Shown here: one piece after another, positions 1 to 64,000 of the stretch | How the letters are laid out: every line of letters starts with the position of its first letter | Numbering within the stretch: position 1 is the first letter of the stretch | Assembly: GCA_017394835.1 (NCBI GenBank) | Contig: JAFPXD010000003.1 | Coordinates: forward strand, 78,221-142,220 | Reading direction: 5' to 3' | Length of the DNA: 64,000 nucleotides | Origin: Clostridia bacterium | GTDB lineage: Bacteria > Bacillota > Clostridia > Christensenellales > CAG-138 | Notes under the pieces: model-generated | Told to the model about the DNA's origin: nothing | The model's input: only the letters and a program-made list of their open reading frames with translations | Databases searched by the model: none | Program-made: the position numbers and the translations under genes

Positions 1-1
1 G

Positions 2-1459
2 AACGAGCCCTACAAGGTAGAGCTTATCGAGGATCTGCCCGAGGACGCCGTCATAAGCTTCTACAAGCAGGGCGATTTCGTAGATCTTTGCGCGGGCCCT
101 CACGTTGAGAACACCGGCAAGGTAAAGAATTTCAAGCTCATGAGCATCGCGGGCGCGTATTGGCGCGGCAGCGAGAAGAACAAGATGCTTCAGCGCATCT
201 ACGGCACTGCTTTCGAAAAGAAGGCCGATCTCGACGAGTACATCACCCGCATCGAGGAAGCCAAGAAGCGCGATCACCGCAAGATAGGCCGCGAGCTCGG
301 TCTCTTCACCATCATGGATGAAGGCCCCGGCTTCCCCTTCTTCCTTCCCAAGGGCATGGTGCTTCGCAATACGCTGATCGACTACTGGCGCGAGATCCAC
401 AAGCGCTACGGCTACGTTGAGATCTCCACCCCGATCATTCTGAACCGCACCCTTTGGGAGCGTTCCGGTCACTGGGGACATTACAAGAACAACATGTACA
501 CCACCGTGATCGACGATGAGGATTTCGCCATAAAGCCCATGAACTGCCCCGGCGGTATGCTCGTCTACAAGCTCGAGCCTCACTCCTACCGCGAGCTGCC
601 CCTGCGCTGCGGCGAACTCGGCCTCGTTCACAGGCATGAGCTTTCCGGCGCGCTGCACGGCCTCTTCCGCGTGCGCTGCTTCACGCAGGACGACGCGCAT
701 ATCTTCATGACGCGCGAGCAGATGAAGGATGAGATAAAGGGCGTGGCGACGCTCTTTGACGAGGTCTATTCCCTCTTCGGCCTGAAGTACACGATAGAGC
801 TTTCCACCATGCCCGAGGATCACATCGGCACCGAGGAGGAGTGGATCGAGAATCAGGAGATACTGAAGGCCGCCATCACCGAGATGGGAAAGGAATTCGT
901 TATCAACGAGGGTGACGGCGCCTTCTACGGCCCGAAGCTCGACTTCCATCTTGAGGACTGCCTGGGGCGCACCTGGCAGTGCGGCACGATCCAGCTCGAC
1001 AGCCAGCTTCCCGAGCGCTTTGAGCTCGAGTACATGGGCGCGGACGGCTTAAAGCACAGGCCCGTCATGATCCACCGCGTCGTGTTCGGCTCCATCGAGC
1101 GCTTCATCGGCGTTATCACGGAGCATTTCGCGGGCGCGTTCCCCACCTGGCTCTCCCCCGTGCAGGTAAAGGTCATGGCCATGACCGACCGCACGGCAGA
1201 GCAGGCGAAGGCGATCGCCGCAGAGCTCGAGGCCGCAGGTCTCAGGGTCGAATGCGATCTTCGCAATGAGAAGATAGGCTTCAAGATCCGCGAAGCGCAG
1301 ATGCAGAAGATCCCCTACATGCTCATAATCGGCGACAAGGAAGCCGAAAACGGCACCGTTGCCGTGCGCTCCCGCAAGGGCGGCGACCTGGGCACGATGA
1401 CGCTTGCCGACTTCAAGGCCAAGGTCGTTGAGGAAGTAACGACCAGGGCGCGCGACTGA
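2..1459 (+). CDS. thrS: Threonine--tRNA ligase, 5'-truncated by window edge (track lists only 140..1459)
   Basis: The frame is open from nt 2 (NEPYKVELIEDLPEDAVISFYKQGDFVDLCAGPHV...). Class II aaRS core and anticodon-binding region are recognisable (FRVRCFTQDDAHIF, GTIQLD, VMIHRVVFGSIERFIGV, PYMLIIGDKE). Confidence 0.93.
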   Translation, partial: NEPYKVELIEDLPEDAVISFYKQGDFVDLCAGPHVENTGKVKNFKLMSIAGAYWRGSEKNKMLQRIYGTAFEKKADLDEYITRIEEAKKRDHRKIGRELGLFTIMDEGPGFPFFLPKGMVLRNTLIDYWREIHKRYGYVEISTPIILNRTLWERSGHWGHYKNNMYTTVIDDEDFAIKPMNCPGGMLVYKLEPHSYRELPLRCGELGLVHRHELSGALHGLFRVRCFTQDDAHIFMTREQMKDEIKGVATLFDEVYSLFGLKYTIELSTMPEDHIGTEEEWIENQEILKAAITEMGKEFVINEGDGAFYGPKLDFHLEDCLGRTWQCGTIQLDSQLPERFELEYMGADGLKHRPVMIHRVVFGSIERFIGVITEHFAGAFPTWLSPVQVKVMAMTDRTAEQAKAIAAELEAAGLRVECDLRNEKIGFKIREAQMQKIPYMLIIGDKEAENGTVAVRSRKGGDLGTMTLADFKAKVVEEVTTRARD

Positions 1460-1489
1460 TAAACGACTAAATTATCAAGGAGGTAAAAT

Positions 1490-2200
1490 ATGCCCGTTCC
1501 CACTCCCCATATCACCGCAAAGCTCGGTGATTTCGCAAAGACCGTTCTGATGCCCGGCGATCCCAAAAGGGCAAAGTTCATCGCCGATAATTTCCTTGAG
1601 GACGCGGTGCTCGTGAACGACGTTCGCGGCGTTCAGGGCTACACGGGTTTTTATAAGGGCAAGCGCGTTTCCGTGATGGCTTCCGGCATGGGCATGCCCT
1701 CCATAGGCATCTATTCCTATGAGCTCTTCAACTTCTACGGCGTGGAGAACATAATCCGCGTTGGCTCCGCGGGAGCGCTGCACAAGGAGCTGCACATCCG
1801 CGATATAGTGTTGGGTCAGGCCGCGTGCACGAATTCCAACTATGTTTCGCAGTATGAGCTGCCCGGCAATTACGCCCCCATCGCGAGCTACAAGCTCTTA
1901 AGGCGCGCCGCCGAGACCGCCGAGAGGATGGGCTTGCGCTATATGGTGGGCAACGTGCTCTCCTCCGACACCTTCTATGACGATTCCATGGGCACCGCCA
2001 AGTGGTGCAAGATGGGCGTCCTGGCCGTTGAGATGGAATCCGCCGCGCTCTATATGAACGCCGCGCGCGCGGGCAAGAACGCGCTGTGCATCTGTACGAT
2101 CTCCGACCATATCGTGAACGACGAGCCCCCGACGACCGCCGAGGAGCGCCAGGAAAGCTTCACCGCAATGATGGAGCTTGCGCTGGAGGTAGCGGAATAA
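1490..2200 (+). CDS. deoD: Purine nucleoside phosphorylase, DeoD type
   Basis: 236 aa. N-terminus TPHI...GDFAKTVLMPGDPKRAKFIA, plus SVMASGMGMPS and VEMESAALY motifs typical of hexameric PNP. GGAGG RBS lies upstream. Confidence 0.9.
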   Translation: MPVPTPHITAKLGDFAKTVLMPGDPKRAKFIADNFLEDAVLVNDVRGVQGYTGFYKGKRVSVMASGMGMPSIGIYSYELFNFYGVENIIRVGSAGALHKELHIRDIVLGQAACTNSNYVSQYELPGNYAPIASYKLLRRAAETAERMGLRYMVGNVLSSDTFYDDSMGTAKWCKMGVLAVEMESAALYMNAARAGKNALCICTISDHIVNDEPPTTAEERQESFTAMMELALEVAE

Positions 2201-2217
2201 GATCCCGATACGTTAAA

Positions 2218-2247
2218 GGAGCGAGACGCCTGTCCCGCTCCTTTTTT
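2218..2247. terminator. Bidirectional intrinsic terminator between convergent deoD and the anti-sigma-like gene
   Basis: Hairpin GGAGCGAGAC-GCCT-GTCCCGCTCC followed by TTTTTT. Confidence 0.7.
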
Positions 2248-2256
2248 ATCATCTTA

Positions 2257-3816
2257 TCATTTATAAAACAGCTTGAATTCGCCCGTTCTCAGCCTTTCCG
2301 TCATCGTTCCTTCGCTGTTGAACCGGTAGCGGATGACCTCGCTGTAACCTATGAATGTATATGCGTTCGTAGCGGGTGAATACCTTGTATAACGGATATC
2401 ATGCGTATCCCAAACGAGATCACCGTTTTCGCCGATCCTGAGTTCCGCCCCCATTCCGCCGCCGACCGAATAGAATTCTTGAGGAGCGTTCTTTTCGGGA
2501 TCGAATATCAGGAGCATTGCGTTGTAGCGTTCCTTTATCTTTTTAGTGAGCCAAGGCCTGTCGACGCCATCGGGATCGCGCCCCAATAGACCGATGAGAG
2601 GTTGGAGTTCATAATGGTTCGAGTAATAGTCCTTCAGCCATTCATCATCACTATTGATAATGACGTCGTCCGGAACCGTGTAAACGGAAAGCCAGATCCT
2701 TCCTTCGTATTCTATCACGTCTTTAACAATGCAGACCTGTCCGTCCAGCTCGATCCTGAAGCGATCCGTGATATTGCCTTCTTCGTCCGTAAGCACGAAA
2801 GAACCGAGCTCGCTTCTTTTCGAGGTTTCGAAAGTGCCTAAATAGCCGCCTCCGCTCAAGGGAGCTTTTGCCGTGTAATGATCGCTTAGTGGATGCTCAT
2901 AACGCTCGAGTATCTCTCCGCCCGGCGATACGACCGAAAGCACGACGCCATTGAAACCGATATTGCTGAATACCGCGATGCTTCCGTCATCCTTTGGGAT
3001 AAGCGAGTATATCCTTTCCCGCCTCTCGCCGAATTCGATATCCCATAAGGTGTTCCCATTCGGATCGAGCTTAATAAGCCTCGAATGGCAATCACTCTCG
3101 TCATCATTCCATTCGCCGCCGAATACCACCCCGTCCGCGGTCTCGGCAACGTGATAGACGCTTAGCCCCTCGTATTTCCGCTCCCAGATGAGCTCATCTC
3201 CGGAATGCTTCTCTATCACCATCCCCGCGAAGTCGGTCATTCCGTCTTTTTCTTCGATCAGGGATCTCATTACGTATCTGTTCCCGGAAAGCTCCGTCTG
3301 CTCCTGCTTCCAAATCATGTTGTTATTATCGGGACGCTCATCTATATAGTCAAGATCCGTAAGACGCCAACCTTTGACAGTGCCCGAAATAAGCGCATTT
3401 TCAACGATATCCGCCGTCTTATCATAGGTGAAGCTTTCGGTGGTTATATCGCGGTAGACGGCCTTGAGCTCCGTGCGGGTCAAGCCCTCGGTCGAAAGAC
3501 CGTTATCCATAAAAAACTCCTTTGCGGCTTTATATTCTTTCGCTTCAGCGGCGTAAGCGTAAGTACCGGCGCCTAAGGCGATAAGCAGCGCCAATGCAGC
3601 CGCGAGCGCCCATATGAGCCTGCGGGGCAGGCGCTTTCTGCCCGAGGGCGCGCGCTCCGGACTGCGCGAGCTTGCCGAAGCGCCCATGCGGCCTGCGACG
3701 ATGCTCGAGAGCCGCTTCACTGCGGCTTTTTCCCCCTTCTCCTCCACTCCGTCAAGAAGCAGATCGAGCTCCTCGGGAGGGAGCCCGTCTATAATATCGG
3801 TAAAGCTCTTTTTCAT
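2257..3816 (-). CDS. Putative anti-sigma factor / membrane protein with a large extracytoplasmic domain
   Basis: Its start overlaps the stop of the upstream ECF sigma gene by 4 nt (ATGA coupling). It has a short cytoplasmic N-terminus, one TM segment (LIWALAAALALLIALGAGTYAYA) and about 430 aa outside. No recognisable zf-HC2 motif. Confidence 0.5.
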   Translation of the reverse strand: MKKSFTDIIDGLPPEELDLLLDGVEEKGEKAAVKRLSSIVAGRMGASASSRSPERAPSGRKRLPRRLIWALAAALALLIALGAGTYAYAAEAKEYKAAKEFFMDNGLSTEGLTRTELKAVYRDITTESFTYDKTADIVENALISGTVKGWRLTDLDYIDERPDNNNMIWKQEQTELSGNRYVMRSLIEEKDGMTDFAGMVIEKHSGDELIWERKYEGLSVYHVAETADGVVFGGEWNDDESDCHSRLIKLDPNGNTLWDIEFGERRERIYSLIPKDDGSIAVFSNIGFNGVVLSVVSPGGEILERYEHPLSDHYTAKAPLSGGGYLGTFETSKRSELGSFVLTDEEGNITDRFRIELDGQVCIVKDVIEYEGRIWLSVYTVPDDVIINSDDEWLKDYYSNHYELQPLIGLLGRDPDGVDRPWLTKKIKERYNAMLLIFDPEKNAPQEFYSVGGGMGAELRIGENGDLVWDTHDIRYTRYSPATNAYTFIGYSEVIRYRFNSEGTMTERLRTGEFKLFYK

Positions 3817-4373
3817 TGTTCCTTTCCTCCGAACATTTCCTTTAGTCGCCCGACGGCTCTGTGAGCCCTCGTATCTACGTTCGAAACCGTCATTTTAAGC
3901 CTTTCGGCTATCTCCTTCGAGCTCTGCCCCAAATAGTACTTACGCATCAGTATTTCCCGGTCGGGATCTCCCAGCGCGAGCACCGCCTCCGCAACCGCAC
4001 GCCGCTCTTCCATATCGATGAAATCGCCCTCGAGTGAAAAGCTGTCGGCAACGTCGGGAGCGTCATCCGCGTCGATCGGGAAAGTGAACGCTTCCTGCCT
4101 CTTTTTTCGAAGCATATCGAACGCGTTGTTGCGGGCAATGGTGCAGAGCCATGCCTTTATCCCGCATCGGGCGGGATCGTATCCGTCAAGACCCAGATAG
4201 AATTCGCTGAAGGTATCGGCGACGCAATCCTCGATATCAGCCTCCGAAAAGGCGCCGCGGTAAAGTCTTGCGCGCACGACGGAATAAACTATCCCCGAAT
4301 AGCGGTCTATGAGCGCCTTCATCCCGCGGTCGGGATCGCTCTTAAGCTTTTCGAGCAGTTTTTCGTCCTTCAT
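3813..4373 (-). CDS. RNA polymerase sigma-70 family ECF sigma factor
   Basis: 186 aa. Region 2 (YSGIVYSVVRARL, DIEDCVADTF) and region 4 HTH (LGQSSKEIAERLKMTVSNVDTRAHRAVGRLKE) are present. Confidence 0.85.
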   Translation of the reverse strand: MKDEKLLEKLKSDPDRGMKALIDRYSGIVYSVVRARLYRGAFSEADIEDCVADTFSEFYLGLDGYDPARCGIKAWLCTIARNNAFDMLRKKRQEAFTFPIDADDAPDVADSFSLEGDFIDMEERRAVAEAVLALGDPDREILMRKYYLGQSSKEIAERLKMTVSNVDTRAHRAVGRLKEMFGGKEQ

Positions 4374-4475
4374 CGAATGCCTCCGTCTTTGACGTTCTGT
4401 TATCCAATGCGCAGTCTCCGCAAATATCTTACACTAAAAGCACGAAATTTTCGAGTCCTATATCGTATATTTTCC

Positions 4476-4504
4476 TTGACAAGGACCTCGGTTTTAGATA
4501 TAAT
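4476..4504 (+). promoter_or_regulatory. Sigma-A type promoter for carD/PIN-TRAM
   Basis: TTGACA (4476-4481), 17-nt spacer, TATAAT (4499-4504). Confidence 0.55.
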
Positions 4505-4592
4505 AGCATGTGGGGGAATGATTGCATTGTGCATCCGGTCCCGTGCGGACCGCATACCGCTTTCCGTCAAACTATATTTCGGAGGGGATACC

Positions 4593-5060
4593 GTGTTTTC
4601 CATCGGTGATACGATTTGCTACCCCATGCACGGCGTGGGGACCGTCGAAGGGATAGTCAGTCAGACCGTTCTGGGAGTGACTGCCGATTATTATTCGCTT
4701 AAATTCAGAGCGGGAAAAATGACCGCGCTGATACCCGTCGCCACGGCTGAAAAGGTCGGTCTCCGCACCCTGATCGAGCCTTCCGAATGCGAAAAGGTAT
4801 TCACTTACATGCAGGAACCCGGCGTCCGCGGGAGCGATAACTGGAACCAGCGTTACCGCGAAAACATGGAAAAGATGAAGAGGGGCACCGTTTACGACGT
4901 TGCGGACGTTGTAAAATGCCTGAAGCTGCGCGAGCTCGAGAAGGGCCTTTCCGCAGGCGAGCGAAAGATGCTCGCAACGGCAAAGCAGATAATAGCCGGC
5001 GAGCTTGCGACAGTGCTCGGCTCCGACGTTGAAGAGATGGAAAAACGCATTAGCGAATAA
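4593..5060 (+). CDS. carD: CarD/CdnL family transcriptional regulator
   Basis: GTG start at 4593 preceded by GGAGGGG RBS. VFSIGDTICYPMHGVGTVEGI... matches the CarD N-terminal RNAP-interacting domain. The 72 extra N-terminal residues of the 4377 track ORF span the promoter and are not coding. Confidence 0.85.
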   Translation: MFSIGDTICYPMHGVGTVEGIVSQTVLGVTADYYSLKFRAGKMTALIPVATAEKVGLRTLIEPSECEKVFTYMQEPGVRGSDNWNQRYRENMEKMKRGTVYDVADVVKCLKLRELEKGLSAGERKMLATAKQIIAGELATVLGSDVEEMEKRISE

Positions 5061-5083
5061 AACTTTTAGGAGGTCAGCAGGAT

Positions 5084-6178
5084 TTGAACAAAAAGATAGG
5101 TCGGGCGCTTATCACCGTATTCGGCGTGTTTTTCGGAATGAGCCTCACGTGGATGCTGTATAAAAATAAGGACGCCCTCGGGATCAAGGATCTTATTTCC
5201 CGGCTCCCTTCCTGGACAAACACCGTTGCCTACATCATCGGCGCGATCATATTCGGCATTATTTTTTTCATATTGGCGCCAAAGATAATAGGCTTCGTTT
5301 CCAGGTTGGTTTCAAAACTCGAAAAGAGCTCGCGTGAGCTTTCAATGCAGCAGATCTTCGTTGGGGCGATAGGTCTTCTTTTCGGTCTTATTATAGCGGC
5401 GCTTATCAGTCTGCTCATCCAGAAAATACAGATCAACGCGATAGTTATAGGGCTCGATATACTCGTTTTCATAACGTTCGCGTACCTCGGATTCAAGATC
5501 CCCTCCAGCCGCATAAAGGAGATCAACCTTCCCAACTGGTTCAAAAGAGGCGGCGAAGTCTCCCCCGTCCGCTCCGCCTCGGCAAAGCCCAAGGTGCTCG
5601 ATACCTCCGCTATAATAGACGGCAGGTTTTTCGACGTTTATAAGACGGGTCTCGTCGAAGGAAAGGTGATAGTCCCCCGCTTCGTACTGGATGAACTGCG
5701 CCATATTGCCGACAGCCCCGATCCGTTGAAGCGCGCAAGAGGCAGGCGCGGGCTCGACGCGATAAACGCCCTTCAGGAAGCTCACCCCGATACCGTTGAA
5801 GTGAGCGACGCCGATTACAAGGAGCTTGACGAAGTCGATACGAAGCTTCTTCGCCTCGCGCTCGATCTCGGCGGGATCGCGGTGACGAACGATTATAACC
5901 TCGGAAAGGTCGCCGCGGTGCAGTCGGTACCCGTCTTCAACATAAACGATCTTGCGAACGCGCTTAGGATAAACGTTGTTGCGGGCGAGCTTATCGACGT
6001 GACGATCGTTAAGGAAGGCAAGGAACCGGGTCAGGGCGTCGCCTATTTCGACGACGGCACCATGATAGTTATCGACGGCGCGGCCAAGCTCATAGGCGAG
6101 ACCGTGACCGCCGCAGTCACGAGCGTACTGCAGACCTCGGCGGGCAGAATGGTATTCGCCAAGCTCGAGGAGCAGTGA
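5084..6178 (+). CDS. yacL: PIN/TRAM domain membrane protein (YacL-like)
   Basis: TTG start after AGGAGG. Four N-terminal TM helices, a PIN domain (VLDTSAIIDGRF, TNDYNL) and a C-terminal TRAM-like beta domain. Conserved carD-yacL synteny. Confidence 0.8.
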   Translation: MNKKIGRALITVFGVFFGMSLTWMLYKNKDALGIKDLISRLPSWTNTVAYIIGAIIFGIIFFILAPKIIGFVSRLVSKLEKSSRELSMQQIFVGAIGLLFGLIIAALISLLIQKIQINAIVIGLDILVFITFAYLGFKIPSSRIKEINLPNWFKRGGEVSPVRSASAKPKVLDTSAIIDGRFFDVYKTGLVEGKVIVPRFVLDELRHIADSPDPLKRARGRRGLDAINALQEAHPDTVEVSDADYKELDEVDTKLLRLALDLGGIAVTNDYNLGKVAAVQSVPVFNINDLANALRINVVAGELIDVTIVKEGKEPGQGVAYFDDGTMIVIDGAAKLIGETVTAAVTSVLQTSAGRMVFAKLEEQ

Positions 6179-6210
6179 AGCAATATATACTCCGCCGTAT
6201 AAATTTGCTG

Positions 6211-6239
6211 TTGACAAGGGATAATTAGTTTGGTATAAT
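6211..6239 (+). promoter_or_regulatory. Sigma-A type promoter for the tRNA-Ser pair
   Basis: TTGACA (6211-6216), 17-nt spacer, TATAAT (6234-6239), about 20 nt upstream of the first tRNA. Confidence 0.6.
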
Positions 6240-6258
6240 TCGCTTGTTGTCCGAGTAT

Positions 6259-6347
6259 GGAGAGATGGCCGAGTGGTTTAAGGCGCCGGTCTTGAAAACC
6301 GGTGATGTCGCAAGGCACCGGGGGTTCAAATCCCTCTCTCTCCGCCA
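6259..6347 (+). tRNA. tRNA-Ser (anticodon UGA), CCA encoded
   Basis: Acceptor stem GGAGAGA/TCTCTCC, anticodon loop CUUGAAA, long variable arm, T-arm GGGGG-TTCAAAT-CCCTC, 3' GCCA. Confidence 0.92.
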
Positions 6348-6356
6348 ACGCTATAT

Positions 6357-6448
6357 GGAGAAGTACCCAAGAGGTCGAAGGGGCTCCCCTGCTAAGGGAG
6401 TAGGATCTGCGAAGGGTCGCCAGGGTTCAAATCCCTGCTTCTCCGCCA
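6357..6448 (+). tRNA. tRNA-Ser (anticodon GCU), CCA encoded
   Basis: Acceptor stem GGAGAAG/CTTCTCC, anticodon stem CTCCC/GGGAG with loop CUGCUAA, long variable arm, T-arm CAGGG-TTCAAAT-CCCTG, 3' GCCA. Confidence 0.92.
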
Positions 6449-6451
6449 AAA

Positions 6452-6480
6452 AAATACCACCCATTCGGGTGGTATTTTTT
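6452..6480 (+). terminator. Intrinsic terminator after the tRNA pair
   Basis: AATACCACCC-ATTC-GGGTGGTATT hairpin followed by a T-run. Confidence 0.8.
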
Positions 6481-6492
6481 TGTGCAGATAAA

Positions 6493-6653
6493 AGAAGCTG
6501 GGATTTGAACGGGCAGGCTGTGAGCGTCACCGAAGGTGTTTCAAGCATCCGGTGGATGTTTGAAAAGCGAGCAGAGGTCGGCTGCGTCCGACCGTCCCGC
6601 CCTGACCGAGGCGGCATCAGTGCCGCCGAGAGCAAATCCCTGCTTCTCCGCCA
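6493..6653 (+). repeat. Structured repeat unit A bounded by inverted copies of the tRNA-Ser(GCU) 3' end
   Basis: The left arm AGAAGCTGGGATTTG is the reverse complement (1 mismatch) of the right arm CAAATCCCTGCTTCT. The right arm continues CCGCCA, exactly as in the tRNA. Internal hairpins are at 6539-6565, 6577-6594 and 6610-6627. Confidence 0.85.
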
Positions 6654-6654
6654 A

Positions 6655-6690
6655 AATAATTAGGACGCCAAATGGCGTCCTAATTATTTT
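6655..6690 (+). terminator. Intrinsic terminator directly after repeat unit A
   Basis: AATAATTAGGACGCC-AAAT-GGCGTCCTAATTATT perfect 15-bp stem running into T residues. Confidence 0.75.
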
Positions 6691-6699
6691 GACAAAGAA

Positions 6700-6859
6700 A
6701 GAAGCAGGGATTTGAACGGGCAGGCTGTGAGCGTCACCGAAGGTGTTTCAAGCATCCGGTGGATGCTTGAAAAGCGAGCAGAGGTCGGCTGCGTCCGACC
6801 GTACTGCCCTGACCGAGGCGGCATTAGTGCCGCCGAGAACAAATCCCTGCTTCTCCGCC
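6700..6859 (+). repeat. Structured repeat unit B (near-identical to unit A)
   Basis: Perfect 15-bp closing inverted repeat, 6700-6714 with 6840-6854. Only about six substitutions relative to unit A. Ends CTTCTCCGCC like the tRNA 3' end. Confidence 0.85.
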
Positions 6860-6925
6860 GCTGCGCAGCGTGGAGCACAAGCAGCGAGTGCCAATGTGCA
6901 AAAACCAAATCCCTTTTTCTCCGCT
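6860..6925 (+). repeat. Second repeat family, copy 1, ending in a decayed tRNA 3'-end-like sequence
   Basis: GCTGCGCAGCGTGGAGCACAAGCAGCGAGTGCCAATGTGCAAAAACCAAATCCCTTTTTCTCCGCT. Paralogous to 7059-7124. Confidence 0.75.
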
Positions 6926-6928
6926 AAA

Positions 6929-7003
6929 GGTCGGCTGCGTCCGACCGTCCCGCCCTGACCGAGGCGGCATTGTTGCCGCCGAGAGCAAATCCCTGCTTCT
7001 TTC
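6929..7003 (+). repeat. 3' half-copy of the structured repeat unit
   Basis: GGTCGGCTGCGTCCGACC...GGCGGCATTGTTGCCGCC...CAAATCCCTGCTTCTTTC. Its last 18 nt are the exact reverse complement of 6697-6714. Confidence 0.8.
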
Positions 7004-7008
7004 AATAG

Positions 7009-7030
7009 AAAGCAACGGTGTTGCTTTTTT
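7009..7030 (+). terminator. Small intrinsic terminator-like hairpin after the half-copy
   Basis: AAAGCAAC-GGT-GTTGCTTT followed by TTT. Confidence 0.5.
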
Positions 7031-7058
7031 CGGCGGCCGGGTTTTTGTCACGGCCGAT

Positions 7059-7124
7059 GCTGCGCCGTGTAGAGCACAAGCAGCGAGAGCCAATGTGCAA
7101 AAAACAAATTCCTGCGTCTTCCCC
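7059..7124 (+). repeat. Second repeat family, copy 2
   Basis: GCTGCGCCGTGTAGAGCACAAGCAGCGAGAGCCAATGTGCAAAAAACAAATTCCTGCGTCTTCCCC. Paralogous to 6860-6925. Confidence 0.75.
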
Positions 7125-7255
7125 TCTGTCATTCCCTGCGGCTTTCAATTCTACATCCTCTCTTTTTGCACAGATCCTTTTGTTTTTTTCCCTTCTGTGC
7201 TATAATTATTTTACGGCGCCGTTCCGCCGCAACCAATATGAAAAAGGAGAAAAAC

Positions 7256-7906
7256 ATGAAAAGGTTTATCGCACTGCTTATCAGCGTTCTTTTGATCGCC
7301 TTGCTGCCCAATATGATCCTTGCCGAGGCGCAGTCCGAGCCCAAGGATGAGCTCATTCCCATCCACGAGGTTTATATAATGGGCTTCCGTCCCGCCGTTG
7401 CGGGCTCCACGCCGGAATTCGCCGATCCGCTTTTCACGTATGAGGGCGTATTCGATATTTACTCCCACGTCTATTCCTACTGGCATGACAATACGGAAGG
7501 ACACGATATGTTCGAAGAGCAGGTACCCTTCGTGATCGATCATGAATACAGCGAGGGATGCATGATCGCCGCTGGCGACGGCTATTATTTCGCGGAAGAC
7601 TGTGTTTTCTACATCAACGGGCACGCGGAATTCGTCGATTTTGTCATGCCGCATCAGTATTTCGATAACTGCGTATATGTTCAGTCGATCGCCTTCCCCT
7701 GCTATGAGCAGTACGTGCTCGGCGATATAAACGGTTCCGGCGCCATCGAAAGCGAAGACGCGCTCCTCGCGTTCCGCAGCGCAATGGGCCTTGGCACGTT
7801 CACCGAGGAGCAGGCTTTCATAGGCGACGTCAACTTCAGCGGCAGCGTGACCTCATCGGACGCCTTGAACATCCTCCGCGCCGCGCTTGGTATGATAGAG
7901 CTCTGA
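7256..7906 (+). CDS. Secreted dockerin-containing protein with an uncharacterised N-terminal domain
   Basis: ATG at 7256 lies 6 nt after AGGAG. Signal peptide MKRFIALLISVLLIALLPNMILAEA. C-terminal type I dockerin duplicated Ca-binding repeats (GDINGSGAIESEDAL, GDVNFSGSVTSSDAL). An extended -10 TGCTATAAT is at 7198-7206. Confidence 0.8.
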   Translation: MKRFIALLISVLLIALLPNMILAEAQSEPKDELIPIHEVYIMGFRPAVAGSTPEFADPLFTYEGVFDIYSHVYSYWHDNTEGHDMFEEQVPFVIDHEYSEGCMIAAGDGYYFAEDCVFYINGHAEFVDFVMPHQYFDNCVYVQSIAFPCYEQYVLGDINGSGAIESEDALLAFRSAMGLGTFTEEQAFIGDVNFSGSVTSSDALNILRAALGMIEL

Positions 7907-7959
7907 TCCCTGGCCTTCCGCGGTATGCCGCGTAATATCATTCTCTTTTCCGTCTTAAC

Positions 7960-7995
7960 GGGATCGCGGTCTTTTCGGGACCGCGATCCTTTTTC
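7960..7995 (+). terminator. Intrinsic terminator after the dockerin gene
   Basis: GGGATCGCGGTC-TTTTC-GGGACCGCGATCC followed by TTTTT. Confidence 0.8.
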
Positions 7996-8025
7996 ATGCA
8001 GACGCGGAGAAATTACCGTAAACCT

Positions 8026-8067
8026 AAACTGTAATTCGAATTTGAGAAAACTGTAATTCGAATTTGA
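8026..8067 (+). promoter_or_regulatory. Tandem 20-nt direct repeats (candidate operator or activator sites) abutting the -35 element
   Basis: AAACTGTAATTCGAATTTGA occurs at 8026-8045 and again at 8048-8067, a 22-nt period. Each copy contains the palindrome AATTCGAATT. Confidence 0.5.
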
Positions 8068-8076
8068 AAAAACCTA

Positions 8077-8105
8077 TTGCAATATGGCATGGCATCGTTT
8101 ATAAT
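8077..8105 (+). promoter_or_regulatory. Sigma-A type promoter of the hydrolase/GNAT island
   Basis: TTGCAA (8077-8082), 17-nt spacer, TATAAT (8100-8105). It is followed by a non-coding leader of about 420 nt. Confidence 0.55.
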
Positions 8106-8529
8106 AGGATTTAGGCCAAACGAGCCTGCGCCGCGCTCCCCAAGGAGCGCGAATGATCAGAAAGGGGATCGACCGATGTTTTTTATCGCATTATGACCTG
8201 TGCGTCAATACCCAAGTATTGACGGCGTGCAGCCGGAGTTTCACAAGAAGGGACAGAGCCGTGAAAACAAATCGCATACATTGCGTTATTTGTGATGAAC
8301 GAGCTTGATTTCTATACCCGGAAAGCTGCACACAGATCGTTTTGCGGCAAAGAGCATAGTCGGCCCATATGGGCGATCCCGCTTCCGAAAATGAGCGGAT
8401 CATACCTACGTTTGATTTTGTGCAGGAGCATTTCGCTTTTCATACAAATCGACCGCGGATCGGCAATCGCTTTGCCCGGTCCGATTTTTATATATAAACT
8501 CACGTGTTTTACAAGGAGAAACAATCATT

Positions 8530-9900
8530 ATGGATAAGAAATCATTGATGGAAAAACTGGCCCGCGCGGCCTATGAAAAGGGCGGCTTCAACGGCGCGTG
8601 GCTTTACGCCGAGAACGGCGAGATCGTATCAAAGGGTGCTTACGGCTTCCGCGACCCCGAAAACACTCTCACGATAGAGGAGGATTCGATATTCCAGCTG
8701 GCGTCCGTGACAAAGCAGTTCACGGCGGCGGCGGTAATGCTGACTGTGCGCGAGGGGAAGCTCGGCCTTGATGACGAGATATTAAAGTTCTTTCCGGAGC
8801 TTGAGAAATACAAGGGCGTGACGGTGCGCCATCTTTTGACCCACACGAGCGGCATCCCCGATTACTTCGACGATATGGATTGGTTCATCGATCTCTGGAA
8901 GAAGGAGAACCGCGTGCCTTCGGGCGCGGAGATACCGCGCTTCCTTCTCGAAACGGAGGCGGAGCCCTACGGCGCGCCGGGCGAGACGTTCCAGTATTCC
9001 AACACCGGCTACAATCTTTTGGCGGAGATTGTCGAGAAGGTCTCCGGAACGCCGTTTGAGGAGTTCCTTAAGAAGAACGTTTTCGAGCCCGCGGGCATGG
9101 AAAATACCCGCTGCTGCCATATCCGCCGCGACGGCGTTCCCTTCGATAACTACGCTCGCGCGACGGTCATCGAGGACGATAAACTCGTCGCCGACGTGGA
9201 TTCCGAGGATTACCGCGACGTGACCGCGTTCGACGGCCTGAACGGCGACGACTACGTTTTCACCAACATCTTCGATATGTTCAAATGGGACCGTGCCCTG
9301 CGCGAGGGCAAGGTCATCACGCTCGAGGAGCAGAAACTGATGTACACTCCCGGGAAGCTCAATAACGGCGAGAACGCCGGCTTTGAAGGCGATGAGGGCT
9401 ACGGCTTCGGCTGGTGCGTCAAAAACGACGAAAAGCTCGGCCTCGTAGTCAGCCACTCCGGCGGCATGCCCGGCGTCGGTACATTGTTCGAGCGGTTCAT
9501 CGACGCGGACAAGATGCTCGTCATTCTCACCAACCGCGACTGGGTCGACGCCAGAGCCTATATGAGCTTTGAAGACGGCGTCAGGGGCATGGCGCACGGC
9601 AGGGAGCCCGAGCCCATCCGCGCCGTCGAGGATATAGCGCTCAAGGATCCCGACAAGTCCAACTGGGAGAGCTTCTGCGGAAAATACGAGCATCCCGAGG
9701 ACGAGGATTTCATCATCGACGAGGTCTATATGAAGGACGGCGAGCTTTATGCAAAGGCCATCGACGGCGACGGCGACGATCTCGAATTCATGCTCTACCC
9801 CATAGGGGAGAACGAGTTCGGAAGGAAACGCGGCATGATAAAGCTGACCTTCGGCGAGGATAACGTTACTTACGGCGGGAATACCTGCAAAAAAGATTAA
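8530..9900 (+). CDS. Beta-lactamase-fold serine hydrolase (class C / DD-peptidase / esterase family) with a conserved C-terminal module
   Basis: SxxK motif ASVTKQF, YSNTGY (YxN) and HSGG (box III-like). No signal peptide. The last 85 aa or so (WESFCGKYE...LYPIGENEFGRK...) recur on three other proteins in the island. Confidence 0.85.
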   Translation: MDKKSLMEKLARAAYEKGGFNGAWLYAENGEIVSKGAYGFRDPENTLTIEEDSIFQLASVTKQFTAAAVMLTVREGKLGLDDEILKFFPELEKYKGVTVRHLLTHTSGIPDYFDDMDWFIDLWKKENRVPSGAEIPRFLLETEAEPYGAPGETFQYSNTGYNLLAEIVEKVSGTPFEEFLKKNVFEPAGMENTRCCHIRRDGVPFDNYARATVIEDDKLVADVDSEDYRDVTAFDGLNGDDYVFTNIFDMFKWDRALREGKVITLEEQKLMYTPGKLNNGENAGFEGDEGYGFGWCVKNDEKLGLVVSHSGGMPGVGTLFERFIDADKMLVILTNRDWVDARAYMSFEDGVRGMAHGREPEPIRAVEDIALKDPDKSNWESFCGKYEHPEDEDFIIDEVYMKDGELYAKAIDGDGDDLEFMLYPIGENEFGRKRGMIKLTFGEDNVTYGGNTCKKD

Positions 9901-9920
9901 AGAATAAAAGGAGAATTATT

Positions 9921-10439
9921 ATGGAAAACTCAACCGATAACGTAAGACTTGTAAAGGTGGATACGGACAATCTTGATGAACTTATCAAGCTTACCGTAAA
10001 CGACTATCAGAAAAACTTTGTTGCAAGCAACATATACAGCCTTGCGGAGGCCTATGCCACCGTCGCCGAGGGCGGCTTTGCGCAGCCCTTCGGCATATAT
10101 GCCGACGAGGAGCCGGTAGGGTTCCTGATGATAGGCTATTTCAAAAAGGACGATGAGGATGACGACGAAGAGGAAACGCCCGACTACGTTTTCGAAAACT
10201 ACCTCTTCTGGCGTTTCATGATCGACAAGGAGTATCAGCAGAAGGGCTACGGCCGTGAGGCGCTGAAGCTCGCGCTCGATTACATCCGCACCTTCCCTGC
10301 CGGCCCCGCCGAATACTGCTGGCTTTCCTACGAGCCCGAGAACGAGGTGGCAAGAAAGCTTTACGCCTCCTTCGGCTTCGTTGAAGAGCCCGAAATGCCT
10401 AAAGGCTGGGACGAGATACCCGCTCTCCTGAAGCTGTAA
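9921..10439 (+). CDS. GNAT family N-acetyltransferase (paralog set 1)
   Basis: 172 aa. Acetyl-CoA binding region WRFMIDKEYQQKGYGREALKLAL and ARKLYASFGF. An acidic insert (KKDDEDDDEEE) is present. Confidence 0.85.
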   Translation: MENSTDNVRLVKVDTDNLDELIKLTVNDYQKNFVASNIYSLAEAYATVAEGGFAQPFGIYADEEPVGFLMIGYFKKDDEDDDEEETPDYVFENYLFWRFMIDKEYQQKGYGREALKLALDYIRTFPAGPAEYCWLSYEPENEVARKLYASFGFVEEPEMPKGWDEIPALLKL

Positions 10440-10478
10440 ACCGGCAAAAAGCTGTGAAGCAAAAACAAAAAAACGGAA

Positions 10479-11513
10479 GTGAGAAAAGTGATATTTGAAC
10501 TTAAAGATACGAAGAAGGCCGCACCGCTCTTTGAAGGGCTGCATGACTCGCTGATCCAGACCTGCCTCGACGGCATGCTTGGCGGCAAGATATACGTTAC
10601 CGATACGGAAGCGCCGCGCTCTGCGATGGCTTTCGTCGCGGAATTTGCGTATTTCGCAGGCGAGCCCGACCGCGAGCTTGCCGCGTTCAAGCCCAAGGGA
10701 TACGTCGGCATGGTGCCGCCGGATGAACGCTGGGCTCAGCTTATCGAGGAATACTGGCCGGACGCCGACAAGACGACCCGCTATGCGCTCAAAAAGGATG
10801 GGAAGTTCGACCGCAAAAAGCTCGAAAGCTTTATCGCCGCTATTCCGGACGGATATGAGCTTAAAAGGATCGACGGCGATATCTACGATATGCTGATCAA
10901 GGACGAGGATTTCGACGACAGCGTCAGCCATTTCGAATCCAAGGAACAGTACCTTGATATGGGGCGAGGCTTCGTCATAATGAAGGACGGCGAAATCGTT
11001 TCCGCCGCCTCGAGCTACACCGTTTACAGCAAGGGCCTGGATATTCAGATCGACACGGCAAAGGAAGAGAGACGCAAGGGCTTGGCGAGCGTTGCCGGAG
11101 CGGCGCTGATCCTCTCATGCATGGACGACGGGCTTGCCCCAAGATGGGATGCGGCAAATACGGATTCGCTGCATCTTGCCGAAAAGCTCGGTTTTGAATT
11201 CAGCCATGAGTACCTCTGCTATTGGGTGGACGCGATATTCGACCGCGTTATCAAGGATCCGGACAGGTCCCTTTGGGATTCCTTCTGCGGCCGCTACGAG
11301 ATGGAAAACGAGAGCCGTAAAGTATTCGAGATCCTTTTGAAGGACGGCGATCTGTATTGCGCGTTTTCCGGCAAGGACGGCGATCCGTTGGAGCTTAAGC
11401 TTTTCCCCGTCGGAGAGAACGTCTTCGGCTTCATGTGGGCGGACGATGAGATCGTTTTTAAGGACGGCGCGTTGATCGTCAACAATATCAAATGCAATAG
11501 AACGAAAGACTGA
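10479..11513 (+). CDS. Two-part protein: ZmaR-like GNAT acetyltransferase fused to the island's C-terminal module
   Basis: GNAT core DIQIDTAKEERRKGLASVAGAALI...HLAEKLGF in the long-N-terminus GNAT_acetyltran architecture. The C-terminus LWDSFCGRYE...LFPVGENVFG is homologous to the hydrolase tails. The GTG start is uncertain (10479 or 10488). Confidence 0.7.
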   Translation: MRKVIFELKDTKKAAPLFEGLHDSLIQTCLDGMLGGKIYVTDTEAPRSAMAFVAEFAYFAGEPDRELAAFKPKGYVGMVPPDERWAQLIEEYWPDADKTTRYALKKDGKFDRKKLESFIAAIPDGYELKRIDGDIYDMLIKDEDFDDSVSHFESKEQYLDMGRGFVIMKDGEIVSAASSYTVYSKGLDIQIDTAKEERRKGLASVAGAALILSCMDDGLAPRWDAANTDSLHLAEKLGFEFSHEYLCYWVDAIFDRVIKDPDRSLWDSFCGRYEMENESRKVFEILLKDGDLYCAFSGKDGDPLELKLFPVGENVFGFMWADDEIVFKDGALIVNNIKCNRTKD

Positions 11514-11542
11514 AAGCTGTGATAGGCAGCTTGGGAGGAAAT

Positions 11543-12022
11543 ATGATCCATCTTGAAAAACTGACTTATGATAACTTTTACGACGTATTTGGGCTCAAAG
11601 TGAAGAAGGTCCAGTACCCCTTCGTGGCGAGCAATATGTTCAGCGTCGCGGAGGCTTACGTCACCATGATAAACGGCGGGCACGTTTACCCATTCGCCAT
11701 CTATAACGACAAGAAGCTTGTGGGCTTTATCCAGCTCGCCTACGGCGAAAACGCCGATCAGGACGGCGTGAGCATGGAGAAGGACAGCTACGAGGTCTGG
11801 CGCTTCATGATCGACAAGCGCTATCAGGGCCGCGGCTACGGAAAGGAAGCGCTGAAACTGGCGCTGGATTTCATACGCACCTTCCCCGCGGGGCCGGCGG
11901 AGCTCTGCTGGATATCCTACGAGCCGGAGAACGAGACCGCAAGGAAGCTCTATGCCTCCTTCGGCTTCGAGGAGACCGGCGAAATGTGCGGCGATGAGAT
12001 CGTCGCGGTACTTAAACTATGA
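11543..12022 (+). CDS. GNAT family N-acetyltransferase (paralog of 9921..10439)
   Basis: ATG at 11543 after GGGAGG. WRFMIDKRYQGRGYGKEALKLALDFIRTFPAGPAELCWISYEPENETARKLYASFGF is near-identical in motif order to the 9921 product. Confidence 0.85.
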   Translation: MIHLEKLTYDNFYDVFGLKVKKVQYPFVASNMFSVAEAYVTMINGGHVYPFAIYNDKKLVGFIQLAYGENADQDGVSMEKDSYEVWRFMIDKRYQGRGYGKEALKLALDFIRTFPAGPAELCWISYEPENETARKLYASFGFEETGEMCGDEIVAVLKL

Positions 12023-12040
12023 TCATTAAGGAGAAATATT

Positions 12041-13750
12041 ATGAAATTTTCGGAAATGCCTTATGAAAGGCCCGACGTTGAGGAGATGAAAAAGAGCATC
12101 CGCGCTTTCACGGAAAGGCTCAAAAACGCCGCGAGCTATGAAGAAGCGCGCGAGGTATTCCTCGAATACGATAAACAGTACAAGAAGGACGACGCGCCCA
12201 TAACCCTCGCCTACATCCGCCAGTCGATAGACACGCGTGATGAGTTCTATAACGCGGAAAAGGAATTCTGGGACGAGAACCTTCCCGAGATAGAGGAATA
12301 CGAGCAGGAGTGGATAGAGGCGCTGGTAGAAAGTCCCTTCCGCGCGGAGTTCGCCGCTGAGTTCGGCGACCTCATGTTCGTCAAGGCGGAGATGGAGAAA
12401 AAGACCTTCTCGCCCGCGATAATCGAGGATCTGCAGAAGGAGAACGAGCTCGTCAGCGAATACGACGATCTCATTGCCTCCGCGCAGATACCATTCGAGG
12501 GCGGCGTCTACACGCTCTCGCAGCTCTGGCCCTTTGAAAGCGACCCCGACGACGAAAAAAGGCTCGCCGCCAACATCGCCGACGGCAAATGGTACGCGGA
12601 AAACGGGCAGCGCCTTGACGAGATCTACGACGAGCTCGTGCGTCTTCGCGACGGCATGGGCAAGAAGTTAGGCTTCGGCGGCTATACCAAGCTCGGCTAT
12701 TACCGAATGGGGCGCAACTGCTACACGGAGGAGGACGTAAAGAGCTTCCGCGAGGCGGTTATAAAATACGTCGTTCCCATTGCGGAGCGCTTGAAGCGCC
12801 AGCAGGCGGAAAGGATAGGCAGGCCGTATCCCATGTATTGGGCGGATCAGGGTCTTAAGTTCCGCAAGGGCAATCCCCGCCCCGCGGGCGACGCGGATTA
12901 CATACTCGGGCAGGGAAAGAAGTTCTATGACGAACTCTCCCCCGAAACGAGCGAGTTCTTCCACACGATGCTTGACGAGGAGCTCATGGACGTGCTCTCC
13001 ACCGAGGGCAAGCAGTCCGGCGGCTATGAGAACAGTATCGATTATTATGAGCGCCCGTTCATTTTCGCCAATTTCAACGGCACTCAGGGCGACGTGGAGG
13101 TCGTCACGCACGAGGCGGGGCACGCCTTCGCCTACTGGATGAACCGCAAGCGCGTTCCCTTCACAAGCTGCGAGCCCTCCGCCGAGGCGTGCGAGGTGCA
13201 TTCAATGAGCATGGAGTTCTTCGGCTGGAGGAATGCCGAGGGCTTCTTCGGAGCGGACGCCGATAAGTTCAAATACAGCCATCTTGCCTCCGCGCTGACC
13301 TTCATCCCCTACGGCACGCTCGTGGATCATTTCCAGCATATCGTCTATGAAAAGCCCGAAATGACCCCTGCCGAGCGCCACGCGGAGTGGAAGCGCCTGA
13401 GCGCGATCTATATGCCATGGGAAAGGCTCTCCTGTGACGATCCCGTGCCCTTCTACCCCGAAGGCAGGGTCTGGCAGAGCCAGGAGCATATCTATCAGGC
13501 GCCTTTCTACTATATCGATTACTGCCTCGCGCAGACGGTCGCTCTGGAATTCTGGGCGCTGCTGCAGAAGGATGAAAAGGAAGCATGGGAGCGCTATATG
13601 GACTATACCAAGCAGGGCGGCACCCGCACCTTCACGGAACTGCTGAAGCACGCGGGCCTCAAGACCCCCTTTGACGAGGAGTGCTTAAAGGAGGTCTGCG
13701 AGACCGCCGATAAGTGGCTCGACGAATTCGATCTTACCGGGATCGAATAA
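12041..13750 (+). CDS. pepF: M3B family oligoendopeptidase F
   Basis: 569 aa with the zinc motif HEAGHAF in the expected context. The length and C-terminal helical domain are typical of PepF. Confidence 0.85.
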   Translation: MKFSEMPYERPDVEEMKKSIRAFTERLKNAASYEEAREVFLEYDKQYKKDDAPITLAYIRQSIDTRDEFYNAEKEFWDENLPEIEEYEQEWIEALVESPFRAEFAAEFGDLMFVKAEMEKKTFSPAIIEDLQKENELVSEYDDLIASAQIPFEGGVYTLSQLWPFESDPDDEKRLAANIADGKWYAENGQRLDEIYDELVRLRDGMGKKLGFGGYTKLGYYRMGRNCYTEEDVKSFREAVIKYVVPIAERLKRQQAERIGRPYPMYWADQGLKFRKGNPRPAGDADYILGQGKKFYDELSPETSEFFHTMLDEELMDVLSTEGKQSGGYENSIDYYERPFIFANFNGTQGDVEVVTHEAGHAFAYWMNRKRVPFTSCEPSAEACEVHSMSMEFFGWRNAEGFFGADADKFKYSHLASALTFIPYGTLVDHFQHIVYEKPEMTPAERHAEWKRLSAIYMPWERLSCDDPVPFYPEGRVWQSQEHIYQAPFYYIDYCLAQTVALEFWALLQKDEKEAWERYMDYTKQGGTRTFTELLKHAGLKTPFDEECLKEVCETADKWLDEFDLTGIE

Positions 13751-13784
13751 ATATGAACATTACCGAAAAATAAAGGAATTTATT

Positions 13785-15524
13785 ATGGAAACCATAACCT
13801 TAAGACCCATAACCGAAGAAAACCGCGAGGCGGTGCTCGCGCTCACGGTAAGAGACGATCAGCCCTTCGTCGCGCCGAACGACGCTTCATTGGAGGAGGC
13901 GGAAAAGGCCAACGCCGAAAACCCCGGCTATGCACGCCCGTTCGGCATCTACGCCGATGATAAGCTCGTCGGCTTCTGCATGTTCGCCTTCGATCCCGAG
14001 GACGAGGATGAGGAGGATCGCTACTGGCTCTGGCGCTTCATGATCGATAAAAACGAGCAGGGTAAGGGCTACGGCCAGGCGGCGCTTTCCGAGATCATCA
14101 ATTATTTCAAGGAAAACGACGCGGACAGGCTCTACCTTTCCACAGAGCCCGAGAACGAGCTCGGCCTGCACGTTTACCACAAGGCGGGCTTCCGCGAGAC
14201 CGGCATGATCAGCTACGGCGAGGCCGTTATGATGCGCATGCTGAAGGGGCCGAACAGGCTCCTCAAGGACTTTTACGGCTTTGATATCGACGGGCCTCTC
14301 GGCATCAAGGGAAAGAAGGGCTACGGCGTCAGCATGGCGGCCAGCTGCGAAGACGGCGTGATCAACACCTACTGCTCCGGCAGCGGAAGGTTCGGGCAGG
14401 ATTTCCCCGTGAACCCCGACATGCTGTTCCAGGCGGGCTCAGTTTCAAAGCCGGCCTTCGCCGCGACCGTGATGCGCTACGTCGACAAGGGCAAGATAGA
14501 CCTTGACGCGGATATTTCGGGAATCGTTCCGGAGTTCGTCAAGAAGGGCCCCGTTACTTTCTCCGCGCTGCTTTCGCACACCGCGGGCTACAACGTGCAC
14601 GGCTTCCCCGGCTACCGCGCGGATCATGCGCCGCTTTCGCTGGAGGACGTATTGAACGGAAAGGGCGTCACTCCGCGGCTCCGCAGGATAAAGCCCTACG
14701 GCAAGCAGCACGTTTATTCCGGCGGCGGCATCACTTTAGCGCAGCTCGCCTTTGAGCGCATCACGGGCACGACCCTGCGCGAGGCATTCCAAAAGGAGGT
14801 CGCGGAGCCTCTGGGCTTAAAGCGCACCGGCTTCTTCCAGCCCCTTGACGAGGAGCTCGTCAAGAACGCCGCGTTCGGCGGAAAACTCGGCATAAAGGAG
14901 GATCCCGAGCACGGGTATCATTACTATCCCGAGCACGCCGCGGCGGGCCTGTGGTCAACGCCCACCGAACTCGTGAAGATAGGCCTCGCGCTCTCGAAGA
15001 GCTACCGCAGGGGCGGCTTCCTCAAAAAGAAGACCGCGCGCCGCATGCTGACCCCCGTTATGGACAGTTACGGCCTCTGCGTTTACAACCTCAGAGGCGA
15101 TATCGGCGAGCACTCCGGCTGGAACGAGGGCTTTGTGACCGAGTGGATGTTCTCACTTCGCGAGGATATGTGCATAGCCTCCATGCTCAACCACTCCACG
15201 GATGATCTCGATTGGGGTCAGACCAAGCTCGCGCTCAAGCTGTTCCAGGACGGTGAGGAATACCTTGCCGGGGAACCGAGCAAAAGGGCGCTGAATTCCT
15301 ATTGCGGAAAGTACTCGCATCCCGATGACGCGGAATTCTTCGTCGAAGAGGTATTCATGAAGGACGATGAGCTGTATGCGAGATTCAAAGACGCCGACGA
15401 GGAATTCGAGAACAGGCTCTATCGCATAGAGAAGAAGACCTTCGGCCGCATCGGAGGTTTTACAAAGCTCGTATTCGATGAGGACGGCGCTTACGTGAAC
15501 GGCGTCACGTGCAAAAAGCTGTGA
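13785..15524 (+). CDS. Fusion protein: GNAT acetyltransferase + beta-lactamase-fold serine hydrolase + shared C-terminal module
   Basis: The N-terminal 150 aa or so are paralogous to the 9921 and 11543 GNATs (WRFMIDKNEQGKGYGQAAL). Then come SxxK (GSVSKPAF), a YSGGG motif at the position of the hydrolase YxN element, and the tail NSYCGKYSHPDD...LYRIEKKTFGR. Confidence 0.85.
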   Translation: METITLRPITEENREAVLALTVRDDQPFVAPNDASLEEAEKANAENPGYARPFGIYADDKLVGFCMFAFDPEDEDEEDRYWLWRFMIDKNEQGKGYGQAALSEIINYFKENDADRLYLSTEPENELGLHVYHKAGFRETGMISYGEAVMMRMLKGPNRLLKDFYGFDIDGPLGIKGKKGYGVSMAASCEDGVINTYCSGSGRFGQDFPVNPDMLFQAGSVSKPAFAATVMRYVDKGKIDLDADISGIVPEFVKKGPVTFSALLSHTAGYNVHGFPGYRADHAPLSLEDVLNGKGVTPRLRRIKPYGKQHVYSGGGITLAQLAFERITGTTLREAFQKEVAEPLGLKRTGFFQPLDEELVKNAAFGGKLGIKEDPEHGYHYYPEHAAAGLWSTPTELVKIGLALSKSYRRGGFLKKKTARRMLTPVMDSYGLCVYNLRGDIGEHSGWNEGFVTEWMFSLREDMCIASMLNHSTDDLDWGQTKLALKLFQDGEEYLAGEPSKRALNSYCGKYSHPDDAEFFVEEVFMKDDELYARFKDADEEFENRLYRIEKKTFGRIGGFTKLVFDEDGAYVNGVTCKKL

Positions 15525-15559
15525 TACTGTGAAATAGACCGAATATAAGGAGAAATATC

Positions 15560-16924
15560 ATGGAAAAGAAAGAATCAATGGAAGAGCTCGCCCGCAAAGC
15601 CTATGAAAAGGGCGGCTTCAACGGCGTTTGGCTTTACGCCGAAAACGGCGAGATAGTGTCGAAGGGCGCTTACGGCTGGGTGGACGCGGAGAACACCATA
15701 CCCATGCGCGAGGATACCATATTCGAGATGGCGTCCATAACGAAGATGTTCACCGCCACGGCGATAATGCTCCTCGTGCGCGATGGCAAGCTCTCCGTCG
15801 ACGACGAGTACGTGAAGTACTTCCCCGAATTCCCCTATGAGGGCGTGACGATCAAGCATCTTCTCACCCATACGAGCGGCATGCCCGAGGACCTCGGGAC
15901 CGACGACTGGGTGGAACCCATTTGGGAAAACGAGCACAGGATCCCGCCCTGCAGCGAGATCATCCGCTTCCTGATCGACAGCGGCAGGGAGCTCGACTGC
16001 GCCCCCGGCGAAAGGTTCGAGTACAGCGACATCCACTACTGCCTGCTGGCAAATCTAGTTGAAAAGCTCTCCGGCGAGAAGTTCGAGGACTACCTCAAAA
16101 AGAACGTGCTGGAGCCCTCCGGCATGAAGGATTCCGCCATACTCCACACCCGCAGGGACGGCAGGCCCTCGAGCCGCATCGCCCGCAATATGGTGCTGGA
16201 GGACGGTGAATACGTGCCCTCCGACCTTTCGAAGGACGCCTCCTATGTGTGCGGTTCGGACGGCCTCAACGGCTGCGATTATCTCTACACCACGGTATTC
16301 GACATGCTCGCGTGGGACCGCGCGCTGCGTGAAGAGAAGGTGCTCACCCGTGAGGAGCAGGCGGTCATGTTCACGCCCGTGAAGCTGAATTCGGGCGAAG
16401 ACTACGCCGACGAGGACGGCGACGGCTACGGCTTCGGCTGGGGCGTCAAGCGGGATGAGGAGCACGGCCTCATCGTCTCCCATTCCGGCGGCATGCCCGG
16501 CCTTAATACCTGGTTCGAGCGCTACGTCGATGAGGATAAGGTTCTGATATTCTTCTTCAACCGCGACTTTACGGATATGCGAGCGTGCGGCGGCTTCTGG
16601 GATGGCATGATGGCGATCGCCAACGACGATGAGCCCGAACCCCTCGTCACGATCGAGGACGTTATGGTAAAGGATCCCGATAGGTCGGATTGGGAGAGCT
16701 TCTGCGGCAAGTACGAGCGCCCCGAGGACGAGGAATTCATGATCGACGAGGTCTTCATGAAGGACGGCGAGCTTTACGCCAACGCGGTCATCGAAGGCGA
16801 CGAGGAGACCTTCCGCCTCTATCCCCTCTCCGAGAACGAGTTCGGCAGGAAGGGCGGCTTCTTAAAGCTGGCCTTCGCCGAAGGCTGCATCAAGTACGAC
16901 GAGAATACCTGCAAAAAGCTGTAA
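15560..16924 (+). CDS. Beta-lactamase-fold serine hydrolase, close paralog of 8530..9900
   Basis: SxxK ASITKMF and HSGGMPG. Near-identical N-terminus (ARKAYEKGGFNGVWLYAENGEIVSKGAYG) and shared C-terminal module. Confidence 0.85.
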   Translation: MEKKESMEELARKAYEKGGFNGVWLYAENGEIVSKGAYGWVDAENTIPMREDTIFEMASITKMFTATAIMLLVRDGKLSVDDEYVKYFPEFPYEGVTIKHLLTHTSGMPEDLGTDDWVEPIWENEHRIPPCSEIIRFLIDSGRELDCAPGERFEYSDIHYCLLANLVEKLSGEKFEDYLKKNVLEPSGMKDSAILHTRRDGRPSSRIARNMVLEDGEYVPSDLSKDASYVCGSDGLNGCDYLYTTVFDMLAWDRALREEKVLTREEQAVMFTPVKLNSGEDYADEDGDGYGFGWGVKRDEEHGLIVSHSGGMPGLNTWFERYVDEDKVLIFFFNRDFTDMRACGGFWDGMMAIANDDEPEPLVTIEDVMVKDPDRSDWESFCGKYERPEDEEFMIDEVFMKDGELYANAVIEGDEETFRLYPLSENEFGRKGGFLKLAFAEGCIKYDENTCKKL

Positions 16925-17026
16925 AAGGCAGATCGCCAACTTCTAGTTTAGCGAGCAGATCAGCCGGTGTACTTTTTACCCATTAACCCTTGAAAAGTGC
17001 ACTTTTTGCCCATTAAACACATGAAA

Positions 17027-17075
17027 GAAACCTCTTTTGTCTACCAGAGCAAGAGAGGTTTTCTTGTTGTTTTTG
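17027..17075 (+). terminator. Probable terminator ending the hydrolase/GNAT operon
   Basis: AACCTCTT...AAGAGAGGTT stem followed by a T-rich run (TTCTTGTTGTTTTT). Confidence 0.55.
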
Positions 17076-17130
17076 GCAGCACCGTATGGTATGATTAATA
17101 CGATAAATCGAACTTTGTGGAGCGCTTGTT

Positions 17131-17619
17131 ATGATCGAGATAAAAGAAACAACGATCAAAGATATTGATAATGTTCAAAGACTTTGGGCTGACGGCGATG
17201 TTATGCGGTTTGTTGGATTCCCCGATGGATTGCACCAAACAACTGAGGAAATGAAAGGTTGGTTTCGGTGGATCGAATCCAATCGGCCGGTTCTGAATCA
17301 CTACTCGATATTTGAAGACGGGAACTACTGCGGAGAATCTTTTTATGAGATCGATGCAGCGCATCGAAGCGCCGCTCTGGACATAAAACTGTTTGGATTT
17401 GCACGGGGACGTGGAATTGCAGCGGCAGGGCTCTCCCATGCGATCAGGGAAGCGTTCCTGAACGGCGCGGAGACCGTATGGGTCGATCCGAATCCGGGAA
17501 ACATGAAAGCAATCGCATTGTATGAGAGGCTTGGCTTTCAGCAGAAAGACTTTCCTGAGTACCTGATTTCCGAGGATCAGGAGCAAATCTCAATCTATAT
17601 GGAACTTCGCAAAAACTGA
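17131..17619 (+). CDS. GNAT family N-acetyltransferase (visibly AT-richer cassette)
   Basis: 162 aa. GNAT motif A region FARGRGIAAAGLSHAIREAF and ALYERLGF. The composition is clearly AT-richer than its neighbours by eye. Confidence 0.8.
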   Translation: MIEIKETTIKDIDNVQRLWADGDVMRFVGFPDGLHQTTEEMKGWFRWIESNRPVLNHYSIFEDGNYCGESFYEIDAAHRSAALDIKLFGFARGRGIAAAGLSHAIREAFLNGAETVWVDPNPGNMKAIALYERLGFQQKDFPEYLISEDQEQISIYMELRKN

Positions 17620-17814
17620 TTCCATACGCATATTTCGGTTTGCAGAGGCAACCGGCACGAAGGCGCTTACCTTTTCGCTTTTCTTTCTATGGTTTGGTAC
17701 CTTTTAGCGCGTCTTTCGCATAAAGAAAACAGCTTTTGTCTACCTCGATAAAGGTTGTTTTTTTGTGCTTTCAGGCCGAAATACAGGCAAAATAAGCAAA
17801 AATCGGGCTTAAAC

Positions 17815-17857
17815 GGGCTCCGGAGCGGTCAACCGGCTGCTTCGGAGCCCTTTTTTT
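17815..17857 (+). terminator. Orphan intrinsic terminator
   Basis: GGGCTCCGGAGCGGTCAACCGGCTGCTTCGGAGCCC followed by TTTTTTT. Confidence 0.6.
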
Positions 17858-17973
17858 GTGCCCGCAAAAACGAAAACAGGTGTACTTTTTGTTCTTTTAT
17901 TGCGTCAAGAAGAATGAGTAAAAAGGTACATGGCAAGAGGACTTGAACCTGAAATGACTGGCCGCGTGTTATA

Positions 17974-18585
17974 ATGAAAGAACAAAATAGTTACGGAGGC
18001 AACAAAAATGGCAAGCAGCACATGTACTCCGGCGGCGGCATCACGCTGGCACAGCTCGCCTTTGAGCGTATCACCGGCACTACCCTCTGCGAGGCCTTCC
18101 AAAAGGAGGTCGCCGAGCCTCTGGGGCTGAAACACACCGGCTTTTTCCAGCCGCTGGACGAAGAGCTGGTTTCCAACGCGGCGTTCGGCTTCAGACTGGC
18201 GCAGAAGGAGGACCCTGCCCACGGGTATCACTATTATCCGGAGCATGCGGCGGCGGGCCTTTGGACCACGCCGACGGAGCTGGTCAAGATCGGCCTCGAG
18301 CTTTCCAGGAGCTATCGCAAAGGCGGCCTCCTCAAAAAGAAGACCGCGCGGCGCATGATGACGCCTGTCATGGATGACTACGGCCTCTGCCTCGATGTTT
18401 GGGAATCGGAAGCGCGCAAAGACAGCGTCGCCGGTCACGACGGAGAGAACTGGGGTTTTCTGACCAGCTGGGTCTTCTCCCGCAAGAAAGACATCTGCGT
18501 TGCCGTGATGTACAACAACGTCACGGAAGCAGCCGACGAAGCGATGAACGGCATCGCCTGCGAGATCTACAGGAACGCAAAATAA
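17974..18585 (+). pseudogene. 5'-truncated remnant of a beta-lactamase-fold hydrolase (paralog of 13785..15524)
   Basis: Homology starts abruptly at GKQH(M/V)YSGGGITLAQLAFERITGTTL, aligning with residue 306 or so of the fusion protein. It lacks the SxxK nucleophile region and the C-terminal module. Confidence 0.7.
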
Positions 18586-18698
18586 AAAGCGCTCCTGTGA
18601 AGGGAGCCATCCTGCGGAAGGCTCCCTTTCGTTTGAGAAGGCCCTTTGCATTCTGCCCCCGAATATGTTATCATCTATATGAAAAACCCGAAAGGACA

Positions 18699-19115
18699 AT
18701 GAAAATGGAACCTTACAGGCATACCGTTCAATACTATGAAACGGATAAGATGGGAATAGTGCATCACTCGAATTATATCCGCTGGATGGAGGAAGCGCGC
18801 ATAGACTTTTTGAGGCGCATCGGATGGAGCTTCGAAAGGCTCGAAGCGGAGGGGCTCGTCTCCCCCGTCACCGCCGTCGAATGCAGGTACAGGGCAAGCG
18901 CCGTATTCCCCGACGAGGTCGCAATAAGCGTTCGCGTCGGCGAGCTTAAGGGCGCGGTCATGCGGTTCGATTACGTCATGACCGTCGGGGATAGGACAGT
19001 CTGCGAAGGCCGCACAGAGCATTGCTTCCTTGACGGAAATGGGAGAATAGTCCGCATGAACAGGGCTTATCCCGGGTTTTACGAAAGGCTCCGCTCCGAG
19101 ATGGAGACCGAATGA
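18699..19115 (+). CDS. Acyl-CoA thioesterase, 4HBT/YbgC hotdog family
   Basis: MKMEPYRHTVQYYETDKMGIVHHSNYIRWMEEAR carries the catalytic Asp context of YbgC-like thioesterases. Confidence 0.8.
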   Translation: MKMEPYRHTVQYYETDKMGIVHHSNYIRWMEEARIDFLRRIGWSFERLEAEGLVSPVTAVECRYRASAVFPDEVAISVRVGELKGAVMRFDYVMTVGDRTVCEGRTEHCFLDGNGRIVRMNRAYPGFYERLRSEMETE

Positions 19116-19146
19116 ACAGTAATAATCCAGGATCGGAGGCGATCGA

Positions 19147-19680
19147 ATGAAGCTCATTGAACCCACGCCGGAATATGCCGATCAGATAGCGGCTTACCGC
19201 AGGGCCTTTCTTGAATACGGGGGCTCCATGGACGGGTGCGGCCCGCTGAGGCGGTATGAGGATCCTATGGAATGGCTCGCGTTTGTCGAAGCCATGAAAA
19301 AGCCCGAAACCACTCCGGAAGGGCTCGTCCCCGCGACGCAGCTCATTTACGTGCATGAGGAGGACGGGAAGATCGCCGGGATGATCCAGATACGGCATTA
19401 TTTCAATGAATACCTTGAAAAATACGCGGGGCACATTGGGTATTCCGTGGCCCCCGACGAGCGGCGCAGGGGTCATGCGACCGCGATGCTTCGCCTTGCT
19501 CTGCCCATATGCCGCGAGCTTGGGATAGAAAAGGCGCTCGTTTGCTGTCTTGTGGAAAACGAGGCCAGCCGAAGGACCATCCTCAACAACGGCGGCGTTT
19601 ATGAATCCACCGTTTACGAACCGGAACGCGACATGCGCCTTGAAAGATACTGGATCGATACCCGCAGCGCAGAGCGATAA
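19147..19680 (+). CDS. GNAT family acetyltransferase (COG3981-like)
   Basis: 177 aa with GHIGYSVAPDERRRGHATAMLRLAL. Confidence 0.75.
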   Translation: MKLIEPTPEYADQIAAYRRAFLEYGGSMDGCGPLRRYEDPMEWLAFVEAMKKPETTPEGLVPATQLIYVHEEDGKIAGMIQIRHYFNEYLEKYAGHIGYSVAPDERRRGHATAMLRLALPICRELGIEKALVCCLVENEASRRTILNNGGVYESTVYEPERDMRLERYWIDTRSAER

Positions 19681-19770
19681 GCTGCGTTCTGTAACACCTC
19701 GGGCTGCTCCCGACAAGGACGGCTTGATGCGTTTTCTTTTTGTGCGCCTTTCCAAAATGCGTTTGACCTC

Positions 19771-19798
19771 TTGAATAATCGCAGTATTGTGCTATAAT
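19771..19798 (+). promoter_or_regulatory. Promoter with extended -10 for trkAH
   Basis: TTGAAT (19771-19776), 16-nt spacer containing TG, TATAAT (19793-19798). Together these read TGCTATAAT. Confidence 0.5.
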
Positions 19799-19831
19799 AT
19801 AGTTGTCAAAATTTTTTTCGAGGGATCTTCA

Positions 19832-21190
19832 ATGAACATTATTATTGCCGGATACGGAAAAGTCGGATCAGCTCTTACAAGGCAGCTTTCAGCCGAAGGG
19901 TACGATCTTACCATAATCGATTCCAACAGAAAGAAGCTCGAATCGGGGCAGGAGCTTTACGACGTGCTCGTAGTGCACGGCAACTGCGCCACCATGAGCG
20001 TGCTTGAGGAAGCGGGCGTAAAGAACGCCGATATCCTCATTGCGGCGACGAGCGCGGATGAGATAAACCTCCTCTGCTGCCTCACCGCGCACAAGCTGAA
20101 TAAAAACATCCACACCATAGCGAGAATAAGGAACCCCGAATACAGCGAACAGATAGTCCTGATGCGTGATTCGCTCGGCCTTTCGCTGCTCGTCAATCCC
20201 GAAAAGCAGGCCGCGCAGGAAATGGAGCGCCTTATTCGCTACCCCGGCTTTATGAAGCGTGAAAAATTCGCTCACGGCCGCGTTGAGATCGCGGAGCTGC
20301 GCGTCACGGCGGACAGTCCCTTATGCGATATCCCCCTCATGCAGATGGGGAGCGTTACGAAATGCCATTCGCTCGTGTGCACCGTTCTGCGCAACGGCAA
20401 TGCAATAGCCCCGAACGGCCACTTTATACTGAAGGAGGGCGACAGGCTCTTTGTCACGGCTACCACGAACGAACTTGCTCTGCTTTTGAAAAACCTCGGC
20501 ATAGTCACCCACAGGGTAAAGCGCGTCATAATCTGCGGCGGCGGCAAGAGTGCGCCCTATTTGGCGCAGATGCTCGAAAAGGGCAATATAAAGGTGCAGA
20601 TAGTCGAGCGCGATCAGAAGAAATGCCTGGAGCTTGCGGAGCTTCTTCCCTTTGCCGATATAGTGAACGCGGACGCTTCCGACCTTTCCCTTTGGGAGAG
20701 CGAGCGGCTTTCTTCCGATGATGCGATAGTTGCCATGACGGGGCTTGACGAGCTCAACATGATGATAACGCTCTACGTCAAGAGCTGCGGAGTGCATCAG
20801 ACCATTACCAAGCTCAGCAGGACGGAGAGCAGCGCGCTTCTTGATAAGCTCGATCTCGGCAGCGTGATCTGCCCCAAGGATCTTTGCAGCAACACGATAG
20901 TCGGCTACGTCCGCGGGATGAAGAACCAAACGGGCGCTTCCATAGCCGTACACAGGATCGCGGACGGCAAATCCGAAGCTACGGAATTCCACGTCACAAA
21001 GGATACCCTTTACTGCGGAGTGCCGCTCAAGGATCTTAAGCTCAAGAAGAACGTGCTCATAGCTTCCATACTGCACCTTTCGCAGTGCGTTATCCCGAAC
21101 GGCGAATCGTGCTTCTACCCCGGCGATACGGTGATAGTCGTTTCCGACAGCGACAGAGCAATATCCCGCCTTAACGATATTTTCGAATGA
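19832..21190 (+). CDS. trkA: Trk system potassium uptake protein TrkA (two RCK/NAD-binding modules)
   Basis: MNIIIAGYGKVGSALTRQL Rossmann GxGxxG, with a second copy RVIICGGGKSAPYLAQML. Adjacent to trkH. Confidence 0.88.
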   Translation: MNIIIAGYGKVGSALTRQLSAEGYDLTIIDSNRKKLESGQELYDVLVVHGNCATMSVLEEAGVKNADILIAATSADEINLLCCLTAHKLNKNIHTIARIRNPEYSEQIVLMRDSLGLSLLVNPEKQAAQEMERLIRYPGFMKREKFAHGRVEIAELRVTADSPLCDIPLMQMGSVTKCHSLVCTVLRNGNAIAPNGHFILKEGDRLFVTATTNELALLLKNLGIVTHRVKRVIICGGGKSAPYLAQMLEKGNIKVQIVERDQKKCLELAELLPFADIVNADASDLSLWESERLSSDDAIVAMTGLDELNMMITLYVKSCGVHQTITKLSRTESSALLDKLDLGSVICPKDLCSNTIVGYVRGMKNQTGASIAVHRIADGKSEATEFHVTKDTLYCGVPLKDLKLKKNVLIASILHLSQCVIPNGESCFYPGDTVIVVSDSDRAISRLNDIFE

Positions 21191-21206
21191 TCGAGGAAAA
21201 GCTGCC

Positions 21207-22667
21207 ATGAATTTCCGCATGATAGGGCGAATAATCTCGTTTATACTGATAGTCGAGGCGATATTCATGCTCCCCGGCATGGTCCTCTGCGCCGTCGGCG
21301 GGCAGATGCAGTCGGCGCTTGCATTCCTCATTACCATCGGTATCATATTTGCCACTTCGAGCGCGCTTTGGCTCCTTTGCAGAAAGGCGCAGAAGGGCTT
21401 TTATTCGCGTGACGGCCTCGTTTGCGTCGGGCTCTGCTGGATAATAATGAGCCTCTTCGGCGCGCTGCCCTTCACCATCTCCCACGAGATCCCCCGATAC
21501 ATAGACGCCGTATTTGAGATAGCCTCCGGCTTCTCCACCACAGGCGCTTCCATATTGAACGACGTTGAGGCGCTTTCAAAGGGAATGCTCCTTTGGAGGA
21601 GCACGAGCCACTGGCTGGGCGGCATGGGCGTGCTCGTATTCCTGCTTGCGCTCGTTCCCATCAGCGGGCGGAGCGACGGCTTTACGATGCATCTGCTGCG
21701 CGCGGAAAGCCCCGGCCCCGACGTGGGCAAGCTCGTCCCCCGCATGAAGCAGACCGCGATAATCCTTTACGGGCTTTACATTCTGCTCACCGTTCTCGAT
21801 TTCATATTCCTCGTGATAGGCAAGATGCCCGTGTTCGACGCGGTTTGTATCGCGATAGGCACCGCGGGCACGGGCGGCTTCGGCGTATTGAATACGAGCA
21901 TCGCTTCCTATTCACCCTATATCCAGACCGTTTGCACCGTGTTCATGCTGCTGTTCGGCGTGAACTTCTCATGCTATTATCTGCTGCTCTGCGGCAAGAT
22001 CAAGAACGTGCTGAAGGATGAAGAGCTTCACTGGTATTTGGGGATCGCCGTGTTTGCGATAGCTGTGATCACCCTTTCGCTCTCACTCAAGCACTTCTAC
22101 CCCACCTTCGGCGAAACGCTGAGGCATTCCGCATTCCAGGTAGGCAGTCTTCTTTCCTCCACCGGTTTTGCCACCACCGATTTCGACCTCTGGCCCGCAA
22201 TAGCAAAAGCGATACTCTTCTCACTCATGTTCATCGGCGCAAGCGCGGGCTCCACGGGCGGCGGCTTCAAAATAGGCAGGATGCTGCTCGTGCTCAAAAT
22301 GATGCGCAGAAACGTGCGTCAGGTGCTCTATCCGCAGAAGATACAGGTCGTTAGGGTAAACGGCAGGGTCGTTGATGAAGCCGTCCTGCGCAACACAAAC
22401 GCGTATCTGTGCACCTACGTCATGATAATACTTGTAAGCTTCCTCATCGTTTCGATAGACGGGTTCTCCACCACCACAAACATAACCGCGGTGGTTTCCT
22501 GCTTCAACAACATGGGCCCCGGACTTGAAGGCATAGGCCCGTCGCTCAATTATTCGGGCTACGGCACGATCTCGAAGATAGTGCTGATATTCGATATGCT
22601 CGCAGGCAGGCTCGAAATATTCCCCATCCTTGTGCTCTTCTCAAGGAGCGCATGGAAGAGGCGCTGA
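21207..22667 (+). CDS. trkH: TrkH family potassium transporter
   Basis: 486 aa polytopic membrane protein. Repeated selectivity-filter-like motifs (SGFSTTGAS, GTAGTGGFG, SSTGFAT, GASAGSTGGGFK). Confidence 0.88.
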   Translation: MNFRMIGRIISFILIVEAIFMLPGMVLCAVGGQMQSALAFLITIGIIFATSSALWLLCRKAQKGFYSRDGLVCVGLCWIIMSLFGALPFTISHEIPRYIDAVFEIASGFSTTGASILNDVEALSKGMLLWRSTSHWLGGMGVLVFLLALVPISGRSDGFTMHLLRAESPGPDVGKLVPRMKQTAIILYGLYILLTVLDFIFLVIGKMPVFDAVCIAIGTAGTGGFGVLNTSIASYSPYIQTVCTVFMLLFGVNFSCYYLLLCGKIKNVLKDEELHWYLGIAVFAIAVITLSLSLKHFYPTFGETLRHSAFQVGSLLSSTGFATTDFDLWPAIAKAILFSLMFIGASAGSTGGGFKIGRMLLVLKMMRRNVRQVLYPQKIQVVRVNGRVVDEAVLRNTNAYLCTYVMIILVSFLIVSIDGFSTTTNITAVVSCFNNMGPGLEGIGPSLNYSGYGTISKIVLIFDMLAGRLEIFPILVLFSRSAWKRR

Positions 22668-22685
22668 TAAAATATCAAGACATAC

Positions 22686-22717
22686 AAAACCCCGGGATCG
22701 CAGGATCCCGGGGTTTT
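22686..22717. terminator. Bidirectional terminator between convergent trkH and rnfB
   Basis: AAAACCCCGGGATC-GCAG-GATCCCGGGGTTTT. Confidence 0.8.
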
Positions 22718-22728
22718 CGTTTCGGTGA

Positions 22729-23565
22729 TCAATCGTTGAATCTGTGCCTGCCGGAAAGATCGGCAAACTGGATGGCGTGGGTCGGGCATTTATCCTTGCA
22801 TTTGCCGCAGCTCACGCACTTTTCATAGTCTATTACGGCAAGGTTGTTTACTACGGATATGGCGCCGTGCTCACAGGTCCTTGCGCAGAGTCCGCAGCCC
22901 AAGCACCCGGCGGAGCATTGTGCGCGGACGAGCGCGCCCTTTTCATGACTGGAGCAAACTACTACTACCCTGCGGGTATCGGGGAAGAGCTCTATCAAAT
23001 GATTGGGGCAGGTCTTTGCACATAAGCCGCAGCCGATGCACTTGCGGGGATCGACGTGCGCTATGCCGTTTTCGATGCAGATCGCGCCCTGCGGGCAGGC
23101 CTTCTGGCAATCGCCCAAACCGATGCAGCCCATCGTGCAGGCGCGGCTTCCGCCATAGAGCATCTGCGCGGCGCGGCAGGACTCGATGCCGCGGTAATCG
23201 TGGATGGTCTTGCGGTTTATGCAGTCGCCGCTACAGTGGACGAATGCGACCTGCTCTATAACGTCCTCGAACTCCACCCCCATAACGTCCGCTATCTTCT
23301 GAGCGACGGCGTCGGCGCCGGGAACGCAGAGATTTGTCTTGGTGCCCTCGACCTCCGCAAGAGCCTTGGCATAGCCGTCGCAGCCGGTGAAGCCGCAGGC
23401 GCCGCAGTTTGCGCCGGGAAGGCACTCGCGCACCTTGACCTCAAGCTCGTTTACGGGGACCTTCATGAAGTGCGAGGCGACGGCGAGTATTGCGGAGCAG
23501 ATAAGGCCGATCGCGGTGACGGATATAATCGCTAAAAGTATAGGGCTCATACTATCACTCTCCAA
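22729..23565 (-). CDS. rnfB: Rnf complex subunit B (polyferredoxin)
   Basis: N-terminal TM anchor and multiple CxxCxxCxxxCP 4Fe-4S motifs. Last gene of the rnfCDGEAB cluster. Confidence 0.9.
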   Translation of the reverse strand: MESDSMSPILLAIISVTAIGLICSAILAVASHFMKVPVNELEVKVRECLPGANCGACGFTGCDGYAKALAEVEGTKTNLCVPGADAVAQKIADVMGVEFEDVIEQVAFVHCSGDCINRKTIHDYRGIESCRAAQMLYGGSRACTMGCIGLGDCQKACPQGAICIENGIAHVDPRKCIGCGLCAKTCPNHLIELFPDTRRVVVVCSSHEKGALVRAQCSAGCLGCGLCARTCEHGAISVVNNLAVIDYEKCVSCGKCKDKCPTHAIQFADLSGRHRFND

Positions 23566-24157
23566 ACAGGCTGGTCACTATACCGCCGAAGCCGTAGAAT
23601 GCCATCGAAACGATGGAAGCGGCGACGAGGGTGATGGGGATGCCGCGGAACGCCTTGGGAGGATCGGATTCCTCCATCCTCTCGCGGACGCCGGCAAATA
23701 TCACCATTGCAAGCAGGAAGCCCAAGCCGCAGCCAAGCGAGCTCACCATCGACTGAAGGAAATTGTACCCATCGGTGATGTTGTTGATGGTGACGCCCAG
23801 CACGGCGCAGTTGGTGGTGATAAGGGGCAGATACACGCCCAGCGACTTATGCAGCGAGGGCAGGTACTTCTTGAGCACTATCTCGACGAACTGGACGAGC
23901 GCCGCTATGACGAGAATGAACACGATCGTCTGCAGGTAGCCCATGCCGTTGGGATCGAGCAAATAGGTCTGGATGGGCCAGGTCGCCGCAGTGGCGAGCA
24001 GCATTACGAATATGACCGCAACGCCCATGCCGGACGCCTGATCGAGCTTCTTCGATACGCCGAGGAAGGGGCATATTCCCAAGAACTTCGAGAGGACGTA
24101 GTTATTGACCAGCACGGAGGTCATTATTATCTTCAAAAGCAGTTTGAATTCAGCCAT
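23555..24157 (-). CDS. rnfA: Rnf complex subunit A
   Basis: 200 aa polytopic protein. LGICPFLGVS and ITTNCAVLG motifs typical of RnfA/NqrE. Confidence 0.9.
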   Translation of the reverse strand: MAEFKLLLKIIMTSVLVNNYVLSKFLGICPFLGVSKKLDQASGMGVAVIFVMLLATAATWPIQTYLLDPNGMGYLQTIVFILVIAALVQFVEIVLKKYLPSLHKSLGVYLPLITTNCAVLGVTINNITDGYNFLQSMVSSLGCGLGFLLAMVIFAGVRERMEESDPPKAFRGIPITLVAASIVSMAFYGFGGIVTSLFGE

Positions 24158-24850
24158 TTAGTTCGCCTCCGTTTCCGCCTGCGCACCGCAGGAAGCCTTA
24201 TCCTTGCGGCAGAACGCCGCGGAAGGACAGCCCTCGCAGTCGAAGCTCTTTCTCTGCGGCGCCTTGCCGCGGGTGATGTATGCAACGAGCGCTATCAGAC
24301 AGCCGAATACGAGGAAGCCGCCCGGAGGAGCCGTCAGAATGGGGATCCTGTAATTCTGAAGGAAGCCTATCTTCATACCGGCAAAGCTGCCGTTGCCTAA
24401 AACTTCCCTGACGGTCGCCATGGCGAGGAGCGCCAGCGTGAAGCCCGCGCCCATGCCGAGGCCGTCAAGAGCGGATTCCAATACGTTATGCTTGTTCGCA
24501 AACATTTCGGCCCTGCCCAATATGATGCAGTTTACGACTATCAGCGCAAGGTAAACGCCGAGCATCTCGTAAAGATCGGGAAGGTATGCTTCCATGAGCA
24601 TCTGGACGAGGGTAACGAAGCCCGCGATAACGACTATATAGCAGGGGATCCTGACCGTATCGGGTATGACCTTTCTCAAGAGGGAGATGACCATATTCGA
24701 GCAGGTGAGCACGGCCGCCGCCGCGAGGCCCATCGCTATCGCGTTTATTACCGAAACGCTCATTGCAAGGGTCGGGCAGGTGCCAAGCACCAACACGAGG
24801 ACGGGGTTCTCCTTGAGGAGGCCGTTCAGGAATATCTTAAGCTTTTTCAA
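24158..24850 (-). CDS. rnfE: Rnf complex subunit E
   Basis: NPVLVLVLGTCPTLA and LIVVNCIILGRAE motifs typical of RnfE/NqrD. Confidence 0.9.
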   Translation of the reverse strand: MKKLKIFLNGLLKENPVLVLVLGTCPTLAMSVSVINAIAMGLAAAAVLTCSNMVISLLRKVIPDTVRIPCYIVVIAGFVTLVQMLMEAYLPDLYEMLGVYLALIVVNCIILGRAEMFANKHNVLESALDGLGMGAGFTLALLAMATVREVLGNGSFAGMKIGFLQNYRIPILTAPPGGFLVFGCLIALVAYITRGKAPQRKSFDCEGCPSAAFCRKDKASCGAQAETEAN

Positions 24851-25380
24851 TTGATCTCACCGCCTTCCTCAATGAGCTTTATGACGGCGAACGCATCGCC
24901 GATGGCCTTCTTGAACGCCTTGGAGGAATAGGTAACTCCCGCGAACGCATCGACGTCCGCGTAATTTTCCCCGGTTACGCCGATGTAATTCAGAGGGTAG
25001 GTATCCTTGCCGAAATCCTTTGATTCACGGTAGGAGGTGATGGTCACGCCCTCGAGCTTTCCGTCCGGCGAGACGCCCGCGGTGATGCCCATATCGCCCG
25101 AGGAATATGAAGACATGGTGGCAAGCACCACGGCATAGCTGCCGTCCGCCGCCTTATAGACGGACTTGACGGTGGAGGGAGCGCCTTCCGGCAGCTCGAT
25201 TTCTTCAAAGCCTTCGGCGCTCGGGAGCACGCTTTTGAGCGATTTTTGGATCTTATCCGCCCTCGATCTTGCGATAACGGGAGAAGTGAAGCTGTTGGTA
25301 ACGGCGAGCAGAGCCGTCACAACGAGGCATATCACGGTGAGCACTATCACGCTCTTCGCGTTTTCATTGAGCTTCTTCAT
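24847..25380 (-). CDS. rnfG: Rnf complex subunit G (FMN-binding)
   Basis: 177 aa with an N-terminal TM. The FMN attachment context GVTYSSKAF resembles the S(G/A)AT(Y/F)S-type site. Position within the rnf cluster supports the call. Confidence 0.85.
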   Translation of the reverse strand: MKKLNENAKSVIVLTVICLVVTALLAVTNSFTSPVIARSRADKIQKSLKSVLPSAEGFEEIELPEGAPSTVKSVYKAADGSYAVVLATMSSYSSGDMGITAGVSPDGKLEGVTITSYRESKDFGKDTYPLNYIGVTGENYADVDAFAGVTYSSKAFKKAIGDAFAVIKLIEEGGEIN

Positions 25381-26324
25381 GCCTTCACCCCCCCGAGAGG
25401 CTTACGCTTGGTCGCCTTGTCGATATAGTTGGTAAAGAGGTTCATGAGCAGTATCGAGAATGAAACGCCTTCTGGATACGAGCCGAACTTTCTTATTATC
25501 ACGGTGAGCAGGCCGCAGCCCAAAGCGAATACGCATTTGCCGAGGTTGGAGGTCGGCGTGGTAACGTAATCGGTCGCCATGAATATCGCTCCCAGGAGCA
25601 GGCCGCCCGAGAGCACCTGAACGAGCGCAGCCCCGGCGCTGCCGTATATCGCCCATGAGAGCAGGAACACCGTCCCAATGAACACTACGGGAGTATGCCA
25701 GGTAATTACCTTGCGGATAATGAGATAGACTCCTCCGAGCAGGAGAGCGATCGCGCAGGTCTCGCCCAGAGCGCCGCCCCTCAGGCCGAGGAGCATATCG
25801 GTGATCTTGGGTATCGCGCCTTCCGCGCCCTTCATTACGGCAAGGGGCGTGGGCGAAGCGACGGCGTCCGCCGCGATCTTGATGGGCGCGGTGCTCGCCA
25901 TTGCATCGGTGAAAGCCAGGAGCATCATCACCCTTGCCGCCGCGGCGGGATTGGCGAAATTCTTTCCGAGCCCGCCGAAGAGGCACTTGATCACTATTAT
26001 CGCGAAGAGGCTGCCTATCACGACGGGATAAACGCCTATCGAAGCGGGGAGATTGAGCCCCAGAATGAGGCCCGTTACCACCGCGGAAAGATCCCCGACG
26101 GTATGCGGGCGCTTGGTGATGAGGTTAAACAGCGTTTCACCCGCGACGCATACCGCGATGCTGACGGCGACTATCAGAAGCGAACGGAGGCCGAATATCA
26201 CGGCTCCCGCCGCGAGCGCGGGCAGGAGGGCGATTATAACGTCCAGCATTATGCCCCTCGTAGTCCTTCCGGAGCTGATATGCGGCGAAACGGAAACAAT
26301 GAGCTTGGGATCTTTTTGCTCCAT
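25377..26324 (-). CDS. rnfD: Rnf complex subunit D
   Basis: ATG at 26324 overlaps the rnfC stop (TAATG), and an AAGGAGG RBS lies 9 nt upstream. Polytopic protein with the C-terminal FMN-site context FMATDYVTTP. The TTG start at 26357 in the track is less likely. Confidence 0.88.
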   Translation of the reverse strand: MEQKDPKLIVSVSPHISSGRTTRGIMLDVIIALLPALAAGAVIFGLRSLLIVAVSIAVCVAGETLFNLITKRPHTVGDLSAVVTGLILGLNLPASIGVYPVVIGSLFAIIVIKCLFGGLGKNFANPAAAARVMMLLAFTDAMASTAPIKIAADAVASPTPLAVMKGAEGAIPKITDMLLGLRGGALGETCAIALLLGGVYLIIRKVITWHTPVVFIGTVFLLSWAIYGSAGAALVQVLSGGLLLGAIFMATDYVTTPTSNLGKCVFALGCGLLTVIIRKFGSYPEGVSFSILLMNLFTNYIDKATKRKPLGGVKA

Positions 26325-27655
26325 TATGCCTTGCCTCCTTTTTGTGAATTCTGCCAATCCCGCAAAGCAGCCTTGGCGAGCTTATGCCTCTGCACTATGG
26401 GCTGATGCGCGGGGCAGACGAAAGCGCATGCGCCGCACTCCATGCAGAGATTGACCTTTTGCTTGACGAGCGCTTCCATATTGCCGGAGTTATACGCCTT
26501 TGCGATAGCGGGCGGATCGAGACGCATCGGGCAGTGATTTACACAGTTGCCGCACCTGAGGCACGGAGTCGCCTCCTTATAGGCGGCGTCATGCTCGTCA
26601 AAAGCAAGGATGGCGTTGGTGTTTTTGAGTATGGGAGCTTCGAGGCTCGGAACCGCGGTGCCCATCATGGGCCCTCCGTAGAGCACCTTTGCGGGGGCCG
26701 ATTTGAAGCCGCCGCAGAACTCGAACACATCCCCGAGCCTTGTGCCGATCGGGACGGCCACGTTCATCGGGTTCTTGACCGCGGAGCCATCGACCGTCAC
26801 TACCTTTTCCACAAGGGGCATGCCCGTTTCGATATAGCGCTCTATATTGGCGAGGGTGGTGACGTTCATAATGACAACGCCCACGTCAAGGGGAAGTTTG
26901 CCTTCCGGCACTATCCTTCCGGTGGTGTTGTAGATGAGCACCTTTTCGCCGCCCTGCGGGTACATCGAGGGGAGCGCCTTTACGATGATGGTGGGATCGT
27001 CCGCGAAAACCTGTTTGAGCTTCGCAACGGACTTCGGCTTGTTGTTTTCAATGCCGATATAGACCGCCTTGGGCTTCAGGTATTCGGAAATGCGGCGGAC
27101 GCCCCTTTCGATAAGATCGGAATGCTCGAGCATGGTGCGGGTATCGCTCGTGATATAGGGCTCGCACTCCGCGCCGTTTATGACGAAATACTCCGCCTGT
27201 TCGATATCCTTTATCGCAAGCTTTACCGAGGTCGGGAAGCCCGCTCCGCCGAGGCCCACTATGCCGCTTGCCCTTATCGCCTCCGCAAGGTCGGCAAGGG
27301 AGTTGATCTCCGGCTTTGCGAGCCCTTCGTAAACGGTCATTTCTCCATCGGATTCTATAATGATCGCGGGAGCGTTCCTGCCGTTGCTCAAAGTGATCTC
27401 TTCCACTTTTTTGACGACGCCCGAAACGGAAGCGTGTATGGGAGCGGAAACGAACCCGCCCGATTCCGCTATGAGCTGACCGACTGCGACCTTATCGCCC
27501 GCCTTCACTATGGGCTTTGCGGGCGCGCCGATGTGCATGACCGTGGGGATCACGACCGACTTGGGCGGCGGCATAACGACCGTCTCCATAAGGGCGGTGT
27601 TCTTCCTGTGAGGCACGTGCACACCCTTCAAAGAGCTGAATAAACCTTTTGCCAT
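26324..27655 (-). CDS. rnfC: Rnf complex subunit C
   Basis: Start MAKGLFSSLKGVHVPHRK at 27655. NADH/FMN-binding GLGGAGFPT and two C-terminal ferredoxin motifs (CLRCGNCVNHCP, CMECGACAFVCP). Confidence 0.9.
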   Translation of the reverse strand: MAKGLFSSLKGVHVPHRKNTALMETVVMPPPKSVVIPTVMHIGAPAKPIVKAGDKVAVGQLIAESGGFVSAPIHASVSGVVKKVEEITLSNGRNAPAIIIESDGEMTVYEGLAKPEINSLADLAEAIRASGIVGLGGAGFPTSVKLAIKDIEQAEYFVINGAECEPYITSDTRTMLEHSDLIERGVRRISEYLKPKAVYIGIENNKPKSVAKLKQVFADDPTIIVKALPSMYPQGGEKVLIYNTTGRIVPEGKLPLDVGVVIMNVTTLANIERYIETGMPLVEKVVTVDGSAVKNPMNVAVPIGTRLGDVFEFCGGFKSAPAKVLYGGPMMGTAVPSLEAPILKNTNAILAFDEHDAAYKEATPCLRCGNCVNHCPMRLDPPAIAKAYNSGNMEALVKQKVNLCMECGACAFVCPAHQPIVQRHKLAKAALRDWQNSQKGGKA

Positions 27656-27734
27656 TGTTTCTCCGATCTGCCGCTGCGCGGCTGTGGGATAGCGCAAAAA
27701 AGCGCATAATAAACACTTATAGTATTCCGAACAT

Positions 27735-27763
27735 ATTTTAGCACCCAATATATTGTGTGTCAA
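27735..27763 (-). promoter_or_regulatory. Sigma-A type promoter for the rnf operon
   Basis: On the minus strand: TTGACA (27763-27758), 17-nt spacer, TAAAAT (27740-27735). Confidence 0.5.
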
Positions 27764-27838
27764 TGTTTTTTTCTTCCTCCCGCGCCCTTATTTCGAGAAT
27801 GCGGAAGGAGGAACGGCATGGCGCCGGAAGCTTAATGC

Positions 27839-27867
27839 TTGCGCTTTTTTGTTCGGGGCATTATAAT
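27839..27867 (+). promoter_or_regulatory. Promoter for the DUF3810 gene
   Basis: TTGCGC (27839-27844), 17-nt spacer, TATAAT (27862-27867). Confidence 0.45.
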
Positions 27868-27892
27868 TAGGTGTATCAAAAGGAGGCGCACC

Positions 27893-29014
27893 GTGAAAAA
27901 AAGAGATTCCTTCGTTCATCAGTTATTGAGGCTGCCGGCGCTCATAATGCTCGCGGTCACATTCTTCGCGGTCAAGGCCGCCTCCTCCCACCCCGCCTTC
28001 ATTGAAGCCGTCTATTCCGAAAGGGTTTATCCCGCCATCCGGAACGCCGTCTCTGCATTGACGAGGCAGGCGCCGTTTTCCGTTGCGGAGGCGATCGCTG
28101 CCGTGCTCGCGGTGCTGTTCGTCGTTTTCCTGATCGTAAGGCTCATAAGGCTGATCATGTTCAAGGAGCACGCGCTCGTCAGGTTCGTTTCGCTCATCAT
28201 AACGGCGGTGCTCACGGTCTCCGCCCTTATCACGCTCTTCTATATCATGTGGGGCTTCAACTACTTCCGTCAGCCCGTGGGCGAAAAGCTTGCCCTTCCG
28301 GAAAGGGAATACACTGCCCAAGAGATAAGATCCGTCTGCAAGGAGCTTGCTTACAAGGCCTGCGCGTTGAGATCGGAGCTCCCCGAAAACGAAGCGGGGA
28401 TCTATGCCGAACCGATCGGCGATACCGTATCGGGCGTTGTTTCCGCCTATACCGAATTCGGCTCCACAAGGCCCTCCTTCCGCGCCGACGTTCCCCCCGC
28501 AAAGTCCCTCGTCACCTCGAGCTTCTTTTCCGATGCGGGCATATCGGGCATATACATACCGTTTACCGAGGAGCCTTCCTTCAACAATGAGGAGCCCTGC
28601 ATATACCTCCCCTTCAACATCGCTCACGAAACAGCGCATTATCTCGGCTGGGCGCATGAGGAGGACGCCAATTTCATAGCGTTCATAGTCGGTTATTCTT
28701 CCGAAAACAAGGCGCTCGGATATTCGAGCTGCATGCACGCTCTCAATCACCTGATAAGGGCTTTGAGGCCCGTCGATCCCGAAGGCGTGTCGGAGGTCTA
28801 TTCTATCTACACCGACGCGGTGAAGCGCGATCTTGCCGATTACGCGGCCTTCTACGATGCGCACGATACCAAGGTGCGCGAGACCTCGGACAAGATCAAC
28901 GACGCGTATCTCAAAGCGAACGATCAAGAAAAGGGCGTGCTCTCCTATGAGGAGGACGTCGCCCTTATACTCCGTTATTTCGACAGCCGCGGGTTCTTTG
29001 ACCGCGGAGCGTGA
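27893..29014 (+). CDS. DUF3810-like membrane protein with a putative zinc-metallopeptidase motif
   Basis: GTG at 27893 after AAGGAGG. Three TM segments, then an HETAH (HExxH) motif in NIAHETAHYLGWAHEEDANF. Confidence 0.65.
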   Translation: MKKRDSFVHQLLRLPALIMLAVTFFAVKAASSHPAFIEAVYSERVYPAIRNAVSALTRQAPFSVAEAIAAVLAVLFVVFLIVRLIRLIMFKEHALVRFVSLIITAVLTVSALITLFYIMWGFNYFRQPVGEKLALPEREYTAQEIRSVCKELAYKACALRSELPENEAGIYAEPIGDTVSGVVSAYTEFGSTRPSFRADVPPAKSLVTSSFFSDAGISGIYIPFTEEPSFNNEEPCIYLPFNIAHETAHYLGWAHEEDANFIAFIVGYSSENKALGYSSCMHALNHLIRALRPVDPEGVSEVYSIYTDAVKRDLADYAAFYDAHDTKVRETSDKINDAYLKANDQEKGVLSYEEDVALILRYFDSRGFFDRGA

Positions 29015-29021
29015 TATTTTG

Positions 29022-29450
29022 TTATTGAGCCGCCTTCGAAACGCCTATATCGAGGGTGCCGTTAACGTTCCAAACAAGGGTCAGCTCAACGCTGCCCTTT
29101 TTGAATATGGGCACGCCGCTGATACCCTCCGTCATCCATATGGAGGATTCGGGATCGAGCGTGAAACCGTAATTCGACATATTGCGGGCGTATGTTTCGA
29201 AATCATCCGCGGGAACAGCAAGGTAGGAAACGACAGTCATCCCGTTTTTTCCCTCATAAACGTTTTCGAAAAAGCCCGTGCCGGTATAGCGCGGAACGGG
29301 ATCGAGGATACCGTACTCATCCCACTTGGCAAGCACCTCAGGATCGTTCGCGGGCTTGGGAAGCTCCGTTTTATCATCTGTTTTTTTCGCACATCCCGCA
29401 AGCGCCGCCAGTATCAGCGCGGCAAGGATCGCACACAACGCCTTTTTCAT
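29022..29450 (-). CDS. Small lipoprotein of unknown function
   Basis: MKKALCAILAALILAALAGC lipobox. The start at 29450 is preferred to the track start at 29486. Confidence 0.6.
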   Translation of the reverse strand: MKKALCAILAALILAALAGCAKKTDDKTELPKPANDPEVLAKWDEYGILDPVPRYTGTGFFENVYEGKNGMTVVSYLAVPADDFETYARNMSNYGFTLDPESSIWMTEGISGVPIFKKGSVELTLVWNVNGTLDIGVSKAAQ

Positions 29451-29537
29451 AGCCGCCTCCATTGAAAATATAGCTGATTTTAGCATACTCGCCCTCTTTT
29501 TTCAAGTCCCGCATAAAAAGCGCGTTCAAAGCCGAAA

Positions 29538-30248
29538 ATGGTTTTAAGATCATTTTGGGAGGACGTCGTGCTGACTTTGTTTTTGAGAACGGTGATAGTC
29601 TATGCCGCCGTTGCCGCAGTACTGAGGCTGATGGGCAAAAGGCAGATAAGCGATATGCAGCCCTTCGACCTCGTAGTGACGCTGCTCATAGCGGACGCCG
29701 CCTCTTCCCCGCTTTCGGACGTTTCCGTGCCGCTTTTGAGCGGGGCAATACCCGTGCTTGCGCTCTTCATACTGCACAGGGCGGTATCGTTTATTTCGCT
29801 CCGTTCGCGCTCGGTAAGGAAGCTCGTCTGCGGGAGCCCGGTGGTGGTGATCCGCGATGGGGTGATACTTGAAGACGCCATGCGCGCGGCAAGCCTCACG
29901 CTCTGCGACCTTACCGAACAACTGCGGGCAAAGGACGTTTTCTCATTCACGGAGGTCGCTTACGGCATACTCGAAACGAACGGCTCGCTCTCGGTGCTGA
30001 AAAGCTCGCCCGGCGGATCGGAAACGCCCGCATCCCTGCTCGTTTCTGATGGAAAGCTCGAACAGGAGGAGCTTTCCGCTTCGGGAGTCGCCGAAAAAGC
30101 GCTGCGGAGGAGGCTGAAAGTTTTGGGAGCCGATCCCGCGGATTGCCTTTACGCAAGCCTCGAGTCGGACGGGACTCTTTTGGTCCAAACAAAAAGCCAC
30201 GGCCGATCGAAGCCGCGGATACTGAAGGAGGGCAGGAATGAAAGCTGA
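29538..30248 (+). CDS. DUF421 (YetF-like) membrane protein
   Basis: RLMGKRQISDMQPFDLVVTLLIADAAS is the hallmark DUF421 N-terminal region. Confidence 0.75.
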   Translation: MVLRSFWEDVVLTLFLRTVIVYAAVAAVLRLMGKRQISDMQPFDLVVTLLIADAASSPLSDVSVPLLSGAIPVLALFILHRAVSFISLRSRSVRKLVCGSPVVVIRDGVILEDAMRAASLTLCDLTEQLRAKDVFSFTEVAYGILETNGSLSVLKSSPGGSETPASLLVSDGKLEQEELSASGVAEKALRRRLKVLGADPADCLYASLESDGTLLVQTKSHGRSKPRILKEGRNES

Positions 30249-30648
30249 CGCCAACAAGAGGATGCAGACGGCCGTTGTGACGGCGCTTATCGTTTCCGCG
30301 CTCATAGTCGCGGCGGCATGCGCGCTGCCCGCCTTCTGCATGGGATCGCTGAACGGCGAATGCCTCCCCCTGCTCGAAAGCGCACGCGAAGCGGCCATTG
30401 CAGGCGACTTCGGCACGGCGCACGAGCTTCTTGCCCGCGCGGCGAAGATCGAGGAAGCGCACCTTCCGCATCTTAAGCTTTTTTTCGATCATAACAGCAC
30501 GGCCGCGCTCGACCTTTCGGTGAGAACGGCCTGCGATCTTGCGATCACAGGCGAAGCTTCACAGCTCATTGCGGAGATAGATTCCGCAATAGGCAGCCTG
30601 CGGTTCCTGAACGGAGTCACGCAGAGCGGCCCCGGCGAGTTACTGTGA
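30238..30648 (+). CDS. DUF4363-like small membrane-anchored protein
   Basis: 136 aa. Overlaps the DUF421 gene by 11 nt. N-terminal TM followed by a helical domain. DUF421-DUF4363 pairing is common in spore formers. The assignment is tentative. Confidence 0.5.
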   Translation: MKADANKRMQTAVVTALIVSALIVAAACALPAFCMGSLNGECLPLLESAREAAIAGDFGTAHELLARAAKIEEAHLPHLKLFFDHNSTAALDLSVRTACDLAITGEASQLIAEIDSAIGSLRFLNGVTQSGPGELL

Positions 30649-32166
30649 TCGGCGGGAACGGCGGCGGAGCATCCTTTTTACGACGCTTATGAGATACTTA
30701 ACGTCATTTCCGTAAAACAGGAGCGATGAAACGGCTGTGATTGCGGCTGCGATCCCGAACACGACGAAGCCTTCCGCTATCCAGCCCATCCAGCCTTCGG
30801 AGAACGCGATCCGGTCCTCCGCGAAAAGCGATACGAATATTATGACGGCGCCTGTCAGAACGAGCCAAATGAAGCGGAGTACGATCTCCTTTATGCTCCT
30901 TTCGAGAATGTGCTTTGAAACGAAAGCGGCGTATTGGCAGGTCCTGAAAAGATTTGCCGCAAGCGTGCCGAGTATGACGCCCTCTATCCCTATCAGGTTT
31001 ATAAGCACCAGCGAAACGGCGAGGTTGAGCAGCGCCTCAGCCATTGCGCCGTTTTTTGTTTCGCGGTAGAAGCCCGCCGCCTGCACGAGCATCAAATAGG
31101 GTTGCCTTATGCAATAGAACGCTTCCGCCGCGGTGATGAGCACCGCAAGCAGCGGCCTTATGTACTCTATATCCGTTACGCCGTAAGTATAGCGCCTGAG
31201 AAAAGGCAGTATGAGCAAACCAACGCAGGAGAAAACCACCGCGGTGAATGTGAACATGACGTATTCGTAGGCGCGGAAATTCCGTTTTAGGGACTCCATC
31301 TCCCCCCTCGCCCACATATTGCCGAACGCCGCCTCAATGCCGCTCGTCACCACCTGCATGAGCTGTTTGATCTTGCCCACTACAAGGTAATAGACCGTAT
31401 AGACCGAGATCACCTTCGCATCGGTGAAAAGGGTCAGGAGAACGAGATCGACGTTGTTGTGGATGAGGTTTGCTATCGAATGGAACGCCACGGCTCCGCG
31501 TTCTTTTATGCCCGTATTGTCCGGCTCGCACTTGGAGCTGAGCTGATACTTCCTGCGCACGTAGGCGTTCATTACAGCGGGAGTGATAAAGAACACGATC
31601 GAGCTGACAAGCTTGACCTCATAAACGGAACGGCCGAGCTTTATGAGGAGCGCCGTCAGCAAAGTATTGACTATTATCTTTACGGTATCGAGCGCATAGA
31701 CGATATAGCTGGCTTGATCCGCCTGCAGAAGGGTCTGGTTTGAAATCCCGAAGAAATACTGCGCGAAAGTGCCTATGCTCACTATCGCGATTATTGCGGC
31801 GTTCTGAGTTTTGTTGAGATCGTTATGCGAAATATAGGGATAGACTAAGCACAGTACCGCCGCGTAAGCTATAACGCAGAGAGCGACCTTTCTCATATAG
31901 ATCTTGGTCGCCTTCATTATGGCGCTCGTGCCTTCCCTGTCATCTTTGCCGAGAGTCTTATAAAGCGCCACCCTCGTCGCTCCGGTTATGCCGAGGGTCA
32001 ATACGCTTATCATGGAAAGGAAATGAGCGGCCGAGTTTATGACGCCGTTATACGTTGAACCGAACGCTTCGAGGATGAGCCTCGGCGTGATAAGGCCGCA
32101 GATAACAGACACGATCTGATAGATCGCGGCGAGCACCATATTCTTGAATGCTTTTTCGGTCCTCAT
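30640..32166 (-). CDS. wzx: Wzx-type oligosaccharide flippase (MOP superfamily)
   Basis: 508 aa with about 14 TM helices. N-terminus KNMVLAAIYQIVSVICGLITPRLILEAFGS is typical of polysaccharide biosynthesis flippases. Last gene of the glycan locus. Confidence 0.8.
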   Translation of the reverse strand: MRTEKAFKNMVLAAIYQIVSVICGLITPRLILEAFGSTYNGVINSAAHFLSMISVLTLGITGATRVALYKTLGKDDREGTSAIMKATKIYMRKVALCVIAYAAVLCLVYPYISHNDLNKTQNAAIIAIVSIGTFAQYFFGISNQTLLQADQASYIVYALDTVKIIVNTLLTALLIKLGRSVYEVKLVSSIVFFITPAVMNAYVRRKYQLSSKCEPDNTGIKERGAVAFHSIANLIHNNVDLVLLTLFTDAKVISVYTVYYLVVGKIKQLMQVVTSGIEAAFGNMWARGEMESLKRNFRAYEYVMFTFTAVVFSCVGLLILPFLRRYTYGVTDIEYIRPLLAVLITAAEAFYCIRQPYLMLVQAAGFYRETKNGAMAEALLNLAVSLVLINLIGIEGVILGTLAANLFRTCQYAAFVSKHILERSIKEIVLRFIWLVLTGAVIIFVSLFAEDRIAFSEGWMGWIAEGFVVFGIAAAITAVSSLLFYGNDVKYLISVVKRMLRRRSRRSQ

Positions 32167-32180
32167 CGGCAGATTCGCTT

Positions 32181-32987
32181 TCAGTCAAGCTTTACGGTAA
32201 AGGAAGGCCCGCAAAGCCGCCCCTCGATCCTTTTGTATTCTTCCGTGCTTTTGAGCTTTGCATCCGCGCCGAGCTCTTCAAGCAGGCGCAGGCACGAATA
32301 CGCGTCGTTATAAGTCCTCAAGCCGCCGTTCTGCACGAAATAAGTGCCGGGACGCGCATTGTAATCTATCTCGTTTTCCCTTCCCATTATGCGGCTGATC
32401 CCGAAATCGAGCAGTATCGGGCCTTTCGATCCGTACATGAGATTGCCCTTGTGAATATCCGCATGGACGATCCCGAAGCGTTCAAGCTCCTCCAGTATTG
32501 AAACCATATCGCGCAGGACGGCCTTCCCGCCGCAGTCAAGCGAGACCTCATGCAGACCTTCCACATAGTTTATCGCAAGCATTGCGGTCTCTTTCCCAAA
32601 GCTTTCCGTGCCCGCCGCAAGCTTGGGAAAAAGCTCCGATCCGCTGTTTATGTATTCAAGCAGCCTCAGCTCGTTCACCACGGTAGCGTCCCTTGATCCG
32701 ACCTTGATAAAGCAGCGCGCACCTTCCTTGACCGCTGTATAATAACGCCTTTCGGCGCCGTCTTTGCCTTTGCCGATGCGCCACGCTTCGATCATCACGG
32801 GCTTTGTTTTAGAAAAACCGAGTTCATCAAATCGAGCCAGCTCCTCTGCGCGAAGCCCCCTGCGATACTTGGAATAATAGGCGAAATGCCCGTCGCGCAG
32901 CGGTGTGACTATCTTGCTCTTGATCTTTTTGAGCGGGCGGTAGATCGCGCCGCACCGTTTTATGATGCTTTTGATCCCGTTGATCAT
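32181..32987 (-). CDS. Protein-kinase-like fold protein (WaaP/Kdo-kinase or choline/aminoglycoside kinase-like)
   Basis: Catalytic loop IVHADIHKGN (HxDxxxxN) followed by LLDFGIS (DFG). Confidence 0.6.
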   Translation of the reverse strand: MINGIKSIIKRCGAIYRPLKKIKSKIVTPLRDGHFAYYSKYRRGLRAEELARFDELGFSKTKPVMIEAWRIGKGKDGAERRYYTAVKEGARCFIKVGSRDATVVNELRLLEYINSGSELFPKLAAGTESFGKETAMLAINYVEGLHEVSLDCGGKAVLRDMVSILEELERFGIVHADIHKGNLMYGSKGPILLDFGISRIMGRENEIDYNARPGTYFVQNGGLRTYNDAYSCLRLLEELGADAKLKSTEEYKRIEGRLCGPSFTVKLD

Positions 32988-34027
32988 TTCGTTCCCCCGA
33001 TGATCCTTTCAATATAGGCTTCGGACTCCTTTCTGAGTTCGGCGATCCGTTCTTCCGTTTCTTTCGCGTCATACACGGTCAGCTTCCCCGGCTCCGCTTC
33101 CTTTATCCCCGCCGCGGCGATAAGATCGGTCAAGCGGCGGTTTGCCGAAGCTTTTTCCAGTTCCATCCGGACGAACGGGCGTCCGAATGCAATACAGAAG
33201 GAGAGGCAGTGATATGAATCGGTAACGACCGCTTCCGCATCCGCGATAAGCCCCAGCCACCTGCGCATGCTTACAAACCGCTTGACCTTCGCGCCCTTTA
33301 CGGACCTCAAAGGATTGCCGATGAGCAGTATCCGCGCGTTGAGTTCCCCGGCGATGGGCTCGGCGGCTTTTACCGCCCGGTATGCGCTGCCGACGGCATA
33401 AACCGCGATATAAGGCTTTTTTGCTCCGGAAGGTTCTGCAAACCTGCGCCAACGGTCTGCGGGAAGCATGAGCAGAGGATCGAGATCGCGCCTTGCGGGT
33501 ACGCCGAGCTTTCTTATCGCTTCGGCGCCGCTCTCCTCGCGGAGTGAGACGGTTTCAAATCCCTTCAGCAATGAGGCGATACCAAGCTCCTTATCGCAAG
33601 CTTCCGCATCCGCTCCGCCCATCGATACCGCATAGGACAGCTTTCTGCTCTTCGTTTCGATGGGAAGGAAGAAGCCCATATCCTTCCCCGTCAGATCAGG
33701 ATTCCAAACCTGGTCGCTGCCTACAACTATCGCATCATATCCGCAAAGATCCATATCGTTCGCGGAATACCTTTCCTTAGAGCGGTGAAAGCGGCTTTTT
33801 CTGAACCTTTCTCTGGAAATATGATCGAACACTCTGTACGGTACGGAAATAAGCGCTTTGATCGAGAAACCGTGCAGTATCCTGCGGCTGTTTTCGAGCT
33901 TCGGGCACCTGTAATCTATCAGCTCCGCATCGCACCCGTGTGCGCGAAACAGCTCCTGCATGGCATACGCCTGCAGGTCAGTTCCGTTGTTATCCGTTCG
34001 TGAAGCTGTCAAGATCCCGATCTTCAT
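32984..34027 (-). CDS. Polysaccharide pyruvyl transferase family protein
   Basis: MKIGILTASRTDNNGTDLQAYAM and VGSDQVWNP motifs. The start at 34027 (GAAGGA RBS) is preferred to 34060. Confidence 0.78.
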   Translation of the reverse strand: MKIGILTASRTDNNGTDLQAYAMQELFRAHGCDAELIDYRCPKLENSRRILHGFSIKALISVPYRVFDHISRERFRKSRFHRSKERYSANDMDLCGYDAIVVGSDQVWNPDLTGKDMGFFLPIETKSRKLSYAVSMGGADAEACDKELGIASLLKGFETVSLREESGAEAIRKLGVPARRDLDPLLMLPADRWRRFAEPSGAKKPYIAVYAVGSAYRAVKAAEPIAGELNARILLIGNPLRSVKGAKVKRFVSMRRWLGLIADAEAVVTDSYHCLSFCIAFGRPFVRMELEKASANRRLTDLIAAAGIKEAEPGKLTVYDAKETEERIAELRKESEAYIERIIGGTK

Positions 34028-34028
34028 A

Positions 34029-35126
34029 TCATTTCCTTCGTTTTTCCGGATCGAGCGCATCCATAATATAAGCCTTTGATCTTTCGATAAGCGGCATGAG
34101 GTTTTTATAGTGCTCCGCCCCTTCGATCACATGTGTTTTTTCATCAAGCTCTTCGTTTTCATGCAGTTGGCGGCCGTGAACGCCCGCTTCCGAAAGCAGG
34201 TTTTCGATCCTCGTATTCCTTTTGGAATGCGCCGCGCTTATGAGCTTTCTTCCGAATATGAGGGCGAACGCCGCCCCGTGGAATGAGTTTGTCACCACGT
34301 ATTCGGCGCCTGAAATAACGCCGAGGAACTCAGCGGGGCCGAGCCCGTTGAGCTCTTTCCCCAATACGCGGGCGCGGGGAGAGCCCTTGACCGTGACTGC
34401 GGGGACCCCGAGTTTTCGGCTGATGGCCTCCGCCGCGCGGAACAGCGCTTCTGAATCCTCCATCGCATATACGCAGACGTACCTTTCGGGGAGTTTCTTG
34501 GGTTTATTCGCAGTCATCCTCCACTCCTCGGGCGAAAGCAGCAGCACGGGATCCGCAACAACGGGGGGCCTTGCGCCGAGTATCGCCTCTACGGCGTCCG
34601 CGCCGGAAGCTTCCCGCATGGACAGTCTTTCCAAGCGTGAAAGCGCGGAGGCCGTAAGCTCCCTTTCGGTTTCGTTCAGAACGTCCTTGCCGAAGCTCGA
34701 AGCATAGGATACCTTTATCGCCGGAGTATCGAAATCGAGATAGAACGCCCTTGAGCAGCCTGTAAGTTCAGTATTGAGGATCTGATCCGATCCGGATATA
34801 AGAACATCATAACGAGGCGGACGGGCCTTTATCGCTCCATCGCCCAAATACTTATCATGCGATAAAACAAGGTTCCTTTTACGGAAGCCCTCAAACCGTT
34901 TTTCCTTTATGAAGGCTTCCATTCCTCCGCGGCCCCTCAGAGTATCGACCGCGCACTTTGCCGCGCTCCTGAGAGCGGCAAAACGGGCGGGGATCGCATT
35001 ATTGGGGTAATAATCTATTATCTCGCACTCCGCATGGCTTTTCCCGATATACCTTTGAAACGCCGCCGCCTGAAGCACCGCTCCGTAATTATTGGCCCTA
35101 TGAAAAGTAAAAACGCCTATCCTCAT
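34029..35126 (-). CDS. Polysaccharide pyruvyl transferase family protein (second copy)
   Basis: MRIGVFTFHRANNYGAVLQAAAF and ISGSDQILN motifs. Confidence 0.78.
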   Translation of the reverse strand: MRIGVFTFHRANNYGAVLQAAAFQRYIGKSHAECEIIDYYPNNAIPARFAALRSAAKCAVDTLRGRGGMEAFIKEKRFEGFRKRNLVLSHDKYLGDGAIKARPPRYDVLISGSDQILNTELTGCSRAFYLDFDTPAIKVSYASSFGKDVLNETERELTASALSRLERLSMREASGADAVEAILGARPPVVADPVLLLSPEEWRMTANKPKKLPERYVCVYAMEDSEALFRAAEAISRKLGVPAVTVKGSPRARVLGKELNGLGPAEFLGVISGAEYVVTNSFHGAAFALIFGRKLISAAHSKRNTRIENLLSEAGVHGRQLHENEELDEKTHVIEGAEHYKNLMPLIERSKAYIMDALDPEKRRK

Positions 35127-36244
35127 GATCCTTTGACTCCGTAAATCGCTGCGTATCGGGCGGAGATGGCGTCTGAGGCAAGGTCGCTGACGTCCCAGTT
35201 TCCATGCACGCCGCGGTACAGCATATGATCCGCCGCGATCCTTTTTGCCCAGCCTTCCGCGCCTTCTTCAAGGGGGATATAGCTTACGCCTCCCCTGTCG
35301 GCGGCTCCGGGCACCCCTTCGGAAGCATAGCAGCGAAGGCCCATTGCCTGCGCCTCCGCCAAAACTATGCCGAAACCTTCGTTTAGCGAAGGAAGCAGGA
35401 GGCACGCGGAGCTGCTCATCACGGCCGGTGAATCCGCATCGCCTTCAAGCATATCCACTCTTTCAAGCAGGCCCATCCGCTCTGCGGCGCTTTTCACCTT
35501 CTCTTTATAATCTCCAATGGGGAACCCTATGAAAACGAGCCTTGCTTCGGGCTCAAGCTTGACAAGCTCGGCTAAGACCTTTACGGAAAACAACTGGTTC
35601 TTGGTAGGATTGAAGCTGCCTATCTGCACCATTTTGAGAGGATGCGGGCCACTATCGTCAAAGCGTTTTCTGTCAAAGCGTTTTTCATCATAGGCGTTGG
35701 GAATGACGAGCGTGTTCTTATCCGTGCCGTAAAGGGCTTTGCAGGCTTCGGCGGAGCATCCTATGCGGACGGTCGCATATTTGTTTATCATCCTTCGCCT
35801 ATGAGAATCCATCGCGTCCGCAATTATGTTGCCGCCGAAGCCCCGGGTATGGGAATGCATTATCCTTATGGGGACCCCGGCTTTCTTCGCCGCCTTTAAT
35901 ACGAGCGCCCCTTCAAATGCGTTATTGCAGTGGACGGCGTCGTAAGCAGGCTGCTCGGCAAACAGCTTGAGCAGCGCTCTGTAAAGCCTCGGCCCTCTTA
36001 CGTAGCGATCAAGCTTCCTCATCAGTCCGGAGCTTCCTTCGTACTTGGGAATGCGATGGATCGTTCCCCCGAAGCTTTGAAATTCCCTGTCGTAATGCCG
36101 TATCTCTTCGGTAAAAAGAAGCGCGTCGAACAAGCAGCTCCCGCTGAGGGAACGGACTATGCTCATCATTACCGCCTGCACTCCCCCGTTGCCCAAACCG
36201 TCGCAGGAAACGAGCAGGACCCTTTTCTTTTCCGAAGCTTCCAT
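35123..36244 (-). CDS. Glycosyltransferase family 4 (GT-B)
   Basis: EGFGIVLAEAQAMGLRCYAS E-x7-E region. N-terminal GGVQAV motif. Confidence 0.8.
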   Translation of the reverse strand: MEASEKKRVLLVSCDGLGNGGVQAVMMSIVRSLSGSCLFDALLFTEEIRHYDREFQSFGGTIHRIPKYEGSSGLMRKLDRYVRGPRLYRALLKLFAEQPAYDAVHCNNAFEGALVLKAAKKAGVPIRIMHSHTRGFGGNIIADAMDSHRRRMINKYATVRIGCSAEACKALYGTDKNTLVIPNAYDEKRFDRKRFDDSGPHPLKMVQIGSFNPTKNQLFSVKVLAELVKLEPEARLVFIGFPIGDYKEKVKSAAERMGLLERVDMLEGDADSPAVMSSSACLLLPSLNEGFGIVLAEAQAMGLRCYASEGVPGAADRGGVSYIPLEEGAEGWAKRIAADHMLYRGVHGNWDVSDLASDAISARYAAIYGVKGS

Positions 36245-37387
36245 TTACTTCTCCGACTCTCCTATCTCGTTCTTCAGAACTTCTATCGAAAGCTCCCGCC
36301 AGGTCTCGCACTCTATAAGATTGCGAATGCGGAGGAGGCCCGCTTCCCCGTATTTCCGGCGCTTGGCGCGATCCCTTAAGCGGTTGCCGGAAAGGCGGTT
36401 CAGCACCTTGAATATGAAGCTTTCCCTGCCGTAAAAATCTGTGATGACGCCGTATTTCTGCTCACTCGCATATTCCTTGTAGCTTTTTTCCACAAAGCCT
36501 TCTTCCGCGATACGGCGTGAGCGCTCTTCAAAACCGCTCATTATCTTTTCGGTTTCCTCCGGAGAGGCGGCACTTACGCCGCATCCGTTTTTTACGACCG
36601 GCTTGAAGCCGAGCTTTCCGTTATCGCCGATAGTTACGAGGAGACCGCTTTGGGCGGCTTCATCGGCGTTCCCGTCGAACAGGAAATTACCGGTGCCGTA
36701 AACTATGGCCGCACCTTCGTGGGTCTCCATACAGCCTATACAATGGCTGTGCTGACAGAGCACTATATCCGCGCCTTTTTCGGCAAACCTGCGGCATACC
36801 TTCCTGAGGCGCGGCGAAGGGTACCTGTAAAGCTCCTTTCCCCCGTGATACAGCACTATGAGCATATCGCAGAGTTTTTTCGCCTCTGCAGTCTCATCAT
36901 AGACGTAAAGAGGATCGAACGGAGCGGCCCCAGGCTTGTTCTCTTCCGCGCAGGAAAACTCATGCTCGGTATAAGCGATCACGCCTATACGCCTGCCGCA
37001 CGCATCCATAAAATACGGCCTTCCCGCCGAGAGGAGGTCTTCCCCTGCGCCGAAGAACGTTATGCCGTTTTCATTAAGAGCGTTCAGGGTCATGCGCAGT
37101 CCGGCTTCTCCGCGATCCATGATATGGTTGTTCGCGATGGATACGGCGCCTATATGCGCGGCCTTAAAGCCGTTGACGCATTCGATGGGGGCGGATAAAG
37201 CGGGGCCGCACTTTTTGATAGGGTGAAGCTCGCCGCACAGCGGAGTTTCGAGGTTTACTATGCAGTGCTCCGCAGAGTTCAGCAAGGATACTATCTCCCC
37301 TCCGAACAGGGCTTCCGCATCCCCTTTGATAAAAAGCTCTCTGTTGCTTGCCGTGGGGCAAACGTCTCCGCCTATTATCACACTCAT
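36245..37387 (-). CDS. CapA-family (PGA_cap, metallophosphatase-like) protein
   Basis: MSVIIGGDVCPT..., NLETPL, SIANNHIMD and VLYHGGKE match the CapA/PgsA-type calcineurin-like fold. Confidence 0.75.
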   Translation of the reverse strand: MSVIIGGDVCPTASNRELFIKGDAEALFGGEIVSLLNSAEHCIVNLETPLCGELHPIKKCGPALSAPIECVNGFKAAHIGAVSIANNHIMDRGEAGLRMTLNALNENGITFFGAGEDLLSAGRPYFMDACGRRIGVIAYTEHEFSCAEENKPGAAPFDPLYVYDETAEAKKLCDMLIVLYHGGKELYRYPSPRLRKVCRRFAEKGADIVLCQHSHCIGCMETHEGAAIVYGTGNFLFDGNADEAAQSGLLVTIGDNGKLGFKPVVKNGCGVSAASPEETEKIMSGFEERSRRIAEEGFVEKSYKEYASEQKYGVITDFYGRESFIFKVLNRLSGNRLRDRAKRRKYGEAGLLRIRNLIECETWRELSIEVLKNEIGESEK

Positions 37388-37388
37388 A

Positions 37389-38324
37389 TCATTTTACCTT
37401 CCTTTCGGGAAGCTCGAGCCAGCTTCCGAGAATACCGTCCCACTCCTCGGGTTCGAATCTGCCGAAGCCCGAATTGGGATAGAGCGTGAATTCGCTGAAC
37501 AGGATCCTTCCGCCAACGTTGTAGAGATCCACGCGGACGAACGGATGCGTTCCCGCCGTTTTCTCCGCAATGGCGATCATTTCATCGAGATCTTCCGGGA
37601 TAGCAAGCTCCGCATCGTAATTGGGCGGACATACCGTTTCGCCGAAGCGGAGCAGCCTGCCTTCCCTGTCATAATAATTCGCGCGATGCTCTATAAACCT
37701 GTCGAAGTCGATCTTGAATACCCTCACTCTTCCGTTGAAGCAGAAGAACTTATAATCCCTCAGCTCCTCTTCGCCGTTGGAAGATACGGAGGAATGCAGA
37801 TACTCTTCGCAGATTATCCTGTGCGGAACGCGTTTATACGGCCACTCGCGGACGGTCGAATAAAAATCCTGATCCAGCGCCGCGCGCAGTTCCTTTACCG
37901 CCTTTTTGCGGTCGAGCCCTTTCTTATCACGGCATACTATAACTCCTTTGCCGGAGTTATGAGTGCATTTCAATACAAACCTTTCGGGGAGCTTATCAAA
38001 ATCTATATCCTCGGCTCTTTCCCAAACGCCTATCTCCGGCACGACGTATTCCGGCCCCAGCAACTCCGAAATAAAGCCTTTTGCGGCGTGTTTATCAACG
38101 AGGGTCGTATATACGGGATCCCTGTCATAAAGCTTGAGCCACTGGAGCTTTTCGTTAAAGGTCTTTGGATCGGAAAGATCGAGCTCGTATCCGAACAGGA
38201 GCTCAAACCTCTTCTTCAGATATTCCTCATCCGAAAGGCCGTTGTAAAAGCCCCTGTTCATAAGGTTGATCTGCCTGTATTTTTTGTTGGTGATGAACTC
38301 GATCCCTTTTGAAACAATACTCAT
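37389..38324 (-). CDS. TupA-like ATP-grasp protein
   Basis: DPKTFNEKLQWLKLYDRDPVYTTLVDKHAAKGF and FVLKCTHNSG are characteristic of the ATPgrasp_TupA family (teichuronopeptide-type). Confidence 0.75.
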   Translation of the reverse strand: MSIVSKGIEFITNKKYRQINLMNRGFYNGLSDEEYLKKRFELLFGYELDLSDPKTFNEKLQWLKLYDRDPVYTTLVDKHAAKGFISELLGPEYVVPEIGVWERAEDIDFDKLPERFVLKCTHNSGKGVIVCRDKKGLDRKKAVKELRAALDQDFYSTVREWPYKRVPHRIICEEYLHSSVSSNGEEELRDYKFFCFNGRVRVFKIDFDRFIEHRANYYDREGRLLRFGETVCPPNYDAELAIPEDLDEMIAIAEKTAGTHPFVRVDLYNVGGRILFSEFTLYPNSGFGRFEPEEWDGILGSWLELPERKVK

Positions 38325-38330
38325 AGCCTA

Positions 38331-39581
38331 TCACCTCAATATCGGGATTCTTCCGCGCCCTTCCGTCATTCTCGCTTTTTCAAGGAAGAATACCATAAAG
38401 AAGAAATACGTGGATTTCGAAAACAATGCGACGAACCCGTACTCCGTTACCACAAGGATCATCATGAGGATGAGGCAAGTAGTATAAGCTTCGTCATATG
38501 CGAATCCCCTGTGCGATAAGTAATTGTAAAACAGATCCAGATAAAACGAGTAATAAACGATCAGACCTACCAGGCCTCCGCACGCGAGCAGCTCTATATA
38601 GTTATTGTGAAGATAGGTATCGCTGCCTATTACCGGCTTAACGATAAGGTGCGAACACCCTATCCCGATACCGAGCAGCGGAGTTTTTTTGAACTGCTTT
38701 AATCCGATCTCGACCATTTGCTTTCTAAGCATAGCGCTGCGCCCGGCGTCTCCTTCGCCTGTTAACGACGCCATCAGTTTATCCATTCGGTTCATAACCG
38801 CACTGAATATGGGCAGTTTGAGTATCTGCCTGATCAGAACGACCGAGATAACGGCGATCAAACAGATCCTTATTACCGTTTTCGCGCCGTTCCGCGAATC
38901 GACGTTCCTGAACACGGCGGACAAAATGACGCCGACTATCAGCATAACGAACGCTTTTCGGCTTTGAGTCGCTATAAGCATGTAAAACGAGGGGATACAG
39001 AACAATGCTGATAACGAAAACCTTTTGTTTGCAAATATCTGATCGATCTGGATCGTGATACCGACAGCGGTAAGCATTCCTATGGTATTGATGTTTGCGT
39101 ATTCGTTCTCGATCCTGACGCCGCTCTGAACCATTTGGGTTATGTAATCGACGCCATAGAAAAGCAGGGAATAGACCGCTATAAGATAACTCGACCATTT
39201 AATAACGGAAAGGAGTCTGTAAACGCCGTCTTCCTTGTAGTAATAGTAGTTATAAACGAAGAAGATGCAGAAGAATATCTCGGTCAGGGTTATACCCTTT
39301 GAAATGGGGTCGTTGAACGCCATCCCCCACGCAGAGCTCATGAAGGTGAAGAATATGAGCGCCAGGAAATGATAATGATAGCTGCCTATAACGTATCTGT
39401 AATTCGAAGAATTATCGATTATCGAAAACAGCGCGATCAGCACGGAAACGCCGAGAAGGACGTACCTTCCCCATGAATACGTTTCAAAAATGGTAAACGA
39501 ACAGAACAGTATCAGCGTGAGGAGCCATATTATTTTGTCCTTATTGGACATTCTTTTGAATAATCCTCGGCTTGTGTTCAT
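38331..39581 (-). CDS. wzy: Wzy-type O-antigen/EPS polymerase (O-antigen ligase family membrane protein)
   Basis: 416 aa with 10 or more TM helices and a large loop. AT-richer than its neighbours, as is typical for wzy. Confidence 0.7.
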   Translation of the reverse strand: MNTSRGLFKRMSNKDKIIWLLTLILFCSFTIFETYSWGRYVLLGVSVLIALFSIIDNSSNYRYVIGSYHYHFLALIFFTFMSSAWGMAFNDPISKGITLTEIFFCIFFVYNYYYYKEDGVYRLLSVIKWSSYLIAVYSLLFYGVDYITQMVQSGVRIENEYANINTIGMLTAVGITIQIDQIFANKRFSLSALFCIPSFYMLIATQSRKAFVMLIVGVILSAVFRNVDSRNGAKTVIRICLIAVISVVLIRQILKLPIFSAVMNRMDKLMASLTGEGDAGRSAMLRKQMVEIGLKQFKKTPLLGIGIGCSHLIVKPVIGSDTYLHNNYIELLACGGLVGLIVYYSFYLDLFYNYLSHRGFAYDEAYTTCLILMMILVVTEYGFVALFSKSTYFFFMVFFLEKARMTEGRGRIPILR

Positions 39582-39597
39582 GGTTTACCTCAAAGAT

Positions 39598-40701
39598 TCA
39601 TTCATTGAATACGGCGTGCACGAATACCCGCACGGCTTCATTGATATCGTAGCCCGCAGAGCGCAGCTTTTGGGATGCGGAACCCCTGTTCGTTTCCGCG
39701 GAAAGGACCGCCTCCGCCCAAACGGAAGGCGCCGAAGCGAGCGGAAGATACTTGACTCCTCCCGTTACGTTCGCTTCACGTGTGATAGTATCGGAAATGA
39801 TGCAGGGGACGCCTACGGCCTGCGCTTCGATTATCACGTTCGGCATGCCTTCATACAGTGAAGGCAGCGCAAAGGCGTCGAACGCGGAAAGTAGTTTCGG
39901 CACGTCCGAACGGATCCCCGCAAATATGACGGAGCCCTTCGTTCCGAGCTCGTTAGCCTTATCGCGGATGCTGCTTTCAAGCTCTCCCCCGCCTATGAGG
40001 AGGAGCTTTGCATCGGGGCGCCTTTTAAGTATCTCCGCAAATATCTCAAGCAGGTACCCGTGGTTTTTCTGTTCGCTGAATCTGCCCACGTGCCCGAGCA
40101 GGAATACGCCTTCGGAAATTCCGAATTCCTCGCGCACGGAGCGGCGCGCTTCGGGATCGAATCTATACTGATCGAGGTCTATTCCGTTGTTGAGGAATAG
40201 GACTTCGCCGTTTTTAACTCGTTTTTTGCCGAAGGTGTATTCCGCCGCAAGGTCGGAAGGCGCGATCCTCACGTCTATGTATCTGTCGAAAAGCAGTCTG
40301 CCCGCGATATGGGCAAGCTTCATCTTGAGGCTTCCGCCGTCGCTCGAGTTGGAGCTTCTTGCGGAGCATACCTCCGCCCCGGCTCGCTTTGCGATCTTGA
40401 GATCGAGGAACGCCATGGCGTTCGAGGCGATACGCAGGATGTATTTGTATCCGCCTTTTTTGACGACCTCAAACAGCTCTTTTTTGAAACGGTCAACGTC
40501 CTTGGACTTGGGGGTGATACGGTGGATCATGCCGCCCATGGAGACTATCTCATCTTCATAGACGCCCTTTTCCGGTTCGCTTACGCAGAAATCCATTTGA
40601 TAACGGGCGCGGTCAAGCGACCGATACAGCTTCATGAGGAAGGTCTCGGCGCCGCCGGCATTCATTGAGCTTACTATGCAGAGCAGTCTTTTCATTATCA
40701 C
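39598..40701 (-). CDS. Glycosyltransferase family 4
   Basis: NAGGAETFLMKLYR N-terminus and YEGMPNVIIEAQAVGVPCIISD E-x7-E region. Confidence 0.8.
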   Translation of the reverse strand: MIMKRLLCIVSSMNAGGAETFLMKLYRSLDRARYQMDFCVSEPEKGVYEDEIVSMGGMIHRITPKSKDVDRFKKELFEVVKKGGYKYILRIASNAMAFLDLKIAKRAGAEVCSARSSNSSDGGSLKMKLAHIAGRLLFDRYIDVRIAPSDLAAEYTFGKKRVKNGEVLFLNNGIDLDQYRFDPEARRSVREEFGISEGVFLLGHVGRFSEQKNHGYLLEIFAEILKRRPDAKLLLIGGGELESSIRDKANELGTKGSVIFAGIRSDVPKLLSAFDAFALPSLYEGMPNVIIEAQAVGVPCIISDTITREANVTGGVKYLPLASAPSVWAEAVLSAETNRGSASQKLRSAGYDINEAVRVFVHAVFNE

Positions 40702-40716
40702 GAATCCGTCCTGCGC

Positions 40717-41763
40717 TCACCGCCGGATGAGTTCATCGGCAATGAGCTTCACATATCTTTCGGGGCTGTATTTTTCCGAAGCCCTGACGCAGTTTTTCTT
40801 CATTCGGATGAGCTCTTCCGCGCTCATTTCCCAGATGCGCGTAATTGCGTTTTTCAGCGCTTTCTCATCCTTTTCCGGATATATGAGCCCGGTTTCTCCA
40901 TCCGTTACTATTTCGGGATCGCTCCCGTGATCGGAAGCGAGCACGGGGAGCCCCGCGCTGAATGCATCGACTATCGTGCCGGGGAACCCCTCGCCTTCCC
41001 AGTAAGTCGGGAACAGGAGCGCATCATAACCGCTTATCGTTTCAACGCTCTTATCGTAAGGGACGCTCCCGCAGAAGCGTATGCTGCGATGCGCCGAGCT
41101 CATTATTTCATTGAAACGCTCCGAATATCCGGGATCGGGATCGCCGTATATATCAAGAAGGCACTCCCTGCCTTCGGCGTTCAAACCGCCGACGGCGCTT
41201 ATTGCGATCTCGATACCCTTTTCGGGCAGTATGCGTGAGAACGTGCAGAGCTTCAGCGGGCGGAGAGAAACGGAAAGACCGTCTTCCGAAACGGGATCCA
41301 GTCTTTTGAAATTGGGGATCACTTCGGTATTCTTTACGCCAAGTTTTTCGAGGCAGTCCTTCAGCAGCGCCGTCTCGACCCAGTTTACGCGGAACGAGCG
41401 CAGGAAGCGGCAGAATTTTGGCGAAGCCTCCGCATATTTATGCAGGTTCCCGCCTATCACGTCATGATAGACGCGCGTTCCGAACACCTTCGCGAAAAAA
41501 TGCAGTATGGGAAAGTAAAAATTCATTCCGTTTCCCGAAAGCAGCACTATAATGTCCCGAACGCCGATAAGTGTACGCAGGCTTTTGAACAGGAGCTTTA
41601 CGGGCGCGGTGCGTTTCAGGTACGTATCGACCTTTTGTATGTCGAACAGTTCCGTTTTGTTCAGCTCGTCATACAGGATGCGGGTCTTTACGGTCTGCCC
41701 GTCCCTGAGATCGGCGCCTTCGGCAAAATGACCTATTATAGCTATGCGCTTTCTTTTGCTCAT
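40717..41763 (-). CDS. Glycosyltransferase family 4
   Basis: WEGEGFPGTIVDAFSAGLPVLASD E-x7-E region. Confidence 0.75.
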   Translation of the reverse strand: MSKRKRIAIIGHFAEGADLRDGQTVKTRILYDELNKTELFDIQKVDTYLKRTAPVKLLFKSLRTLIGVRDIIVLLSGNGMNFYFPILHFFAKVFGTRVYHDVIGGNLHKYAEASPKFCRFLRSFRVNWVETALLKDCLEKLGVKNTEVIPNFKRLDPVSEDGLSVSLRPLKLCTFSRILPEKGIEIAISAVGGLNAEGRECLLDIYGDPDPGYSERFNEIMSSAHRSIRFCGSVPYDKSVETISGYDALLFPTYWEGEGFPGTIVDAFSAGLPVLASDHGSDPEIVTDGETGLIYPEKDEKALKNAITRIWEMSAEELIRMKKNCVRASEKYSPERYVKLIADELIRR

Positions 41764-41769
41764 TCTCCC

Positions 41770-43764
41770 TTAAGCCTCTTCGGCCATCTCTTCATCTTCA
41801 TTGCCGCCTTGACATTGAGGCTCCGAATCGTCATGCTTGAAATTAGGTACAAGCTCCTTTATGCAGTCTATGACCGCTGCGCTGTTCGCATCGGCAAGGG
41901 CAAGGAGCTCCCCTATCTTTTCGTTGAACACATCATCGTCTATCTCGACGGGGCGCGCCTTCATTATCCTGCCGTGCGCAGTCTTCTCCATCTTCTTCTG
42001 TTCTTCGGAAGTGAGCAGCTCCTCGTACATCTTTTCGCCGGGACGGAGACCCGTGATCTCGATGGGCATATCCACGTTCGGTTCGAAGCCATGGAACTTG
42101 ATGACCTTTTCCGCAAGCTCATAGATCCTTACGGGTTCGCCCATATCGAGCACGTAAATCGCGCCGGTTTCGCCCAAAGCGCCCGCCTGCAGAACGAGCT
42201 GGGCTGCCTCGGGGATGGTCATAAAGTATCTTGTGATGTTTTTATCCGTAACAAGCACGGGGCCGCCGGATTTGATCTGCCTTTCAAAGAGAGGGATAAC
42301 GCTCCCGTGGGAGCCCAAAACGTTGCCGAAACGCACTGTCATACAGCGCATTATGCTGTTTTTTGCGAACTGCTGGACAATGAGTTCGGTTATGCGCTTT
42401 GTCGCGCCCATTACATTAGAGGGATTGACCGCCTTATCGGTCGAAAGCTGCACGAACCGCTTGACCCCGTGCTCCTCAGCAGAGCGAAGCACGTTAATGG
42501 TGCCGGCAACGTTGTTCTTGACCGCTTCTGCAGGGCTTTCCTCCATAAGGGGAACGTGCTTATGCGCGGCGGTATGCAGCACGATATCGGGATGGAACTC
42601 CTCCATTACGATATCGAGCCTTGCCTTATCGCGGACCGAGCCGATGCGGATCACGGCGTCCAGCCAGGGGTGCCTCTGCTTCAATTCGCAGTAGAGCTCG
42701 TAAGCATTGTTTTCGTAAATATCGAATATGATGAGCTTGGATGGATAGAACAGCGCCGTCTGACGGCAGATCTCGGAGCCGATCGAGCCGCCTCCGCCCG
42801 TAACAAGCACGCATTTATGTTCCAGATACCCTTCTATGGCGCGGACATCGAGATCGACTTCGGGGCGGAACATTACGTCGGAAATGTTCGTCTCCCTTAT
42901 GTCGCGCATGGTGGGGGTATCGTTCAGATCCTTCAGCGGAGTCATAAGGCGGACGTGGCATTTCGTTTCGCGGCAGATGGTCACGAGCTCCGCCCTGCGC
43001 TTGGAGGTAAGGCTCGGGATCGCGATTATGATCTCCTGCACGCCGAGTTTCTTAACCACAGCGGGGATATCCTCCGAAGTGCCGTAAACCTTCACTCCGT
43101 CTATGCGCATGCCCTTTTTGGCCTTGTTATCGTCAATGAAGCCGACCGTTACGCAGTCCGATTCGCCTCCGTGCCCGTTCATTATCTGGGAATGGACGTA
43201 TGCGCCGAAATAGCCTGCGCCTACTATAAGCGTGGGCTTTTTTTCAAGGGTGCGGGAGCCCTTCTCCGTATCGATTATGACCCTTCTGATTATCCTGTAG
43301 CCGAACCTTGTAATGAACACGAGCGCGCACAGCACCATTGCTGCCAGGCATATCCCCGCTCTGCCCCTGTTCAAAAAGCCGAAGCTGCGCAGGAAGGGTA
43401 TTTTGGAAAACAGGTAGTTTACGAGTATGCAGAGCAGCGCGCCGACGCCGACGCCGGCTATCGCCATTATTCCTTCATTGAGGCCGGATACGCTCCAAAT
43501 GCTGGAATAGAGCCTGAAAAGCATGAATGAAACTATGTAGAGTAATGTGAAAACGCCGATCTGAGTAAAGGTATAGTAATCCTTCAGAGGGCCGTTTGCA
43601 ATGGTTGAAGCCATGAACGGAAAACCGTAACCGTTTTCTACGGCGCTGTGCAGGAACCATGTCGCAAAGGCGAATGCGGCGCAGCAGCACAGGCAATCTA
43701 TCAAAACGAGAAGCACTATGCGCGATATGCGCTCAATATTGGCTTGTTTTCCGGTCATAAACAC
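41770..43764 (-). CDS. capD: Membrane-anchored nucleotide-sugar 4,6-dehydratase/epimerase (CapD/WbpM/PglF family)
   Basis: GTG start after GGAGGA. Four or five N-terminal TM helices and two Rossmann motifs (LIVGAGYFG, VLVTGGGGSIGSE), plus YGATK-like MGATKR. The 696-aa plus-strand ORF here is a shadow ORF. Confidence 0.88.
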   Translation of the reverse strand: MFMTGKQANIERISRIVLLVLIDCLCCCAAFAFATWFLHSAVENGYGFPFMASTIANGPLKDYYTFTQIGVFTLLYIVSFMLFRLYSSIWSVSGLNEGIMAIAGVGVGALLCILVNYLFSKIPFLRSFGFLNRGRAGICLAAMVLCALVFITRFGYRIIRRVIIDTEKGSRTLEKKPTLIVGAGYFGAYVHSQIMNGHGGESDCVTVGFIDDNKAKKGMRIDGVKVYGTSEDIPAVVKKLGVQEIIIAIPSLTSKRRAELVTICRETKCHVRLMTPLKDLNDTPTMRDIRETNISDVMFRPEVDLDVRAIEGYLEHKCVLVTGGGGSIGSEICRQTALFYPSKLIIFDIYENNAYELYCELKQRHPWLDAVIRIGSVRDKARLDIVMEEFHPDIVLHTAAHKHVPLMEESPAEAVKNNVAGTINVLRSAEEHGVKRFVQLSTDKAVNPSNVMGATKRITELIVQQFAKNSIMRCMTVRFGNVLGSHGSVIPLFERQIKSGGPVLVTDKNITRYFMTIPEAAQLVLQAGALGETGAIYVLDMGEPVRIYELAEKVIKFHGFEPNVDMPIEITGLRPGEKMYEELLTSEEQKKMEKTAHGRIMKARPVEIDDDVFNEKIGELLALADANSAAVIDCIKELVPNFKHDDSEPQCQGGNEDEEMAEEA

Positions 43765-43826
43765 GGCAGTTATCCTCCACGGGCCGAGGCGCAGAATTTA
43801 TAAAACGCCATACGGATTCAAATTTA

Positions 43827-43855
43827 ATTATACAACATTCGGCCGCCCTTTGCAA
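43827..43855 (-). promoter_or_regulatory. Sigma-A type promoter of the polysaccharide locus
   Basis: On the minus strand: TTGCAA (43855-43850), 17-nt spacer, TATAAT (43832-43827). Confidence 0.5.
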
Positions 43856-43936
43856 GCGCGATACGCCTGCCAAAGACGGCCGAATTGTGAATAATTTGCC
43901 TTTGTTCGAATAAAACCCGAACGCCGCTTCCCTTTC

Positions 43937-44440
43937 TCAGTGAGCCGCGTTTTCAACGTCCTTTCCGAGATCGCAGGTGAAAAGCCACCTTATCTCATCC
44001 CCGTCGGAAAGCTTATACTGTGAGCAGCCGTAATTGGGAAACACGCCGTTCACGCTGTACTCCCATCCGCTGAGCTCGCCGCAGTCAAACTCATAGATAT
44101 TGTTTATGCCCTCTATATAGGCGGAGTTATAGACGGGCGTGAACGAGGATTCCAAATGTATCCCTCTTGCGCGGAGCTCCCTTTGGAGCACGTCGAATAC
44201 CGTATCTCCTTCGGAGAAGGCGCACGTGACGGTATCCAATATTATCCCGTCCTCCGGGACAAGCTCCGCCTTGTTCGGATCGAGCATATCGCGGTTATCG
44301 AGGATGGTCCTGCAGTCTATATAGAGGGTGCAGGAAAGCTCTTGCCCGCCCGCTTCGTCATTCTTTTTGCAGGAGAAGGCAGCGCAGGTGAAAACCAATG
44401 CGAGCACAAGCGTTATAAAAAGCTTAATCCTTCTTTTCAT
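43937..44440 (-). CDS. DUF4430 (transcobalamin beta-domain-like) secreted or lipid-anchored protein
   Basis: Signal peptide ending FSC. The hallmark GELSGWEYSVNGVFPNYGCSQYKLSDGDEIRWLF is present. Third gene of the riboswitch-led operon. Confidence 0.75.
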   Translation of the reverse strand: MKRRIKLFITLVLALVFTCAAFSCKKNDEAGGQELSCTLYIDCRTILDNRDMLDPNKAELVPEDGIILDTVTCAFSEGDTVFDVLQRELRARGIHLESSFTPVYNSAYIEGINNIYEFDCGELSGWEYSVNGVFPNYGCSQYKLSDGDEIRWLFTCDLGKDVENAAH

Positions 44441-46010
44441 TCTTTCTCCTTACAGCTATCGCGGCCGCGCATACGGCTGTGACCGCCGCCGCTGCAAGCG
44501 GCAGCCAGAAGCCGATACCGGGCTTTTTTTCATTTTTGGCAGTATCGCCGTTTTCCTTCGCTGCCGCGGGTGTTTCGGATTCTGCCGCGGGCTCTGATGG
44601 CGCCTCTGTCGCAGGTATTGCCGTCGGCCCGGCGGTGGGTCCGGCCGGAGGTATGGTCGTCTCCGGGGTCGGAACGGAAGTCGGCGATCCGGTCGGCAAT
44701 TCACTCGGCACATCCGTCGGCGAATCGGTAGGAATATCCGTGGGCGCATCCGTAGGAGCTTCGGTTGGAGCGGCGGTCTGCGTTTGCAGAGGGGCGTCCG
44801 TCGCAGCAGGCGATTCGGTCGGCTTCGGGGTCGCCGTGGGCTTAGGAGTCGCCGTGGGCTTAGGCGTCGCTGTGGGCTTAGGGGTCGCCGTGGGTTTAGG
44901 CGTCGCCGTGGGCTTAGGAGTCGCCGTGGGCTTAGGAGTCGCCGTGGGCTTAGGAGTCGCCGAGGGCTTAGGCGTTGGCGTAGGCTTAGGCGTCGCCGTG
45001 GGCTTGGGAGTTGCCGTGGGCTTCGGGGTCGAAGTCGGTTTAGGCGTCGTTCCGCCGATGGGCGTCACATCGCTCATGTTATAAAGGTCGTTTTGACCTG
45101 CCCTGTATCTGGAATAGGCGCAGAGCGCGTATGCGGCCTGTTCAGAGGCCATTTGATTAACCACGCCTCCGGATATATGTGCGAAGCCGGAACCTCTGAA
45201 ATAGGCCGTGAGGGCGCTTAAAAGCGAATGCCCGTTTTTGATGAACCGCTGATCGGTATCCGGATCTATGCCGACGGTCGAAAGCGCGGTCACCACCTGC
45301 GCACAGCTTTCGCAGGTCGCGGTGCCGAACGAGGTGAAGCCGCCGTCGGGATCCTGGATAAGGGAAAGCCTTGCGACCGCCCTCTCTATCGCCGAGGACG
45401 CCCTTTGATACGGAGCGAGCGCGGTTATAACGATCCCCGTAACGTCGGGATCGGCCTCGCCGCTGCCGAGCACCCAGCCTCCGCCTGCAAGCTCCCTTCC
45501 GAGCAGGAAATCGACGTAAGCGTTTTTTGTCGCCGTTTCGCCATAGGAAGCGCGTGAATCGAGCGCGAGCAGCGCAAAAGCCGCTCCCGTTACGCCCTGC
45601 CGCTTCACTCCGCTTTGGTTGGTCAGCGGTTCAACAAGGTCATACCCCGAAACGTCACGTGCGTTCCTCCCTATTGAAGTGAGCGCGATCACGAGTCTCG
45701 AGTTTTCGGTAAGCTTATTGGAGTTTATAACTCCGCTCCCGTTTGCGGCGATCATCCGCTCAATGCGGCTGTAATAAGAGGAGCACCAAGCGTCCGCGGG
45801 CCCGACTCTTCCGCTCCTTGCGAGCGCAAAAACGAGCCATTCCCCGCCGACGGACCCGAACGAAGGCGTCATACCCTCGAAACGGTCAAGAGTCAGCTCA
45901 TAAGGGCGGGTATAATCTGTAGCGGCAAATGAGGAAAGCGGCGCCGCCGCCGTAAACAAAACGGCAAGCAGCACCGCGAAAAACCTTTTTTTAAGTGACG
46001 CCTTCATCAC
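44424..46010 (-). CDS. Surface protein: prenyltransferase/terpene-cyclase-like alpha/alpha-toroid domain + (TPKPTA)n linker + C-terminal TM anchor
   Basis: Signal peptide. Repeated toroid motifs (GGEWLVFALA, GGGWVLG, DPDVTGIVITAL, DPDGGFTS). 13 hexapeptide repeats, a Pro/Thr/Ala-rich stalk and a terminal TM followed by RRKNEKKD. Confidence 0.75.
   Translation of the reverse strand: MMKASLKKRFFAVLLAVLFTAAAPLSSFAATDYTRPYELTLDRFEGMTPSFGSVGGEWLVFALARSGRVGPADAWCSSYYSRIERMIAANGSGVINSNKLTENSRLVIALTSIGRNARDVSGYDLVEPLTNQSGVKRQGVTGAAFALLALDSRASYGETATKNAYVDFLLGRELAGGGWVLGSGEADPDVTGIVITALAPYQRASSAIERAVARLSLIQDPDGGFTSFGTATCESCAQVVTALSTVGIDPDTDQRFIKNGHSLLSALTAYFRGSGFAHISGGVVNQMASEQAAYALCAYSRYRAGQNDLYNMSDVTPIGGTTPKPTSTPKPTATPKPTATPKPTPTPKPSATPKPTATPKPTATPKPTATPKPTATPKPTATPKPTATPKPTATPKPTESPAATDAPLQTQTAAPTEAPTDAPTDIPTDSPTDVPSELPTGSPTSVPTPETTIPPAGPTAGPTAIPATEAPSEPAAESETPAAAKENGDTAKNEKKPGIGFWLPLAAAAVTAVCAAAIAVRRKNEKKD
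44821..45054 (-). repeat. 13 tandem 18-nt coding repeats (TPKPTA hexapeptide)
   Basis: On the plus strand: GGCTTAGGAGTCGCCGTG and variants, exact 18-nt period from 44821 to 45054. Confidence 0.9.
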
Positions 46011-46999
46011 ATGACCGCGCGCAGGATAAGGAGCGCGTCGCTAAGGTCGATCTCGCCGTCGCCATTGTAATCGGCATACATGAGGGCGATATCGGAGTCT
46101 TCAACAAGACCCATGCCATAGCGCATTACGAGAAGCGCGTCTTCGGAATTGACAACAAGATCAAGATTGACGTCGCCCATCTCGATCACGGGATTGAGGA
46201 AATCGCGTATCGCCTGCGCGGCGTCGTCGATCTCTGCCTGGGTGGCGTTCACATCAAAGAGCGCATCGAGGAAATTGTTGAAAAGCTCGGAATCACGGCC
46301 AAGCCTATCCATGGACTCCTCATCGGCATTAAGCTCGGCAAGCAGGCGGTCGGCTTCAACGCGGCTCACACCCTCCATGGGGTTGTCGAACAGGGGGAAG
46401 GAACCCCAGCCGTCGCTCAAGCCGTAATCCATACCCCAGCCGTAAATGGAGAAGAACCACTGATAGACGGAGCCGATATTGACGACGGTCGCATCCGCGC
46501 CGGTCGAAAGAGCGATATTGTCCTCAACGAACATCCAACCGGACATGGTGCAGTACTCGCCCGCGGAAAGGGAACGGTCATCATCGAATTCGCCGGTCCA
46601 CTCGCCGAAATTGTAGCCAAACTGCTCGTCCGCCCAATCGGGATAGGCAAGGATCTCGTTCATCAGATATTCGGGAACGTTGGGATCAGTGTATTCACAG
46701 CCGACGCCGGTGAGATAGAAGCCCTCCTCCACCGTGCCGTAATAGGAACACGCGCGGCCGGTCTCTTCGAATACGCGGGCCGTCACCGCGGCAAGAGTCT
46801 CGCCCTCGTGAACGGGAACGAGCTCGGGATACATGATGTAGCCCCATCCCATCGTAAGTGCGGAAACGCCGAATACGACGTAACCGTCATAGCCTTCGGG
46901 CACTTCGGGCACCTGGGGAGCTTCCGCAAGAGCGGGAACGCAGAGAAGGAGCATTGCGGCTGCGATCAGCGCGGCAAGGAAACGTTTGCAGGATTTCAT
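46007..46999 (-). CDS. Secreted DUF4430-like domain protein with a C-terminal type I dockerin
   Basis: Signal peptide (...VPALAEA). DUF4430-like core (SAGEYCTMSGWMFVEDN...GSVYQWFF). Dockerin repeats GDVNLDLVVNSEDAL and ADYNGDGEIDLSDAL. GGAGG RBS lies 9 nt upstream. Confidence 0.7.
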   Translation of the reverse strand: MKSCKRFLAALIAAAMLLLCVPALAEAPQVPEVPEGYDGYVVFGVSALTMGWGYIMYPELVPVHEGETLAAVTARVFEETGRACSYYGTVEEGFYLTGVGCEYTDPNVPEYLMNEILAYPDWADEQFGYNFGEWTGEFDDDRSLSAGEYCTMSGWMFVEDNIALSTGADATVVNIGSVYQWFFSIYGWGMDYGLSDGWGSFPLFDNPMEGVSRVEADRLLAELNADEESMDRLGRDSELFNNFLDALFDVNATQAEIDDAAQAIRDFLNPVIEMGDVNLDLVVNSEDALLVMRYGMGLVEDSDIALMYADYNGDGEIDLSDALLILRAVM

Positions 47000-47029
47000 T
47001 TGACATAACCTCCGTGTCTTATTTTCCGG

Positions 47030-47225
47030 GTCTGCGGCCCATAAGGGAGAATACTCTCCCCCGGCATAGAGCTCCTGCGCAAGGTCTTCCGGCTCGCGGC
47101 TTGACCTAATCGCCCTGCCTTCCCACGCATTATGCGCAGTGACTTGATCCGGGCTTTCGTATCCGCATACGGCAGCGGAGGCTGCTGCGGCATTTCACCG
47201 CATTCCCTTTTCGCAGCAAGCTTTT
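47030..47225 (-). ncRNA. Cobalamin (B12) riboswitch
   Basis: The minus-strand RNA reads ...AAAAGGGAAUGCGGUGAAAUGCCGCAGCAGCCUCCGCUGCCGUAUGCGG...GUCACUGCGCAUAAUGCGUGGGAAGGC...GAGCCGGAAGACCUUGCGCAGG. This matches the conserved core (AAGGGAA-N-GGUGAAA-N-CCGC...CCCGCUxCxGU), the GCCACUG...GGGAAGGC element and the B12 box (AGCCaGGAgACCUGCc). It lies between a promoter and the operon RBS. Confidence 0.8.
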
Positions 47226-47235
47226 TGCCAATATG

Positions 47236-47264
47236 AATATAGCATTGCGTATCCGCTTTGTCAA
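47236..47264 (-). promoter_or_regulatory. Sigma-A type promoter driving the B12 riboswitch operon
   Basis: On the minus strand: TTGACA (47264-47259), 17-nt spacer, TATATT (47241-47236). Confidence 0.55.
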
Positions 47265-47323
47265 TAGGAAATGGGCCCTTCGGCATCATATACAGGCTGA
47301 CGCCCGGCCTCTTTCCCCATCGG

Positions 47324-47974
47324 TTACGCGGGGAAGAACGCGTTATGGCCCAATCTTATCAAAAACGCTATCGCAAGGGTCATAACCGCCATCATAACGA
47401 CCGACAGGTACCATCTGCCGCCCTTATTGAAGCCGTAAAAATCCTCCCAGCCGCCTTTTTCGGGGCCCTTGATAACGACCATCCTGAAATACACGCAGCC
47501 GTATATCACAACGGGAATGAGCGCGAGCCATACGGCGAAAAGAGGGAGCCTGCCGCCTCCGTCGAAGAGTATGCAGGAAGCCATACAGAGCACGGGCACA
47601 ATAAGGTGCAGATGGAGGCTGCCGCCTTCCAGCATGTGCGCGTAACCCGCATAAGGCGCAAGCAGCAGCATGACGACGAAGAACGTGACTCCCACGGCTG
47701 CGGCGCCCACGAATTTAAGGATGGCGGCCCATTCGGGGATCGCCTCCCCCGTAAAGAAGCCTATTATATTGAACACGAGCATTATGATGCACGCCGCGGC
47801 TGCCAAAAGGTTTGAATCGACGGTGAAATACTCAAAGCACCTCGCCTTTTTTACCTGCATATTCGCCCTGCCGCCCTTTGCGGAATAGAATTCGAGCATT
47901 GCGACGGCAACAAGCGCCGCCGATACCGCATTGCAAAGCGCCGAAAGTATGTTGTTTATCAAGCCCCTGTCCAT
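47324..47974 (-). CDS. Integral membrane protein (possibly Pr6Pr family)
   Basis: 216 aa with about 6 TM helices and a YFTVDSNLL motif. The family label is recalled from memory only. An extended -10 TGCTATAAT is at 48023-48015. Confidence 0.55.
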   Translation of the reverse strand: MDRGLINNILSALCNAVSAALVAVAMLEFYSAKGGRANMQVKKARCFEYFTVDSNLLAAAACIIMLVFNIIGFFTGEAIPEWAAILKFVGAAAVGVTFFVVMLLLAPYAGYAHMLEGGSLHLHLIVPVLCMASCILFDGGGRLPLFAVWLALIPVVIYGCVYFRMVVIKGPEKGGWEDFYGFNKGGRWYLSVVMMAVMTLAIAFLIRLGHNAFFPA

Positions 47975-48111
47975 GGATCCGCCTCTTTTCTTTACAATGA
48001 TTTTTTACTTTTTCATTATAGCACAGGAAATGTGAAAAACAAGGTCGCCAGCGAAATTGCGAATAATGAAAAAGCCCCCGCTTTTTCAAGCGGAGGCTTC
48101 GGATCTTAAGC

Positions 48112-50745
48112 TCAGAACTTTTTGGACATAGTCCAGAACTCGTTATCGTATATGTCGGTGAGACAATAGCTTACGAGAGCGGTAAGATCGTCGGGGATGG
48201 GAACGTTGGTGACTTCGGGCATTTGCTTGCCTATGGTAAGAGGATCGCCGAAGAAGTAGCTCGCCTGATAGGTCTTATCATAGCCGTAGAAGTCGCAGAC
48301 GAATTCGAGCTTATCGCCTTCCTTGAGGGCGATAAGGCCCCTGCCCAGGGTATCCGTTTCATCCTTGTAGTTGTAACGGACGCCCGCGACGTAACCGTAT
48401 TCGTTATCCTCCGTCTCGTTATCGAATACGATAATGACGTAAACGAGATGGTCGTGATCACCGTTCAGATATGCGGGAACGCGGCCGGTGATGACGTAAT
48501 CATCGCCGTCGGTGACGTTGCTGATCATGTAATAGGGCACGATCTGACCGTCGAGCGCGATCCAGGTGCGGTCATAGTCTATCAAAAGATCGCCGTCGCT
48601 GTCGAACTCATAGACGTTGTCCATGCCGAGATCGATATAGCCTTCGCCGTCGTCAACGAAAACGTTGAGCTGGACGTTCTGCACCATTTCCCACTTCTCT
48701 TTGGAGAGGGAGAGAACGGTCTTGTCGCCCTTTACGGTGGTCATCATATCGTCCGCATAGATGACGTGGGTATCGTAATAATCGGCGTTGTCGAGCACCT
48801 TCTGCGCGTCGAACCAATCGTTATCACCGATGGATCTGCCGCCCAGAATGGAGCCGATGAGGGAGCCCGCTATATCGCCGCTTCCGCCGGAGCTGCCGCC
48901 GCCGAGGAAGCTGCCGAGCAGACCGCCCAGAACGTCGGAAGAGGAGGAAGAGCTCGTAGTGCCGGAAAGGTCTCCGAAGAGGGAGCCAAGCGGCGAGGAG
49001 GTGCTGCCCGTTGCGATCTGGCCGCCGGCAGCAAGGCTCGCAAAGCTCTTTATGCAGGCGGAATACTGGGGATCCACGCCGATGGCGTTATACAGGCTGA
49101 CGGCGCTGTTGACGCTCGAGAAGCTCGTATAGGGGAAATAGATGGACATACCGTACGCATTGGTCATGGACTTGGAGGTACGGTTATACTTGATGCAGCC
49201 CTGAAGAGCCTTTATGAGGCTCTGCGCCTCGCTCGTGCCGACGCCGTTGGCAAGGTGGATAAGATCGACGTGGTTGATGCCCGCGGAAGCGCCGAACTCC
49301 CTTGCGCTGCGCCTTGCGTTGGCGACAACGTCATACTTCTTGGTATCGAGCAGACCGCTGACGCTCGTCGCAAAATCTCCGAAGGCCCTGGGAACCGTGC
49401 TGTGGAACTCGGCAAGATCGACAATGGAAAGGGTCGTGGAATCGCCCGCGTTGTTCTTCTTGCAGACGTCGTTGAAGTCGTCGATAATGGTCTTGGCAAG
49501 GGTGACCGTGTTGATGGAGGTATTCTTGGAAAGCTCGGTGAGCCATTTCGTGTAATACCAGCCGCAGCCGGGCTCAGTCTCCTCGGAAGCGATGAGGTAA
49601 TCGGCGTACTGGTCGATAACTACCGCATTCTCCAGGGTTGCCATGAGGCAGGCGTCGAAGCCGATGAAATCGAATTTCACGCCGCCGTCGTAAAGCGCCC
49701 TGTTGATCTTATCGAGGGTCATGGACCCGTTGAAGTTCTGATCGTAACCGTAACCGGAGAGGGATCCTCCGCCGTGATCCCAGAATATGAGCATGTAGCG
49801 ATCCGCAGGGTATTTGGAAGCGCAGTACTTGATGAACTCGGTAAGGGTCTTGTTATCGGTCATGGCCTTTTTGCCGAGATCCTTTTCAAGCGCCTGCATG
49901 CCGCGGCTCGTAACGCGCCAGATCTGGTTTGTGGAGTTGGAAATGACGTTGTTCTTCCAGGTCTTGGTGCCGCCCGTTTCAACGATGATATTGACCTTAT
50001 CGTCATTGAGCTGCGCCTTGAGCATCTCGTTCAGGTCGTTGGTCGCCATGCCGTACTTGGATTCGAGGTCGGTACCGCACATATAGACCATTATGGTGAC
50101 TTCATCGTTGCCGTTGCCCCTGAGCTTGGTGTATTTATCCCTCGCAGAGGAATCTATGGTAAGGTTGGGGGTGGCAACGGAGGTGCTGGAGCTCACCGCC
50201 GCGGGAGCGGAAAGATCCGCCTGATCGTAGGTATTAACGGTATTGAAACTGGAATCGTTGTCAAACGTCATGAATCCGGAGGTATCTCCACCGCTGGTCA
50301 TTCCGCCGAGAAGGCTCGAAAGATCGCACTTCTTGCCCTTGAAGAGGAACAGGAGCACGAGCGCGATGAGGATAATGGGAAGAAGCTTGCCGAGGCCGCT
50401 CTTCCTGCCGCCGGAGCTGCTGCCGCCGCCCAGGAGCGAACCCAATAAGCCGCCGCCAAGGCCGCTTGAGCTGCTTTGAGAGCTTGTATTATTGGAGCTG
50501 CCGGAATTGCCGGAGCCGCTCAGCATGCCGCCGATAAGGGAACCCGCGATATCGCCGAGAGCGCCCTTATCGCCGTTATCGCCCTGGGGCTGCTGATTTG
50601 CGCCTTCCTCACGGCCGGAATATCCATCCTCACGGCCTACGGGACCGCCCGTCTGAGCGGGCTTACGCTTGCCGAAAGCGCCGTTGCCCTGGCCGGTTTT
50701 CTTTTTTCTGCCGCCTGAATTGGGGGTGTTATTCATATTCATCAT
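48112..50745 (-). CDS. Membrane-anchored clostripain-family (C11) cysteine peptidase with a Gly/Ser-rich N-terminus
   Basis: His-Cys dyad contexts LIFWDHGGGS and IGFDACLMATLE. VTIMVYMCGTDLES start of the C11 domain. One TM (LLPIILIALVLLFLF). The 741-aa plus-strand ORF is a shadow ORF. Confidence 0.82.
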   Translation of the reverse strand: MMNMNNTPNSGGRKKKTGQGNGAFGKRKPAQTGGPVGREDGYSGREEGANQQPQGDNGDKGALGDIAGSLIGGMLSGSGNSGSSNNTSSQSSSSGLGGGLLGSLLGGGSSSGGRKSGLGKLLPIILIALVLLFLFKGKKCDLSSLLGGMTSGGDTSGFMTFDNDSSFNTVNTYDQADLSAPAAVSSSTSVATPNLTIDSSARDKYTKLRGNGNDEVTIMVYMCGTDLESKYGMATNDLNEMLKAQLNDDKVNIIVETGGTKTWKNNVISNSTNQIWRVTSRGMQALEKDLGKKAMTDNKTLTEFIKYCASKYPADRYMLIFWDHGGGSLSGYGYDQNFNGSMTLDKINRALYDGGVKFDFIGFDACLMATLENAVVIDQYADYLIASEETEPGCGWYYTKWLTELSKNTSINTVTLAKTIIDDFNDVCKKNNAGDSTTLSIVDLAEFHSTVPRAFGDFATSVSGLLDTKKYDVVANARRSAREFGASAGINHVDLIHLANGVGTSEAQSLIKALQGCIKYNRTSKSMTNAYGMSIYFPYTSFSSVNSAVSLYNAIGVDPQYSACIKSFASLAAGGQIATGSTSSPLGSLFGDLSGTTSSSSSSDVLGGLLGSFLGGGSSGGSGDIAGSLIGSILGGRSIGDNDWFDAQKVLDNADYYDTHVIYADDMMTTVKGDKTVLSLSKEKWEMVQNVQLNVFVDDGEGYIDLGMDNVYEFDSDGDLLIDYDRTWIALDGQIVPYYMISNVTDGDDYVITGRVPAYLNGDHDHLVYVIIVFDNETEDNEYGYVAGVRYNYKDETDTLGRGLIALKEGDKLEFVCDFYGYDKTYQASYFFGDPLTIGKQMPEVTNVPIPDDLTALVSYCLTDIYDNEFWTMSKKF

Positions 50746-50825
50746 CTCCTGATCTGGGTATGGTGTATAGATTATAACATATCTTTACGCAAAATATAAG
50801 GGGTTTGCGCAAAAAATGTATAATA

Positions 50826-52196
50826 TCACAGCGTCTTGGCCGCAAAGGGACGGCCTTCGGTGAAAATGAGCTCGCTTTCATGCGCCTTATCCACGTTCAC
50901 CACCGCGGGCTCGGCCTTAGTGATGAAGCTTATGAGCATGCCGCTCTCCCCCGCCTCCGCGGCGGCGTGCCTAACGCCCTCCTCATCGGGAGCGGTTATC
51001 ATCCTGTAAGCCAGAATTGCGGAATCGACCGCGCTGCCCGAGTAGGATACCGCGGAGGATGAGAGCAGCAGATCGTAAACCTCGCCGTTTTGATAATTGT
51101 AATGCGGGTGGCAGAGGTGAGCTTCGGAGCCGACCGAAACAGTATAATAGCCCCACGCATCCTCAAGCGGGAAGGTGCGGTAATGGCTGAATGCGGCGCC
51201 CGCCTTCATCTTCATCCTGCAGGCCTGCGCGGGCTCGTTCTCATAAAGGGTGTATTCGAGGAATACGCCCCCGTCGCCGAGCCCCTTCAGCGCAAGAGTG
51301 ATGCTGCCGTCCGAAGAGGCGAGATAACCGTTGGTAAAGCCGGCCTCCTCGAGCCTCCCTGCGGTGTATTCTATTTCAAACGCCGTTTTGAGGAAGCCGA
51401 GATCGATCACGTTTTTGGAAAGCTCGTAGTTTTCTATAAAATCGAGATAATCCTGCGAAACGGTGAATATGACCTTGCGTTCGGCTTCGCTAACCGTTTC
51501 AAGGCTGAAATTGGAAATATCCGCCGTCTTTTCCGCAATGGCCGAAATACGCTCCGCCTCGTTATCATTGGACTTTGGATCGTAATCGGCGGCGTCAGCA
51601 AGAGTCAAAACGGAATTCCACTCCTTATTGAGCGCGCCGGCGAACATATTGAAGCAGCCCTCTGATGTAAGCTCTTTCGCCCTCATAAGTATGTCATACA
51701 GGACGGGATCGAGCTCGATCTCCTCGCCGCGGTGGGCGTTTATATAGGCGATATTGACGTAGCCGTTATAGGTATTTTGGTGATCGAGAAGCTTATAGAT
51801 ATGGGAAAGCGCCGCGCTGTATTCCCTGCGTGTCTCGGTCATGGCAGTGCGTATCTCCGTGCTTTTGCCGTCAAAATAGCAGGTAAGCATCAGCTCCTTC
51901 TGATAGAGCATGGCGTCCGCGACGGGATCGGTATCGATATGGTAGAAGCCCGGATCCCTGTGCATATAGCTCGTTATGCCCGCTGCAAAGGCGGCTGCGG
52001 CTGCCGCAAATGCGGCGACCGCGGCGATTATCTTTATTATGAGCTTGCGTTTGCGCTGCTGTTCGGTCTCCGGCTGTTTTTCTTTCTTTTTCTTCTCTGC
52101 CTTTACGGGCTTTGGGGAGATCTTTTCGGTTTTGTTCTTGCTCACTTTGAGTCCTGTTCCGACGGCTGCGCCGTCAAATAGATAGTCGTTTTTCAA
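50826..52196 (-). CDS. Membrane-anchored extracytoplasmic protein, distantly ApbE-like (tentative)
   Basis: Lys-rich N-terminus plus a TM segment. The segment order resembles ApbE (…INAHRGEEIELDPVLYDILMRAKELT…, IDLGFLKTAFEIEY…, …SSSAVSYSGSAVDSAILAYRM). However, the canonical GGIAKGY-type motif is degenerate. Confidence 0.3.
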   Translation of the reverse strand: MKNDYLFDGAAVGTGLKVSKNKTEKISPKPVKAEKKKKEKQPETEQQRKRKLIIKIIAAVAAFAAAAAAFAAGITSYMHRDPGFYHIDTDPVADAMLYQKELMLTCYFDGKSTEIRTAMTETRREYSAALSHIYKLLDHQNTYNGYVNIAYINAHRGEEIELDPVLYDILMRAKELTSEGCFNMFAGALNKEWNSVLTLADAADYDPKSNDNEAERISAIAEKTADISNFSLETVSEAERKVIFTVSQDYLDFIENYELSKNVIDLGFLKTAFEIEYTAGRLEEAGFTNGYLASSDGSITLALKGLGDGGVFLEYTLYENEPAQACRMKMKAGAAFSHYRTFPLEDAWGYYTVSVGSEAHLCHPHYNYQNGEVYDLLLSSSAVSYSGSAVDSAILAYRMITAPDEEGVRHAAAEAGESGMLISFITKAEPAVVNVDKAHESELIFTEGRPFAAKTL

Positions 52197-52200
52197 AAAC

Positions 52201-52228
52201 GCAGCCGGCCGTTTTGCGGCCGGCTGCT
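52201..52228 (-). terminator. Terminator after oppF
   Basis: GCAGCCGGCCG-(loop)-CGGCCGGCTGC perfect 11-bp stem with flanking T/A runs on both strands. Confidence 0.75.
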
Positions 52229-52239
52229 TTTGTTCATTA

Positions 52240-53193
52240 TCAGGCTTCGCCGCCTTCGAAGCGGATCTTCTTGTACTTTTCGATCTCGCTCGGGCTGCCG
52301 AAAACCATGTGGCCGTTGCCTATATCGACCAGCTCTGGCTGCTCGGTGGAATAATCGTGGACGCTCGTATCATAAATGAAGAGCTTCTTGGACTTCTCGA
52401 GCTTGGGATCGGGCACGGGGATAGCGGACATCAAGGACTTCGTATAGGGATGCAGCGGATAATGGAAGAGCTCTTCCGTTTCCGCGATCTCCATTATGCG
52501 GCCCTTGTAGATAACGACAATCCTATCGCTGATGAAGCGGACGATGGAAAGATCGTGCGCTATGAACAGATAGGTCAGGCCCCTCTCCTTCTTGAACCTT
52601 TCGAGAAGATTCAATACCTGCGCACGGATCGAAACGTCCAGCGCGGAGATAGGCTCGTCGGCGATTATGAACTCGGGCTCCATGACGATCGACCTTGCAA
52701 GGCCTACACGCTGGCGCTGACCGCCGGAGAACTCATGGGGATAGCGGGTAAGATGCTCGGGAAGAAGGCCGACTTCCTCGGTGATCTTCTCGATCTTGGC
52801 CATCCTGTCCTTCTCATCCTTGTAAAGATGGAAGTTGTAGAGACCTTCGGAAATTATGTATTCGATCGTGGCGCGCTCGTTAAGGGAGGCCGCGGGATCC
52901 TGGAATATCATCTGGATCTTGCGGATGACCTCCTTATCGTCCTTGCGGGAGAGCTTGCCGGAGATCCTCTTTCCCTTATAGTAGATGGCGCCAGCAGAGC
53001 AGGGGTTGATCCTTATGATGGCGCGGCCGATGGTGGTCTTGCCGGATCCGGACTCGCCTACGAGGGAGAGCGTTTCGCCCTTGTAGATATCAAAGCTTAC
53101 GTTGCTGACAGCCTTGAAAGCCCTCTTGCCTCTGCCGAAGACAACATCGAGATTTTGTATTGAAAGCAATACTTCTTTTTCATTGTTTTCCAT
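52240..53193 (-). CDS. oppF: Peptide (Opp/Dpp-type) ABC transporter ATP-binding protein
   Basis: Walker [10 protein letters not shown], signature FSGGQRQR, Walker [13 protein letters not shown] and the C-terminal oligopeptide-type extension. Confidence 0.88.
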
Positions 53194-53205
53194 AATGCCG
53201 TCTCC

Positions 53206-55008
53206 TTACGCCTTGTATTCCACGTAGCTCTTCTGCATCTTTTCATGCAGATTCTGAATGTTTTCGGGAGTTTCCATCTTGGGAGCCCTCGGATCGAGCA
53301 GCCAGGTCTTCGCATAATGTGTATCGGTGATCTTGAACATGGGAGGTTCCTTCTCAAGATCGATGGCCATGGCGTACTTGTTTCTGGGAGCAAACGCGTC
53401 GCCCTTTATCTTGTTATAGAGGGAAGGCGGCGTGCCGGGAATGGAGAACAGATCCGTACCCTTTTCGCAGAGCTGCGGCAGCGAGGACAGAAGCGCCCAG
53501 GTGTAGGGATGGCGGGGATCGTAGAAAACTTCCTCGACCGTGCCTATCTCGACGATCTGGCCCGCATAGAGAACGGCGACGCGCTCCGCAACGTTCGCAA
53601 CGACGCCGAGGTCGTGCGTGATGTAAACGGTGGTGTAACCGAGCTCCTGCTGCAGATCCTTTATGAGCCTTATGATCTGCGCCTGAATGGTAACGTCAAG
53701 CGCGGTGGTGGGCTCGTCGCAGATGAGTATCTTGGGCTGGCAGGAAAGAGCGATGGCTATAACTATCCTCTGACGCATACCGCCGGAATACTCGAAGGGA
53801 TAATCGTTGAAACGTTCTTCGGGATTGGGGATGCCGACCTTGCCCATTATATCGATGGTGCGGCGCTTCGCTTCGGCCTGAGAGCACTTCTGGTGCTTCA
53901 ATATGACCGTCATGATCTGCTTGCCGATGGTGATAACGGGGTTCAGGGAGGTCATGGGGTCCTGGAATACCGTCGCGATGCGGCGGCCGCGGATCGCCTG
54001 CCAGTCCTTGGTGTATTTGACCTTGGCGCAGTCGATAATAGCGTAGCCGTGAAGCTCTTCCTTCTCCTCATCATAACTGCGGTATTCGACGCGGAACGCG
54101 GCGACCTCGAATATCTTGTTGAGGACTTCGGGATCGTTAAGATCCTCGCCGGTGGCCATAGCGACCTTGAACGCCTTGTTGAGCTTCGAGCGGAACTTCA
54201 TCTGGGTGCTTATGGGGTACCTTTCGATGGAGAGCAGGAGCTCCTTGGCGATCTTCTCATTACGGACGATCACCTCATCGGAGAGCCCGTTGGGATTGGC
54301 GGGATTATCGTGCGCGGCGATCTTGGCATTGCGCTGAGCTTCGAGGTTTTTAAGCTCTTCCCTGTCCTTCAGGGCCTTTTCCTTATTGTTGTTGTAATCG
54401 GCCTTGCGGGAAGCGATGAGCGCTGCCCTTTCCTTCTCGAGAGCTTCACGCTGCTCGTTCAGGGAGGCGACGTCCGCCTTGAGTTTCGCCATCTCGGCGG
54501 CGTCGTCGGCATTGCGCTTATCGAGGGTCTGCATATAGTTGTTCTTATCGACGGCATTGTCGGTAAGCTGCTTGATCCTTGCGGCGTAATCGGCTTCCTC
54601 ATCCTCGCTTAAGGACTGGGCCGCCTCGATCTCCTTCTTCTTTGCGAGGATCTGCCTGTACTCTTCCGCACCGCGCTCGAGAACGGAGTTCTTATTGAGC
54701 ATATCGGTGAGGTTCTTCAAGCTCCTCTTATTTGCCGGAGTGAGCTTGACGGTGGTTTCGGAGATCTCGTCATCGGAGAATATGATGGAGCCGTTGGAAA
54801 TGAAGCCGTTGGTCTCGAGCATGCCGGCGAAGGTCTTGGTAAGAACGGATTTGCCGGAGCCGGACTCGCCGACTATCGCGAGGGATTCATTCTCGTAAAT
54901 ATCGAGCGAAACGCGGCGGATAGCGGTCAGGATACGGCCGCGGACGTTGAACTTGACTTCAACATCCTTAAGGGACAGCAGGACTTTTCTTTCTTTGTTG
55001 TTTTCCAT
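53206..55008 (-). CDS. oppD: Peptide ABC transporter ATP-binding protein with a coiled-coil-rich insertion of about 240 aa
   Basis: Walker A GESGSGKSV, then a long Lys/Glu/Ala-rich insert before VFQDPMTSLNP. Signature YSGGMRQR and Walker B ILICDEPTTALD. 600 aa, against about 330 for canonical OppD. Confidence 0.85.
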   Translation of the reverse strand: MENNKERKVLLSLKDVEVKFNVRGRILTAIRRVSLDIYENESLAIVGESGSGKSVLTKTFAGMLETNGFISNGSIIFSDDEISETTVKLTPANKRSLKNLTDMLNKNSVLERGAEEYRQILAKKKEIEAAQSLSEDEEADYAARIKQLTDNAVDKNNYMQTLDKRNADDAAEMAKLKADVASLNEQREALEKERAALIASRKADYNNNKEKALKDREELKNLEAQRNAKIAAHDNPANPNGLSDEVIVRNEKIAKELLLSIERYPISTQMKFRSKLNKAFKVAMATGEDLNDPEVLNKIFEVAAFRVEYRSYDEEKEELHGYAIIDCAKVKYTKDWQAIRGRRIATVFQDPMTSLNPVITIGKQIMTVILKHQKCSQAEAKRRTIDIMGKVGIPNPEERFNDYPFEYSGGMRQRIVIAIALSCQPKILICDEPTTALDVTIQAQIIRLIKDLQQELGYTTVYITHDLGVVANVAERVAVLYAGQIVEIGTVEEVFYDPRHPYTWALLSSLPQLCEKGTDLFSIPGTPPSLYNKIKGDAFAPRNKYAMAIDLEKEPPMFKITDTHYAKTWLLDPRAPKMETPENIQNLHEKMQKSYVEYKA

Positions 55009-55023
55009 GTTGCCGCCTCCTTA

Positions 55024-56001
55024 TTACATGTGGGTCTTGGGATCCGTAGCGTCCGCAAGGCTCTGACCGAGCAGGTAAAGAATGATGGTCAGAAGGGATG
55101 CGTAAGCCACGGGAGGCCAGAACTCCCAGGGGTAGGTGATGAACGCCGTCTGCGCGTCGGAGATCATACGGCCGAGGGTCGGGATCTTCGCGCTCATACC
55201 GAGACCGATGAACGCCATGTAGGTATCCAAGCTGATGTAGGAGGGGACCTCGGTGGCGAGCAGGGTGACTATAACGGAGGTCAGGAACGGGAGGATGTTC
55301 TTGGAAACGATCCTTCCGACGGGAGTGCCCAGGCACTTGGATGCGAGGGAATACTCACGGTCGCGGATGATCATTACCTGCGTCCTGAAGAAGAACGCAA
55401 CGCCTATCCACTGGGTAACGGTCATAGCGAAAACCATCGACCAGAAGCCCGCGCCGACTATGTAGATAAGAACGGCTACGAGGAGGATGTAAGGAACATT
55501 CGCTACGATGTTGTAGATGGGGATCAATATCGCGTCGAGCCTCTTTGAGAAGCCCCAAACGGCGCCGACGATGATGCCCAAGGTCATGTTGACGAGCGAA
55601 CACATTATGGCGAGGAAGAGCGAGGTCCTGGCGCCTGCGAAAATGTTGTACATGATCGAGTTGCCGGAAGGACCGGAGCCCAACAGCCATTTGAAGGAGT
55701 GGCCGAAACTCGCCATGGCCTTTGCGGGACTCAGGTTATAGGTGGTCGCATCCGTTATGTTCTCATAGGGATCGTATTTGCAGATCATCGGCACGAATAT
55801 CGCGGAGGTGATCATGAGTACGAACAGGGCTATGAGGAGGATGTTTCCCTTATGCTTGAAGAATACACGGAAAACGGACTTCCAATAGGAATACCTGGGG
55901 GCGATGATCTTCTCGGAGGCTATGGCGTCGTTGCCGACCACGTTGAAGTTCATCTCTTCGAGCTCTTCGGTATTGTTTACATTTACTCTTTCGTCGTTCA
56001 T
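55024..56001 (-). CDS. oppC: Peptide ABC transporter permease
   Basis: 325 aa with 6 TM helices. The EAA-like loop region LASKCLGTPVGRIVSKNILP is present. Confidence 0.85.
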   Translation of the reverse strand: MNDERVNVNNTEELEEMNFNVVGNDAIASEKIIAPRYSYWKSVFRVFFKHKGNILLIALFVLMITSAIFVPMICKYDPYENITDATTYNLSPAKAMASFGHSFKWLLGSGPSGNSIMYNIFAGARTSLFLAIMCSLVNMTLGIIVGAVWGFSKRLDAILIPIYNIVANVPYILLVAVLIYIVGAGFWSMVFAMTVTQWIGVAFFFRTQVMIIRDREYSLASKCLGTPVGRIVSKNILPFLTSVIVTLLATEVPSYISLDTYMAFIGLGMSAKIPTLGRMISDAQTAFITYPWEFWPPVAYASLLTIILYLLGQSLADATDPKTHM

Positions 56002-57584
56002 TACTTTCTACCTCCGCCGCTTTCTGTGCTAAGGGAAATACGCGGGTCGTAGGCTGCGAGCAGCAGGTCGCCCAGAATGAGGCCCAGAATACTTATAGCG
56101 GTAATAATGAGCGTCATTGCGACGATGACCGAGTTATCGTGCTTGCTGATAGCTTCGATAAGCAGGCCGCCTACGCCGGGAACAGAGTAAACACGCTCGG
56201 TCATAAGAGCGCCGGTCAAGCAGAAGAGGATGCTCGAGGGGATGCCCTGTACGAGATAGATGAGAGCGTTCCTGGAGATGTGGATGTTGTAGATCTCCTT
56301 CTCGGACATACCCTCCGCCCTCGCAAACTTGACGTAGTCGGAGTTCATCTGGTCGATCATGTAGCGCCTTGTCCACTTCATAAGGGAACCGATGGAGCCC
56401 AGCGAGAGCGAAATGGTGGGCAGGATATATGCGAGTATCTTGACCTCCGCGCTCGCGAACTTGTAAGGCAGCTTCAGTATCCTTGTACCGAACGCCGCTA
56501 CAAGGAATATGTAAGCGAGCGAAGGTACCGCCGCAACGAATACGATGTACGCGTTGCCGATCTTATCGAATATGCCGTCCTTATGGCGGGCCATCGCGAT
56601 ACCTATCGAAACGCCCAGACCGTAGGCCAGGAATACGGAGATAAGACCTATAACGAAGGAGTTTTCGAGGCGGGTCAGACCCGATCTGTTGTAGGAATAG
56701 ACAGTGTAATTGTCGTTGAACATTTCCCTGTCATGATCGGTGATGATGCCCGAAGCGTTATAGGTGAGCGAATGGAAATCGATGGCCGTTTTCTCGTACT
56801 TATCGGTGCCGAGCGCAGTCGGATACTGCTGCATCGTTTCCTTAATATCGCCCGTCGGCGTGGTTATAACGTCTGTGATCTCCTGGCCCCTGTATGTGGT
56901 GTACGAGGTGCCGAGGTTGAAATGCATCCAATTCTGATGGATGAACGGGAAGCGCCCGTCGAAATAGAGCTGGTACTTATGCTGAGTGCCGGAACCCACT
57001 ATTGCGAACAAGCCGGAATAGGGGTCCTTTTCCACCTTGATGTAGCGTTCGGTCAGATTCTCATCCTTCACCTGATTCTTGTTCTCGAAGGAGATGATGT
57101 GGGTAAAATAGTCCCACAGACGAGAAAACACGCTCCTTTCGTGAACGGCAATAAGGTAAGGGGTCCCGCCGGGCTTTAACCTGCCGTTCTTATATGTTTT
57201 CGGCTCCATATAGACGATGTCATCGCCCTTGTATTTTTCTTTGAATTCCTGAACGCTGGCATTCTCAAGAGCCTTCTCTGCATTCTGGATAGCGTCGCGA
57301 TCGGCTTTGTAATCATCATGATTGGCATAGTCGTCGCCATATAATGCTTGATACTTCTCCTTCAGGAAGCTGCCGTAATCGACGTACGTCAGATAACCGT
57401 ATTTTTGATACTGGTTATACTCGTACAATTTTTGATCGTTCTCGCTCTTCTTATTCCACATATCATCCGACTGGAATATGACGTCCCTGTGGATGAAGGT
57501 ATAGATAAGAAGCATGACGACAGCGATAACTATTATCAGCGAGAAGATGGAGAAGAGTATGCGTTTAAGCAAGTATTTACTCAT
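56001..57584 (-). CDS. oppB: Peptide ABC transporter permease with an enlarged extracytoplasmic loop after TM1
   Basis: N-terminus MSKYLLKRILFSIFSLIIVIAVVMLL is typical of OppB, and the EAA loop FARAEGMSEKEIYNIHISRNAL is present. About 275 aa lie between TM1 and TM2. 527 aa, against about 310. Confidence 0.85.
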   Translation of the reverse strand: MSKYLLKRILFSIFSLIIVIAVVMLLIYTFIHRDVIFQSDDMWNKKSENDQKLYEYNQYQKYGYLTYVDYGSFLKEKYQALYGDDYANHDDYKADRDAIQNAEKALENASVQEFKEKYKGDDIVYMEPKTYKNGRLKPGGTPYLIAVHERSVFSRLWDYFTHIISFENKNQVKDENLTERYIKVEKDPYSGLFAIVGSGTQHKYQLYFDGRFPFIHQNWMHFNLGTSYTTYRGQEITDVITTPTGDIKETMQQYPTALGTDKYEKTAIDFHSLTYNASGIITDHDREMFNDNYTVYSYNRSGLTRLENSFVIGLISVFLAYGLGVSIGIAMARHKDGIFDKIGNAYIVFVAAVPSLAYIFLVAAFGTRILKLPYKFASAEVKILAYILPTISLSLGSIGSLMKWTRRYMIDQMNSDYVKFARAEGMSEKEIYNIHISRNALIYLVQGIPSSILFCLTGALMTERVYSVPGVGGLLIEAISKHDNSVIVAMTLIITAISILGLILGDLLLAAYDPRISLSTESGGGRK

Positions 57585-57754
57585 ATTAGTATCCGTATGA
57601 GTACGGCTTCAAGCCGTAATCTCCCTCTCATTTAGGATTTGGTACCGCGGGCAGACGCCCGGGGCGAAAGGACAGCGGCGGAAGCGTTTCCGCCATAACA
57701 GATCGGGTGAAATGAGCCTTCGGCAGAGCCGAAAAAGCCATTAATCTAAAATGT

Positions 57755-57782
57755 GCATATAGGGGGTTGCCCCCCTATATGC
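57755..57782 (-). terminator. Intercistronic hairpin / partial terminator between oppA and oppB
   Basis: GCATATAGGGGG-(loop)-CCCCCTATATGC, followed on the minus strand by a weak U tract. Confidence 0.5.
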
Positions 57783-57816
57783 ATAAGGTTCAAAGCTGAT
57801 CTGGAAAGTTCGTGAA

Positions 57817-59997
57817 TTAGAACAGACCGATAACCTTGGTCATGTAGCCGGCACCGAGACCGAGGAAGGTATCCAGGTAGGTGCAGGGATCACCGAAGTC
57901 GGGACCCCAACCGGAGCCGTAGAACATATCGAAGTTGCCGGCAAGACCGCTGCGAGCGCGGTAACCGCAGGCGTAGAAGTCTTCCTCAACGGTGGCCTCA
58001 ACGAGGTTGACTACAACATTCTCAGCACCGAGGCAATCCTCGATGATCTTCTTGTAAGCCTGAGCCTGGTTGGTGTTGGCAGCAGAGGGAGAATAGTAAA
58101 CAACGTCGATGGTGACAGGCCAATTGACCGCATCACCGAGCTCGGCCTTGGCGGCCTCGAGGCACTTCTTGGCCTCTTCGGGGAAATACCAGCCGTTTAC
58201 GCCGTCATGTACGTCGATGGGCATGCCGAGCTTCTCGCAGTAGTACTGGACCATGTCGCCATAGAAGGTACCGGCGGGGAACTCATGGCCATCCTCATCG
58301 GTGGTAGCATTCTCGAGCTTTACGAACTGAGGATGGGTGTACATGTTGCGGAGGGAGGTGAGCTTCAGGTCTTCGCCGCGGGAAACCGCATTGTAGGTAC
58401 CCTTATCGAAGGAGTACTGCAGAGCGAGACGGAAGTTCCTGTTCAGGAGAGCGAGCTGGGTGTCGATCTTCTGATCATCGGTCTTGGGGGAGGCGCAGGC
58501 GCCGCTCTCAAGAGCGTAGGTACCGCGGTTGACGTTCAGACCGCCGAAGTAGGTGGTCGAAGTGGTGTCGGAGATGTAGCCGTACTTCTCGAAGTTACCG
58601 TCGGCCTTTGCCATATCGAGGATACCGGTGGAGGCGGTAAGAGCACAGCCGGCATAGATGCCGTTGCAAACGTCGGTGTAGAAGGCAGTGGGGTTGGAAC
58701 CGTCGTCGAAGATCCACTTGACCTGCTCAAGGTTGACCTTGTCAGCATTGTAGTAGTTGGGGTTCTTGACGATGAGGATCTCGGAGGACTTCTCGAGCTT
58801 CCTTACGAGGAAGGGTCCGCAATAGACCTGAGAAGCGACGTCGTCCTGCTTACCGAAGGTGTAGGTGTTGGTATCGGCGGAAGCAGCCTGATACTCGGCA
58901 ATGCCGTAAACACCGCCATGGGACTGATAGAAGGAGTCACACATGGGAAGGAAGCAGGAGTAGGTGAGCATGGTGAGGAAGTAGGAGGTGGGCTGCTCAA
59001 GGGTGATCTCGAGGGTATGCTCGTCAATGGCCTTGTAACCAACGTCATCGAAGGAACCGCCCTTGGTCAGGTACTCGGTAGCGCCCTTAACAACGCCCTC
59101 AACGAGCCACTCAAGACCTGCAGCGGCGTCGAGCATGTGATGGAAACCGGCAACGAAGTCGTTAGCGGTTACAGGAGCGAACTCCTTACCCTCGGAGGTG
59201 TACCACTTCGCATCCTGACGGATCTTGAAGGTGTAGGTCAGACCGCCGTTGGTGGGCTCGGGGATAGCTTCGGCAAGAGCGGGCTGCATGGTGCCGAGGT
59301 TGTCGTACTGAACGAGACCGTCAACGCAGTTAACGGTGATCTCGGTATCGGACTGGGAAGAGGTGTTCAGCCAGTCAAGGGTTACGGGAGCGGTGGAGAA
59401 GGTCAGGGTGTAGTCGTTCCTGAGGGTGTGGCCCTGAGAAGTAAGGTAAGCGGCGGGATCATAAGCGCCTTCGCCGGCAACAGCCTTGTTCCACAGCTCA
59501 ACGAGAGCGTCGCGCTCTTCGGTCTTGATGAACTCATTCGCAATTACGAGGCCGAAAACACGGTCATCGTCATTGCCCCAGTTGACGTAAGGAACAGTCC
59601 TGTAGGCAATGCGGCTGATCTGATAGGCGCCGCCCTGGGTGGTGGTGGGGATCATAACGCCGGAATTGAGAAGATAAGCCTCAGCCTGAGCATAGAGGAC
59701 GAAGCGCTGATCGATGGTCTCGGCGTTCTTCGCCTTATCCATCATAGCTTCGTAATCGCCGAGGACGAGCTCATAGATGGCTTCGTCATCGCCGCGTACC
59801 CAAGAATCGGGACGGACAACGGGCTCGGGTTCGGGAGTGGGCTCCTCTTCGGGGGGCTGGGTCTGATCGCCGCTGTTCTCGGTGGGAGTAGTGGCTTCAG
59901 TGGGGTTGGTGGGGTTGTCGGGGTTGGCGGGGGTCTTGCAGCCTACAAGAGCGACAGCCATCAGGACAACGAGAAGCATTGCGAGAAATCTCTTCAT
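57817..59997 (-). CDS. oppA: Peptide ABC transporter substrate-binding lipoprotein (SBP family 5)
   Basis: Start at 59997 after AGGAGG. Lipobox LVGC, a Pro/Thr/Glu-rich linker and a family 5 SBP body of about 650 aa. The 601-aa plus-strand ORF is a shadow ORF. Confidence 0.85.
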   Translation of the reverse strand: MKRFLAMLLVVLMAVALVGCKTPANPDNPTNPTEATTPTENSGDQTQPPEEEPTPEPEPVVRPDSWVRGDDEAIYELVLGDYEAMMDKAKNAETIDQRFVLYAQAEAYLLNSGVMIPTTTQGGAYQISRIAYRTVPYVNWGNDDDRVFGLVIANEFIKTEERDALVELWNKAVAGEGAYDPAAYLTSQGHTLRNDYTLTFSTAPVTLDWLNTSSQSDTEITVNCVDGLVQYDNLGTMQPALAEAIPEPTNGGLTYTFKIRQDAKWYTSEGKEFAPVTANDFVAGFHHMLDAAAGLEWLVEGVVKGATEYLTKGGSFDDVGYKAIDEHTLEITLEQPTSYFLTMLTYSCFLPMCDSFYQSHGGVYGIAEYQAASADTNTYTFGKQDDVASQVYCGPFLVRKLEKSSEILIVKNPNYYNADKVNLEQVKWIFDDGSNPTAFYTDVCNGIYAGCALTASTGILDMAKADGNFEKYGYISDTTSTTYFGGLNVNRGTYALESGACASPKTDDQKIDTQLALLNRNFRLALQYSFDKGTYNAVSRGEDLKLTSLRNMYTHPQFVKLENATTDEDGHEFPAGTFYGDMVQYYCEKLGMPIDVHDGVNGWYFPEEAKKCLEAAKAELGDAVNWPVTIDVVYYSPSAANTNQAQAYKKIIEDCLGAENVVVNLVEATVEEDFYACGYRARSGLAGNFDMFYGSGWGPDFGDPCTYLDTFLGLGAGYMTKVIGLF

Positions 59998-60082
59998 GAT
60001 TTTTCCTCCTAAAATATTTATTGCTCCGATCACGGGAACGCCCTAAAGAGCATACCCATACCATTGCAATATTGTATAGCTT

Positions 60083-60111
60083 ATTATATCGTTTCCGTTT
60101 CGGAAATGCAA
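60083..60111 (-). promoter_or_regulatory. Sigma-A type promoter of the opp operon
   Basis: On the minus strand: TTGCAT (60111-60106), 17-nt spacer, TATAAT (60088-60083). Confidence 0.5.
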
Positions 60112-60285
60112 TACCTTTTACGCAAATGTGACAGGATATTGTTTAATTAACCTGCGTCCCCACTGTGTTATGTAAATTTTCCAACAAAATCGCTTTCAAA
60201 AACCCACGATAGACGGTCGGGCTTCCTATTATATACTTTACTGCACAAGGCGCGAAACGCGTATTTTATTTTTCATGCGGCTCCT

Positions 60286-60328
60286 TCAAAAAAGGCATTT
60301 GCCGCCCGTGTGAAAGCGCGGACGGCAA
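60286..60328 (-). terminator. Intrinsic terminator after cotJC
   Basis: On the minus strand: TTGCCGTCCGCG-CTTTCACA-CGGGCGGCAA followed by ATGCCTTTTTT. Confidence 0.7.
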
Positions 60329-60373
60329 AATATATTTTACCCGGAAGGGGTCTCCCCCTCTCCCGCTTCATCT

Positions 60374-60997
60374 TCAGCGATCTATGTCAACGGGCGCCGC
60401 GCCCGGGAAGCGCATCATCGCTCCCGGCCTTCTCATTCCGTCGGGATAGAGCTCCTTCAGGATGTTCATGCACTCGGAGAAGCGCTGGAAGTGCACTATC
60501 TCGCGCTCACGCAGGAAGCGGAGCGGCGCAAGGTACTGTTCGTTTTCCGTCTGATCCATTATGTGTTCGTAGGTCGCGCGGGCCTTCTGCTCGGCGGCGA
60601 GATCCTCGAATATGTCGGCAAAGGGGTCGCCCGTCGCCTGGATATAGCTCGCGGTGAAGGGCACGCCGTTGGGATCCGCGGGATAGACCGCCCTGCCGTG
60701 CATGGTGTAATAGCCGGCAAGCCCTGCGGCCTCTATTTCGGCGAGGCTCGCGCCGCAGACCGTCTGATGGATCATGGTACCGATCATCTCCCAATGGGCG
60801 ATCTCCTCCGTACCTATATCGTTCAGCGTGGCGCGGAGGCGGTCGTCGGGCATGGAGAAACGCTGGGTGAGATAGCGCATGCCCGCGCTGAGTTCGCTGT
60901 CCGGCCCGCCGTACTGAGCCATGAGCGCTTTTGCGACGTTGAGATCGGGCGTTGTGATGTTGATGGGGAACTCAAGCTTTTTCTGATAGATCCACAT
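60374..60997 (-). CDS. cotJC: Manganese-catalase-family spore coat protein CotJC
   Basis: MWIYQKKLEFPINI..., GGPDSELSAGMRYLTQR and EEIAHWEMIG di-metal ferritin-like motifs. Follows cotJA and cotJB. Confidence 0.88.
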   Translation of the reverse strand: MWIYQKKLEFPINITTPDLNVAKALMAQYGGPDSELSAGMRYLTQRFSMPDDRLRATLNDIGTEEIAHWEMIGTMIHQTVCGASLAEIEAAGLAGYYTMHGRAVYPADPNGVPFTASYIQATGDPFADIFEDLAAEQKARATYEHIMDQTENEQYLAPLRFLREREIVHFQRFSECMNILKELYPDGMRRPGAMMRFPGAAPVDIDR

Positions 60998-61009
60998 ATT
61001 CCTTCCTCC

Positions 61010-61255
61010 TTACGCTTTTTCCCAGGGCCAAACGGAATTGACCCAGCAGCCCTTATCCGTGGGCGAGTGTCCGAACCCCAGCAGGGGGCCGTACTGCGAC
61101 TCGTAATCCGCGATGAGCTCGGTCAGGAGCCCGGAATACGCAAGCATATCCGCGCGGGCGTCCTCGTCCGCGGGATGGGTATCGAGATACAGATTGAGCT
61201 CGACGCAGACGAACTGCACCTCGGAGATCCTGTTCAAAAGTTCATTTTCCGTCAT
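61010..61255 (-). CDS. cotJB: Spore coat protein CotJB
   Basis: 81 aa. EVQFVCVELNLYLDTHPADEDA is the CotJB signature. The start is chosen at MTENELL; 61270 is an alternative. Confidence 0.8.
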   Translation of the reverse strand: MTENELLNRISEVQFVCVELNLYLDTHPADEDARADMLAYSGLLTELIADYESQYGPLLGFGHSPTDKGCWVNSVWPWEKA

Positions 61256-61259
61256 ACCG

Positions 61260-61490
61260 TCAACTCCCATACTTGTTGTAAAGCTCGGGGAACATAGTGC
61301 CCCTCTCGAGCGCCGTGCCCGGGCAGTACCCGGACGTATAGATCTGATCGGCGGCGTTGAGCTTGGGAAGGCTCTGAGCCGCCGTCTCATAACCGCATAT
61401 ACCGAGCTGACCGGAGACGTCCCCCGCGGGAAGAGTCGCGGGAGTATCGCCGTTCATTCCGCTGATGCGGCACATACTGCATGTCAACAT
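61260..61490 (-). CDS. cotJA: Spore coat-associated protein CotJA
   Basis: 76 aa with C-terminal ALERGTMFPELYNKY, typical of CotJA. AAGGAGG RBS upstream. First gene of cotJABC. Confidence 0.7.
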   Translation of the reverse strand: MLTCSMCRISGMNGDTPATLPAGDVSGQLGICGYETAAQSLPKLNAADQIYTSGYCPGTALERGTMFPELYNKYGS

Positions 61491-62038
61491 GTTTTCAAAA
61501 CCTCCTTATTGGTTTGATACATACTATGAAAAAAAGCGTGATGCTGTGAGAGCGTCATACGGTCGTACGAGGCTTGTCCCCCACGCTTCGTACAGTCGTA
61601 TGACTGACGCCATGCGGCGCTCGGCGGATCCCCAAAAAAGCTCGCCCGTTTTTCATGATCATCGTACGAACGTATGAAACACCTGCCGAATAGCCGCCGC
61701 GCGGCCCGCGCATACTTGAAATCGTATTATTATATTAGGAAAGGATGCTTGAAACCGAAATGAACGACAGAAATATCCCCGATCCTTCCGCGGGTTCTTT
61801 TTGCGGCAGGCCCGCCCATGAAAAGGAGATCCGCAGAAGGGAGCCCTCCCCAATGGGGAGCGCTCGTCCGAACCCCGCCGCGGCCGAATCGCCCGGAGCC
61901 GAAAATATACTTTAATAATAGGAAAAACCGTCTTGTTTCGAGCCCTTCTGTGGTTTATAATTAGGGGTGATATAGGCCATAATGGTCATCTATGGGCATT
62001 ATGGTAAAAACACTTATATTATTTTCACAGGAGGATAA

Positions 62039-64000
<1,962 letters not shown>

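Follow-up and report, generated by a model that had tools for sequence, protein, structure and literature searches.

The region behind the tRNA-Ser(UGA)/tRNA-Ser(GCU) pair in the window, by which we mean the whole 64-kb stretch of Clostridia DNA that was analyzed, is best explained as an array of about five gene-less cassettes, some of them decayed, at the 3' end of tRNA-Ser(GCU). The architecture of its units is that of a recurrent family and not a local oddity; each module comprises, in order, the segment of the local tRNA from T-loop residue C56 to the CCA (designated X), an intrinsic terminator, an inverted copy of the T-loop and T-stem (X'), a core of 100 to 125 nucleotides, and the next X. 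Our leading interpretation, held tentatively, is that these modules are gene-less site-specific cassettes inserted at the tRNA T-loop and that the portion from X' through the core to the next X, which a first-pass annotation had singled out as the repeated unit, may be a folded single-strand attachment site.

The repeats of the window (Table 1) largely agree with the description in the first-pass annotation. The two near-identical units and the 3' half-unit are present where it put them: units A (6491-6652) and B (6698-6859) are 96% identical, and the 73-nucleotide 3' half of the unit is present three times, at 6575, 6782, and 6928. The repeat of about 160 nucleotides is real, but the actual period is about 207 nucleotides because the tRNA 3' end and terminator are included. 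Closing inverted repeats of 15 bp had been reported for both full units; that of unit B is perfect (6700-6714/6840-6854), whereas that of unit A contains one mismatch (T at 6502). The half-unit does end in an exact 18-nucleotide reverse complement (6986-7003) of 6697-6714, the right arm does duplicate the tRNA 3' end (X copy 1), and all five orphan copies of that end were located. Nine matches to the tRNA 3' end CAAATCCCTGCTTCT, with three mismatches or fewer, lie in 6327-7119, seven direct and two inverted; for the whole window, 11 matches were observed against 2.0 ± 1.25 in shuffled sequences, none of 100 shuffles reaching 11. What had been taken for a second, 66-nucleotide repeat family is a genuine repeat (6855-6914 versus 7054-7113, 87% identity) but not a family of its own, being the 3' part of a third unit type (fam2) that is complete in the relatives L040, L166, and L145.

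Table 1. Features of the tRNA-Ser array, in positions of the window
Feature	Position	Strand	Basis or description
Promoter of tRNA-Ser operon	6211-6239	+	TTGACA-17-TATAAT with TG
tRNA-Ser(UGA)	6259-6347	+	Gene call
tRNA-Ser(GCU)	6357-6448	+	Gene call
X1, the repeated segment	6428-6448	+	Final 21 nt of tRNA-Ser(GCU), C56 to A76
Terminator 1	6447-6482	+	A-tract/ACCACCC-ATTC-GGGTGGT/T-tract palindrome; 16-nt arms, 100% complementary
X' of unit A	6493-6510	+	Inverted copy of tRNA positions 53-70, one mismatch
Core of unit A, structured	6511-6632	+	Recombinant
X copy 1	6633-6653	+	Exact 21-nt copy of tRNA 3' end, CCA included
Terminator 2	6654-6690	+	A-tract/hairpin/T-tract palindrome; inverted-repeat search
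X' of unit B	6700-6717	+	Perfect 18-nt inverted copy of tRNA positions 53-70
Core of unit B, structured three-way junction	6718-6839	+	Folding and covariation
X copy 2	6840-6859	+	CAAATCCCTGCTTCTCCGCC, final A lost
fam2 3' fragment (third unit type)	6860-6905	+	5' end truncated; repeat and relatives
X copy 3	6906-6926	+	Decayed, CAAATCCCTTTTTCTCCGCTA
Half-unit C	6927-6985	+	3' half of type-1 core; repeat comparison
X copy 4	6986-7003	+	Truncated after CTTCT
Second fam2 unit	7004-7104	+	Without X'; contains hairpin AAAGCAACGGTGTTGCTTT
X copy 5	7105-7125	+	Decayed, CAAATTCCTGCGTCTTCCCC; array end, host sequence beyond

The promoter of the tRNA-Ser operon is the sole promoter-like site within 6100-7300, and the scan of this interval found none inside a core or spacer. 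Each full unit, A and B, has a terminator in front of it. The terminator that had been assigned to unit A (6655-6690) is present as the second palindrome of Table 1, and in the relatives L040 and L066 this same terminator stands directly after the tRNA. A simple terminator scan flagged neither palindrome, perhaps because the T-tract counts as inside the stem.

Two pattern scans recovered 138 units on about 120 contigs, all apparently from uncultured gut or rumen Clostridia. In every unit with a tRNA gene within 150 nucleotides (71 of 71), the tRNA lies upstream on the same strand, and the tRNAs ahead of units were called intact by ARAGORN. The association with tRNA-Ser drawn in the first-pass annotation holds in the window, but the family sits behind 12 tRNA species (four of Ser, together with Pro, Arg, Gln, Met, Ala, Leu, Gly, and Glu). 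The copy that follows the core, X2, reproduces the C56-A76 segment of the local tRNA without any difference in 41 of the 71 units and with at least 90% identity in 48, and the left boundary of X falls at C56 in three core types (type 1, type 2', and fam2). One core subfamily occurs behind Ser-GCU, Ser-UGA, Ser-CGA, Gln, and Met with an X that matches each tRNA; its terminator is common to the three tRNA-Ser genes and different behind Gln and Met, and in the three tRNA-Ser copies the pair immediately outside the GGG/CCC core of X':X is C-G, G-C, or A-T, following the local tRNA. Where X2 is unlike the tRNA (L058, L059, L151, and cluster 1 at tRNA-Arg), X' tracks X1, as expected if X, terminator, and X' move as one. 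Derivation of X2 from mature tRNA was considered and rejected: at L085, where the tRNA-Met gene has no encoded CCA, X2 follows the gene sequence, and X2 often continues into the terminator, which also counts against such an origin. A role for X' as a retroviral-type primer-binding site was likewise rejected as a general explanation, the part that would pair with CCA being degenerate in most subfamilies. A linkage of the X variants to the right-hand terminator and not to the left-hand core, judged by eye in L091, fitted five of six cases, a number too small to carry weight.

The number of units varies among relatives from none through one to two or more. At tRNA-Pro(CGG), L142 has none, L050 and L107 have one, and L072 and L148 have two; in the synteny group of the window, L170 is empty, L166 carries fam2 only, L168 has one type-1 unit, L040 has three units, and the window has about five, with one additional cassette adjoining the tRNA relative to L040. 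At the position of half-unit C, the relative L110 has a full unit with a gene in front; only two gene-containing segments between X copies were found, in the close relatives L110 and L145, and in both the gene lies between an X copy and the terminator plus unit. We count this variation in favor of cassettes. Homologous recombination of one X copy with another could, however, also produce precise gain and loss, a point that we count against the interpretation of the modules as cassettes.

X' and X stand 100 to 125 nucleotides apart and pair over 8 to 27 bp. The left arm ends in ATTYGAAC, and the right arm has GAR before CRAAT; since GAR takes the place of GTT, AAC and GAR are left unpaired. We suggest that, on the tRNA-sense strand, pairing of X' with X would restore the duplex T-arm/acceptor segment of the target, that the core would serve as a compact spacer separating the two arms, and that the three unpaired nucleotides (AAC opposite GAR) would lie beside the presumed crossover. 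A recombinase acting in trans, probably of the tyrosine type and directed at T-loops, may then swap one strand between T55 and C56, and replication would complete the insertion. The tRNA would thereby gain the X and terminator of the cassette while its old tail moved downstream to become an orphan copy, and an array would result as further cassettes inserted beside the tRNA, X copies recombined unequally, and modules decayed. The architecture, its spread, the orientation rule, the covariation, the strand bias, and the polymorphism in copy number are seen in the sequences, whereas the enzyme, the point of crossover, the passage through single-stranded DNA, and any present activity of the cassettes of the window are inferred. 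A crossover in the T-loop would give a newly colonized tRNA the wrong acceptor strand, so spread from one tRNA to another would need an extra step, and this too weighs against the proposal.

Similar arrangements are known. In CTXphi, attP(+) consists of two inverted dif-like sites about 90 nucleotides apart that form a forked hairpin on one strand, and integration leaves one functional site and two nonfunctional copies (PMC3089051), roles that X1, X', and X2 would take here. CTXphi and IMEX share with our modules inverted target copies about 90 to 125 nucleotides apart and a forked hairpin of about 150 nucleotides on one strand that mimics the duplex target; unpaired nucleotides beside the crossover, tandem arrays, and a recombinase that the element does not encode are further common features (PMC3089051; PMC3442271). 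In contrast, the target here is the tRNA T-loop/3' end and not dif, and no dif-like sequence lies in the arms, which makes XerCD an improbable enzyme; the "element" consists of a terminator only, or rarely one gene, and not a filamentous phage genome, and the hosts are Clostridia with a presumptive single-stranded intermediate. Integrons, too, have cassette arrays beside a fixed primary site, each cassette ending in a strand-specific folded site of similar length that is conserved more in structure than in sequence (here by covariation, a ratio of G.U to A.C of 40 to 6, and a single-stranded DNA z score of -9.3), and the difference between the window and L040 is at the primary-site end. Arrays without a nearby integrase, termed CALINs, are also described (PMC4889954; PMC4792948), and a survey of complete genomes found no Firmicutes genome with a complete integron (PMC4889954). 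Our modules differ from integron cassettes in that the attC R''/R' consensus RYYYAAC/GTTRRRY is not matched (the left arm has an extra G, and the right arm has GAR), that nearly all are gene-less with a terminator only, ORFs occurring in L110 and L145 alone, that their cores share sequence motifs, which attC sites do not, and that no IntI was found among the neighbors within 10 kb or by tblastn of the window.

A stronger proposal, which we consider rather unlikely, is that gut and rumen Clostridia harbor an active cassette system anchored to tRNA genes, integron-like but unrelated to integrons. The tRNA T-loop would be its primary site and the tRNA-mimicking folded strand X'-core-X its cassette site; a trans-acting recombinase would insert and excise cassettes and occasionally capture genes, as may have happened in L110 and L145, and every cassette would supply the tRNA with a fresh 3' end and terminator. 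In a bolder variant, the duplication from C56 to A76 could be a target-site duplication produced by target-primed insertion of processed tRNA trailer RNA, in which case the modules would constitute a bacterial SINE-like element.

The main rival to the cassette interpretation, possible though on balance doubtful, is that the units are structured noncoding RNAs made from the tRNA promoter, by read-through of the terminator or by direct cotranscription where the terminator is absent; X':X would close a three-way-junction RNA as its helix P1, the 3' end resembling that of a tRNA would give tRNA-type 3' processing and stabilization, and the arrays would be made by duplication. We count the covariation and the strand-specific excess of G.U both for the cassettes and for this reading. 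Folded as RNA, unit B has a free energy of -84.4 kcal/mol (z = -7.1); as single-stranded DNA, it adopts the same fold at -52.8 kcal/mol (z = -9.3), which counts for the cassettes. The three hairpins named in the first-pass annotation were recovered in this computed fold, whose core consists of P2 (GGGCAG/CUGCCC) bearing three hairpins, J2/3 (UGACCGA), P3 (GGCGGCA/UGCCGCC), and J3/1 (GAGAA). Covariation among homologs, which had been proposed as a check, is present: of the 34 pairs of cluster 0, 21 occur as two or more Watson-Crick types, and in the subfamily of the window, where 96.9% of alignment cells are paired, 13 pairs have both partners altered, compared with 5.9 ± 1.6 after shuffling, none of 500 shuffles reaching 13. 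Further in favor of RNA are the excess of G.U over A.C on the tRNA-sense strand of cluster 0 (40 to 6), the series G-C to G.U to A-U at pair 59:73, the invariant sense orientation downstream of a strong promoter, and the retention of units at the orthologous locus in relatives whose YacL is just 67 to 71% identical. Conserved unpaired motifs of the core, in the junction and internal loop, are common to subfamilies (a GUUAAG/UA internal loop, GGCGUGAUAG or CUGACCGA, and CGGAG or GAGAR) and resemble the tertiary core of an RNA more closely than they do a passive spacer, which we also count against cassettes. The same applies to L101 and L049, among the few loci without a terminator between tRNA and unit, where the unit must be cotranscribed with the tRNA. 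Sequence comparison does not separate single-stranded DNA from RNA structures (PMC5737381), a further consideration on that side.

The RNA reading nevertheless leaves much unexplained, namely, why X2 should be an exact copy of the local tRNA, C56 through CCA, at 12 tRNA species, why an inverted copy is needed, and why X' tracks X1 where X2 differs. Distal copies of X have a decayed acceptor/CCA part, which hence is not strictly required, copy number shifts between close relatives, and an empty site exists. The suggestion of a structured small RNA family is upheld as to a fold backed by covariation and a strand-specific excess of G.U. The units lack a promoter of their own and usually stand behind a strong terminator, as A and B do. 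Rfam 15 offers no match, so the earlier statement that this is not a named RNA family stands for the window and for 15 related loci. At the gathering score, the window yields only its tRNAs and a distant cobalamin riboswitch, and 15 loci spanning all subfamilies yield tRNAs alone, so that the units match no family, whether tRNA, tmRNA, hammerhead or other ribozyme, riboswitch, STAXI, or any other; a relaxed search of 6150-7260 gave sub-threshold chance matches only. ARAGORN finds no tRNA, tmRNA, or permuted tRNA in the units on either strand, and neither it nor Rfam gives a mascRNA-like match. On the sense strand, the closing helix does resemble a tRNA minihelix, the tRNA-like domain of tmRNA, or other tRNA mimics, an acceptor-5'-like segment and the T-stem 5' strand being joined to the T-stem 3' strand and acceptor 3' strand followed by NCCA, as in a minihelix with a large insert in place of the T-loop; the acceptor part, however, is not conserved here, and most subfamilies keep only 8 to 12 bp. 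A hammerhead reading of the junction (CUGACCGA ... GAGAA compared with CUGANGA ... GAAA) was rejected because the spacing and the 15.1/16.1 pair misfit and no hammerhead model scores. The core hairpins, read directly, have no U-tracts and were therefore rejected as terminators. A limited literature search by keywords and sequence strings found no description of such units.

A less probable reading, which we judge improbable as it stands, is that the arrays are passive scars: double-stranded integrative elements would have inserted repeatedly at the tRNA 3' end and later been deleted, leaving att duplications and element ends shuffled by homologous recombination, with most of the "structure" consisting of terminators or chance palindromes. 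Direct repeats from T-loop to 3' end are the classical mark of T-loop-class integrases, this T-loop sublocation class of tRNA-targeting integrases reportedly having been described by Williams in 2002, and the sites at X copies are used by recombinases, which counts for the cassettes as well. At least 10 loci have foreign elements at or beside X copies (large serine recombinase elements and a tyrosine integrase island); L107 holds the tyrosine integrase island, with a 45-nucleotide direct repeat, and L013, L014, L043, and L103 hold serine recombinase islands, the large serine recombinase gene being confirmed in L014 and, as a remnant, in L103. Units also recombine together, as in the hybrid unit of L014 and in the chimeric unit A of the window, whose P2 has an A.C mismatch because its 3' strand is of the L040/L110 type. 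CIMEs are cis-mobilizable elements, gene-less derivatives of tRNA-targeting tyrosine integrase islands, and our modules share with such islands flanking direct repeats from the T-loop to the 3' end (X2 identical in 41 of 71), a tRNA rebuilt from the element copy, and tandem accretion at one tRNA. They differ in being about 200 nucleotides long and gene-less, without an integrase or a shared neighbor protein family, and in having an inverted target copy and a covarying core as integral parts, which ordinary attL/attR lack. Scars would not be expected to form a conserved superfamily with compensatory changes (21 of 34 pairs; 13 against 5.9), a strand-specific excess of G.U, or a constant X'-core-X order behind 12 tRNA species, and the intervals between X copies contain no integrase gene remnant in any of the arrays examined. 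The proposal of serial integration at a tRNA attB is partly borne out, by the flanking direct tRNA copies, the variable copy number, and the integration of other elements, but modules that are a conserved structured family behind 12 tRNA species are not random debris.

The absence of an integrase noted in the first-pass annotation was confirmed: no recombinase was found among the Pfam domains of the genes in the flanking 10 kb on each side, and tblastn of the 64-kb window with a tyrosine integrase and two serine recombinases as queries gave only matches with E values of 0.018 or more. Across loci, no recombinase is consistently near the arrays, the neighbors being housekeeping genes, which counts against the cassette interpretation. 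A conserved neighbor protein as the mobilizing enzyme was also rejected, all-against-all clustering of 1,158 ORFs giving housekeeping synteny groups only. In blastn searches of phage and plasmid collections the region had no match, and in IMG/VR the units occur as host flank only; horizontal mobility is thus putative, and this again is a mark against cassettes.

A classical MITE, that is, a nonautonomous transposon with tRNA-resembling terminal inverted repeats and a transposase elsewhere, was proposed in the first-pass annotation and is very improbable; we reject it in the strict sense. Terminal inverted repeats of 15 to 18 bp and small size are present, but no target-site duplication borders the repeats, the sequences beside units A and B being unlike (AAGAA versus CCGCC), the right repeat runs on as an exact copy of the local tRNA to the CCA, the window has a single locus, at most three pattern matches were found per representative genome scanned, the orientation to the tRNA is invariant (71 of 71), and no related transposase was seen. 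REP, BIME, and REPIN sequences are short extragenic palindromic repeats after genes, with alternating orientation and alternating short and long linkers. Our arrays share these features, but their repeats copy the local tRNA, are low in copy number, and hold a fixed position behind tRNA genes. Lastly, it is exceedingly improbable, and we reject, that the region is an assembly artifact of collapsed or duplicated tRNA flanks: several contigs of other short-read assemblies do stop within the repeats, but two independent metagenome assemblies from different samples (L001 and L002) span the entire region with 100% identity, which rules out collapse, and homologous arrays occur in many further assemblies and species.

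To our knowledge, recombination through folded single strands has so far been found mainly in integrons and in Xer-exploiting phages of Proteobacteria. Bacterial tRNA genes are the commonest integration hotspots. If the modules are cassettes, recombination of this kind would extend to Firmicutes and to tRNA genes, and the orphan tRNA 3'-end copies and the assembly breaks at such loci in gut metagenomes would be accounted for. If they are RNAs, they would represent an abundant structured class, without a match in Rfam 15, that is coupled to tRNA genes in human-gut and rumen Clostridia. On either reading, the number of copies (over 130), the range of tRNA species (12), and the clear covariation suffice to define a covariance model. 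The arrays supply multiple sites composed of a tRNA 3' end and a terminator, with a foreign element held there at no fewer than 10 loci, and insertions at X copies are relevant to the search for natural landing sites of serine integrases.

The first-pass annotation described two near-identical units and a 3' half-unit behind the tRNA-Ser pair; the repeat finder recovered both units (see the table) and counted three copies of the 73-nt 3' half. The proposed second repeat family was found as a repeat, and the true period is ~207 nt, made up of a tRNA 3' end, a terminator, an inverted arm and the core. The orphan copies of the tRNA 3' end were likewise borne out: the 15-mer CAAATCCCTGCTTCT, taken from the tRNA's T-arm and 3' acceptor strand, occurs nine times in 6327-7119 with up to three mismatches, seven times direct and twice inverted, and its matches in the whole window number 11, two distant chance ones included, against 2.0 ± 1.25 in shuffles. 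The sense strand of unit B, the second full unit, folds as RNA at -84.4 kcal/mol (z = -7.1), compared with -81.5 (z = -6.3) for the complementary strand; with DNA parameters the sense-strand fold is unchanged, at z = -9.3. The dockerin protein encoded after the array suggests that the host belongs to the Clostridia, bears a cellulosome and probably lives in the rumen.

Features of the window and of related contigs and loci from other assemblies (L numbers)
Source	Feature	Position (strand)	Basis or remark
Window	YacL-like PIN/TRAM protein gene	5084-6178 (+)	Upstream of tRNA-Ser pair
Window	Sigma-70-type promoter, perfect	6211-6239	Upstream of tRNA-Ser pair
Window	tRNA-Ser(UGA)	6259-6347	
Window	tRNA-Ser(GCU)	6357-6448	
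Window	162-nt repeat, two copies, 96% identical	6491-6652 and 6698-6859	Repeat finder
Window	Second repeat	6855-6914 and 7054-7113	Repeat finder
Window	216-aa secreted protein, type I dockerin domain	7256-7906 (+)	First gene past array
Window	Cobalamin riboswitch	47062-47266 (-)	RF00174, full-length match, 88.7 bits
L013	Putative large serine recombinase	1-1712 (reverse strand)	Translation read by eye; flank as in L014
L014	Large serine recombinase	850-2475 (-)	Pfam: Resolvase, Recombinase, Zn_ribbon_recom
L041	Type 2' unit	6100-6330	
L042	97-nt tRNA	359-455 (+)	Rfam, 58.9 bits; not reported by ARAGORN
L043	Putative large serine recombinase		Translation read by eye
L103	Large serine recombinase remnant	5546-6718	Pfam; N-terminal domain missing
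L107	10-kb island in tRNA-Pro(CGG)	100-10300 (reverse strand)	Tyrosine integrase (Phage_integrase, E = 2.8e-13)
L110	AT-rich 176-aa ORF	177-704 (+)	No Pfam match
L145	300-aa Cys-rich membrane protein	12727-13626 (-)	Weak sub-threshold DUF3795 match

A scan of one genome per species for such units yielded six real loci, all from uncultured Clostridia of the gut or rumen; among these, L040 is syntenic with the window. Viral contigs searched with both arm cores gave look-alikes with a different interior and an adjoining recombinase gene. Metagenome contigs were scanned with a degenerate pattern that allowed the T-loops TTCGAAT and TTCAAAT, and 118 contigs were returned; the total, once six chance matches had been taken out, was 138 units, among which conservation of the arm cores is by design, as the scan patterns fixed them. 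A tRNA lies within 150 nt of 71 of the 138, in all 71 cases upstream and on the same strand and usually at a distance of 48-60 nt: Ser-UGA (18), Ser-GCU (13), Pro-CGG (10), Ser-CGA (9), Arg-ACG (7), Ser-GGA (6) and, for the remainder, Gln, Met, Ala, Leu, Gly and Glu. A further form, type 2' (left arm CAGGGATTTTGCAC..., right arm ...ATTTCACAAATCCC), alternates with units of sequence cluster 0 in arrays behind tRNA-Ser, in L041, L013, L050, L053, L070 and others; it was not captured by the scan patterns, and the family therefore exceeds the 138 units counted. The L042 tRNA, ~1 kb upstream of a solo unit, may be long-armed or intron-containing.

The order of parts is always the same: the tRNA, ending in X1 (its last 21 nt, C56 to A76); a spacer, almost always an A-tract/hairpin/T-tract terminator; the inverted copy X'; a core of 100-125 nt; and X2, usually followed by a terminator. 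X' contains GGGATTYGAAC, the reverse complement of G53-C63, with 2-27 nt more that match the local tRNA, and X2 is a direct copy of the local tRNA from exactly C56 to CCA, a start common to three core types (type 1, type 2' and fam2). X2 and X1 agree at every one of the 21 nt in 41 of the 71 tRNA-adjoining units and are at least 90% identical in 48. Behind a tRNA-Met gene without encoded CCA (L085), X2 matches the gene sequence and not CCA, so that X2 comes from DNA or a precursor; an origin from mature tRNA is rejected. X' keeps its match to X1 even in units whose X2 no longer agrees with the tRNA (L058, L059, L151 and cluster 1 at tRNA-Arg), and X1, terminator and X' then form a single long palindrome, which in L151 is free of mismatches across 27 nt. 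The closing helix of the sense strand joins acceptor-5'-like and T-stem-5' sequence in X' with the T-stem-3' and acceptor-3' strands in X2, and the closed unit is a tRNA minihelix with the core in place of the T-loop. At the junction of a cluster-0 unit with the next unit in L062 and L064, the terminator is precisely deleted in some arrays, and X with the next X' makes a simple 13-bp hairpin (CAAATCCCTGTTTC-loop-GAAACAGGGATTT).

The units group into ~15 sequence clusters, most of which form a three-way junction: P1 (X':X); J1/2 AAC; P2, in which a GUUAAG/UA internal loop and a hairpin are often present; J2/3, reading GGCGUGAUAG or CUGACCGA; P3, which varies; and J3/1 CGGAG or GAGAR. Local RNAalifold analysis found at least two Watson-Crick types at 21 of 34 pairs in the non-redundant set of cluster 0, and 40 G.U against 6 A.C summed over three such sets. 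Alignment A2, of 11 sequences from the window subfamily, has 96.9% of its cells paired, falling to ~45% once partners are slid, and both sides change at 13 pairs against 5.9 ± 1.6 in shuffles (0/500); its P3 variants are GGCGGCA/UGCCGCC, CGCGGC/GCCGCG and UCGCCGCA/UGCGGCGA. In one core subfamily found behind the three tRNA-Ser genes, the base pair immediately beyond the GGG/CCC core of its X':X helix varies with the local tRNA (C-G, G-C or A-T). The sequence evidence marks the core as a structure under selection on the tRNA-sense strand; the strand bias fits RNA or sense-strand single-stranded DNA, structures that sequence alone cannot separate (PMC5737381). No family in Rfam 15 matches any unit subfamily, in agreement with the earlier failure to recognise a named RNA family.

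Contigs related at tRNA-Pro(CGG) carry no unit (L142), one (L050, L107) or two (L072, L148). Among window relatives with the YacL-tRNA-Ser-tRNA-Ser synteny, which is kept down to ~63% YacL protein identity and lost below ~56%, there is no unit in L170 (63%), one fam2 unit in L166 (71%), one type-1 unit with a 41-nt internal deletion in L168 (67%), a type 1, fam2, type 1 series in L040, and ~five cassettes in the window. The tRNA-adjoining cassette of the window (terminator 1 and unit A) is extra relative to L040, where terminator 2, which precedes unit B in the window, directly follows the tRNA. The terminators of units A and B are unrelated despite 96% unit identity, and unit A is a chimera whose P2 has an A.C mismatch; modules have thus been exchanged, not merely duplicated. 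One core subfamily stands behind tRNA genes of five kinds (Ser-GCU, Ser-UGA, Ser-CGA, Gln and Met), and in every case its X2 agrees with the local tRNA; at the three tRNA-Ser genes homology starts directly after the tRNA's CCA and the terminator AAAACGGACAAG...CTTGTCCGTTTT is shared, and another terminator is found behind Gln and Met. In two close window relatives (L110, L145), a single gene, which may be captured cargo, separates an X copy from "terminator C + unit"; this module also stands, in L046, behind a beta-lactamase-like gene and away from any tRNA.

No protein family is common to the unit neighbourhoods beyond species-level housekeeping synteny, and the units were not found in phage and plasmid collections; the sole IMG/VR occurrences are three contigs, where the units belong to the host flank. 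The first-pass annotation saw no integrase, and this held: no recombinase is encoded within 10 kb either side of the window array, and tblastn of one tyrosine integrase and two serine recombinases against the 64-kb window found nothing. At ten or more loci a foreign element is inserted between (C)CGCCA and the terminator, just upstream of the first unit; L014, L013 and L103 are among them. The large serine recombinase genes end within ~330 nt upstream of the junction of (C)CGC(C)AAAC, terminator and unit, and the L103 ORF extends into it; copies of the tRNA 3' end with its terminator thus act as attB for serine-integrase elements. The L107 island, with a 45-nt direct repeat beginning in the anticodon loop, is upstream of the unit and independent from it. 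The unit site is a hub for mobile elements.

We tentatively favour the unit as a folded single-strand attachment site, with X, terminator, X' and core as the cassette, because the architecture (functional target copy, inverted copy, ~100-nt spacer, direct copy, one-strand fold) is that left by CTXphi at dif. CTXphi attP(+) is a 150-nt forked hairpin of the single-stranded genome with two inverted dif-like sites ~90 nt apart; one strand pair is exchanged, replication completes, and the product has one functional site and two non-functional copies (PMC3089051). Integron attC sites follow the same principle (PMC4792948, PMC4889954). Top-strand exchange by a putative recombinase between T55 and C56 would give exactly the order seen: the tRNA body and GTT, followed by X and terminator of the cassette; X', core and GAR; native X and native terminator. 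All target tRNAs have the overlap CRAATCC in common, and the fold leaves unpaired the three nucleotides to the left of the proposed cut, which read GTT in the tRNA and GAR in the unit and face AAC. Such an exchange would account for the orientation rule, the C56 boundary, the exact local X2, X' tracking X1, the terminator in every cassette, heterogeneous arrays and copy-number changes, and strand-specific structure. Against it, a tRNA species colonised for the first time would acquire an acceptor strand not its own, and the conserved unpaired core motifs resemble an RNA core.

The main rival, a structured RNA made by read-through or co-transcription, explains structure and motifs but leaves the inverted and direct local tRNA copies, and the turnover, unexplained; we consider it possible, if doubtful, and compatible with the cassette, as a mobile cassette could carry an RNA. 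Passive scars fit poorly and are improbable, and a classical MITE, also a poor fit, is very improbable. The suggestion of an assembly artefact of tRNA flanks likewise fits poorly and is scarcely credible: two metagenome assemblies, independent of each other, contain the 1,082-nt intergenic sequence letter for letter, so the feature is real, and seven further assemblies break within it. Many assemblies of YacL homologues stop 0.1-0.6 kb downstream of the gene, for which the repeats may be the reason.

Keyword and sequence-string literature searches, limited in extent, found no description of such units, and a survey of complete genomes recorded a complete integron in no Firmicutes genome (PMC4889954). 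The closest systems are CTXphi/IMEX attP(+), integron attC/CALIN and gene-less att-flanked islands at tRNA genes. The finding may plausibly represent a site-specific cassette with a folded attachment site or, with lower probability, an unannotated structured RNA class. The units are abundant in gut and rumen Clostridia, can be defined by a covariance model and are open to direct experiment, and are thus worth following.

Follow-up and report, generated by a model that had tools for sequence, protein, structure and literature searches.

A conserved cluster of S12-type hydrolases, GNAT acetyltransferases and an M3 peptidase behind a structured leader in gut Clostridia

Gene arrangement of the cluster

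The window, i.e., the whole 64-kb stretch of DNA that was analysed, stems from an uncultured rumen Clostridia bacterium and contains seven open reading frames (ORFs) on the forward strand between positions 8530 and 16924, in the arrangement and at the coordinates that an initial annotation of this DNA had described. Searches with Pfam and NCBIfam profiles assigned the products to two S12/beta-lactamase-fold hydrolases, two small GNAT acetyltransferases, a GNAT of the ZmaR/PamZ family, an M3B oligoendopeptidase and a GNAT-hydrolase fusion. All three enzyme classes retain intact catalytic motifs. The cluster and the elements downstream of it are as follows.

8530..9900, + strand: H1, S12/beta-lactamase-fold serine hydrolase (PF00144, E 2.6e-59) with a C-terminal barrel domain of ~90 aa (aa ~363-455)
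9921..10439, + strand: G1, small GNAT N-acetyltransferase of the sG family (Pfam GNAT match; QQKGYG motif)
10479..11513, + strand: Z, ZmaR/PamZ-family tandem GNAT (PF12746, E 1.7e-73; 247.7 bits, cut-off 26) with the C domain (aa 250-341)
11543..12022, + strand: G2, small GNAT, paralogue of G1 (Pfam GNAT match; start in the ORF list GTG 11519)
12041..13750, + strand: M3B oligoendopeptidase, Pz-peptidase type, HEAGH at aa 357 (Peptidase_M3; TIGR02289)
13785..15524, + strand: F, fusion of an sG-type GNAT (aa 1-160), an S12 hydrolase (aa ~170-490) and the C domain (aa ~497-579) (Pfam)
15560..16924, + strand: H2, paralogue of H1 with the C domain (PF00144, E 6.8e-56)
17027..17072, + strand: weak terminator-like hairpin (17027-17062) after H2, only 4 G-C pairs (sequence scan)
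17131..17619, + strand: G3, GNAT of a third subfamily (Pfam)
17815..17860, + strand: strong intrinsic terminator (hairpin 17815-17850; 16 pairs, 11 G-C, T7) after the 17131 GNAT
17974..18585, + strand: truncated copy of the fusion hydrolase, 68% identical to F aa 306-491, without SxxK and without the C domain
18705..19115, + strand: 4HBT-fold thioesterase, link to the system unproven
19147..19680, + strand: G4, GNAT of a fourth subfamily (Pfam)

The intergenic gaps within the cluster are, in order, 20, 39, 5, 18, 34 and 35 nt. With ATG 11543 taken as the start of G2, the third of these, between Z and G2, becomes 29 nt; this start codon has a better ribosome-binding site than GTG 11519 and agrees with the metagenome gene call. 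For Z, gene callers place the start at GTG 10488, and the gaps across the seven genes were put at 18-48 nt overall. A single operon, as initially proposed, is consistent with this spacing and with the leader described below. The terminator placed near 17050 in that proposal is weak, and the transcription unit may extend through the 17131 GNAT to the far stronger one at 17815. A crude hydropathy scan detected neither hydrophobic N-termini nor transmembrane-like segments in the cluster products (maximum Kyte-Doolittle 19-residue mean <1.5), and we therefore predict a cytoplasmic location for them, as the initial annotation did.

The further downstream genes that had been listed, namely the GNAT at 17131, the hydrolase remnant at 17974, the thioesterase and the GNAT at 19147, are all present. 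G3 probably belongs to the system; GNATs of its type are fused N-terminally to a hydrolase with C domain in two related loci (L026, L040). The hydrolase fragment is likely a remnant, and upstream of it no trace of the missing N-terminal part was found. The link of G4 to the system is weak, because its type occurs near F in only two of 79 loci.

Properties of the encoded enzymes

The two separate hydrolases are close paralogues, as had been noted, with 58% identity over their full length. H1 carries the motifs SVTK59, YSN156 and HSG309, and H2 correspondingly SITK59, YSD155 and HSG308. Among characterised enzymes, the hydrolases are nearest to D-stereoselective or DL-peptidases and their kin, namely Pab87, alkaline D-peptidase, D-amino-acid amidase and Lip3. 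The best solved relative of H1 is Pab87 (2QMI, E 3.9e-31). H1, H2, F and Z have a C-terminal beta-barrel domain of ~90 aa in common (Z against H1, E 2e-16) that was not noticed initially and is restricted to this clade. Sequence similarity of this C domain to any solved structure was not detectable; a lipocalin-like fold is only suggested by Foldseek (best E 0.14).

G1 and G2 are 56% identical, and the N-terminus of F shares 40-42% identity with them (E 1e-26 to 1e-30), in line with the paralogy proposed for the three. The best solved relatives of G2 are the spermine/spermidine acetyltransferases 2FL4 and 9DSB of E. faecalis (E 5e-9), i.e., enzymes of the PmvE/SSAT type, at low similarity. The F model aligned to such polyamine acetyltransferases (2FL4/9DSB type) over 152 columns with 30% identity in Foldseek. 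Against the SpeG and PaiA equivalogs the small GNATs score far under the cut-offs, and a polyamine activity is a lead only. Solved relatives of Z are 3G3S (E 1.3e-53) and PamZ (7B3A, E 1.8e-16).

The product of 12041 had been labelled oligoendopeptidase F (PepF). This identity is ruled out, since the protein stays under the cut-off of the pepF equivalog (81 vs 490 bits) and passes TIGR02289 “M3_not_pepF” (544 bits, cut-off 442); it is a Pz-type M3B enzyme instead. Among solved structures, 3AHM (E 4e-160) and 2H1J (E 9e-160) are related to it.

Pfam delimits the GNAT part of F to aa 4-140 and PF00144 to aa 203-473. Thirteen homologues with 72-87% identity all keep the motifs QGKGYG, S219xxK222, Y311-S-G and H443-x-G445 unchanged. 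The hydrolase domain of F is only 26-29% identical to H1 and H2 and therefore represents a separate subfamily. The Rosetta-stone linkage drawn from this gene stands. The structure model of F is of moderate confidence (pLDDT 75.7) and gives nothing reliable on an inter-domain channel.

Conservation of the neighbourhood and of gene fusions

The F family comprises hundreds of metagenomic clusters, and species-level genomes contain it at no fewer than 280 places, so that the arrangement is not unique to this genome. Nearly all of the 80 loci kept belong to metagenome-assembled genomes of ruminant-gut Clostridia/Oscillospiraceae. Across 79 species-level loci, the density of family genes is 3.38 per 10 kb up to 2 kb from F and ~0.1 per 10 kb at a distance of 6-10 kb, an enrichment of about 30-fold. 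Almost all family genes within 2 kb (92 of 94) are located on the same strand as F, and 60 of the 79 loci possess at least one partner gene within 4 kb.

Searching from the hydrolase homologues yielded the gene orders M3-H-sG-Z-sG-F, sG-H-H-sG-Z-sG, GNAT-GNAT followed by H-H-H, and sG-H (sG, small GNAT; H, hydrolase; C, C-terminal domain; Z, ZmaR-like GNAT; G3, 17131-type GNAT). Gene order and content vary strongly among species, and in some genomes F is solitary, for instance beside rpoBC in L007; the partners are therefore not strictly needed. Besides sG-H-C, the layout in the window, and sG-H, at least six other fusion layouts occur: GNAT-sG-H-C (740 aa), G3-H-C, sG-Z-C, Z-H-C, GNAT-GNAT-M3 (858 aa) and sG-sG. 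At least seven different covalent fusions thus join members of these families.

Because of the enrichment, the strand bias and the multiple fusion layouts, a functional coupling of the hydrolase, GNAT and M3 peptidase genes is well supported. The coupling initially suggested from the single fusion is thus strengthened by several independent ones, including that of the M3 peptidase to two GNAT domains. No transporter, regulator gene or substrate is conserved with the cluster, and therefore nothing links it to one particular compound.

A conserved structured leader

Upstream of H1 we identified a conserved structured leader that the initial annotation had missed and that appears to be previously undescribed. 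We distinguish it as type A from two further leader types found in related loci.

8077..8105, + strand: sigma-70-type promoter-like site (TTGCAA, 17 nt, TATAAT), 10 of 12 positions matched
8106..8529, + strand: type A leader, a large closed multi-helix domain, then a terminator, then the ribosome-binding site of the first gene (from conservation)
8176..8196, + strand: mini-ORF encoding MFFIAL followed by a stop codon, preceded by GAAAGGGGA at 8160-8168
8456..8490, + strand: intrinsic-terminator-like hairpin of 11-12 pairs (-16 kcal/mol), followed by a U run (from folding)

The promoter-like site corresponds to the promoter already placed at 8077, and its TATAAT is invariant across all nine leader homologues. 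Type A leaders are about 340-400 nt long; that of the window shares 71-75% identity with its counterparts in L023 and eight metagenome loci, each directly 5′ of a cluster-family gene. The single-sequence fold has a z-score of -6.2, the consensus structure comprises 122 pairs, in which 97.2% of cells are paired, and double changes were observed at 6 pairs compared to 0-2 in slid controls. An Rfam search of the type A leader returned no match at E ≤ 1, and the leader sequences are unrelated to any Rfam family.

All sequences of alignment A5 keep the ATG of the mini-ORF. Elsewhere in type A, the encoded peptide is MIFTA, followed by a stop codon; in the window, a change of TAG to TTA extends the ORF to the next TGA, giving a length of 5-6 codons for the type. 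The terminator-like hairpin with its U run lies 27 nt 5′ of the ribosome-binding site of the first gene. All 12 of its pairs are kept in every homologue, with a U.G to C-G change in the stem (helix 13), and constrained folding found no antiterminator alternative to it.

Type B leaders (13 loci, 12 distinct leaders) contain a conserved upstream ORF (uORF) for a peptide of ~21 aa, with ATG, TTG or GTG in the start column and TGA or TAA in the stop column. The most conserved part of the peptide is Y..MTS, not a run of one regulatory codon. Type C leaders (7 loci) combine a strong Shine-Dalgarno sequence with an ORF of 6-8 codons. Where classified, the gene 3′ of a leader belongs to the cluster families or encodes an RsgA-type GTPase, the latter behind type B leaders in four loci. 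Ile and Thr are abundant in the leader peptides, which would fit the sensing of amino-acid supply and hence a nutritional role.

The putative short-ORF attenuator upstream fits inducible expression. Many antibiotic-responsive genes, among them the topAI-yjhQ operon with its GNAT, are well known to be controlled by short uORFs or leader peptides, and the erm, msrD, hflXr and ToiL-topAI-yjhQ attenuators have the same layout of promoter, strong Shine-Dalgarno sequence, very short ORF, structured spacer, intrinsic terminator and regulated genes. Compared to these, the type A leader, at about 340 nt, is of unusual length and structure and has no relation in Rfam.

Comparison with known systems

The hydrolases share their layout, a cytoplasmic penicillin-recognising-protein-fold domain, a helix and a small C-terminal barrel, with Pab87 and “CubicO” S12 proteins. 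Pab87 of Pyrococcus abyssi acts on D-amino-acid peptides. In contrast to Pab87, the barrel of the window has no detectable similarity to solved structures and is also present on the ZmaR-like GNAT, and hydrolases of the window type are often fused to GNATs, which has not been described for CubicO proteins. The M3 enzyme matches the Pz-peptidases A and B of Geobacillus collagenovorans (3AHM, 3AHN, 3AHO) over its full length and has their HExxH; here, however, its gene lies amid GNAT and S12 genes and is fused to two GNAT domains in some species.

A PF12746 GNAT paired with a beta-lactamase-fold peptidase is also known from prodrug self-resistance, where GNATs of the PamZ/ZmaR type accompany D-Asn-specific S12 peptidases (PamJ, ZmaM, ClbP). 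Cleavage by PamJ would free an N-terminal amine, and it is exactly this amine that PamZ acetylates; similar dual self-resistance has been cited for zwittermicin, amicoumacin and edeine. The initially proposed detoxification or salvage of a peptide-like or polyamine-like xenobiotic, with acetylation of the liberated amine, stays a hypothesis, for which the PamJ/PamZ and ZmaM/ZmaR pairs offer a precise analogue. Unlike those systems, the window has no biosynthetic cluster, and its hydrolases are predicted to be cytoplasmic, without a membrane or ABC-transporter part. The similarity of H1 to ClbP is low (E 5e-16), and the additional GNATs, the M3 peptidase and the fusions set the cluster apart.

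Adjoining acetyltransferase and hydrolase genes occur in the mcc system as well, where MccE, a RimL-like GNAT, and MccF, a serine peptidase, independently neutralise the toxic aminoacyl analogue released by cytoplasmic peptidases from an imported peptide. MccF is an S66 and not an S12 peptidase, mcc genes are absent here, and the comparison extends to the level of the GNAT superfamily.

Interpretation

We tentatively favour, at somewhat less than even confidence, an inducible, attenuator-controlled operon for a cytoplasmic cleave-and-cap enzyme set directed at unusual peptide-like compounds. Imported oligopeptide-like molecules would be cut by the M3B endopeptidase and by the Pab87-like S12 hydrolases, a class that typically hydrolyses amide or ester bonds beside D- or non-proteinogenic residues. 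The GNATs, small SSAT/RimL-like, ZmaR/PamZ-like and of the G3 type, would N-acetylate the freed amines, neutralising a harmful product or readying it for disposal, with the paralogues and fusions probably accommodating a spectrum of related substrates. The very short translated ORF and the intrinsic terminator of the leader would keep expression off until translation of the mini-ORF is perturbed by a ribosome-targeting compound or a shortage of charged tRNA. We infer the substrates, the order of hydrolysis before acetylation and the attenuation mechanism, and likewise lean slightly toward a protective over a nutritional purpose; N-acetylation of the products is assumed, and the GNATs could instead act on other molecules or before hydrolysis.

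A nutritional purpose strikes us as unlikely, if well worth weighing: D-amino-acid peptides from rumen cell-wall debris would be digested upon shortage of Ile, Thr or other amino acids, with the GNATs acetylating D-amino acids or diamines against toxicity. The Ile/Thr-rich leader peptides resemble amino-acid attenuators such as thrL and ilvL, the M3 enzyme resembles a nutritional Pz-peptidase, and the loci are nearly all from ruminant gut genomes. Pab87, the closest solved hydrolase, is a D-stereoselective amino-/carboxypeptidase for which its authors proposed a role in the degradation of cell-wall debris. However, a catabolic route would not usually spend acetyl-CoA on several different GNATs, the related loci with gene tables show no conserved peptide transporter, racemase or aminotransferase in the vicinity, and neither the Y..MTS of the type B peptide, which is no single-codon run, nor the RsgA-type GTPases fit well. 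These 30S GTPases are encoded directly behind type B leaders in L026, L040 and L012, and L045 encodes an RsgA-GNAT fusion, which would instead suit a protein-directed function of RimI/J/L-like GNATs and peptidases on protein N-termini in translation or ribosome quality control. The match of the small GNATs to Acetyltransf_3 (RimJ/RimL type), their weak matches to rimI models and control by a short translated uORF point the same way. We still consider this improbable: matches to the rimI, rimJ and rimL equivalogs fall far short of the cut-offs (e.g., 35 vs 86 bits), RsgA occurs in just four of ~100 loci, and the substrates of S12 enzymes and Pz-type M3 peptidases are short peptides or small amides rather than folded proteins.

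That the families share no pathway and represent detoxification-type genes with separate substrates, amassed by tandem duplication and drift, is disfavoured and more doubtful still. Variable gene order and content, the ability of F to stand alone and the truncated duplicate at 17974, a sign of ongoing duplication and decay, would agree with it, but the ~30-fold enrichment beside F on nearly always the same strand, the fusions joining the same families and even the unrelated M3 peptidase, the clade-specific C domain on both hydrolases and a GNAT, and common leaders preceding whichever family gene is first all speak against it. Superficial family matches to class C beta-lactamase and to AAC and STAT models could suggest a classical resistance island with aminoglycoside or streptothricin acetyltransferases, which we regard as very improbable. 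The scores are low (bla_class_C 59 bits vs a cut-off of 415; AAC models 16-20 vs 200-400 bits), no plasmid record carries F, no defence-system match was found, the surroundings of the cluster are housekeeping genes (CarD, TrkAH, Rnf), and hydrolases without signal peptides cannot protect periplasmic or extracellular penicillin-binding proteins. Equally slight is the chance of biosynthetic tailoring of a natural product by GNATs and PBP-type cyclases or acyltransferases like SurE, Ulm16 or the macrolactin acyltransferase. SurE and Ulm16 are, with Pab87, among the best Foldseek matches of the F model, yet these matches reflect the shared fold and C-terminal barrel, not a specific function, and neither the window (largest ORF 877 aa) nor the related loci whose gene tables were examined contain an NRPS/PKS-sized ORF. 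The module is thus best read neither as a resistance island of the beta-lactamase/aminoglycoside kind nor as a set of biosynthetic genes.

If the cleave-and-cap reading is true, the fused genes of relatives behind shared leaders would mark a single inducible pathway in which peptides are cut and the resulting amines capped.

Gene arrangement of the cluster

The seven closely spaced genes proposed in the initial annotation are all present as ORFs on the plus strand, separated by gaps of 18–48 nt, and most of them are preceded by a good ribosome-binding site.

Genes of the cluster in the window.
8530-9900 (+): H1, PF00144 beta-lactamase-fold hydrolase
9921-10439 (+): G1, small GNAT
10479-11513 (+): Z, PF12746 (ZmaR-type) GNAT
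11519/11543-12022 (+): G2, small GNAT
12041-13750 (+): M3 peptidase, Peptidase_M3 family
13785-15524 (+): F, GNAT and PF00144 hydrolase within one protein
15560-16924 (+): H2, PF00144 beta-lactamase-fold hydrolase

All of the enzymes possess their catalytic motifs (SxxK, Yxx and HxG in the hydrolases, HExxH in the peptidase, [QR]xxGx[GA] in the GNATs). No product has a hydrophobic N-terminus or membrane-like segment, consistent with the suggested lack of signal peptides. At the 3′ side, the terminator placed near 17050 exists as a hairpin but is weak, and a strong terminator lies at 17815-17850, after the next GNAT gene. The ORF at 17974, previously described as a hydrolase remnant, is indeed a truncated copy of the F hydrolase domain, corresponding to aa 306-491 with 68% identity. 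It is missing the nucleophile, and no trace of the missing part was found upstream.

The locus is surrounded by genes for a sigma factor, CarD, PIN-TRAM, dockerin, TrkAH and Rnf proteins. The interval from the PIN-TRAM gene to that of a dockerin-containing protein (7166-7906) contains two adjoining tRNA genes (6259-6344 and 6357-6445, both +). Elsewhere in the window, a cobalamin riboswitch (47062-47266, −; 88.7 bits) precedes an extended series of minus-strand ORFs at about 30640-47008.

Enzyme families

The hydrolases clearly belong to PF00144, with 201 bits for H1, 190 for H2 and 122 for F (Pfam gathering cut-off 27). Their motifs are SVTK, YSN and HSG in H1, SITK, YSD and HSG in H2, and SVSK, YSG and HSG in F, the latter unchanged across F homologs; the second motif thus deviates from YxN in H2 and F. 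They fall far short of the class C beta-lactamase model NF033085 of NCBIfam (59, 52 and 25 bits against a cut-off of 415). H1 and H2 are close paralogs as proposed (58% identity). The postulated fusion of the two families stands insofar as F joins a GNAT to a PF00144 domain, but this hydrolase domain is just 26–29% identical to H1 and H2.

The best PDB sequence match of H1 is Pab87 (2QMI; E 3.9e-31, aa 28-331), and the two share a catalytic domain of the penicillin-recognising-protein fold. For F, comparison of the whole predicted model gave PBP-fold Lip3, SurE, Pab87, IS11 and Ulm16 as top fold matches, in alignments of about 440–480 columns, a length that reaches the C-terminal region of the F model. 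A C-terminal barrel is also found in Lip3, SurE, IS11 and Ulm16. Pab87 has D-stereoselective exopeptidase activity and forms an octameric cage that is built by its C-terminal lipocalin domain (PMC2651629).

All acetyltransferases, namely G1, G2, the N-terminal part of F, Z and the further GNATs encoded at 17131 (G3) and 19147 (G4), exceed the cut-offs of PF00583 or PF13302 and contain the acetyl-CoA motif [QR]xxGx[GA]. The inferred paralogy of the small GNATs was borne out, with 56% identity between G1 and G2 and 40–42% between these and the F N-terminus. So was the ZmaR-like character of Z, which scores 247.7 bits (cut-off 26) over positions 2-243 of the 243 in the PF12746 profile. By sequence, its relatives with solved structures are 3G3S (E 1.3e-53) and PamZ (7B3A; E 1.8e-16).

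The peptidase at 12041 is not the PepF enzyme that it had been taken for: the equivalog TIGR00181 yields only 81 bits against a cut-off of 490. The protein instead belongs to the M3B subfamily TIGR02289, labelled "not PepF" (Pz-peptidase type; 544 bits, cut-off 442), carries the zinc motif HEAGH at aa 357 and matches the structure of the Geobacillus Pz-peptidase 3AHM with an E-value of 4e-160.

A shared C-terminal domain

H1, H2, F and Z all end in a homologous module of ~90 aa (H1 versus Z, E 2e-16), which had escaped the initial annotation.

Position of the C-terminal domain (C domain).
H1: aa 363-455
H2: aa 364-453
F: aa 497-578
Z: aa 250-341

Invariant features are two Cys residues, a Gly-x-Tyr and several hydrophobic positions. 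The Cys residues lie in CGKY near the start and in TCKK at the extreme C-terminus, and are present in 12 of 12 aligned copies. An invariant Cys pair in a cytoplasmic protein suggests that the two residues bind a metal or respond to redox state. A profile of the domain retrieved 104 representatives among 1.84 billion protein clusters, and the full-length matches have the lengths expected for Z with the C domain (~340 aa), a hydrolase with the C domain (~457 aa) and the fusion (578 aa). The domain therefore is specific to this clade and these enzyme families.

AlphaFold predicts a helix followed by eight strands for this domain (pLDDT 79–93). The match to DUF3471 is weak (25 bits, cut-off 29), and the domain sequence had no match among PDB sequences. 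Foldseek with the isolated domain listed lipocalins and the O. anthropi D-aminopeptidase first, at sub-significant values (best E 0.14, TM 0.4–0.5).

Conservation of the gene neighborhood and of the fusions

An identical copy of the locus occurs in ruminant gut metagenomes. The F family comprises >120 clusters at ≥72% identity in which both domains are kept, named just "GNAT family N-acetyltransferase" or "CubicO group peptidase/RimJ", and 13 homologs with 72–87% identity retain every catalytic residue of both domains. In GTDB contigs, with one genome per species, relatives of F are encoded at 280 places. Nearly all of the 80 loci that we kept stem from MAGs of the rumen or the ruminant intestine, with labels such as Oscillospiraceae, Clostridia or Candidatus Limivicinus; the C domain is missing in roughly half of them.

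To analyze the neighborhood, we built HMMs from the window proteins and classified all ORFs in these loci. Family genes are concentrated around the F gene, with 3.38 per 10 kb at a distance of 0–2 kb, 0.74 at 2–4 kb and about 0.1 at 6–10 kb, and of the 94 nearest family genes, 92 are on the same strand. Within 4 kb of F, a further hydrolase was found in 42 of 79 loci, a small GNAT in 23, a ZmaR-like GNAT in 15 and an M3 peptidase in 11. No partner was found within this distance in 19 of the 79, several of which are cut by contig ends; another of the 19 is a solitary fusion (L007, 10001-11737) that sits beside rpoB-rpoC without any partner gene within 10 kb. The gene order is freely permuted, for instance M3-H-sG-Z-sG-F, sG-H-H-sG-Z-sG, GNAT-GNAT followed by H-H-H, or sG-H (H, hydrolase; sG, small GNAT). 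The possibility raised earlier, that neighborhood and fusion are unique to this genome, can be set aside, as both recur across species.

Considering only single ORFs with full-length domain matches, we found further fusions.

Fusion proteins in related loci (C, C domain).
GNAT-sG-H-C: 740 aa
G3-H-C: 617-622 aa, GNAT of the type encoded at 17131 in the window
sG-Z-C: 512 aa
Z-H-C: 739 aa, also P0332, a cluster with 57 members
GNAT-GNAT-M3: 858 aa, L005/L006 14205-16781, two GNAT domains and an M3B oligoendopeptidase
sG-sG: single ORF

An apparent 866-aa fusion in L012 was rejected as an ORF-calling artefact, its N-terminal extension overlapping a separate rsgA gene. In L005/L006, the cluster is followed by a methyltransferase gene and an ECF sigma factor pair. 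The Rosetta-stone argument, initially based on F, is thus extended to several independent covalent links among the three enzyme classes, and these links strongly support a common pathway.

Leaders upstream of the cluster

The first gene of the cluster is preceded by a gap of 540 nt that contains a promoter-like site (8077-8105) and a structured leader, here called type A. Copies with 71–75% identity occur in a related locus (L023) and in eight metagenome loci, adjoining whichever family gene is first (H-C, H, sG-H or sG-sG). Of 13 metagenome matches to a 20-mer leader probe, five were discarded as chance matches in unrelated high-GC coding DNA. Since the leader has >400 columns and is too long for a covariance model, distant homologs were sought by nhmmer profiles only.

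Its 1–2-nt indels show that the leader as a whole is not protein-coding; a protein encoded, for instance, by a 57-codon ORF from 8154 was rejected, as the ATG of this ORF is not conserved and the leader alignment contains many such indels. The leader folds far better than shuffled sequences (z = −6.2) into a consensus structure of 13 helices with 97.2% of cells paired. Double changes were observed at 6 pairs, whereas slid controls gave 0–2 and shuffled ones 2.7 on average; covariation lends the structure modest support, limited by a column identity of 86%. The leader contains a mini-ORF that starts at an invariant ATG behind a strong Shine-Dalgarno sequence. Its product is MFFIAL* in the window (8176-8196) and MIFTA* in the other copies; in the window, a change of TAG to TTA is rescued by the next TGA, keeping the ORF. 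At its 3′ end, the leader has a hairpin followed by a U run (8456-8490), shortly before the ribosome-binding site.

Just 5′ of the operon −35 element, a 20-nt sequence, AAACTGTAATTCGAATTTGA, occurs twice as a direct repeat with a spacing of 22 nt (8026-8067, +), each copy containing the perfect palindrome AATTCGAATT. These repeats may be an operator or activator site; they are not conserved in the L023 leader homolog.

Two more leader types were found. Type C, which is distantly related to type A, was found ahead of the cluster at seven further loci and has ORFs of 6–8 codons (MSTISK*, MATTAR*, MIVRFLTV*). Type B, unrelated in sequence, precedes the cluster in 13 loci with 12 distinct leaders (L104 5500-5760, L106 7195-7450, and in L009, L011, L012, L013, L021, L026, L040, L045, L058 and L062). 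In type B, AAGAAAGCGAGGT is invariant, and the 12 leaders share a uORF of 19–23 codons that begins with ATG, TTG or GTG, ends with TGA or TAA and encodes a peptide with a conserved (E)Y..(M)TS motif; a strong terminator forms the 3′ end. Its Shine-Dalgarno sequence GCGAGGT is complementary to an invariant ACCTCGG inside the uORF that is followed by a T run, and the pairing could form a Shine-Dalgarno-sequestering or first-terminator helix.

In four loci, the first gene behind the type B leader encodes an RsgA-type 30S-subunit GTPase, ahead of hydrolase and GNAT genes.

Genes for RsgA-type GTPases behind type B leaders.
L026: 7096-8109
L040: 7079-8092
L012: 8444-9439
L045: 2657-4240, RsgA domain fused to an N-terminal GNAT

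This arrangement is a weak hint at a link to translation.

These regions have the layout of leader-peptide attenuators: a promoter, a Shine-Dalgarno sequence with a short ORF that is maintained as such, and an intrinsic terminator ahead of the gene. Folding type A with the mini-ORF region held single-stranded left the terminator hairpin in place with no competing helix, and folds of sub-regions likewise gave no alternative to the terminator; kinetic, protein-dependent or ligand-dependent mechanisms are possible. In Rfam 15, type A had no match at E ≤ 1, types B and C had only sub-threshold terminator-like matches, and a search of the whole window gave nothing relevant.

Possible function of the cluster

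We tentatively favor the reading that the cluster is an inducible cytoplasmic module that would cleave and then acetylate unusual peptide-like compounds, an assignment by analogy that we rate somewhat short of probable. It is favored because of the nearest characterized relatives of the enzymes and the precedent of PamJ and PamZ. For the hydrolases, these relatives are peptidases and amidases that are D-stereoselective or DL-specific (Pab87, alkaline D-peptidase, D-amino-acid amidase and Lip3); for the peptidase, a cytoplasmic oligopeptidase; and for the acetyltransferases, amine acetyltransferases of the PamZ/ZmaR and PmvE types, by which polyamines or cationic peptide antibiotics are inactivated. 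In the precedent, cleavage by the D-Asn-specific S12 peptidase PamJ would free an N-terminal amine, and exactly this amine is acetylated by PamZ; comparable dual systems have been cited for zwittermicin, amicoumacin and edeine. We lean slightly towards a protective rather than a nutritional role. Control by a short uORF or leader peptide has ample precedent among genes that respond to antibiotics, one of them being the GNAT-containing topAI-yjhQ operon; amino-acid supply would be an equally plausible signal for the leader peptides, which are rich in Ile and Thr.

Other assignments fit less well. The hydrolase fold and the GNATs might bring to mind a beta-lactamase or aminoglycoside resistance island, which is unlikely given scores far under the cut-offs, the lack of export and the absence of the fusion from plasmids, no record of the plasmid collection covering F. 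Also unlikely is a defence system, as the PADLOC models gave no meaningful match. Self-resistance of an antibiotic producer is the setting of PamJ and PamZ, but that pair sits inside an NRPS/PKS cluster, whereas no ORF of megasynthase size was found in the 64-kb window or in the related loci with gene tables; membership in a biosynthetic cluster is therefore unlikely. A bolder extension of the cleave-and-acetylate reading, which we regard as a long shot, is that the C barrel is a common docking module co-assembling the S12 hydrolases, F and Z into a self-compartmentalised, Pab87-like "cut-and-acetylate" cage, with the leaders as new arrest-peptide or structured-RNA sensors that would switch this machine on when its substrate is present; a peptide antibiotic of the rumen that targets ribosomes would be one example of such a substrate.

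The enzyme folds in the cluster are ordinary, and a literature search for a described GNAT/beta-lactamase-fold fusion or cluster returned nothing relevant. Judged by the literature and the family libraries, both the S12-GNAT-M3 module, with its conservation, permuted order and multiple fusions, and the clade-specific C domain common to the hydrolases and the ZmaR-like GNAT appear to be undescribed, as do, by the literature and Rfam, the two or three leader types.

For now, the cluster is of moderate practical importance. The natural fusions offer ready predictions of enzymes working together and compact bifunctional enzymes for biochemistry, such as tools combining a D-selective peptidase with an acetyltransferase. 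The leaders can be regarded as new candidate regulatory RNAs coupled to translation or as candidate arrest peptides, and their inducer, once identified, would reveal the substrate. To our knowledge, the logic of hydrolysis followed by acetylation is so far known solely from self-resistance genes of antibiotic producers. If the favored reading is true, a large group of rumen Clostridia, so far uncultured, possesses an inducible pathway dedicated to coupling the hydrolysis of unusual peptide bonds with N-acetylation of the freed amine.

Follow-up and report, generated by a model that had tools for sequence, protein, structure and literature searches.

What does a cobalamin riboswitch control in a rumen Clostridia bacterium when the operon behind it encodes three exported proteins, and do those proteins correspond to the two halves of animal transcobalamin (TC)? 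We analyzed the operon, which comprises three overlapping minus-strand genes (A, B and C), within a 64-kb stretch of DNA (the window), and compared it with a set of 79 related cassettes. Based on this analysis, we consider it probable that the genes form a B12-repressed operon for three-part corrinoid capture at the cell surface, feeding an importer encoded elsewhere. The system belongs to a large Firmicute family that shares the two domain types of TC.

Operon organization and leader RNA

Genes A (46007-46999, 330 amino acids), B (44424-46010, 528 amino acids) and C (43937-44440, 167 amino acids) are open reading frames on the minus strand, and the overlapping junctions originally reported for them (46010/46007 and 44440/44424) were confirmed. 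The TGA stop codon of A (46009-46007) overlaps the start of B, which is either a GTG at 46010 or an ATG at 46007, the latter being chosen by gene callers on near-identical contigs, and C starts at 44440, 17 nt within B, preceded by AGGAG. The promoter claimed for the operon is indeed a near-consensus sigma-70-type site (47236-47264, minus strand; TTGACA-17 nt-TATATT, extended -10 TG) with 11 of 12 matches. On the 3' side of C, a separate promoter-like site (43827-43855, minus strand; TTGCAA-17-TATAAT) precedes the CapD-like polysaccharide synthesis gene that comes next (41770-43764), which suggests that the operon ends after C. The operon had been said to lack BtuFCD, ECF-CbrT and BtuM genes, and in agreement with this the scanned ORFs of the window include no ECF, BtuFCD or BtuM gene, nor was any heme-related gene found in the scanned neighbours of the operon.

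The leader was searched with the Rfam models, and the riboswitch predicted on the minus strand at about 47225-47030 was recovered as an RF00174 match at 47062-47266 (88.7 bits, E 1.4e-20), above the gathering score of 31.5. The initial ~37 nt of the match coincide with the promoter; the P1-to-P1' core, delimited by eye, spans approximately 47216-47075, near the predicted range, and the core as delimited by nhmmer spans 47247-47082. Within the riboswitch we located the B12 box GAGCCGGAAGACCU (~47094-47082, minus strand) and, read from the sequence, loop L5 (CCUCCG; 47181-47176, minus strand).

Two hairpins separate the riboswitch from gene A. The first, GGG-CCGCAGA-CCC(GG) (47026-47040, minus strand), is backed by a comparison of 18 related leaders: 81.9% of cells are paired, slid controls reach no more than 47%, and compensatory changes occur in three pairs. 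Its loop GCAG(A) could base-pair with CCUGC at 46992-46988, in codons 3-5 of gene A. The second is smaller (47002-47018, minus strand; stem GACA/UGUC) and carries the Shine-Dalgarno sequence CGGAGG (47014-47009) in its loop. Judged by its sequence it is a candidate P13/L13, complementary to L5, of the kind that operates in the L5-L13 kissing-loop mechanism (PMC10327014). L5 reads CCUCCG, the complement of the Shine-Dalgarno sequence CGGAGG, only in the short-leader clade without a terminator, and since neither loop varies within that clade, no covariation of the L5-Shine-Dalgarno pairing is seen in it.

Proteins A and C carry transcobalamin-beta-like domains

Protein A consists of a signal peptide (residues ~1-25, read from the sequence), a TC-beta-like domain of the SLBB/DUF4430 superfamily (residues ~36-205, assigned from profiles and a structure model), a helical linker (residues ~210-268) and a type I dockerin (residues 275-328; 46177-46016, minus strand; Pfam Dockerin_1, E 2e-9). 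Protein C combines a lipoprotein-type leader, recognized by pattern match (lipobox AAFSC, Cys24; 44383-44369, minus strand) and conserved across the trio clade, with a DUF4430 domain (residues 78-155; 44209-43976, minus strand; Pfam PF14478, 67.5 bits), and so agrees with its description as a small DUF4430 protein with such a leader. The PF14478 search proposed for both proteins succeeded for C (E 1.4e-18) and failed for the N-domain of A, which has no match to the model even at E<=10, Dockerin_1 being the sole Pfam match of A.

The placement of A in the superfamily comes instead from family profiles and structure. The C-type DUF4430 family profile matches the A N-domain at 1.5e-14, and the profiles built from the A N-domain and from C end on an identical set of 140 ORFs. 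We compared the AF2 model of A (pLDDT 87.7) with the PDB using Foldseek: human TC and its isolated beta domain (5no0/5np4; TM 0.76, E ~1e-4) rank first, ahead of haptocorrin, intrinsic factor and 3u7z, a DUF4430 protein of R. gnavus, and the C-terminus superimposes on dockerins (2ccl_B, TM 0.86; C. thermocellum dockerins, TM 0.86-0.92). As modelled, A is a secreted TC-beta-like domain with a dockerin, much as had been predicted. The C family likewise aligns with TC residues 327-406 (hhalign, E 9.7e-5). Human TC itself scores with PF01122 and PF14478, and its PF14478 score of 25 bits is lower than the score of C.

Protein B combines an alpha/alpha toroid with a stalk

Protein B begins with a signal peptide (residues ~1-29, read from the sequence) and continues with a single alpha/alpha toroid of ~290 residues (residues ~31-320; 45920-45051, minus strand), a Pro/Thr stalk of roughly 180 residues (residues ~321-497) and a C-terminal TM helix with a basic tail (residues 498-528; 44519-44427, minus strand). 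This is the layout originally described, and its stalk and TM helix are kept in relatives. The stalk contains a tandem repeat (44821-45049, minus strand; 18-nt unit, 12.7 copies) encoding (TPKPTA)n, and its repeat number varies by strain, with B measuring 513, 525, 527 or 528 residues in contigs that are 99-100% identical.

Against Pfam, B returns nothing at gathering score; the B-family profile matches squalene-hopene cyclase at 4e-16, and the family comprises 4436 representative clusters at E<=1e-10. The B profile retrieves no TC, intrinsic factor or haptocorrin from the PDB at E<=10, hhalign yields no significant alignment of the B family with TC (E 0.076 over 24 columns), and the toroid has no significant match to PF01122 or TC. 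A homologue in which A and B are naturally fused gave a model with pLDDT ~90 in the toroid region and <50 in the N-domain, and Foldseek matches of the model include TC:CD320 (7qbe_C, 452 columns, E 1.2e-4). The likeness of B to the TC alpha domain, as suggested by this model, is therefore at the level of fold class only.

By sequence, B is most similar to squalene-hopene cyclase and class II cyclase-like proteins, and NCBI names one homologue 'terpene cyclase/mutase family protein'. B could accordingly be an enzyme of the terpene-cyclase/prenyltransferase type with a surface lipid or glycan as its substrate, the DUF4430 proteins being unrelated accessory binders. We consider this very improbable: (i) B is a single toroid exported on a stalk, (ii) its residues aligned with DxDD of the class II enzymes are DPDV, and its family conserves D-P-D-[IV]-T, and (iii) toroid and DUF4430 domain are fused in 37 of the 79 related cassettes and are under B12 control. 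The preferred reading of B as one half of a corrinoid-binding pair accords with the central claim of the original prediction, split TC-like halves under B12 control, which is supported by the riboswitch, the TC-beta-like character of A and C, the toroid of B and the export signals of all three proteins.

Related cassettes suggest a link between the trio and corrinoid import

At least 57 of the 79 related loci have the same type of riboswitch ahead of the cassette, as detected with an nhmmer profile that agreed with Rfam wherever both were run (11 loci and the window, 12 sources in all); in 12 non-truncated cassettes no riboswitch could be detected where one would be expected. The presence of toroid and DUF4430 on one polypeptide in the 37 fused cassettes backs the idea that the two domains act together, and a further 25 cassettes are split with two DUF4430 proteins. 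The means of attachment vary: a dockerin is present in 35 cassettes, 29 toroid-only proteins keep the P/T stalk and C-terminal TM, other toroid proteins have dockerin or SLH domains instead (SLH judged from C-terminal sequence and a RefSeq name), and the C-type proteins of relatives have a lipobox or an N-terminal TM.

In 55 of the 79 loci the cassette runs on into genes for EcfT, a fused EcfAA' and an S component, and the one S component checked against the PDB (locus L002) has CbrT as its sole match (6FNP_A, E 5e-13), which lends weight to the predicted hand-off to a transporter. The same observations bear on the identity of the ligand. Heme or another tetrapyrrole has been proposed for Lactobacillus sakei Lsa1836-1840, an ECF operon with separate secreted TC-alpha-like and beta-like proteins, in a study that included heme docking to a homology model and heme-uptake tests with a deletion mutant and its complementation (bioRxiv 10.1101/864751). 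For the present operon such a ligand is improbable, given the cobalamin riboswitch on it and on most of its relatives, the match of the linked S component to CbrT, which was shown to transport B12 and cobinamide (PMC5997447), and the absence of heme-related genes from the scanned neighbourhood.

Neither the window nor any of its eight closest relatives (L001, L006, L007, L009-L012, L015) has ECF genes adjacent to the trio. Surface hoarding of corrinoids, that is, competitive sequestration or storage in which no dedicated importer is fed, would explain why this clade keeps three binders without ECF genes, and is also consistent with a dockerin display that puts A away from the membrane. We nevertheless consider it unlikely, since repression by intracellular B12 is what one would expect of genes for uptake, an ECF importer is co-transcribed with these same proteins in those 55 cassettes, and S components are often encoded apart from the shared ECF module, as is L. 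delbrueckii CbrT, which shares one module with other S components (PMC5997447).

Proposed mechanism

We infer that A, B and C may bind corrinoid and assemble around it. At high intracellular corrinoid, the aptamer would bind its ligand and L5 would kiss the Shine-Dalgarno-bearing loop of the small hairpin, blocking translation of A; expression of B and C would, we propose, fall with that of A because the genes overlap. When B12 is scarce, all three proteins would be made. A would dock on a cohesin-bearing scaffold (no cohesin partner for its dockerin was identified in the window), B would be held off the membrane by its stalk and C would sit at the membrane. The toroid of B and a beta-type domain, contributed by A, by C or by both, could then clamp the corrinoid between them, like the two domains of TC. 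From there it would be handed inward to an importer whose genes lie elsewhere in the genome, the likeliest candidate being a CbrT-type S component with a shared ECF module.

Comparison with known systems

TC, intrinsic factor and haptocorrin (PF01122 and PF14478) share with the window proteins the combination of an alpha/alpha toroid and a small beta-grasp (SLBB/DUF4430) domain, all extracytoplasmic, and the TC beta domain is the best of all PDB entries for the A model. The window differs in placing the domain types on separate polypeptides, in having two beta-type proteins, in giving each protein its own anchor (dockerin, stalk with TM, or lipid) and in riboswitch control. The dockerin of A is a canonical type I dockerin, as in cellulosome-type cohesin-dockerin display, but its cargo is a vitamin-binding-type domain rather than a carbohydrate-active enzyme.

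Functional analogues are found in gut bacteria: Bacteroides BtuG and BtuH are surface, B12-riboswitch-regulated lipoproteins that bind corrinoids with high affinity and feed a membrane transporter. Their folds are unrelated to those of the window proteins (BtuG is a beta-propeller), and they operate at a Gram-negative outer membrane, where they feed BtuB and not an ECF transporter.

The closest precedents are bacterial. Burroughs, Balaji, Iyer and Aravind proposed in 2007 that secreted or surface SLBB proteins scavenge B12, and noted that toroid fusions are common on either side, that a second paralogous SLBB protein is often in the operon and that the genes usually adjoin CbiO/CbiQ-type (ECF) genes (PMC1796856). 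The window trio is of the same family, with the same inferred role. In the sections of that article used here, the word 'riboswitch' does not appear, the dockerin is not among the fusion partners, and there is no description of a split three-anchor layout or of a lost adjacent transporter (PMC1796856).

In L. sakei, HHpred identified Lsa1839 as TC-beta and Lsa1840 as TC-alpha, two separate secreted proteins for which the authors envisaged a heterodimer around a tetrapyrrole and hand-off to an ECF S component; that system has one beta-type protein, its binders share a transcript with S, AA' and T, heme is argued as the ligand, and neither riboswitch nor dockerin is mentioned in the part of the account considered (bioRxiv 10.1101/864751, 2019). 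Going by its published description, it is apparently equivalent to A, B and C. The L. sakei study is the only wet-lab work found on such an apparently equivalent system, and it linked that system to heme uptake. The novelty implied by the original prediction was thus overstated, the concept having been published in 2007 (PMC1796856) and the split alpha/beta form in 2019 (bioRxiv 10.1101/864751).

Relative to ECF-CbrT of Lactobacillus delbrueckii (6FNP; PMC5997447), ECF-type genes follow the binders in the majority of cassettes (55 of 79) and were not found among the scanned ORFs of the 64-kb window. According to the L. sakei preprint, ECF transporters function without soluble binding proteins (bioRxiv 10.1101/864751), and accessory surface binders would thus be an addition to that model. 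In the related literature, to the extent covered, we found no description of a dockerin-mounted second beta-domain protein, of three different anchors or of separation from ECF genes. Since such systems were predicted in 2007 and are common in Firmicutes, we regard the operon as an uncharacterised variant that is not new in kind.

Operon organization

Three genes on the minus strand encode A (46007-46999, 330 aa), a dockerin protein with a beta-type domain; B (44424-46010, 528 aa), an alpha/alpha toroid on a stalk; and C (43937-44440, 167 aa), a DUF4430 protein of lipoprotein type. The gene junctions overlap as originally predicted: B starts across the A stop codon, at GTG 46010 or at ATG 46007, the latter being the start chosen by gene callers on near-identical contigs, and C starts 17 nt within B, downstream of AGGAG. 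The predicted promoter (47264-47236, minus strand) has 11/12 consensus matches and an extended -10 TG. A separate promoter-like site (43855-43827, minus strand) stands ahead of a CapD-like polysaccharide synthesis gene, and the transcription unit thus appears to consist of A, B and C only. The prediction that the operon holds no BtuFCD or ECF genes is borne out, and none were found among the ORFs scanned in the 64-kb window. The exact C sequence is also present in GCA_017509025.1 and many other metagenome contigs.

Ahead of the riboswitch promoter lies a gene for a Pr6Pr-family membrane protein (47324-47974), directly upstream of which an 877-aa clostripain-family (C11) peptidase with a TM segment and, at its N-terminus, a long low-complexity stretch rich in Gly and Ser is encoded (48112-50745, minus strand). 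Three paralogous beta-lactamase-family (PF00144) proteins, one fused to an N-terminal GNAT acetyltransferase domain, are encoded at most 9 kb apart on the plus strand (8530-9900, 13785-15524 and 15560-16924). Among the ordinary context genes (22729-27763 and 52240-60033, minus strand; 6259-6445, plus strand) are a full gene cluster for an Rnf complex (types RnfC, D, G, E, A and B), an ABC transporter for peptides of the Opp type, whose binding protein is 738 aa long, and two tRNAs in which the variable arm is long.

The riboswitch and its expression platform

Covariance-model search with RF00174 confirms the predicted cobalamin riboswitch at 47062-47266 (minus strand; full model 1-189, 88.7 bits against a gathering threshold of 31.5, E 1.4e-20). 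It sits in the 5' leader between the promoter, which the 5' end of the match overlaps, and the ATG of gene A, with P1/P1' placed by eye at about 47216-47075. The core motifs (GGGAA..GGUG..A..CC) and the B12 box are present: GGGAAUGCGGUGAAAUGCC and GAGCCGGAAGACCU.

A consensus scan of the window leader revealed no canonical terminator between aptamer and start codon, and its minimum-free-energy fold is no better than those of shuffled sequences (z -0.29). The expression platform was therefore derived by comparing the leaders of relatives. The window belongs to a short-leader clade with 40-95 nt after the B12 box and no U-run, in which the aptamer loop L5 reads CCUCCG (47181-47176 in the window). 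This loop is perfectly complementary to the Shine-Dalgarno (SD) sequence of gene A, CGGAGG (47014-47009), which a small hairpin (stem GACA/UGUC) carries in its loop; both loops are invariant in the clade and hence show no covariation. The exact anti-Shine-Dalgarno variant of L5 occurs only in the short-leader clade without a terminator. Most ECF-linked relatives carry L5 (U/A)CCCCG and leaders of 125-244 nt, where hairpins are followed by U-runs.

In corrinoid riboswitches, for which the reported L5 consensus is UCCCG, a ligand-stabilised kissing loop between L5 and the expression-platform loop L13 is the established switch (PMC10327014). From this switch and the L5-SD complementarity in the clade we infer that the operon is under translational repression: the kissing loop would directly occlude the SD and repress translation of A, and repression would spread to B and C via the overlapping junctions. 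Translational and transcriptional control thus look as if they had been exchanged within one gene family, according to L5 and leader type.

A second conserved element was seen across the leaders of loci L001-L026. It is a long-range helix between the leader hairpin loop UGCAGAG (47026-47040) and codons 3-5 of gene A, CUCUGCA (46988-46992). In an alignment of 18 leaders the pairing holds for 81.9% of cells, as compared with 47% at most when the controls are slid; compensatory changes occur at three pairs, as in L023 (GUAGA/UCUAC) and L020 (GCAGU/ACUGC), and none of 500 shuffles gave a higher covariation score. The helix may be the reason why most homologues begin their signal peptide with MK(L)C.

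Proteins A and C carry transcobalamin beta-like domains

The assignment of C to DUF4430 was readily verified, PF14478 matching residues 78-155 with 67.5 bits (gathering 23.8). Its leader contains the expected lipobox, AAFSC at residues 20-24, as judged by a PROSITE-style pattern, with Cys24 as the predicted lipidation site. The lipobox recurs in the C-type proteins of the trio clade, the closest relatives; overall, C-type proteins carry either a lipobox or an N-terminal TM anchor.

The DUF4430 assignment of A holds at the level of the superfamily and not of the Pfam family, PF14478 giving no match to its N-domain even at E<=10. In the related loci, a profile built from the A N-domain and one built from C converge on an identical set of 140 ORFs; the profile from C matches A at 1.5e-14, and three A homologues have precomputed PF14478 matches. 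An AlphaFold2 model of A (33-sequence alignment, pLDDT 87.7, pTM 0.74) finds human transcobalamin (TC) as its best PDB match in Foldseek, with TM 0.76 and E ~1e-4 to the isolated TC beta domain (5no0, 5np4), followed by haptocorrin, intrinsic factor (IF) and the R. gnavus DUF4430 structure 3u7z. The profile convergence, the PF14478 matches of homologues and the Foldseek matches together support placing the A N-domain in the wider DUF4430 superfamily, to which it would belong by profile and modelled fold.

The only Pfam match in A is the type I dockerin that had been predicted (PF00404, Dockerin_1, residues 275-328, E 2e-9). It contains two Ca-binding repeats, DVNLDLVVNSED and DYNGDGEIDLSD, and its modelled fold has TM 0.86-0.92 to the C. 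thermocellum dockerins 2ccl_B and 1ohz_B. A second, small secreted-type protein (7166-7906, plus strand; 246 aa) ends in a type I dockerin, its only recognised domain, and its presence indicates that the organism uses cohesin-dockerin display; no cohesin was seen among the window proteins scanned.

Protein B is a single toroid on a stalk of variable length

Protein B consists of a signal peptide, a single toroid of ~290 residues, a ~180-residue Pro/Thr stalk and a C-terminal TM helix with a basic tail, in line with the predicted stalk and membrane anchor. Part of the stalk is encoded by an 18-nt tandem repeat (44821-45049, minus strand; 12.7 copies, TPKPTA), the copy number of which varies among strains of 99-100% identity, giving B proteins of 513, 525, 527 or 528 aa. 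The surface stalk is thus polymorphic in length within the population.

The predicted resemblance of the toroid to prenyltransferases and terpene cyclases is clear: the B-family profile matches squalene-hopene cyclase 1gsz at 4e-16, and the single sequence matches 7xq4 at 6.9e-9 and class II cyclase-like proteins at ~1e-8. This similarity could be taken to mean that B is an enzyme. Unlike class II cyclases and prenyltransferases, B lacks both the catalytic DxDD and a second domain: the SDVDDT of 7xq4 aligns with ADPDVT, an instance of the conserved B-family pattern [AP]DPD[IV]T, and the active site of the two-domain (beta-gamma) cyclases is missing in a protein that has one toroid only, behind a signal peptide. 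An enzymatic role for B is accordingly very improbable.

The implied match to the TC alpha domain was not recovered from sequence. PF01122 does not match B, a comparison of the B family with a three-species TC alignment by hhalign is not significant (E 0.076 over 24 columns, a repeat of the QxxxGxF type), and TC, IF and haptocorrin are not among the PDB matches of the B profile. Structural evidence comes from P0036, a natural A+B fusion homologue modelled from an alignment of fused homologues and B homologues (A5). The toroid region has pLDDT ~90, and the Foldseek matches, a list dominated by cohesin-like modules, include TC in complex with CD320 (7qbe_C, 452 columns, E 1.2e-4) and complement thioester domains. 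The model points indirectly to a kinship of B with the TC alpha domain at the level of the fold only. The N-terminal beta domain has pLDDT <50, and the packing of the domains is unreadable. An alternative alignment in which A and B homologues were mixed (A4) was discarded, MAFFT having put A homologues on the toroid region.

P0036, ~100 homologues and the proteins of L047, L048, L062, L065, L066 and L079 are natural fusions of ~900 aa, in which a single polypeptide has a beta domain of the A type, a toroid and beta-sandwich modules as well as a dockerin. In P0036-type fusions the beta-sandwich modules (residues ~600-840) match cohesins in Foldseek, and such proteins, with a dockerin and cohesin-like modules together, might self-assemble or serve as adaptors.

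Related cassettes are often linked to ECF transporter genes

The toroid domain is widespread: a library of 1.84 billion proteins contains 5578 representative clusters with it at E<=1e-3, and 4436 when the limit is E<=1e-10. Many of the top matches have several domains and a length of up to ~5000 aa, and the toroid is matched in them at two or three places. Among GTDB species representatives, 466 loci were confirmed by a scan; 79 of these were fetched and their ORFs called. We tabulated 79 cassettes, window included, using profiles from the window proteins and an ECF-bearing relative. Toroid and DUF4430 are fused in one protein in 37/79 and split in 42/79, and 25/79 have the window's trio, that is, a split with two separate DUF4430 proteins. 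A dockerin is carried by 35/79.

A same-strand upstream cobalamin riboswitch was detected in at least 57/79 cassettes. This count comes from an nhmmer profile that agrees with Rfam on 12/12 sources (the window and 11 loci), and several cassettes without a match are truncated at a contig edge. Full-length cassettes without the riboswitch occur in L004 and L005 (Roseburia), L036 and L037 (Terrisporobacter), L067 and L077, by nhmmer in all six loci and by Rfam in L004 and L037; in some members of the family, regulation may be of another kind or expression constitutive.

Anchoring varies but, by sequence, would be extracytoplasmic throughout for both toroid and C-type proteins: 29/46 toroid-only proteins have a stalk and TM helix, others a dockerin, and SLH domains are apparently another toroid anchor (C-terminal sequence and RefSeq name). 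Some surface proteins, mostly from Paenibacillus, are very large, reaching ~2300 aa in the fetched loci (L028, L033, L053, L059, L084) and ~5000 aa in the representative library. They contain two or three toroids, joined in the fetched loci by as many as three DUF4430 domains; each polypeptide would hold several putative binding units.

In 55/79 cassettes the genes run on into EcfT, a fused EcfAA' and an S component, none of which is found in the window operon. The S component of L002, an ECF-bearing locus, has a single PDB match, CbrT of L. delbrueckii ECF-CbrT (6FNP_A, E 5e-13). Neither the window nor any of its eight nearest relatives (L001, L006, L007, L009-L012 and L015) has ECF genes next to the trio; all are uncultured Clostridia MAGs, from ruminant gut wherever a source is stated. 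The trio might be a decaying remnant left after ECF loss, an idea that we reject since all three ORFs are intact, the trio is 98-100% identical across many metagenome contigs, and it is kept at ~50-64% identity, with the same architecture, in the eight related species. Sequestration of corrinoid without import would also suit the lack of importer genes in the operon; it sits poorly with the ECF linkage in most cassettes, and we consider it unlikely. The importer is most likely encoded elsewhere, as a CbrT-type S component on a shared ECF module.

A proposed surface apparatus for corrinoid capture

Taken together, the riboswitch, the folds and families of A, B and C, their signals for export and anchoring, the frequency with which toroid and beta domain are fused and the ECF linkage in relatives are best explained by an apparatus for corrinoid capture that is displayed at the surface, is repressed by B12 and consists of the two domain types known from TC. 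Corrinoid would be the ligand, clamped between the toroid of B and a beta domain supplied by A or C, and the apparatus would deliver it inward to the importer.

A more speculative reading is a spatial relay over the Gram-positive envelope. The dockerin-mounted beta domain of A would sit on a cohesin scaffold at the outer edge, the toroid of B would stand in the wall zone on its length-variable stalk, and the lipid-anchored beta domain of C would wait at the membrane; the toroid would change beta partners while moving corrinoid inward to the ECF S component. We regard this arrangement as possible rather than probable. If correct, ECF transporters would have a dedicated extracellular capture stage, and cellulosome-type scaffolds would serve vitamin acquisition.

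To our knowledge, how Gram-positive bacteria of the gut and rumen capture scarce B12 at their surface is poorly understood, in contrast to the BtuG/BtuH/BtuB systems of Bacteroides. The host's B12 supply originates in the rumen, and corrinoid binding by this family, if true, would be relevant for cobamide competition there. The family is large and consistently under B12 riboswitch control; its members are publicly annotated as 'dockerin protein', 'DUF4430 protein', 'hypothetical', 'S-layer homology domain-containing protein' or 'terpene cyclase/mutase family protein'. The compact split version offers three small, separately expressible ectodomains, apt for a direct binding test.

Comparison with known systems

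Human TC (sequence identical to 7qbf_A) consists on Pfam of PF01122 (residues 1-305) and PF14478 (residues 334-406, 25 bits). In TC, IF and haptocorrin the alpha and beta domains form one polypeptide, whereas in the window they are encoded by separate genes. The original prediction of a split corrinoid scavenger is supported by our analysis, and its novelty was overstated. According to the available portions of Burroughs et al. 2007 (PMC1796856), that study defined a transcobalamin-like SLBB clade and noted that bacterial SLBB proteins can be fused to alpha/alpha toroids at either end, that they have signal peptides and surface anchors, and that their operons can contain another, paralogous SLBB gene and adjoin CbiO/CbiQ genes; it proposed both B12 scavenging and a bacterial origin of animal transcobalamin. 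Our search of the literature on DUF4430, transcobalamin-like proteins and CbrT found no biochemical demonstration of B12 binding by bacterial proteins of the family; if they do bind corrinoid, they would be bacterial counterparts of animal transcobalamin and, on the 2007 proposal, its evolutionary source.

A split version has also been described. Excerpts of a preprint on L. sakei (bioRxiv 10.1101/864751) report an ECF operon that encodes two secreted proteins, one beta-like and the other alpha-like; they were modelled as a heterodimer, with heme as the ligand for which the authors argue. Heme might by analogy be the ligand in the window as well; the cobalamin riboswitch of the operon and the CbrT match of the L002 S component point to corrinoid instead, and heme seems improbable. 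The same excerpts describe ECF transporters as being without substrate-binding proteins, and corrinoid capture by the present family would add an extracellular step to ECF transport. The S component of ECF-CbrT transports B12 and cobinamide, and the available sections of that study (eLife, PMC5997447) do not discuss accessory binders; in L. delbrueckii a gene named cbrS adjoins cbrT.

The window system therefore belongs to a kind that has been predicted but not characterised, the existence of which is no surprise to the specialist, and which is widespread, ecologically relevant and directly testable. Four of its features are not described in the available parts of the literature cited here: (i) the dockerin-mounted second beta protein, (ii) the three distinct anchors, (iii) the separation from the transporter genes and (iv) the clade-specific change in L5, which suggests translational control.
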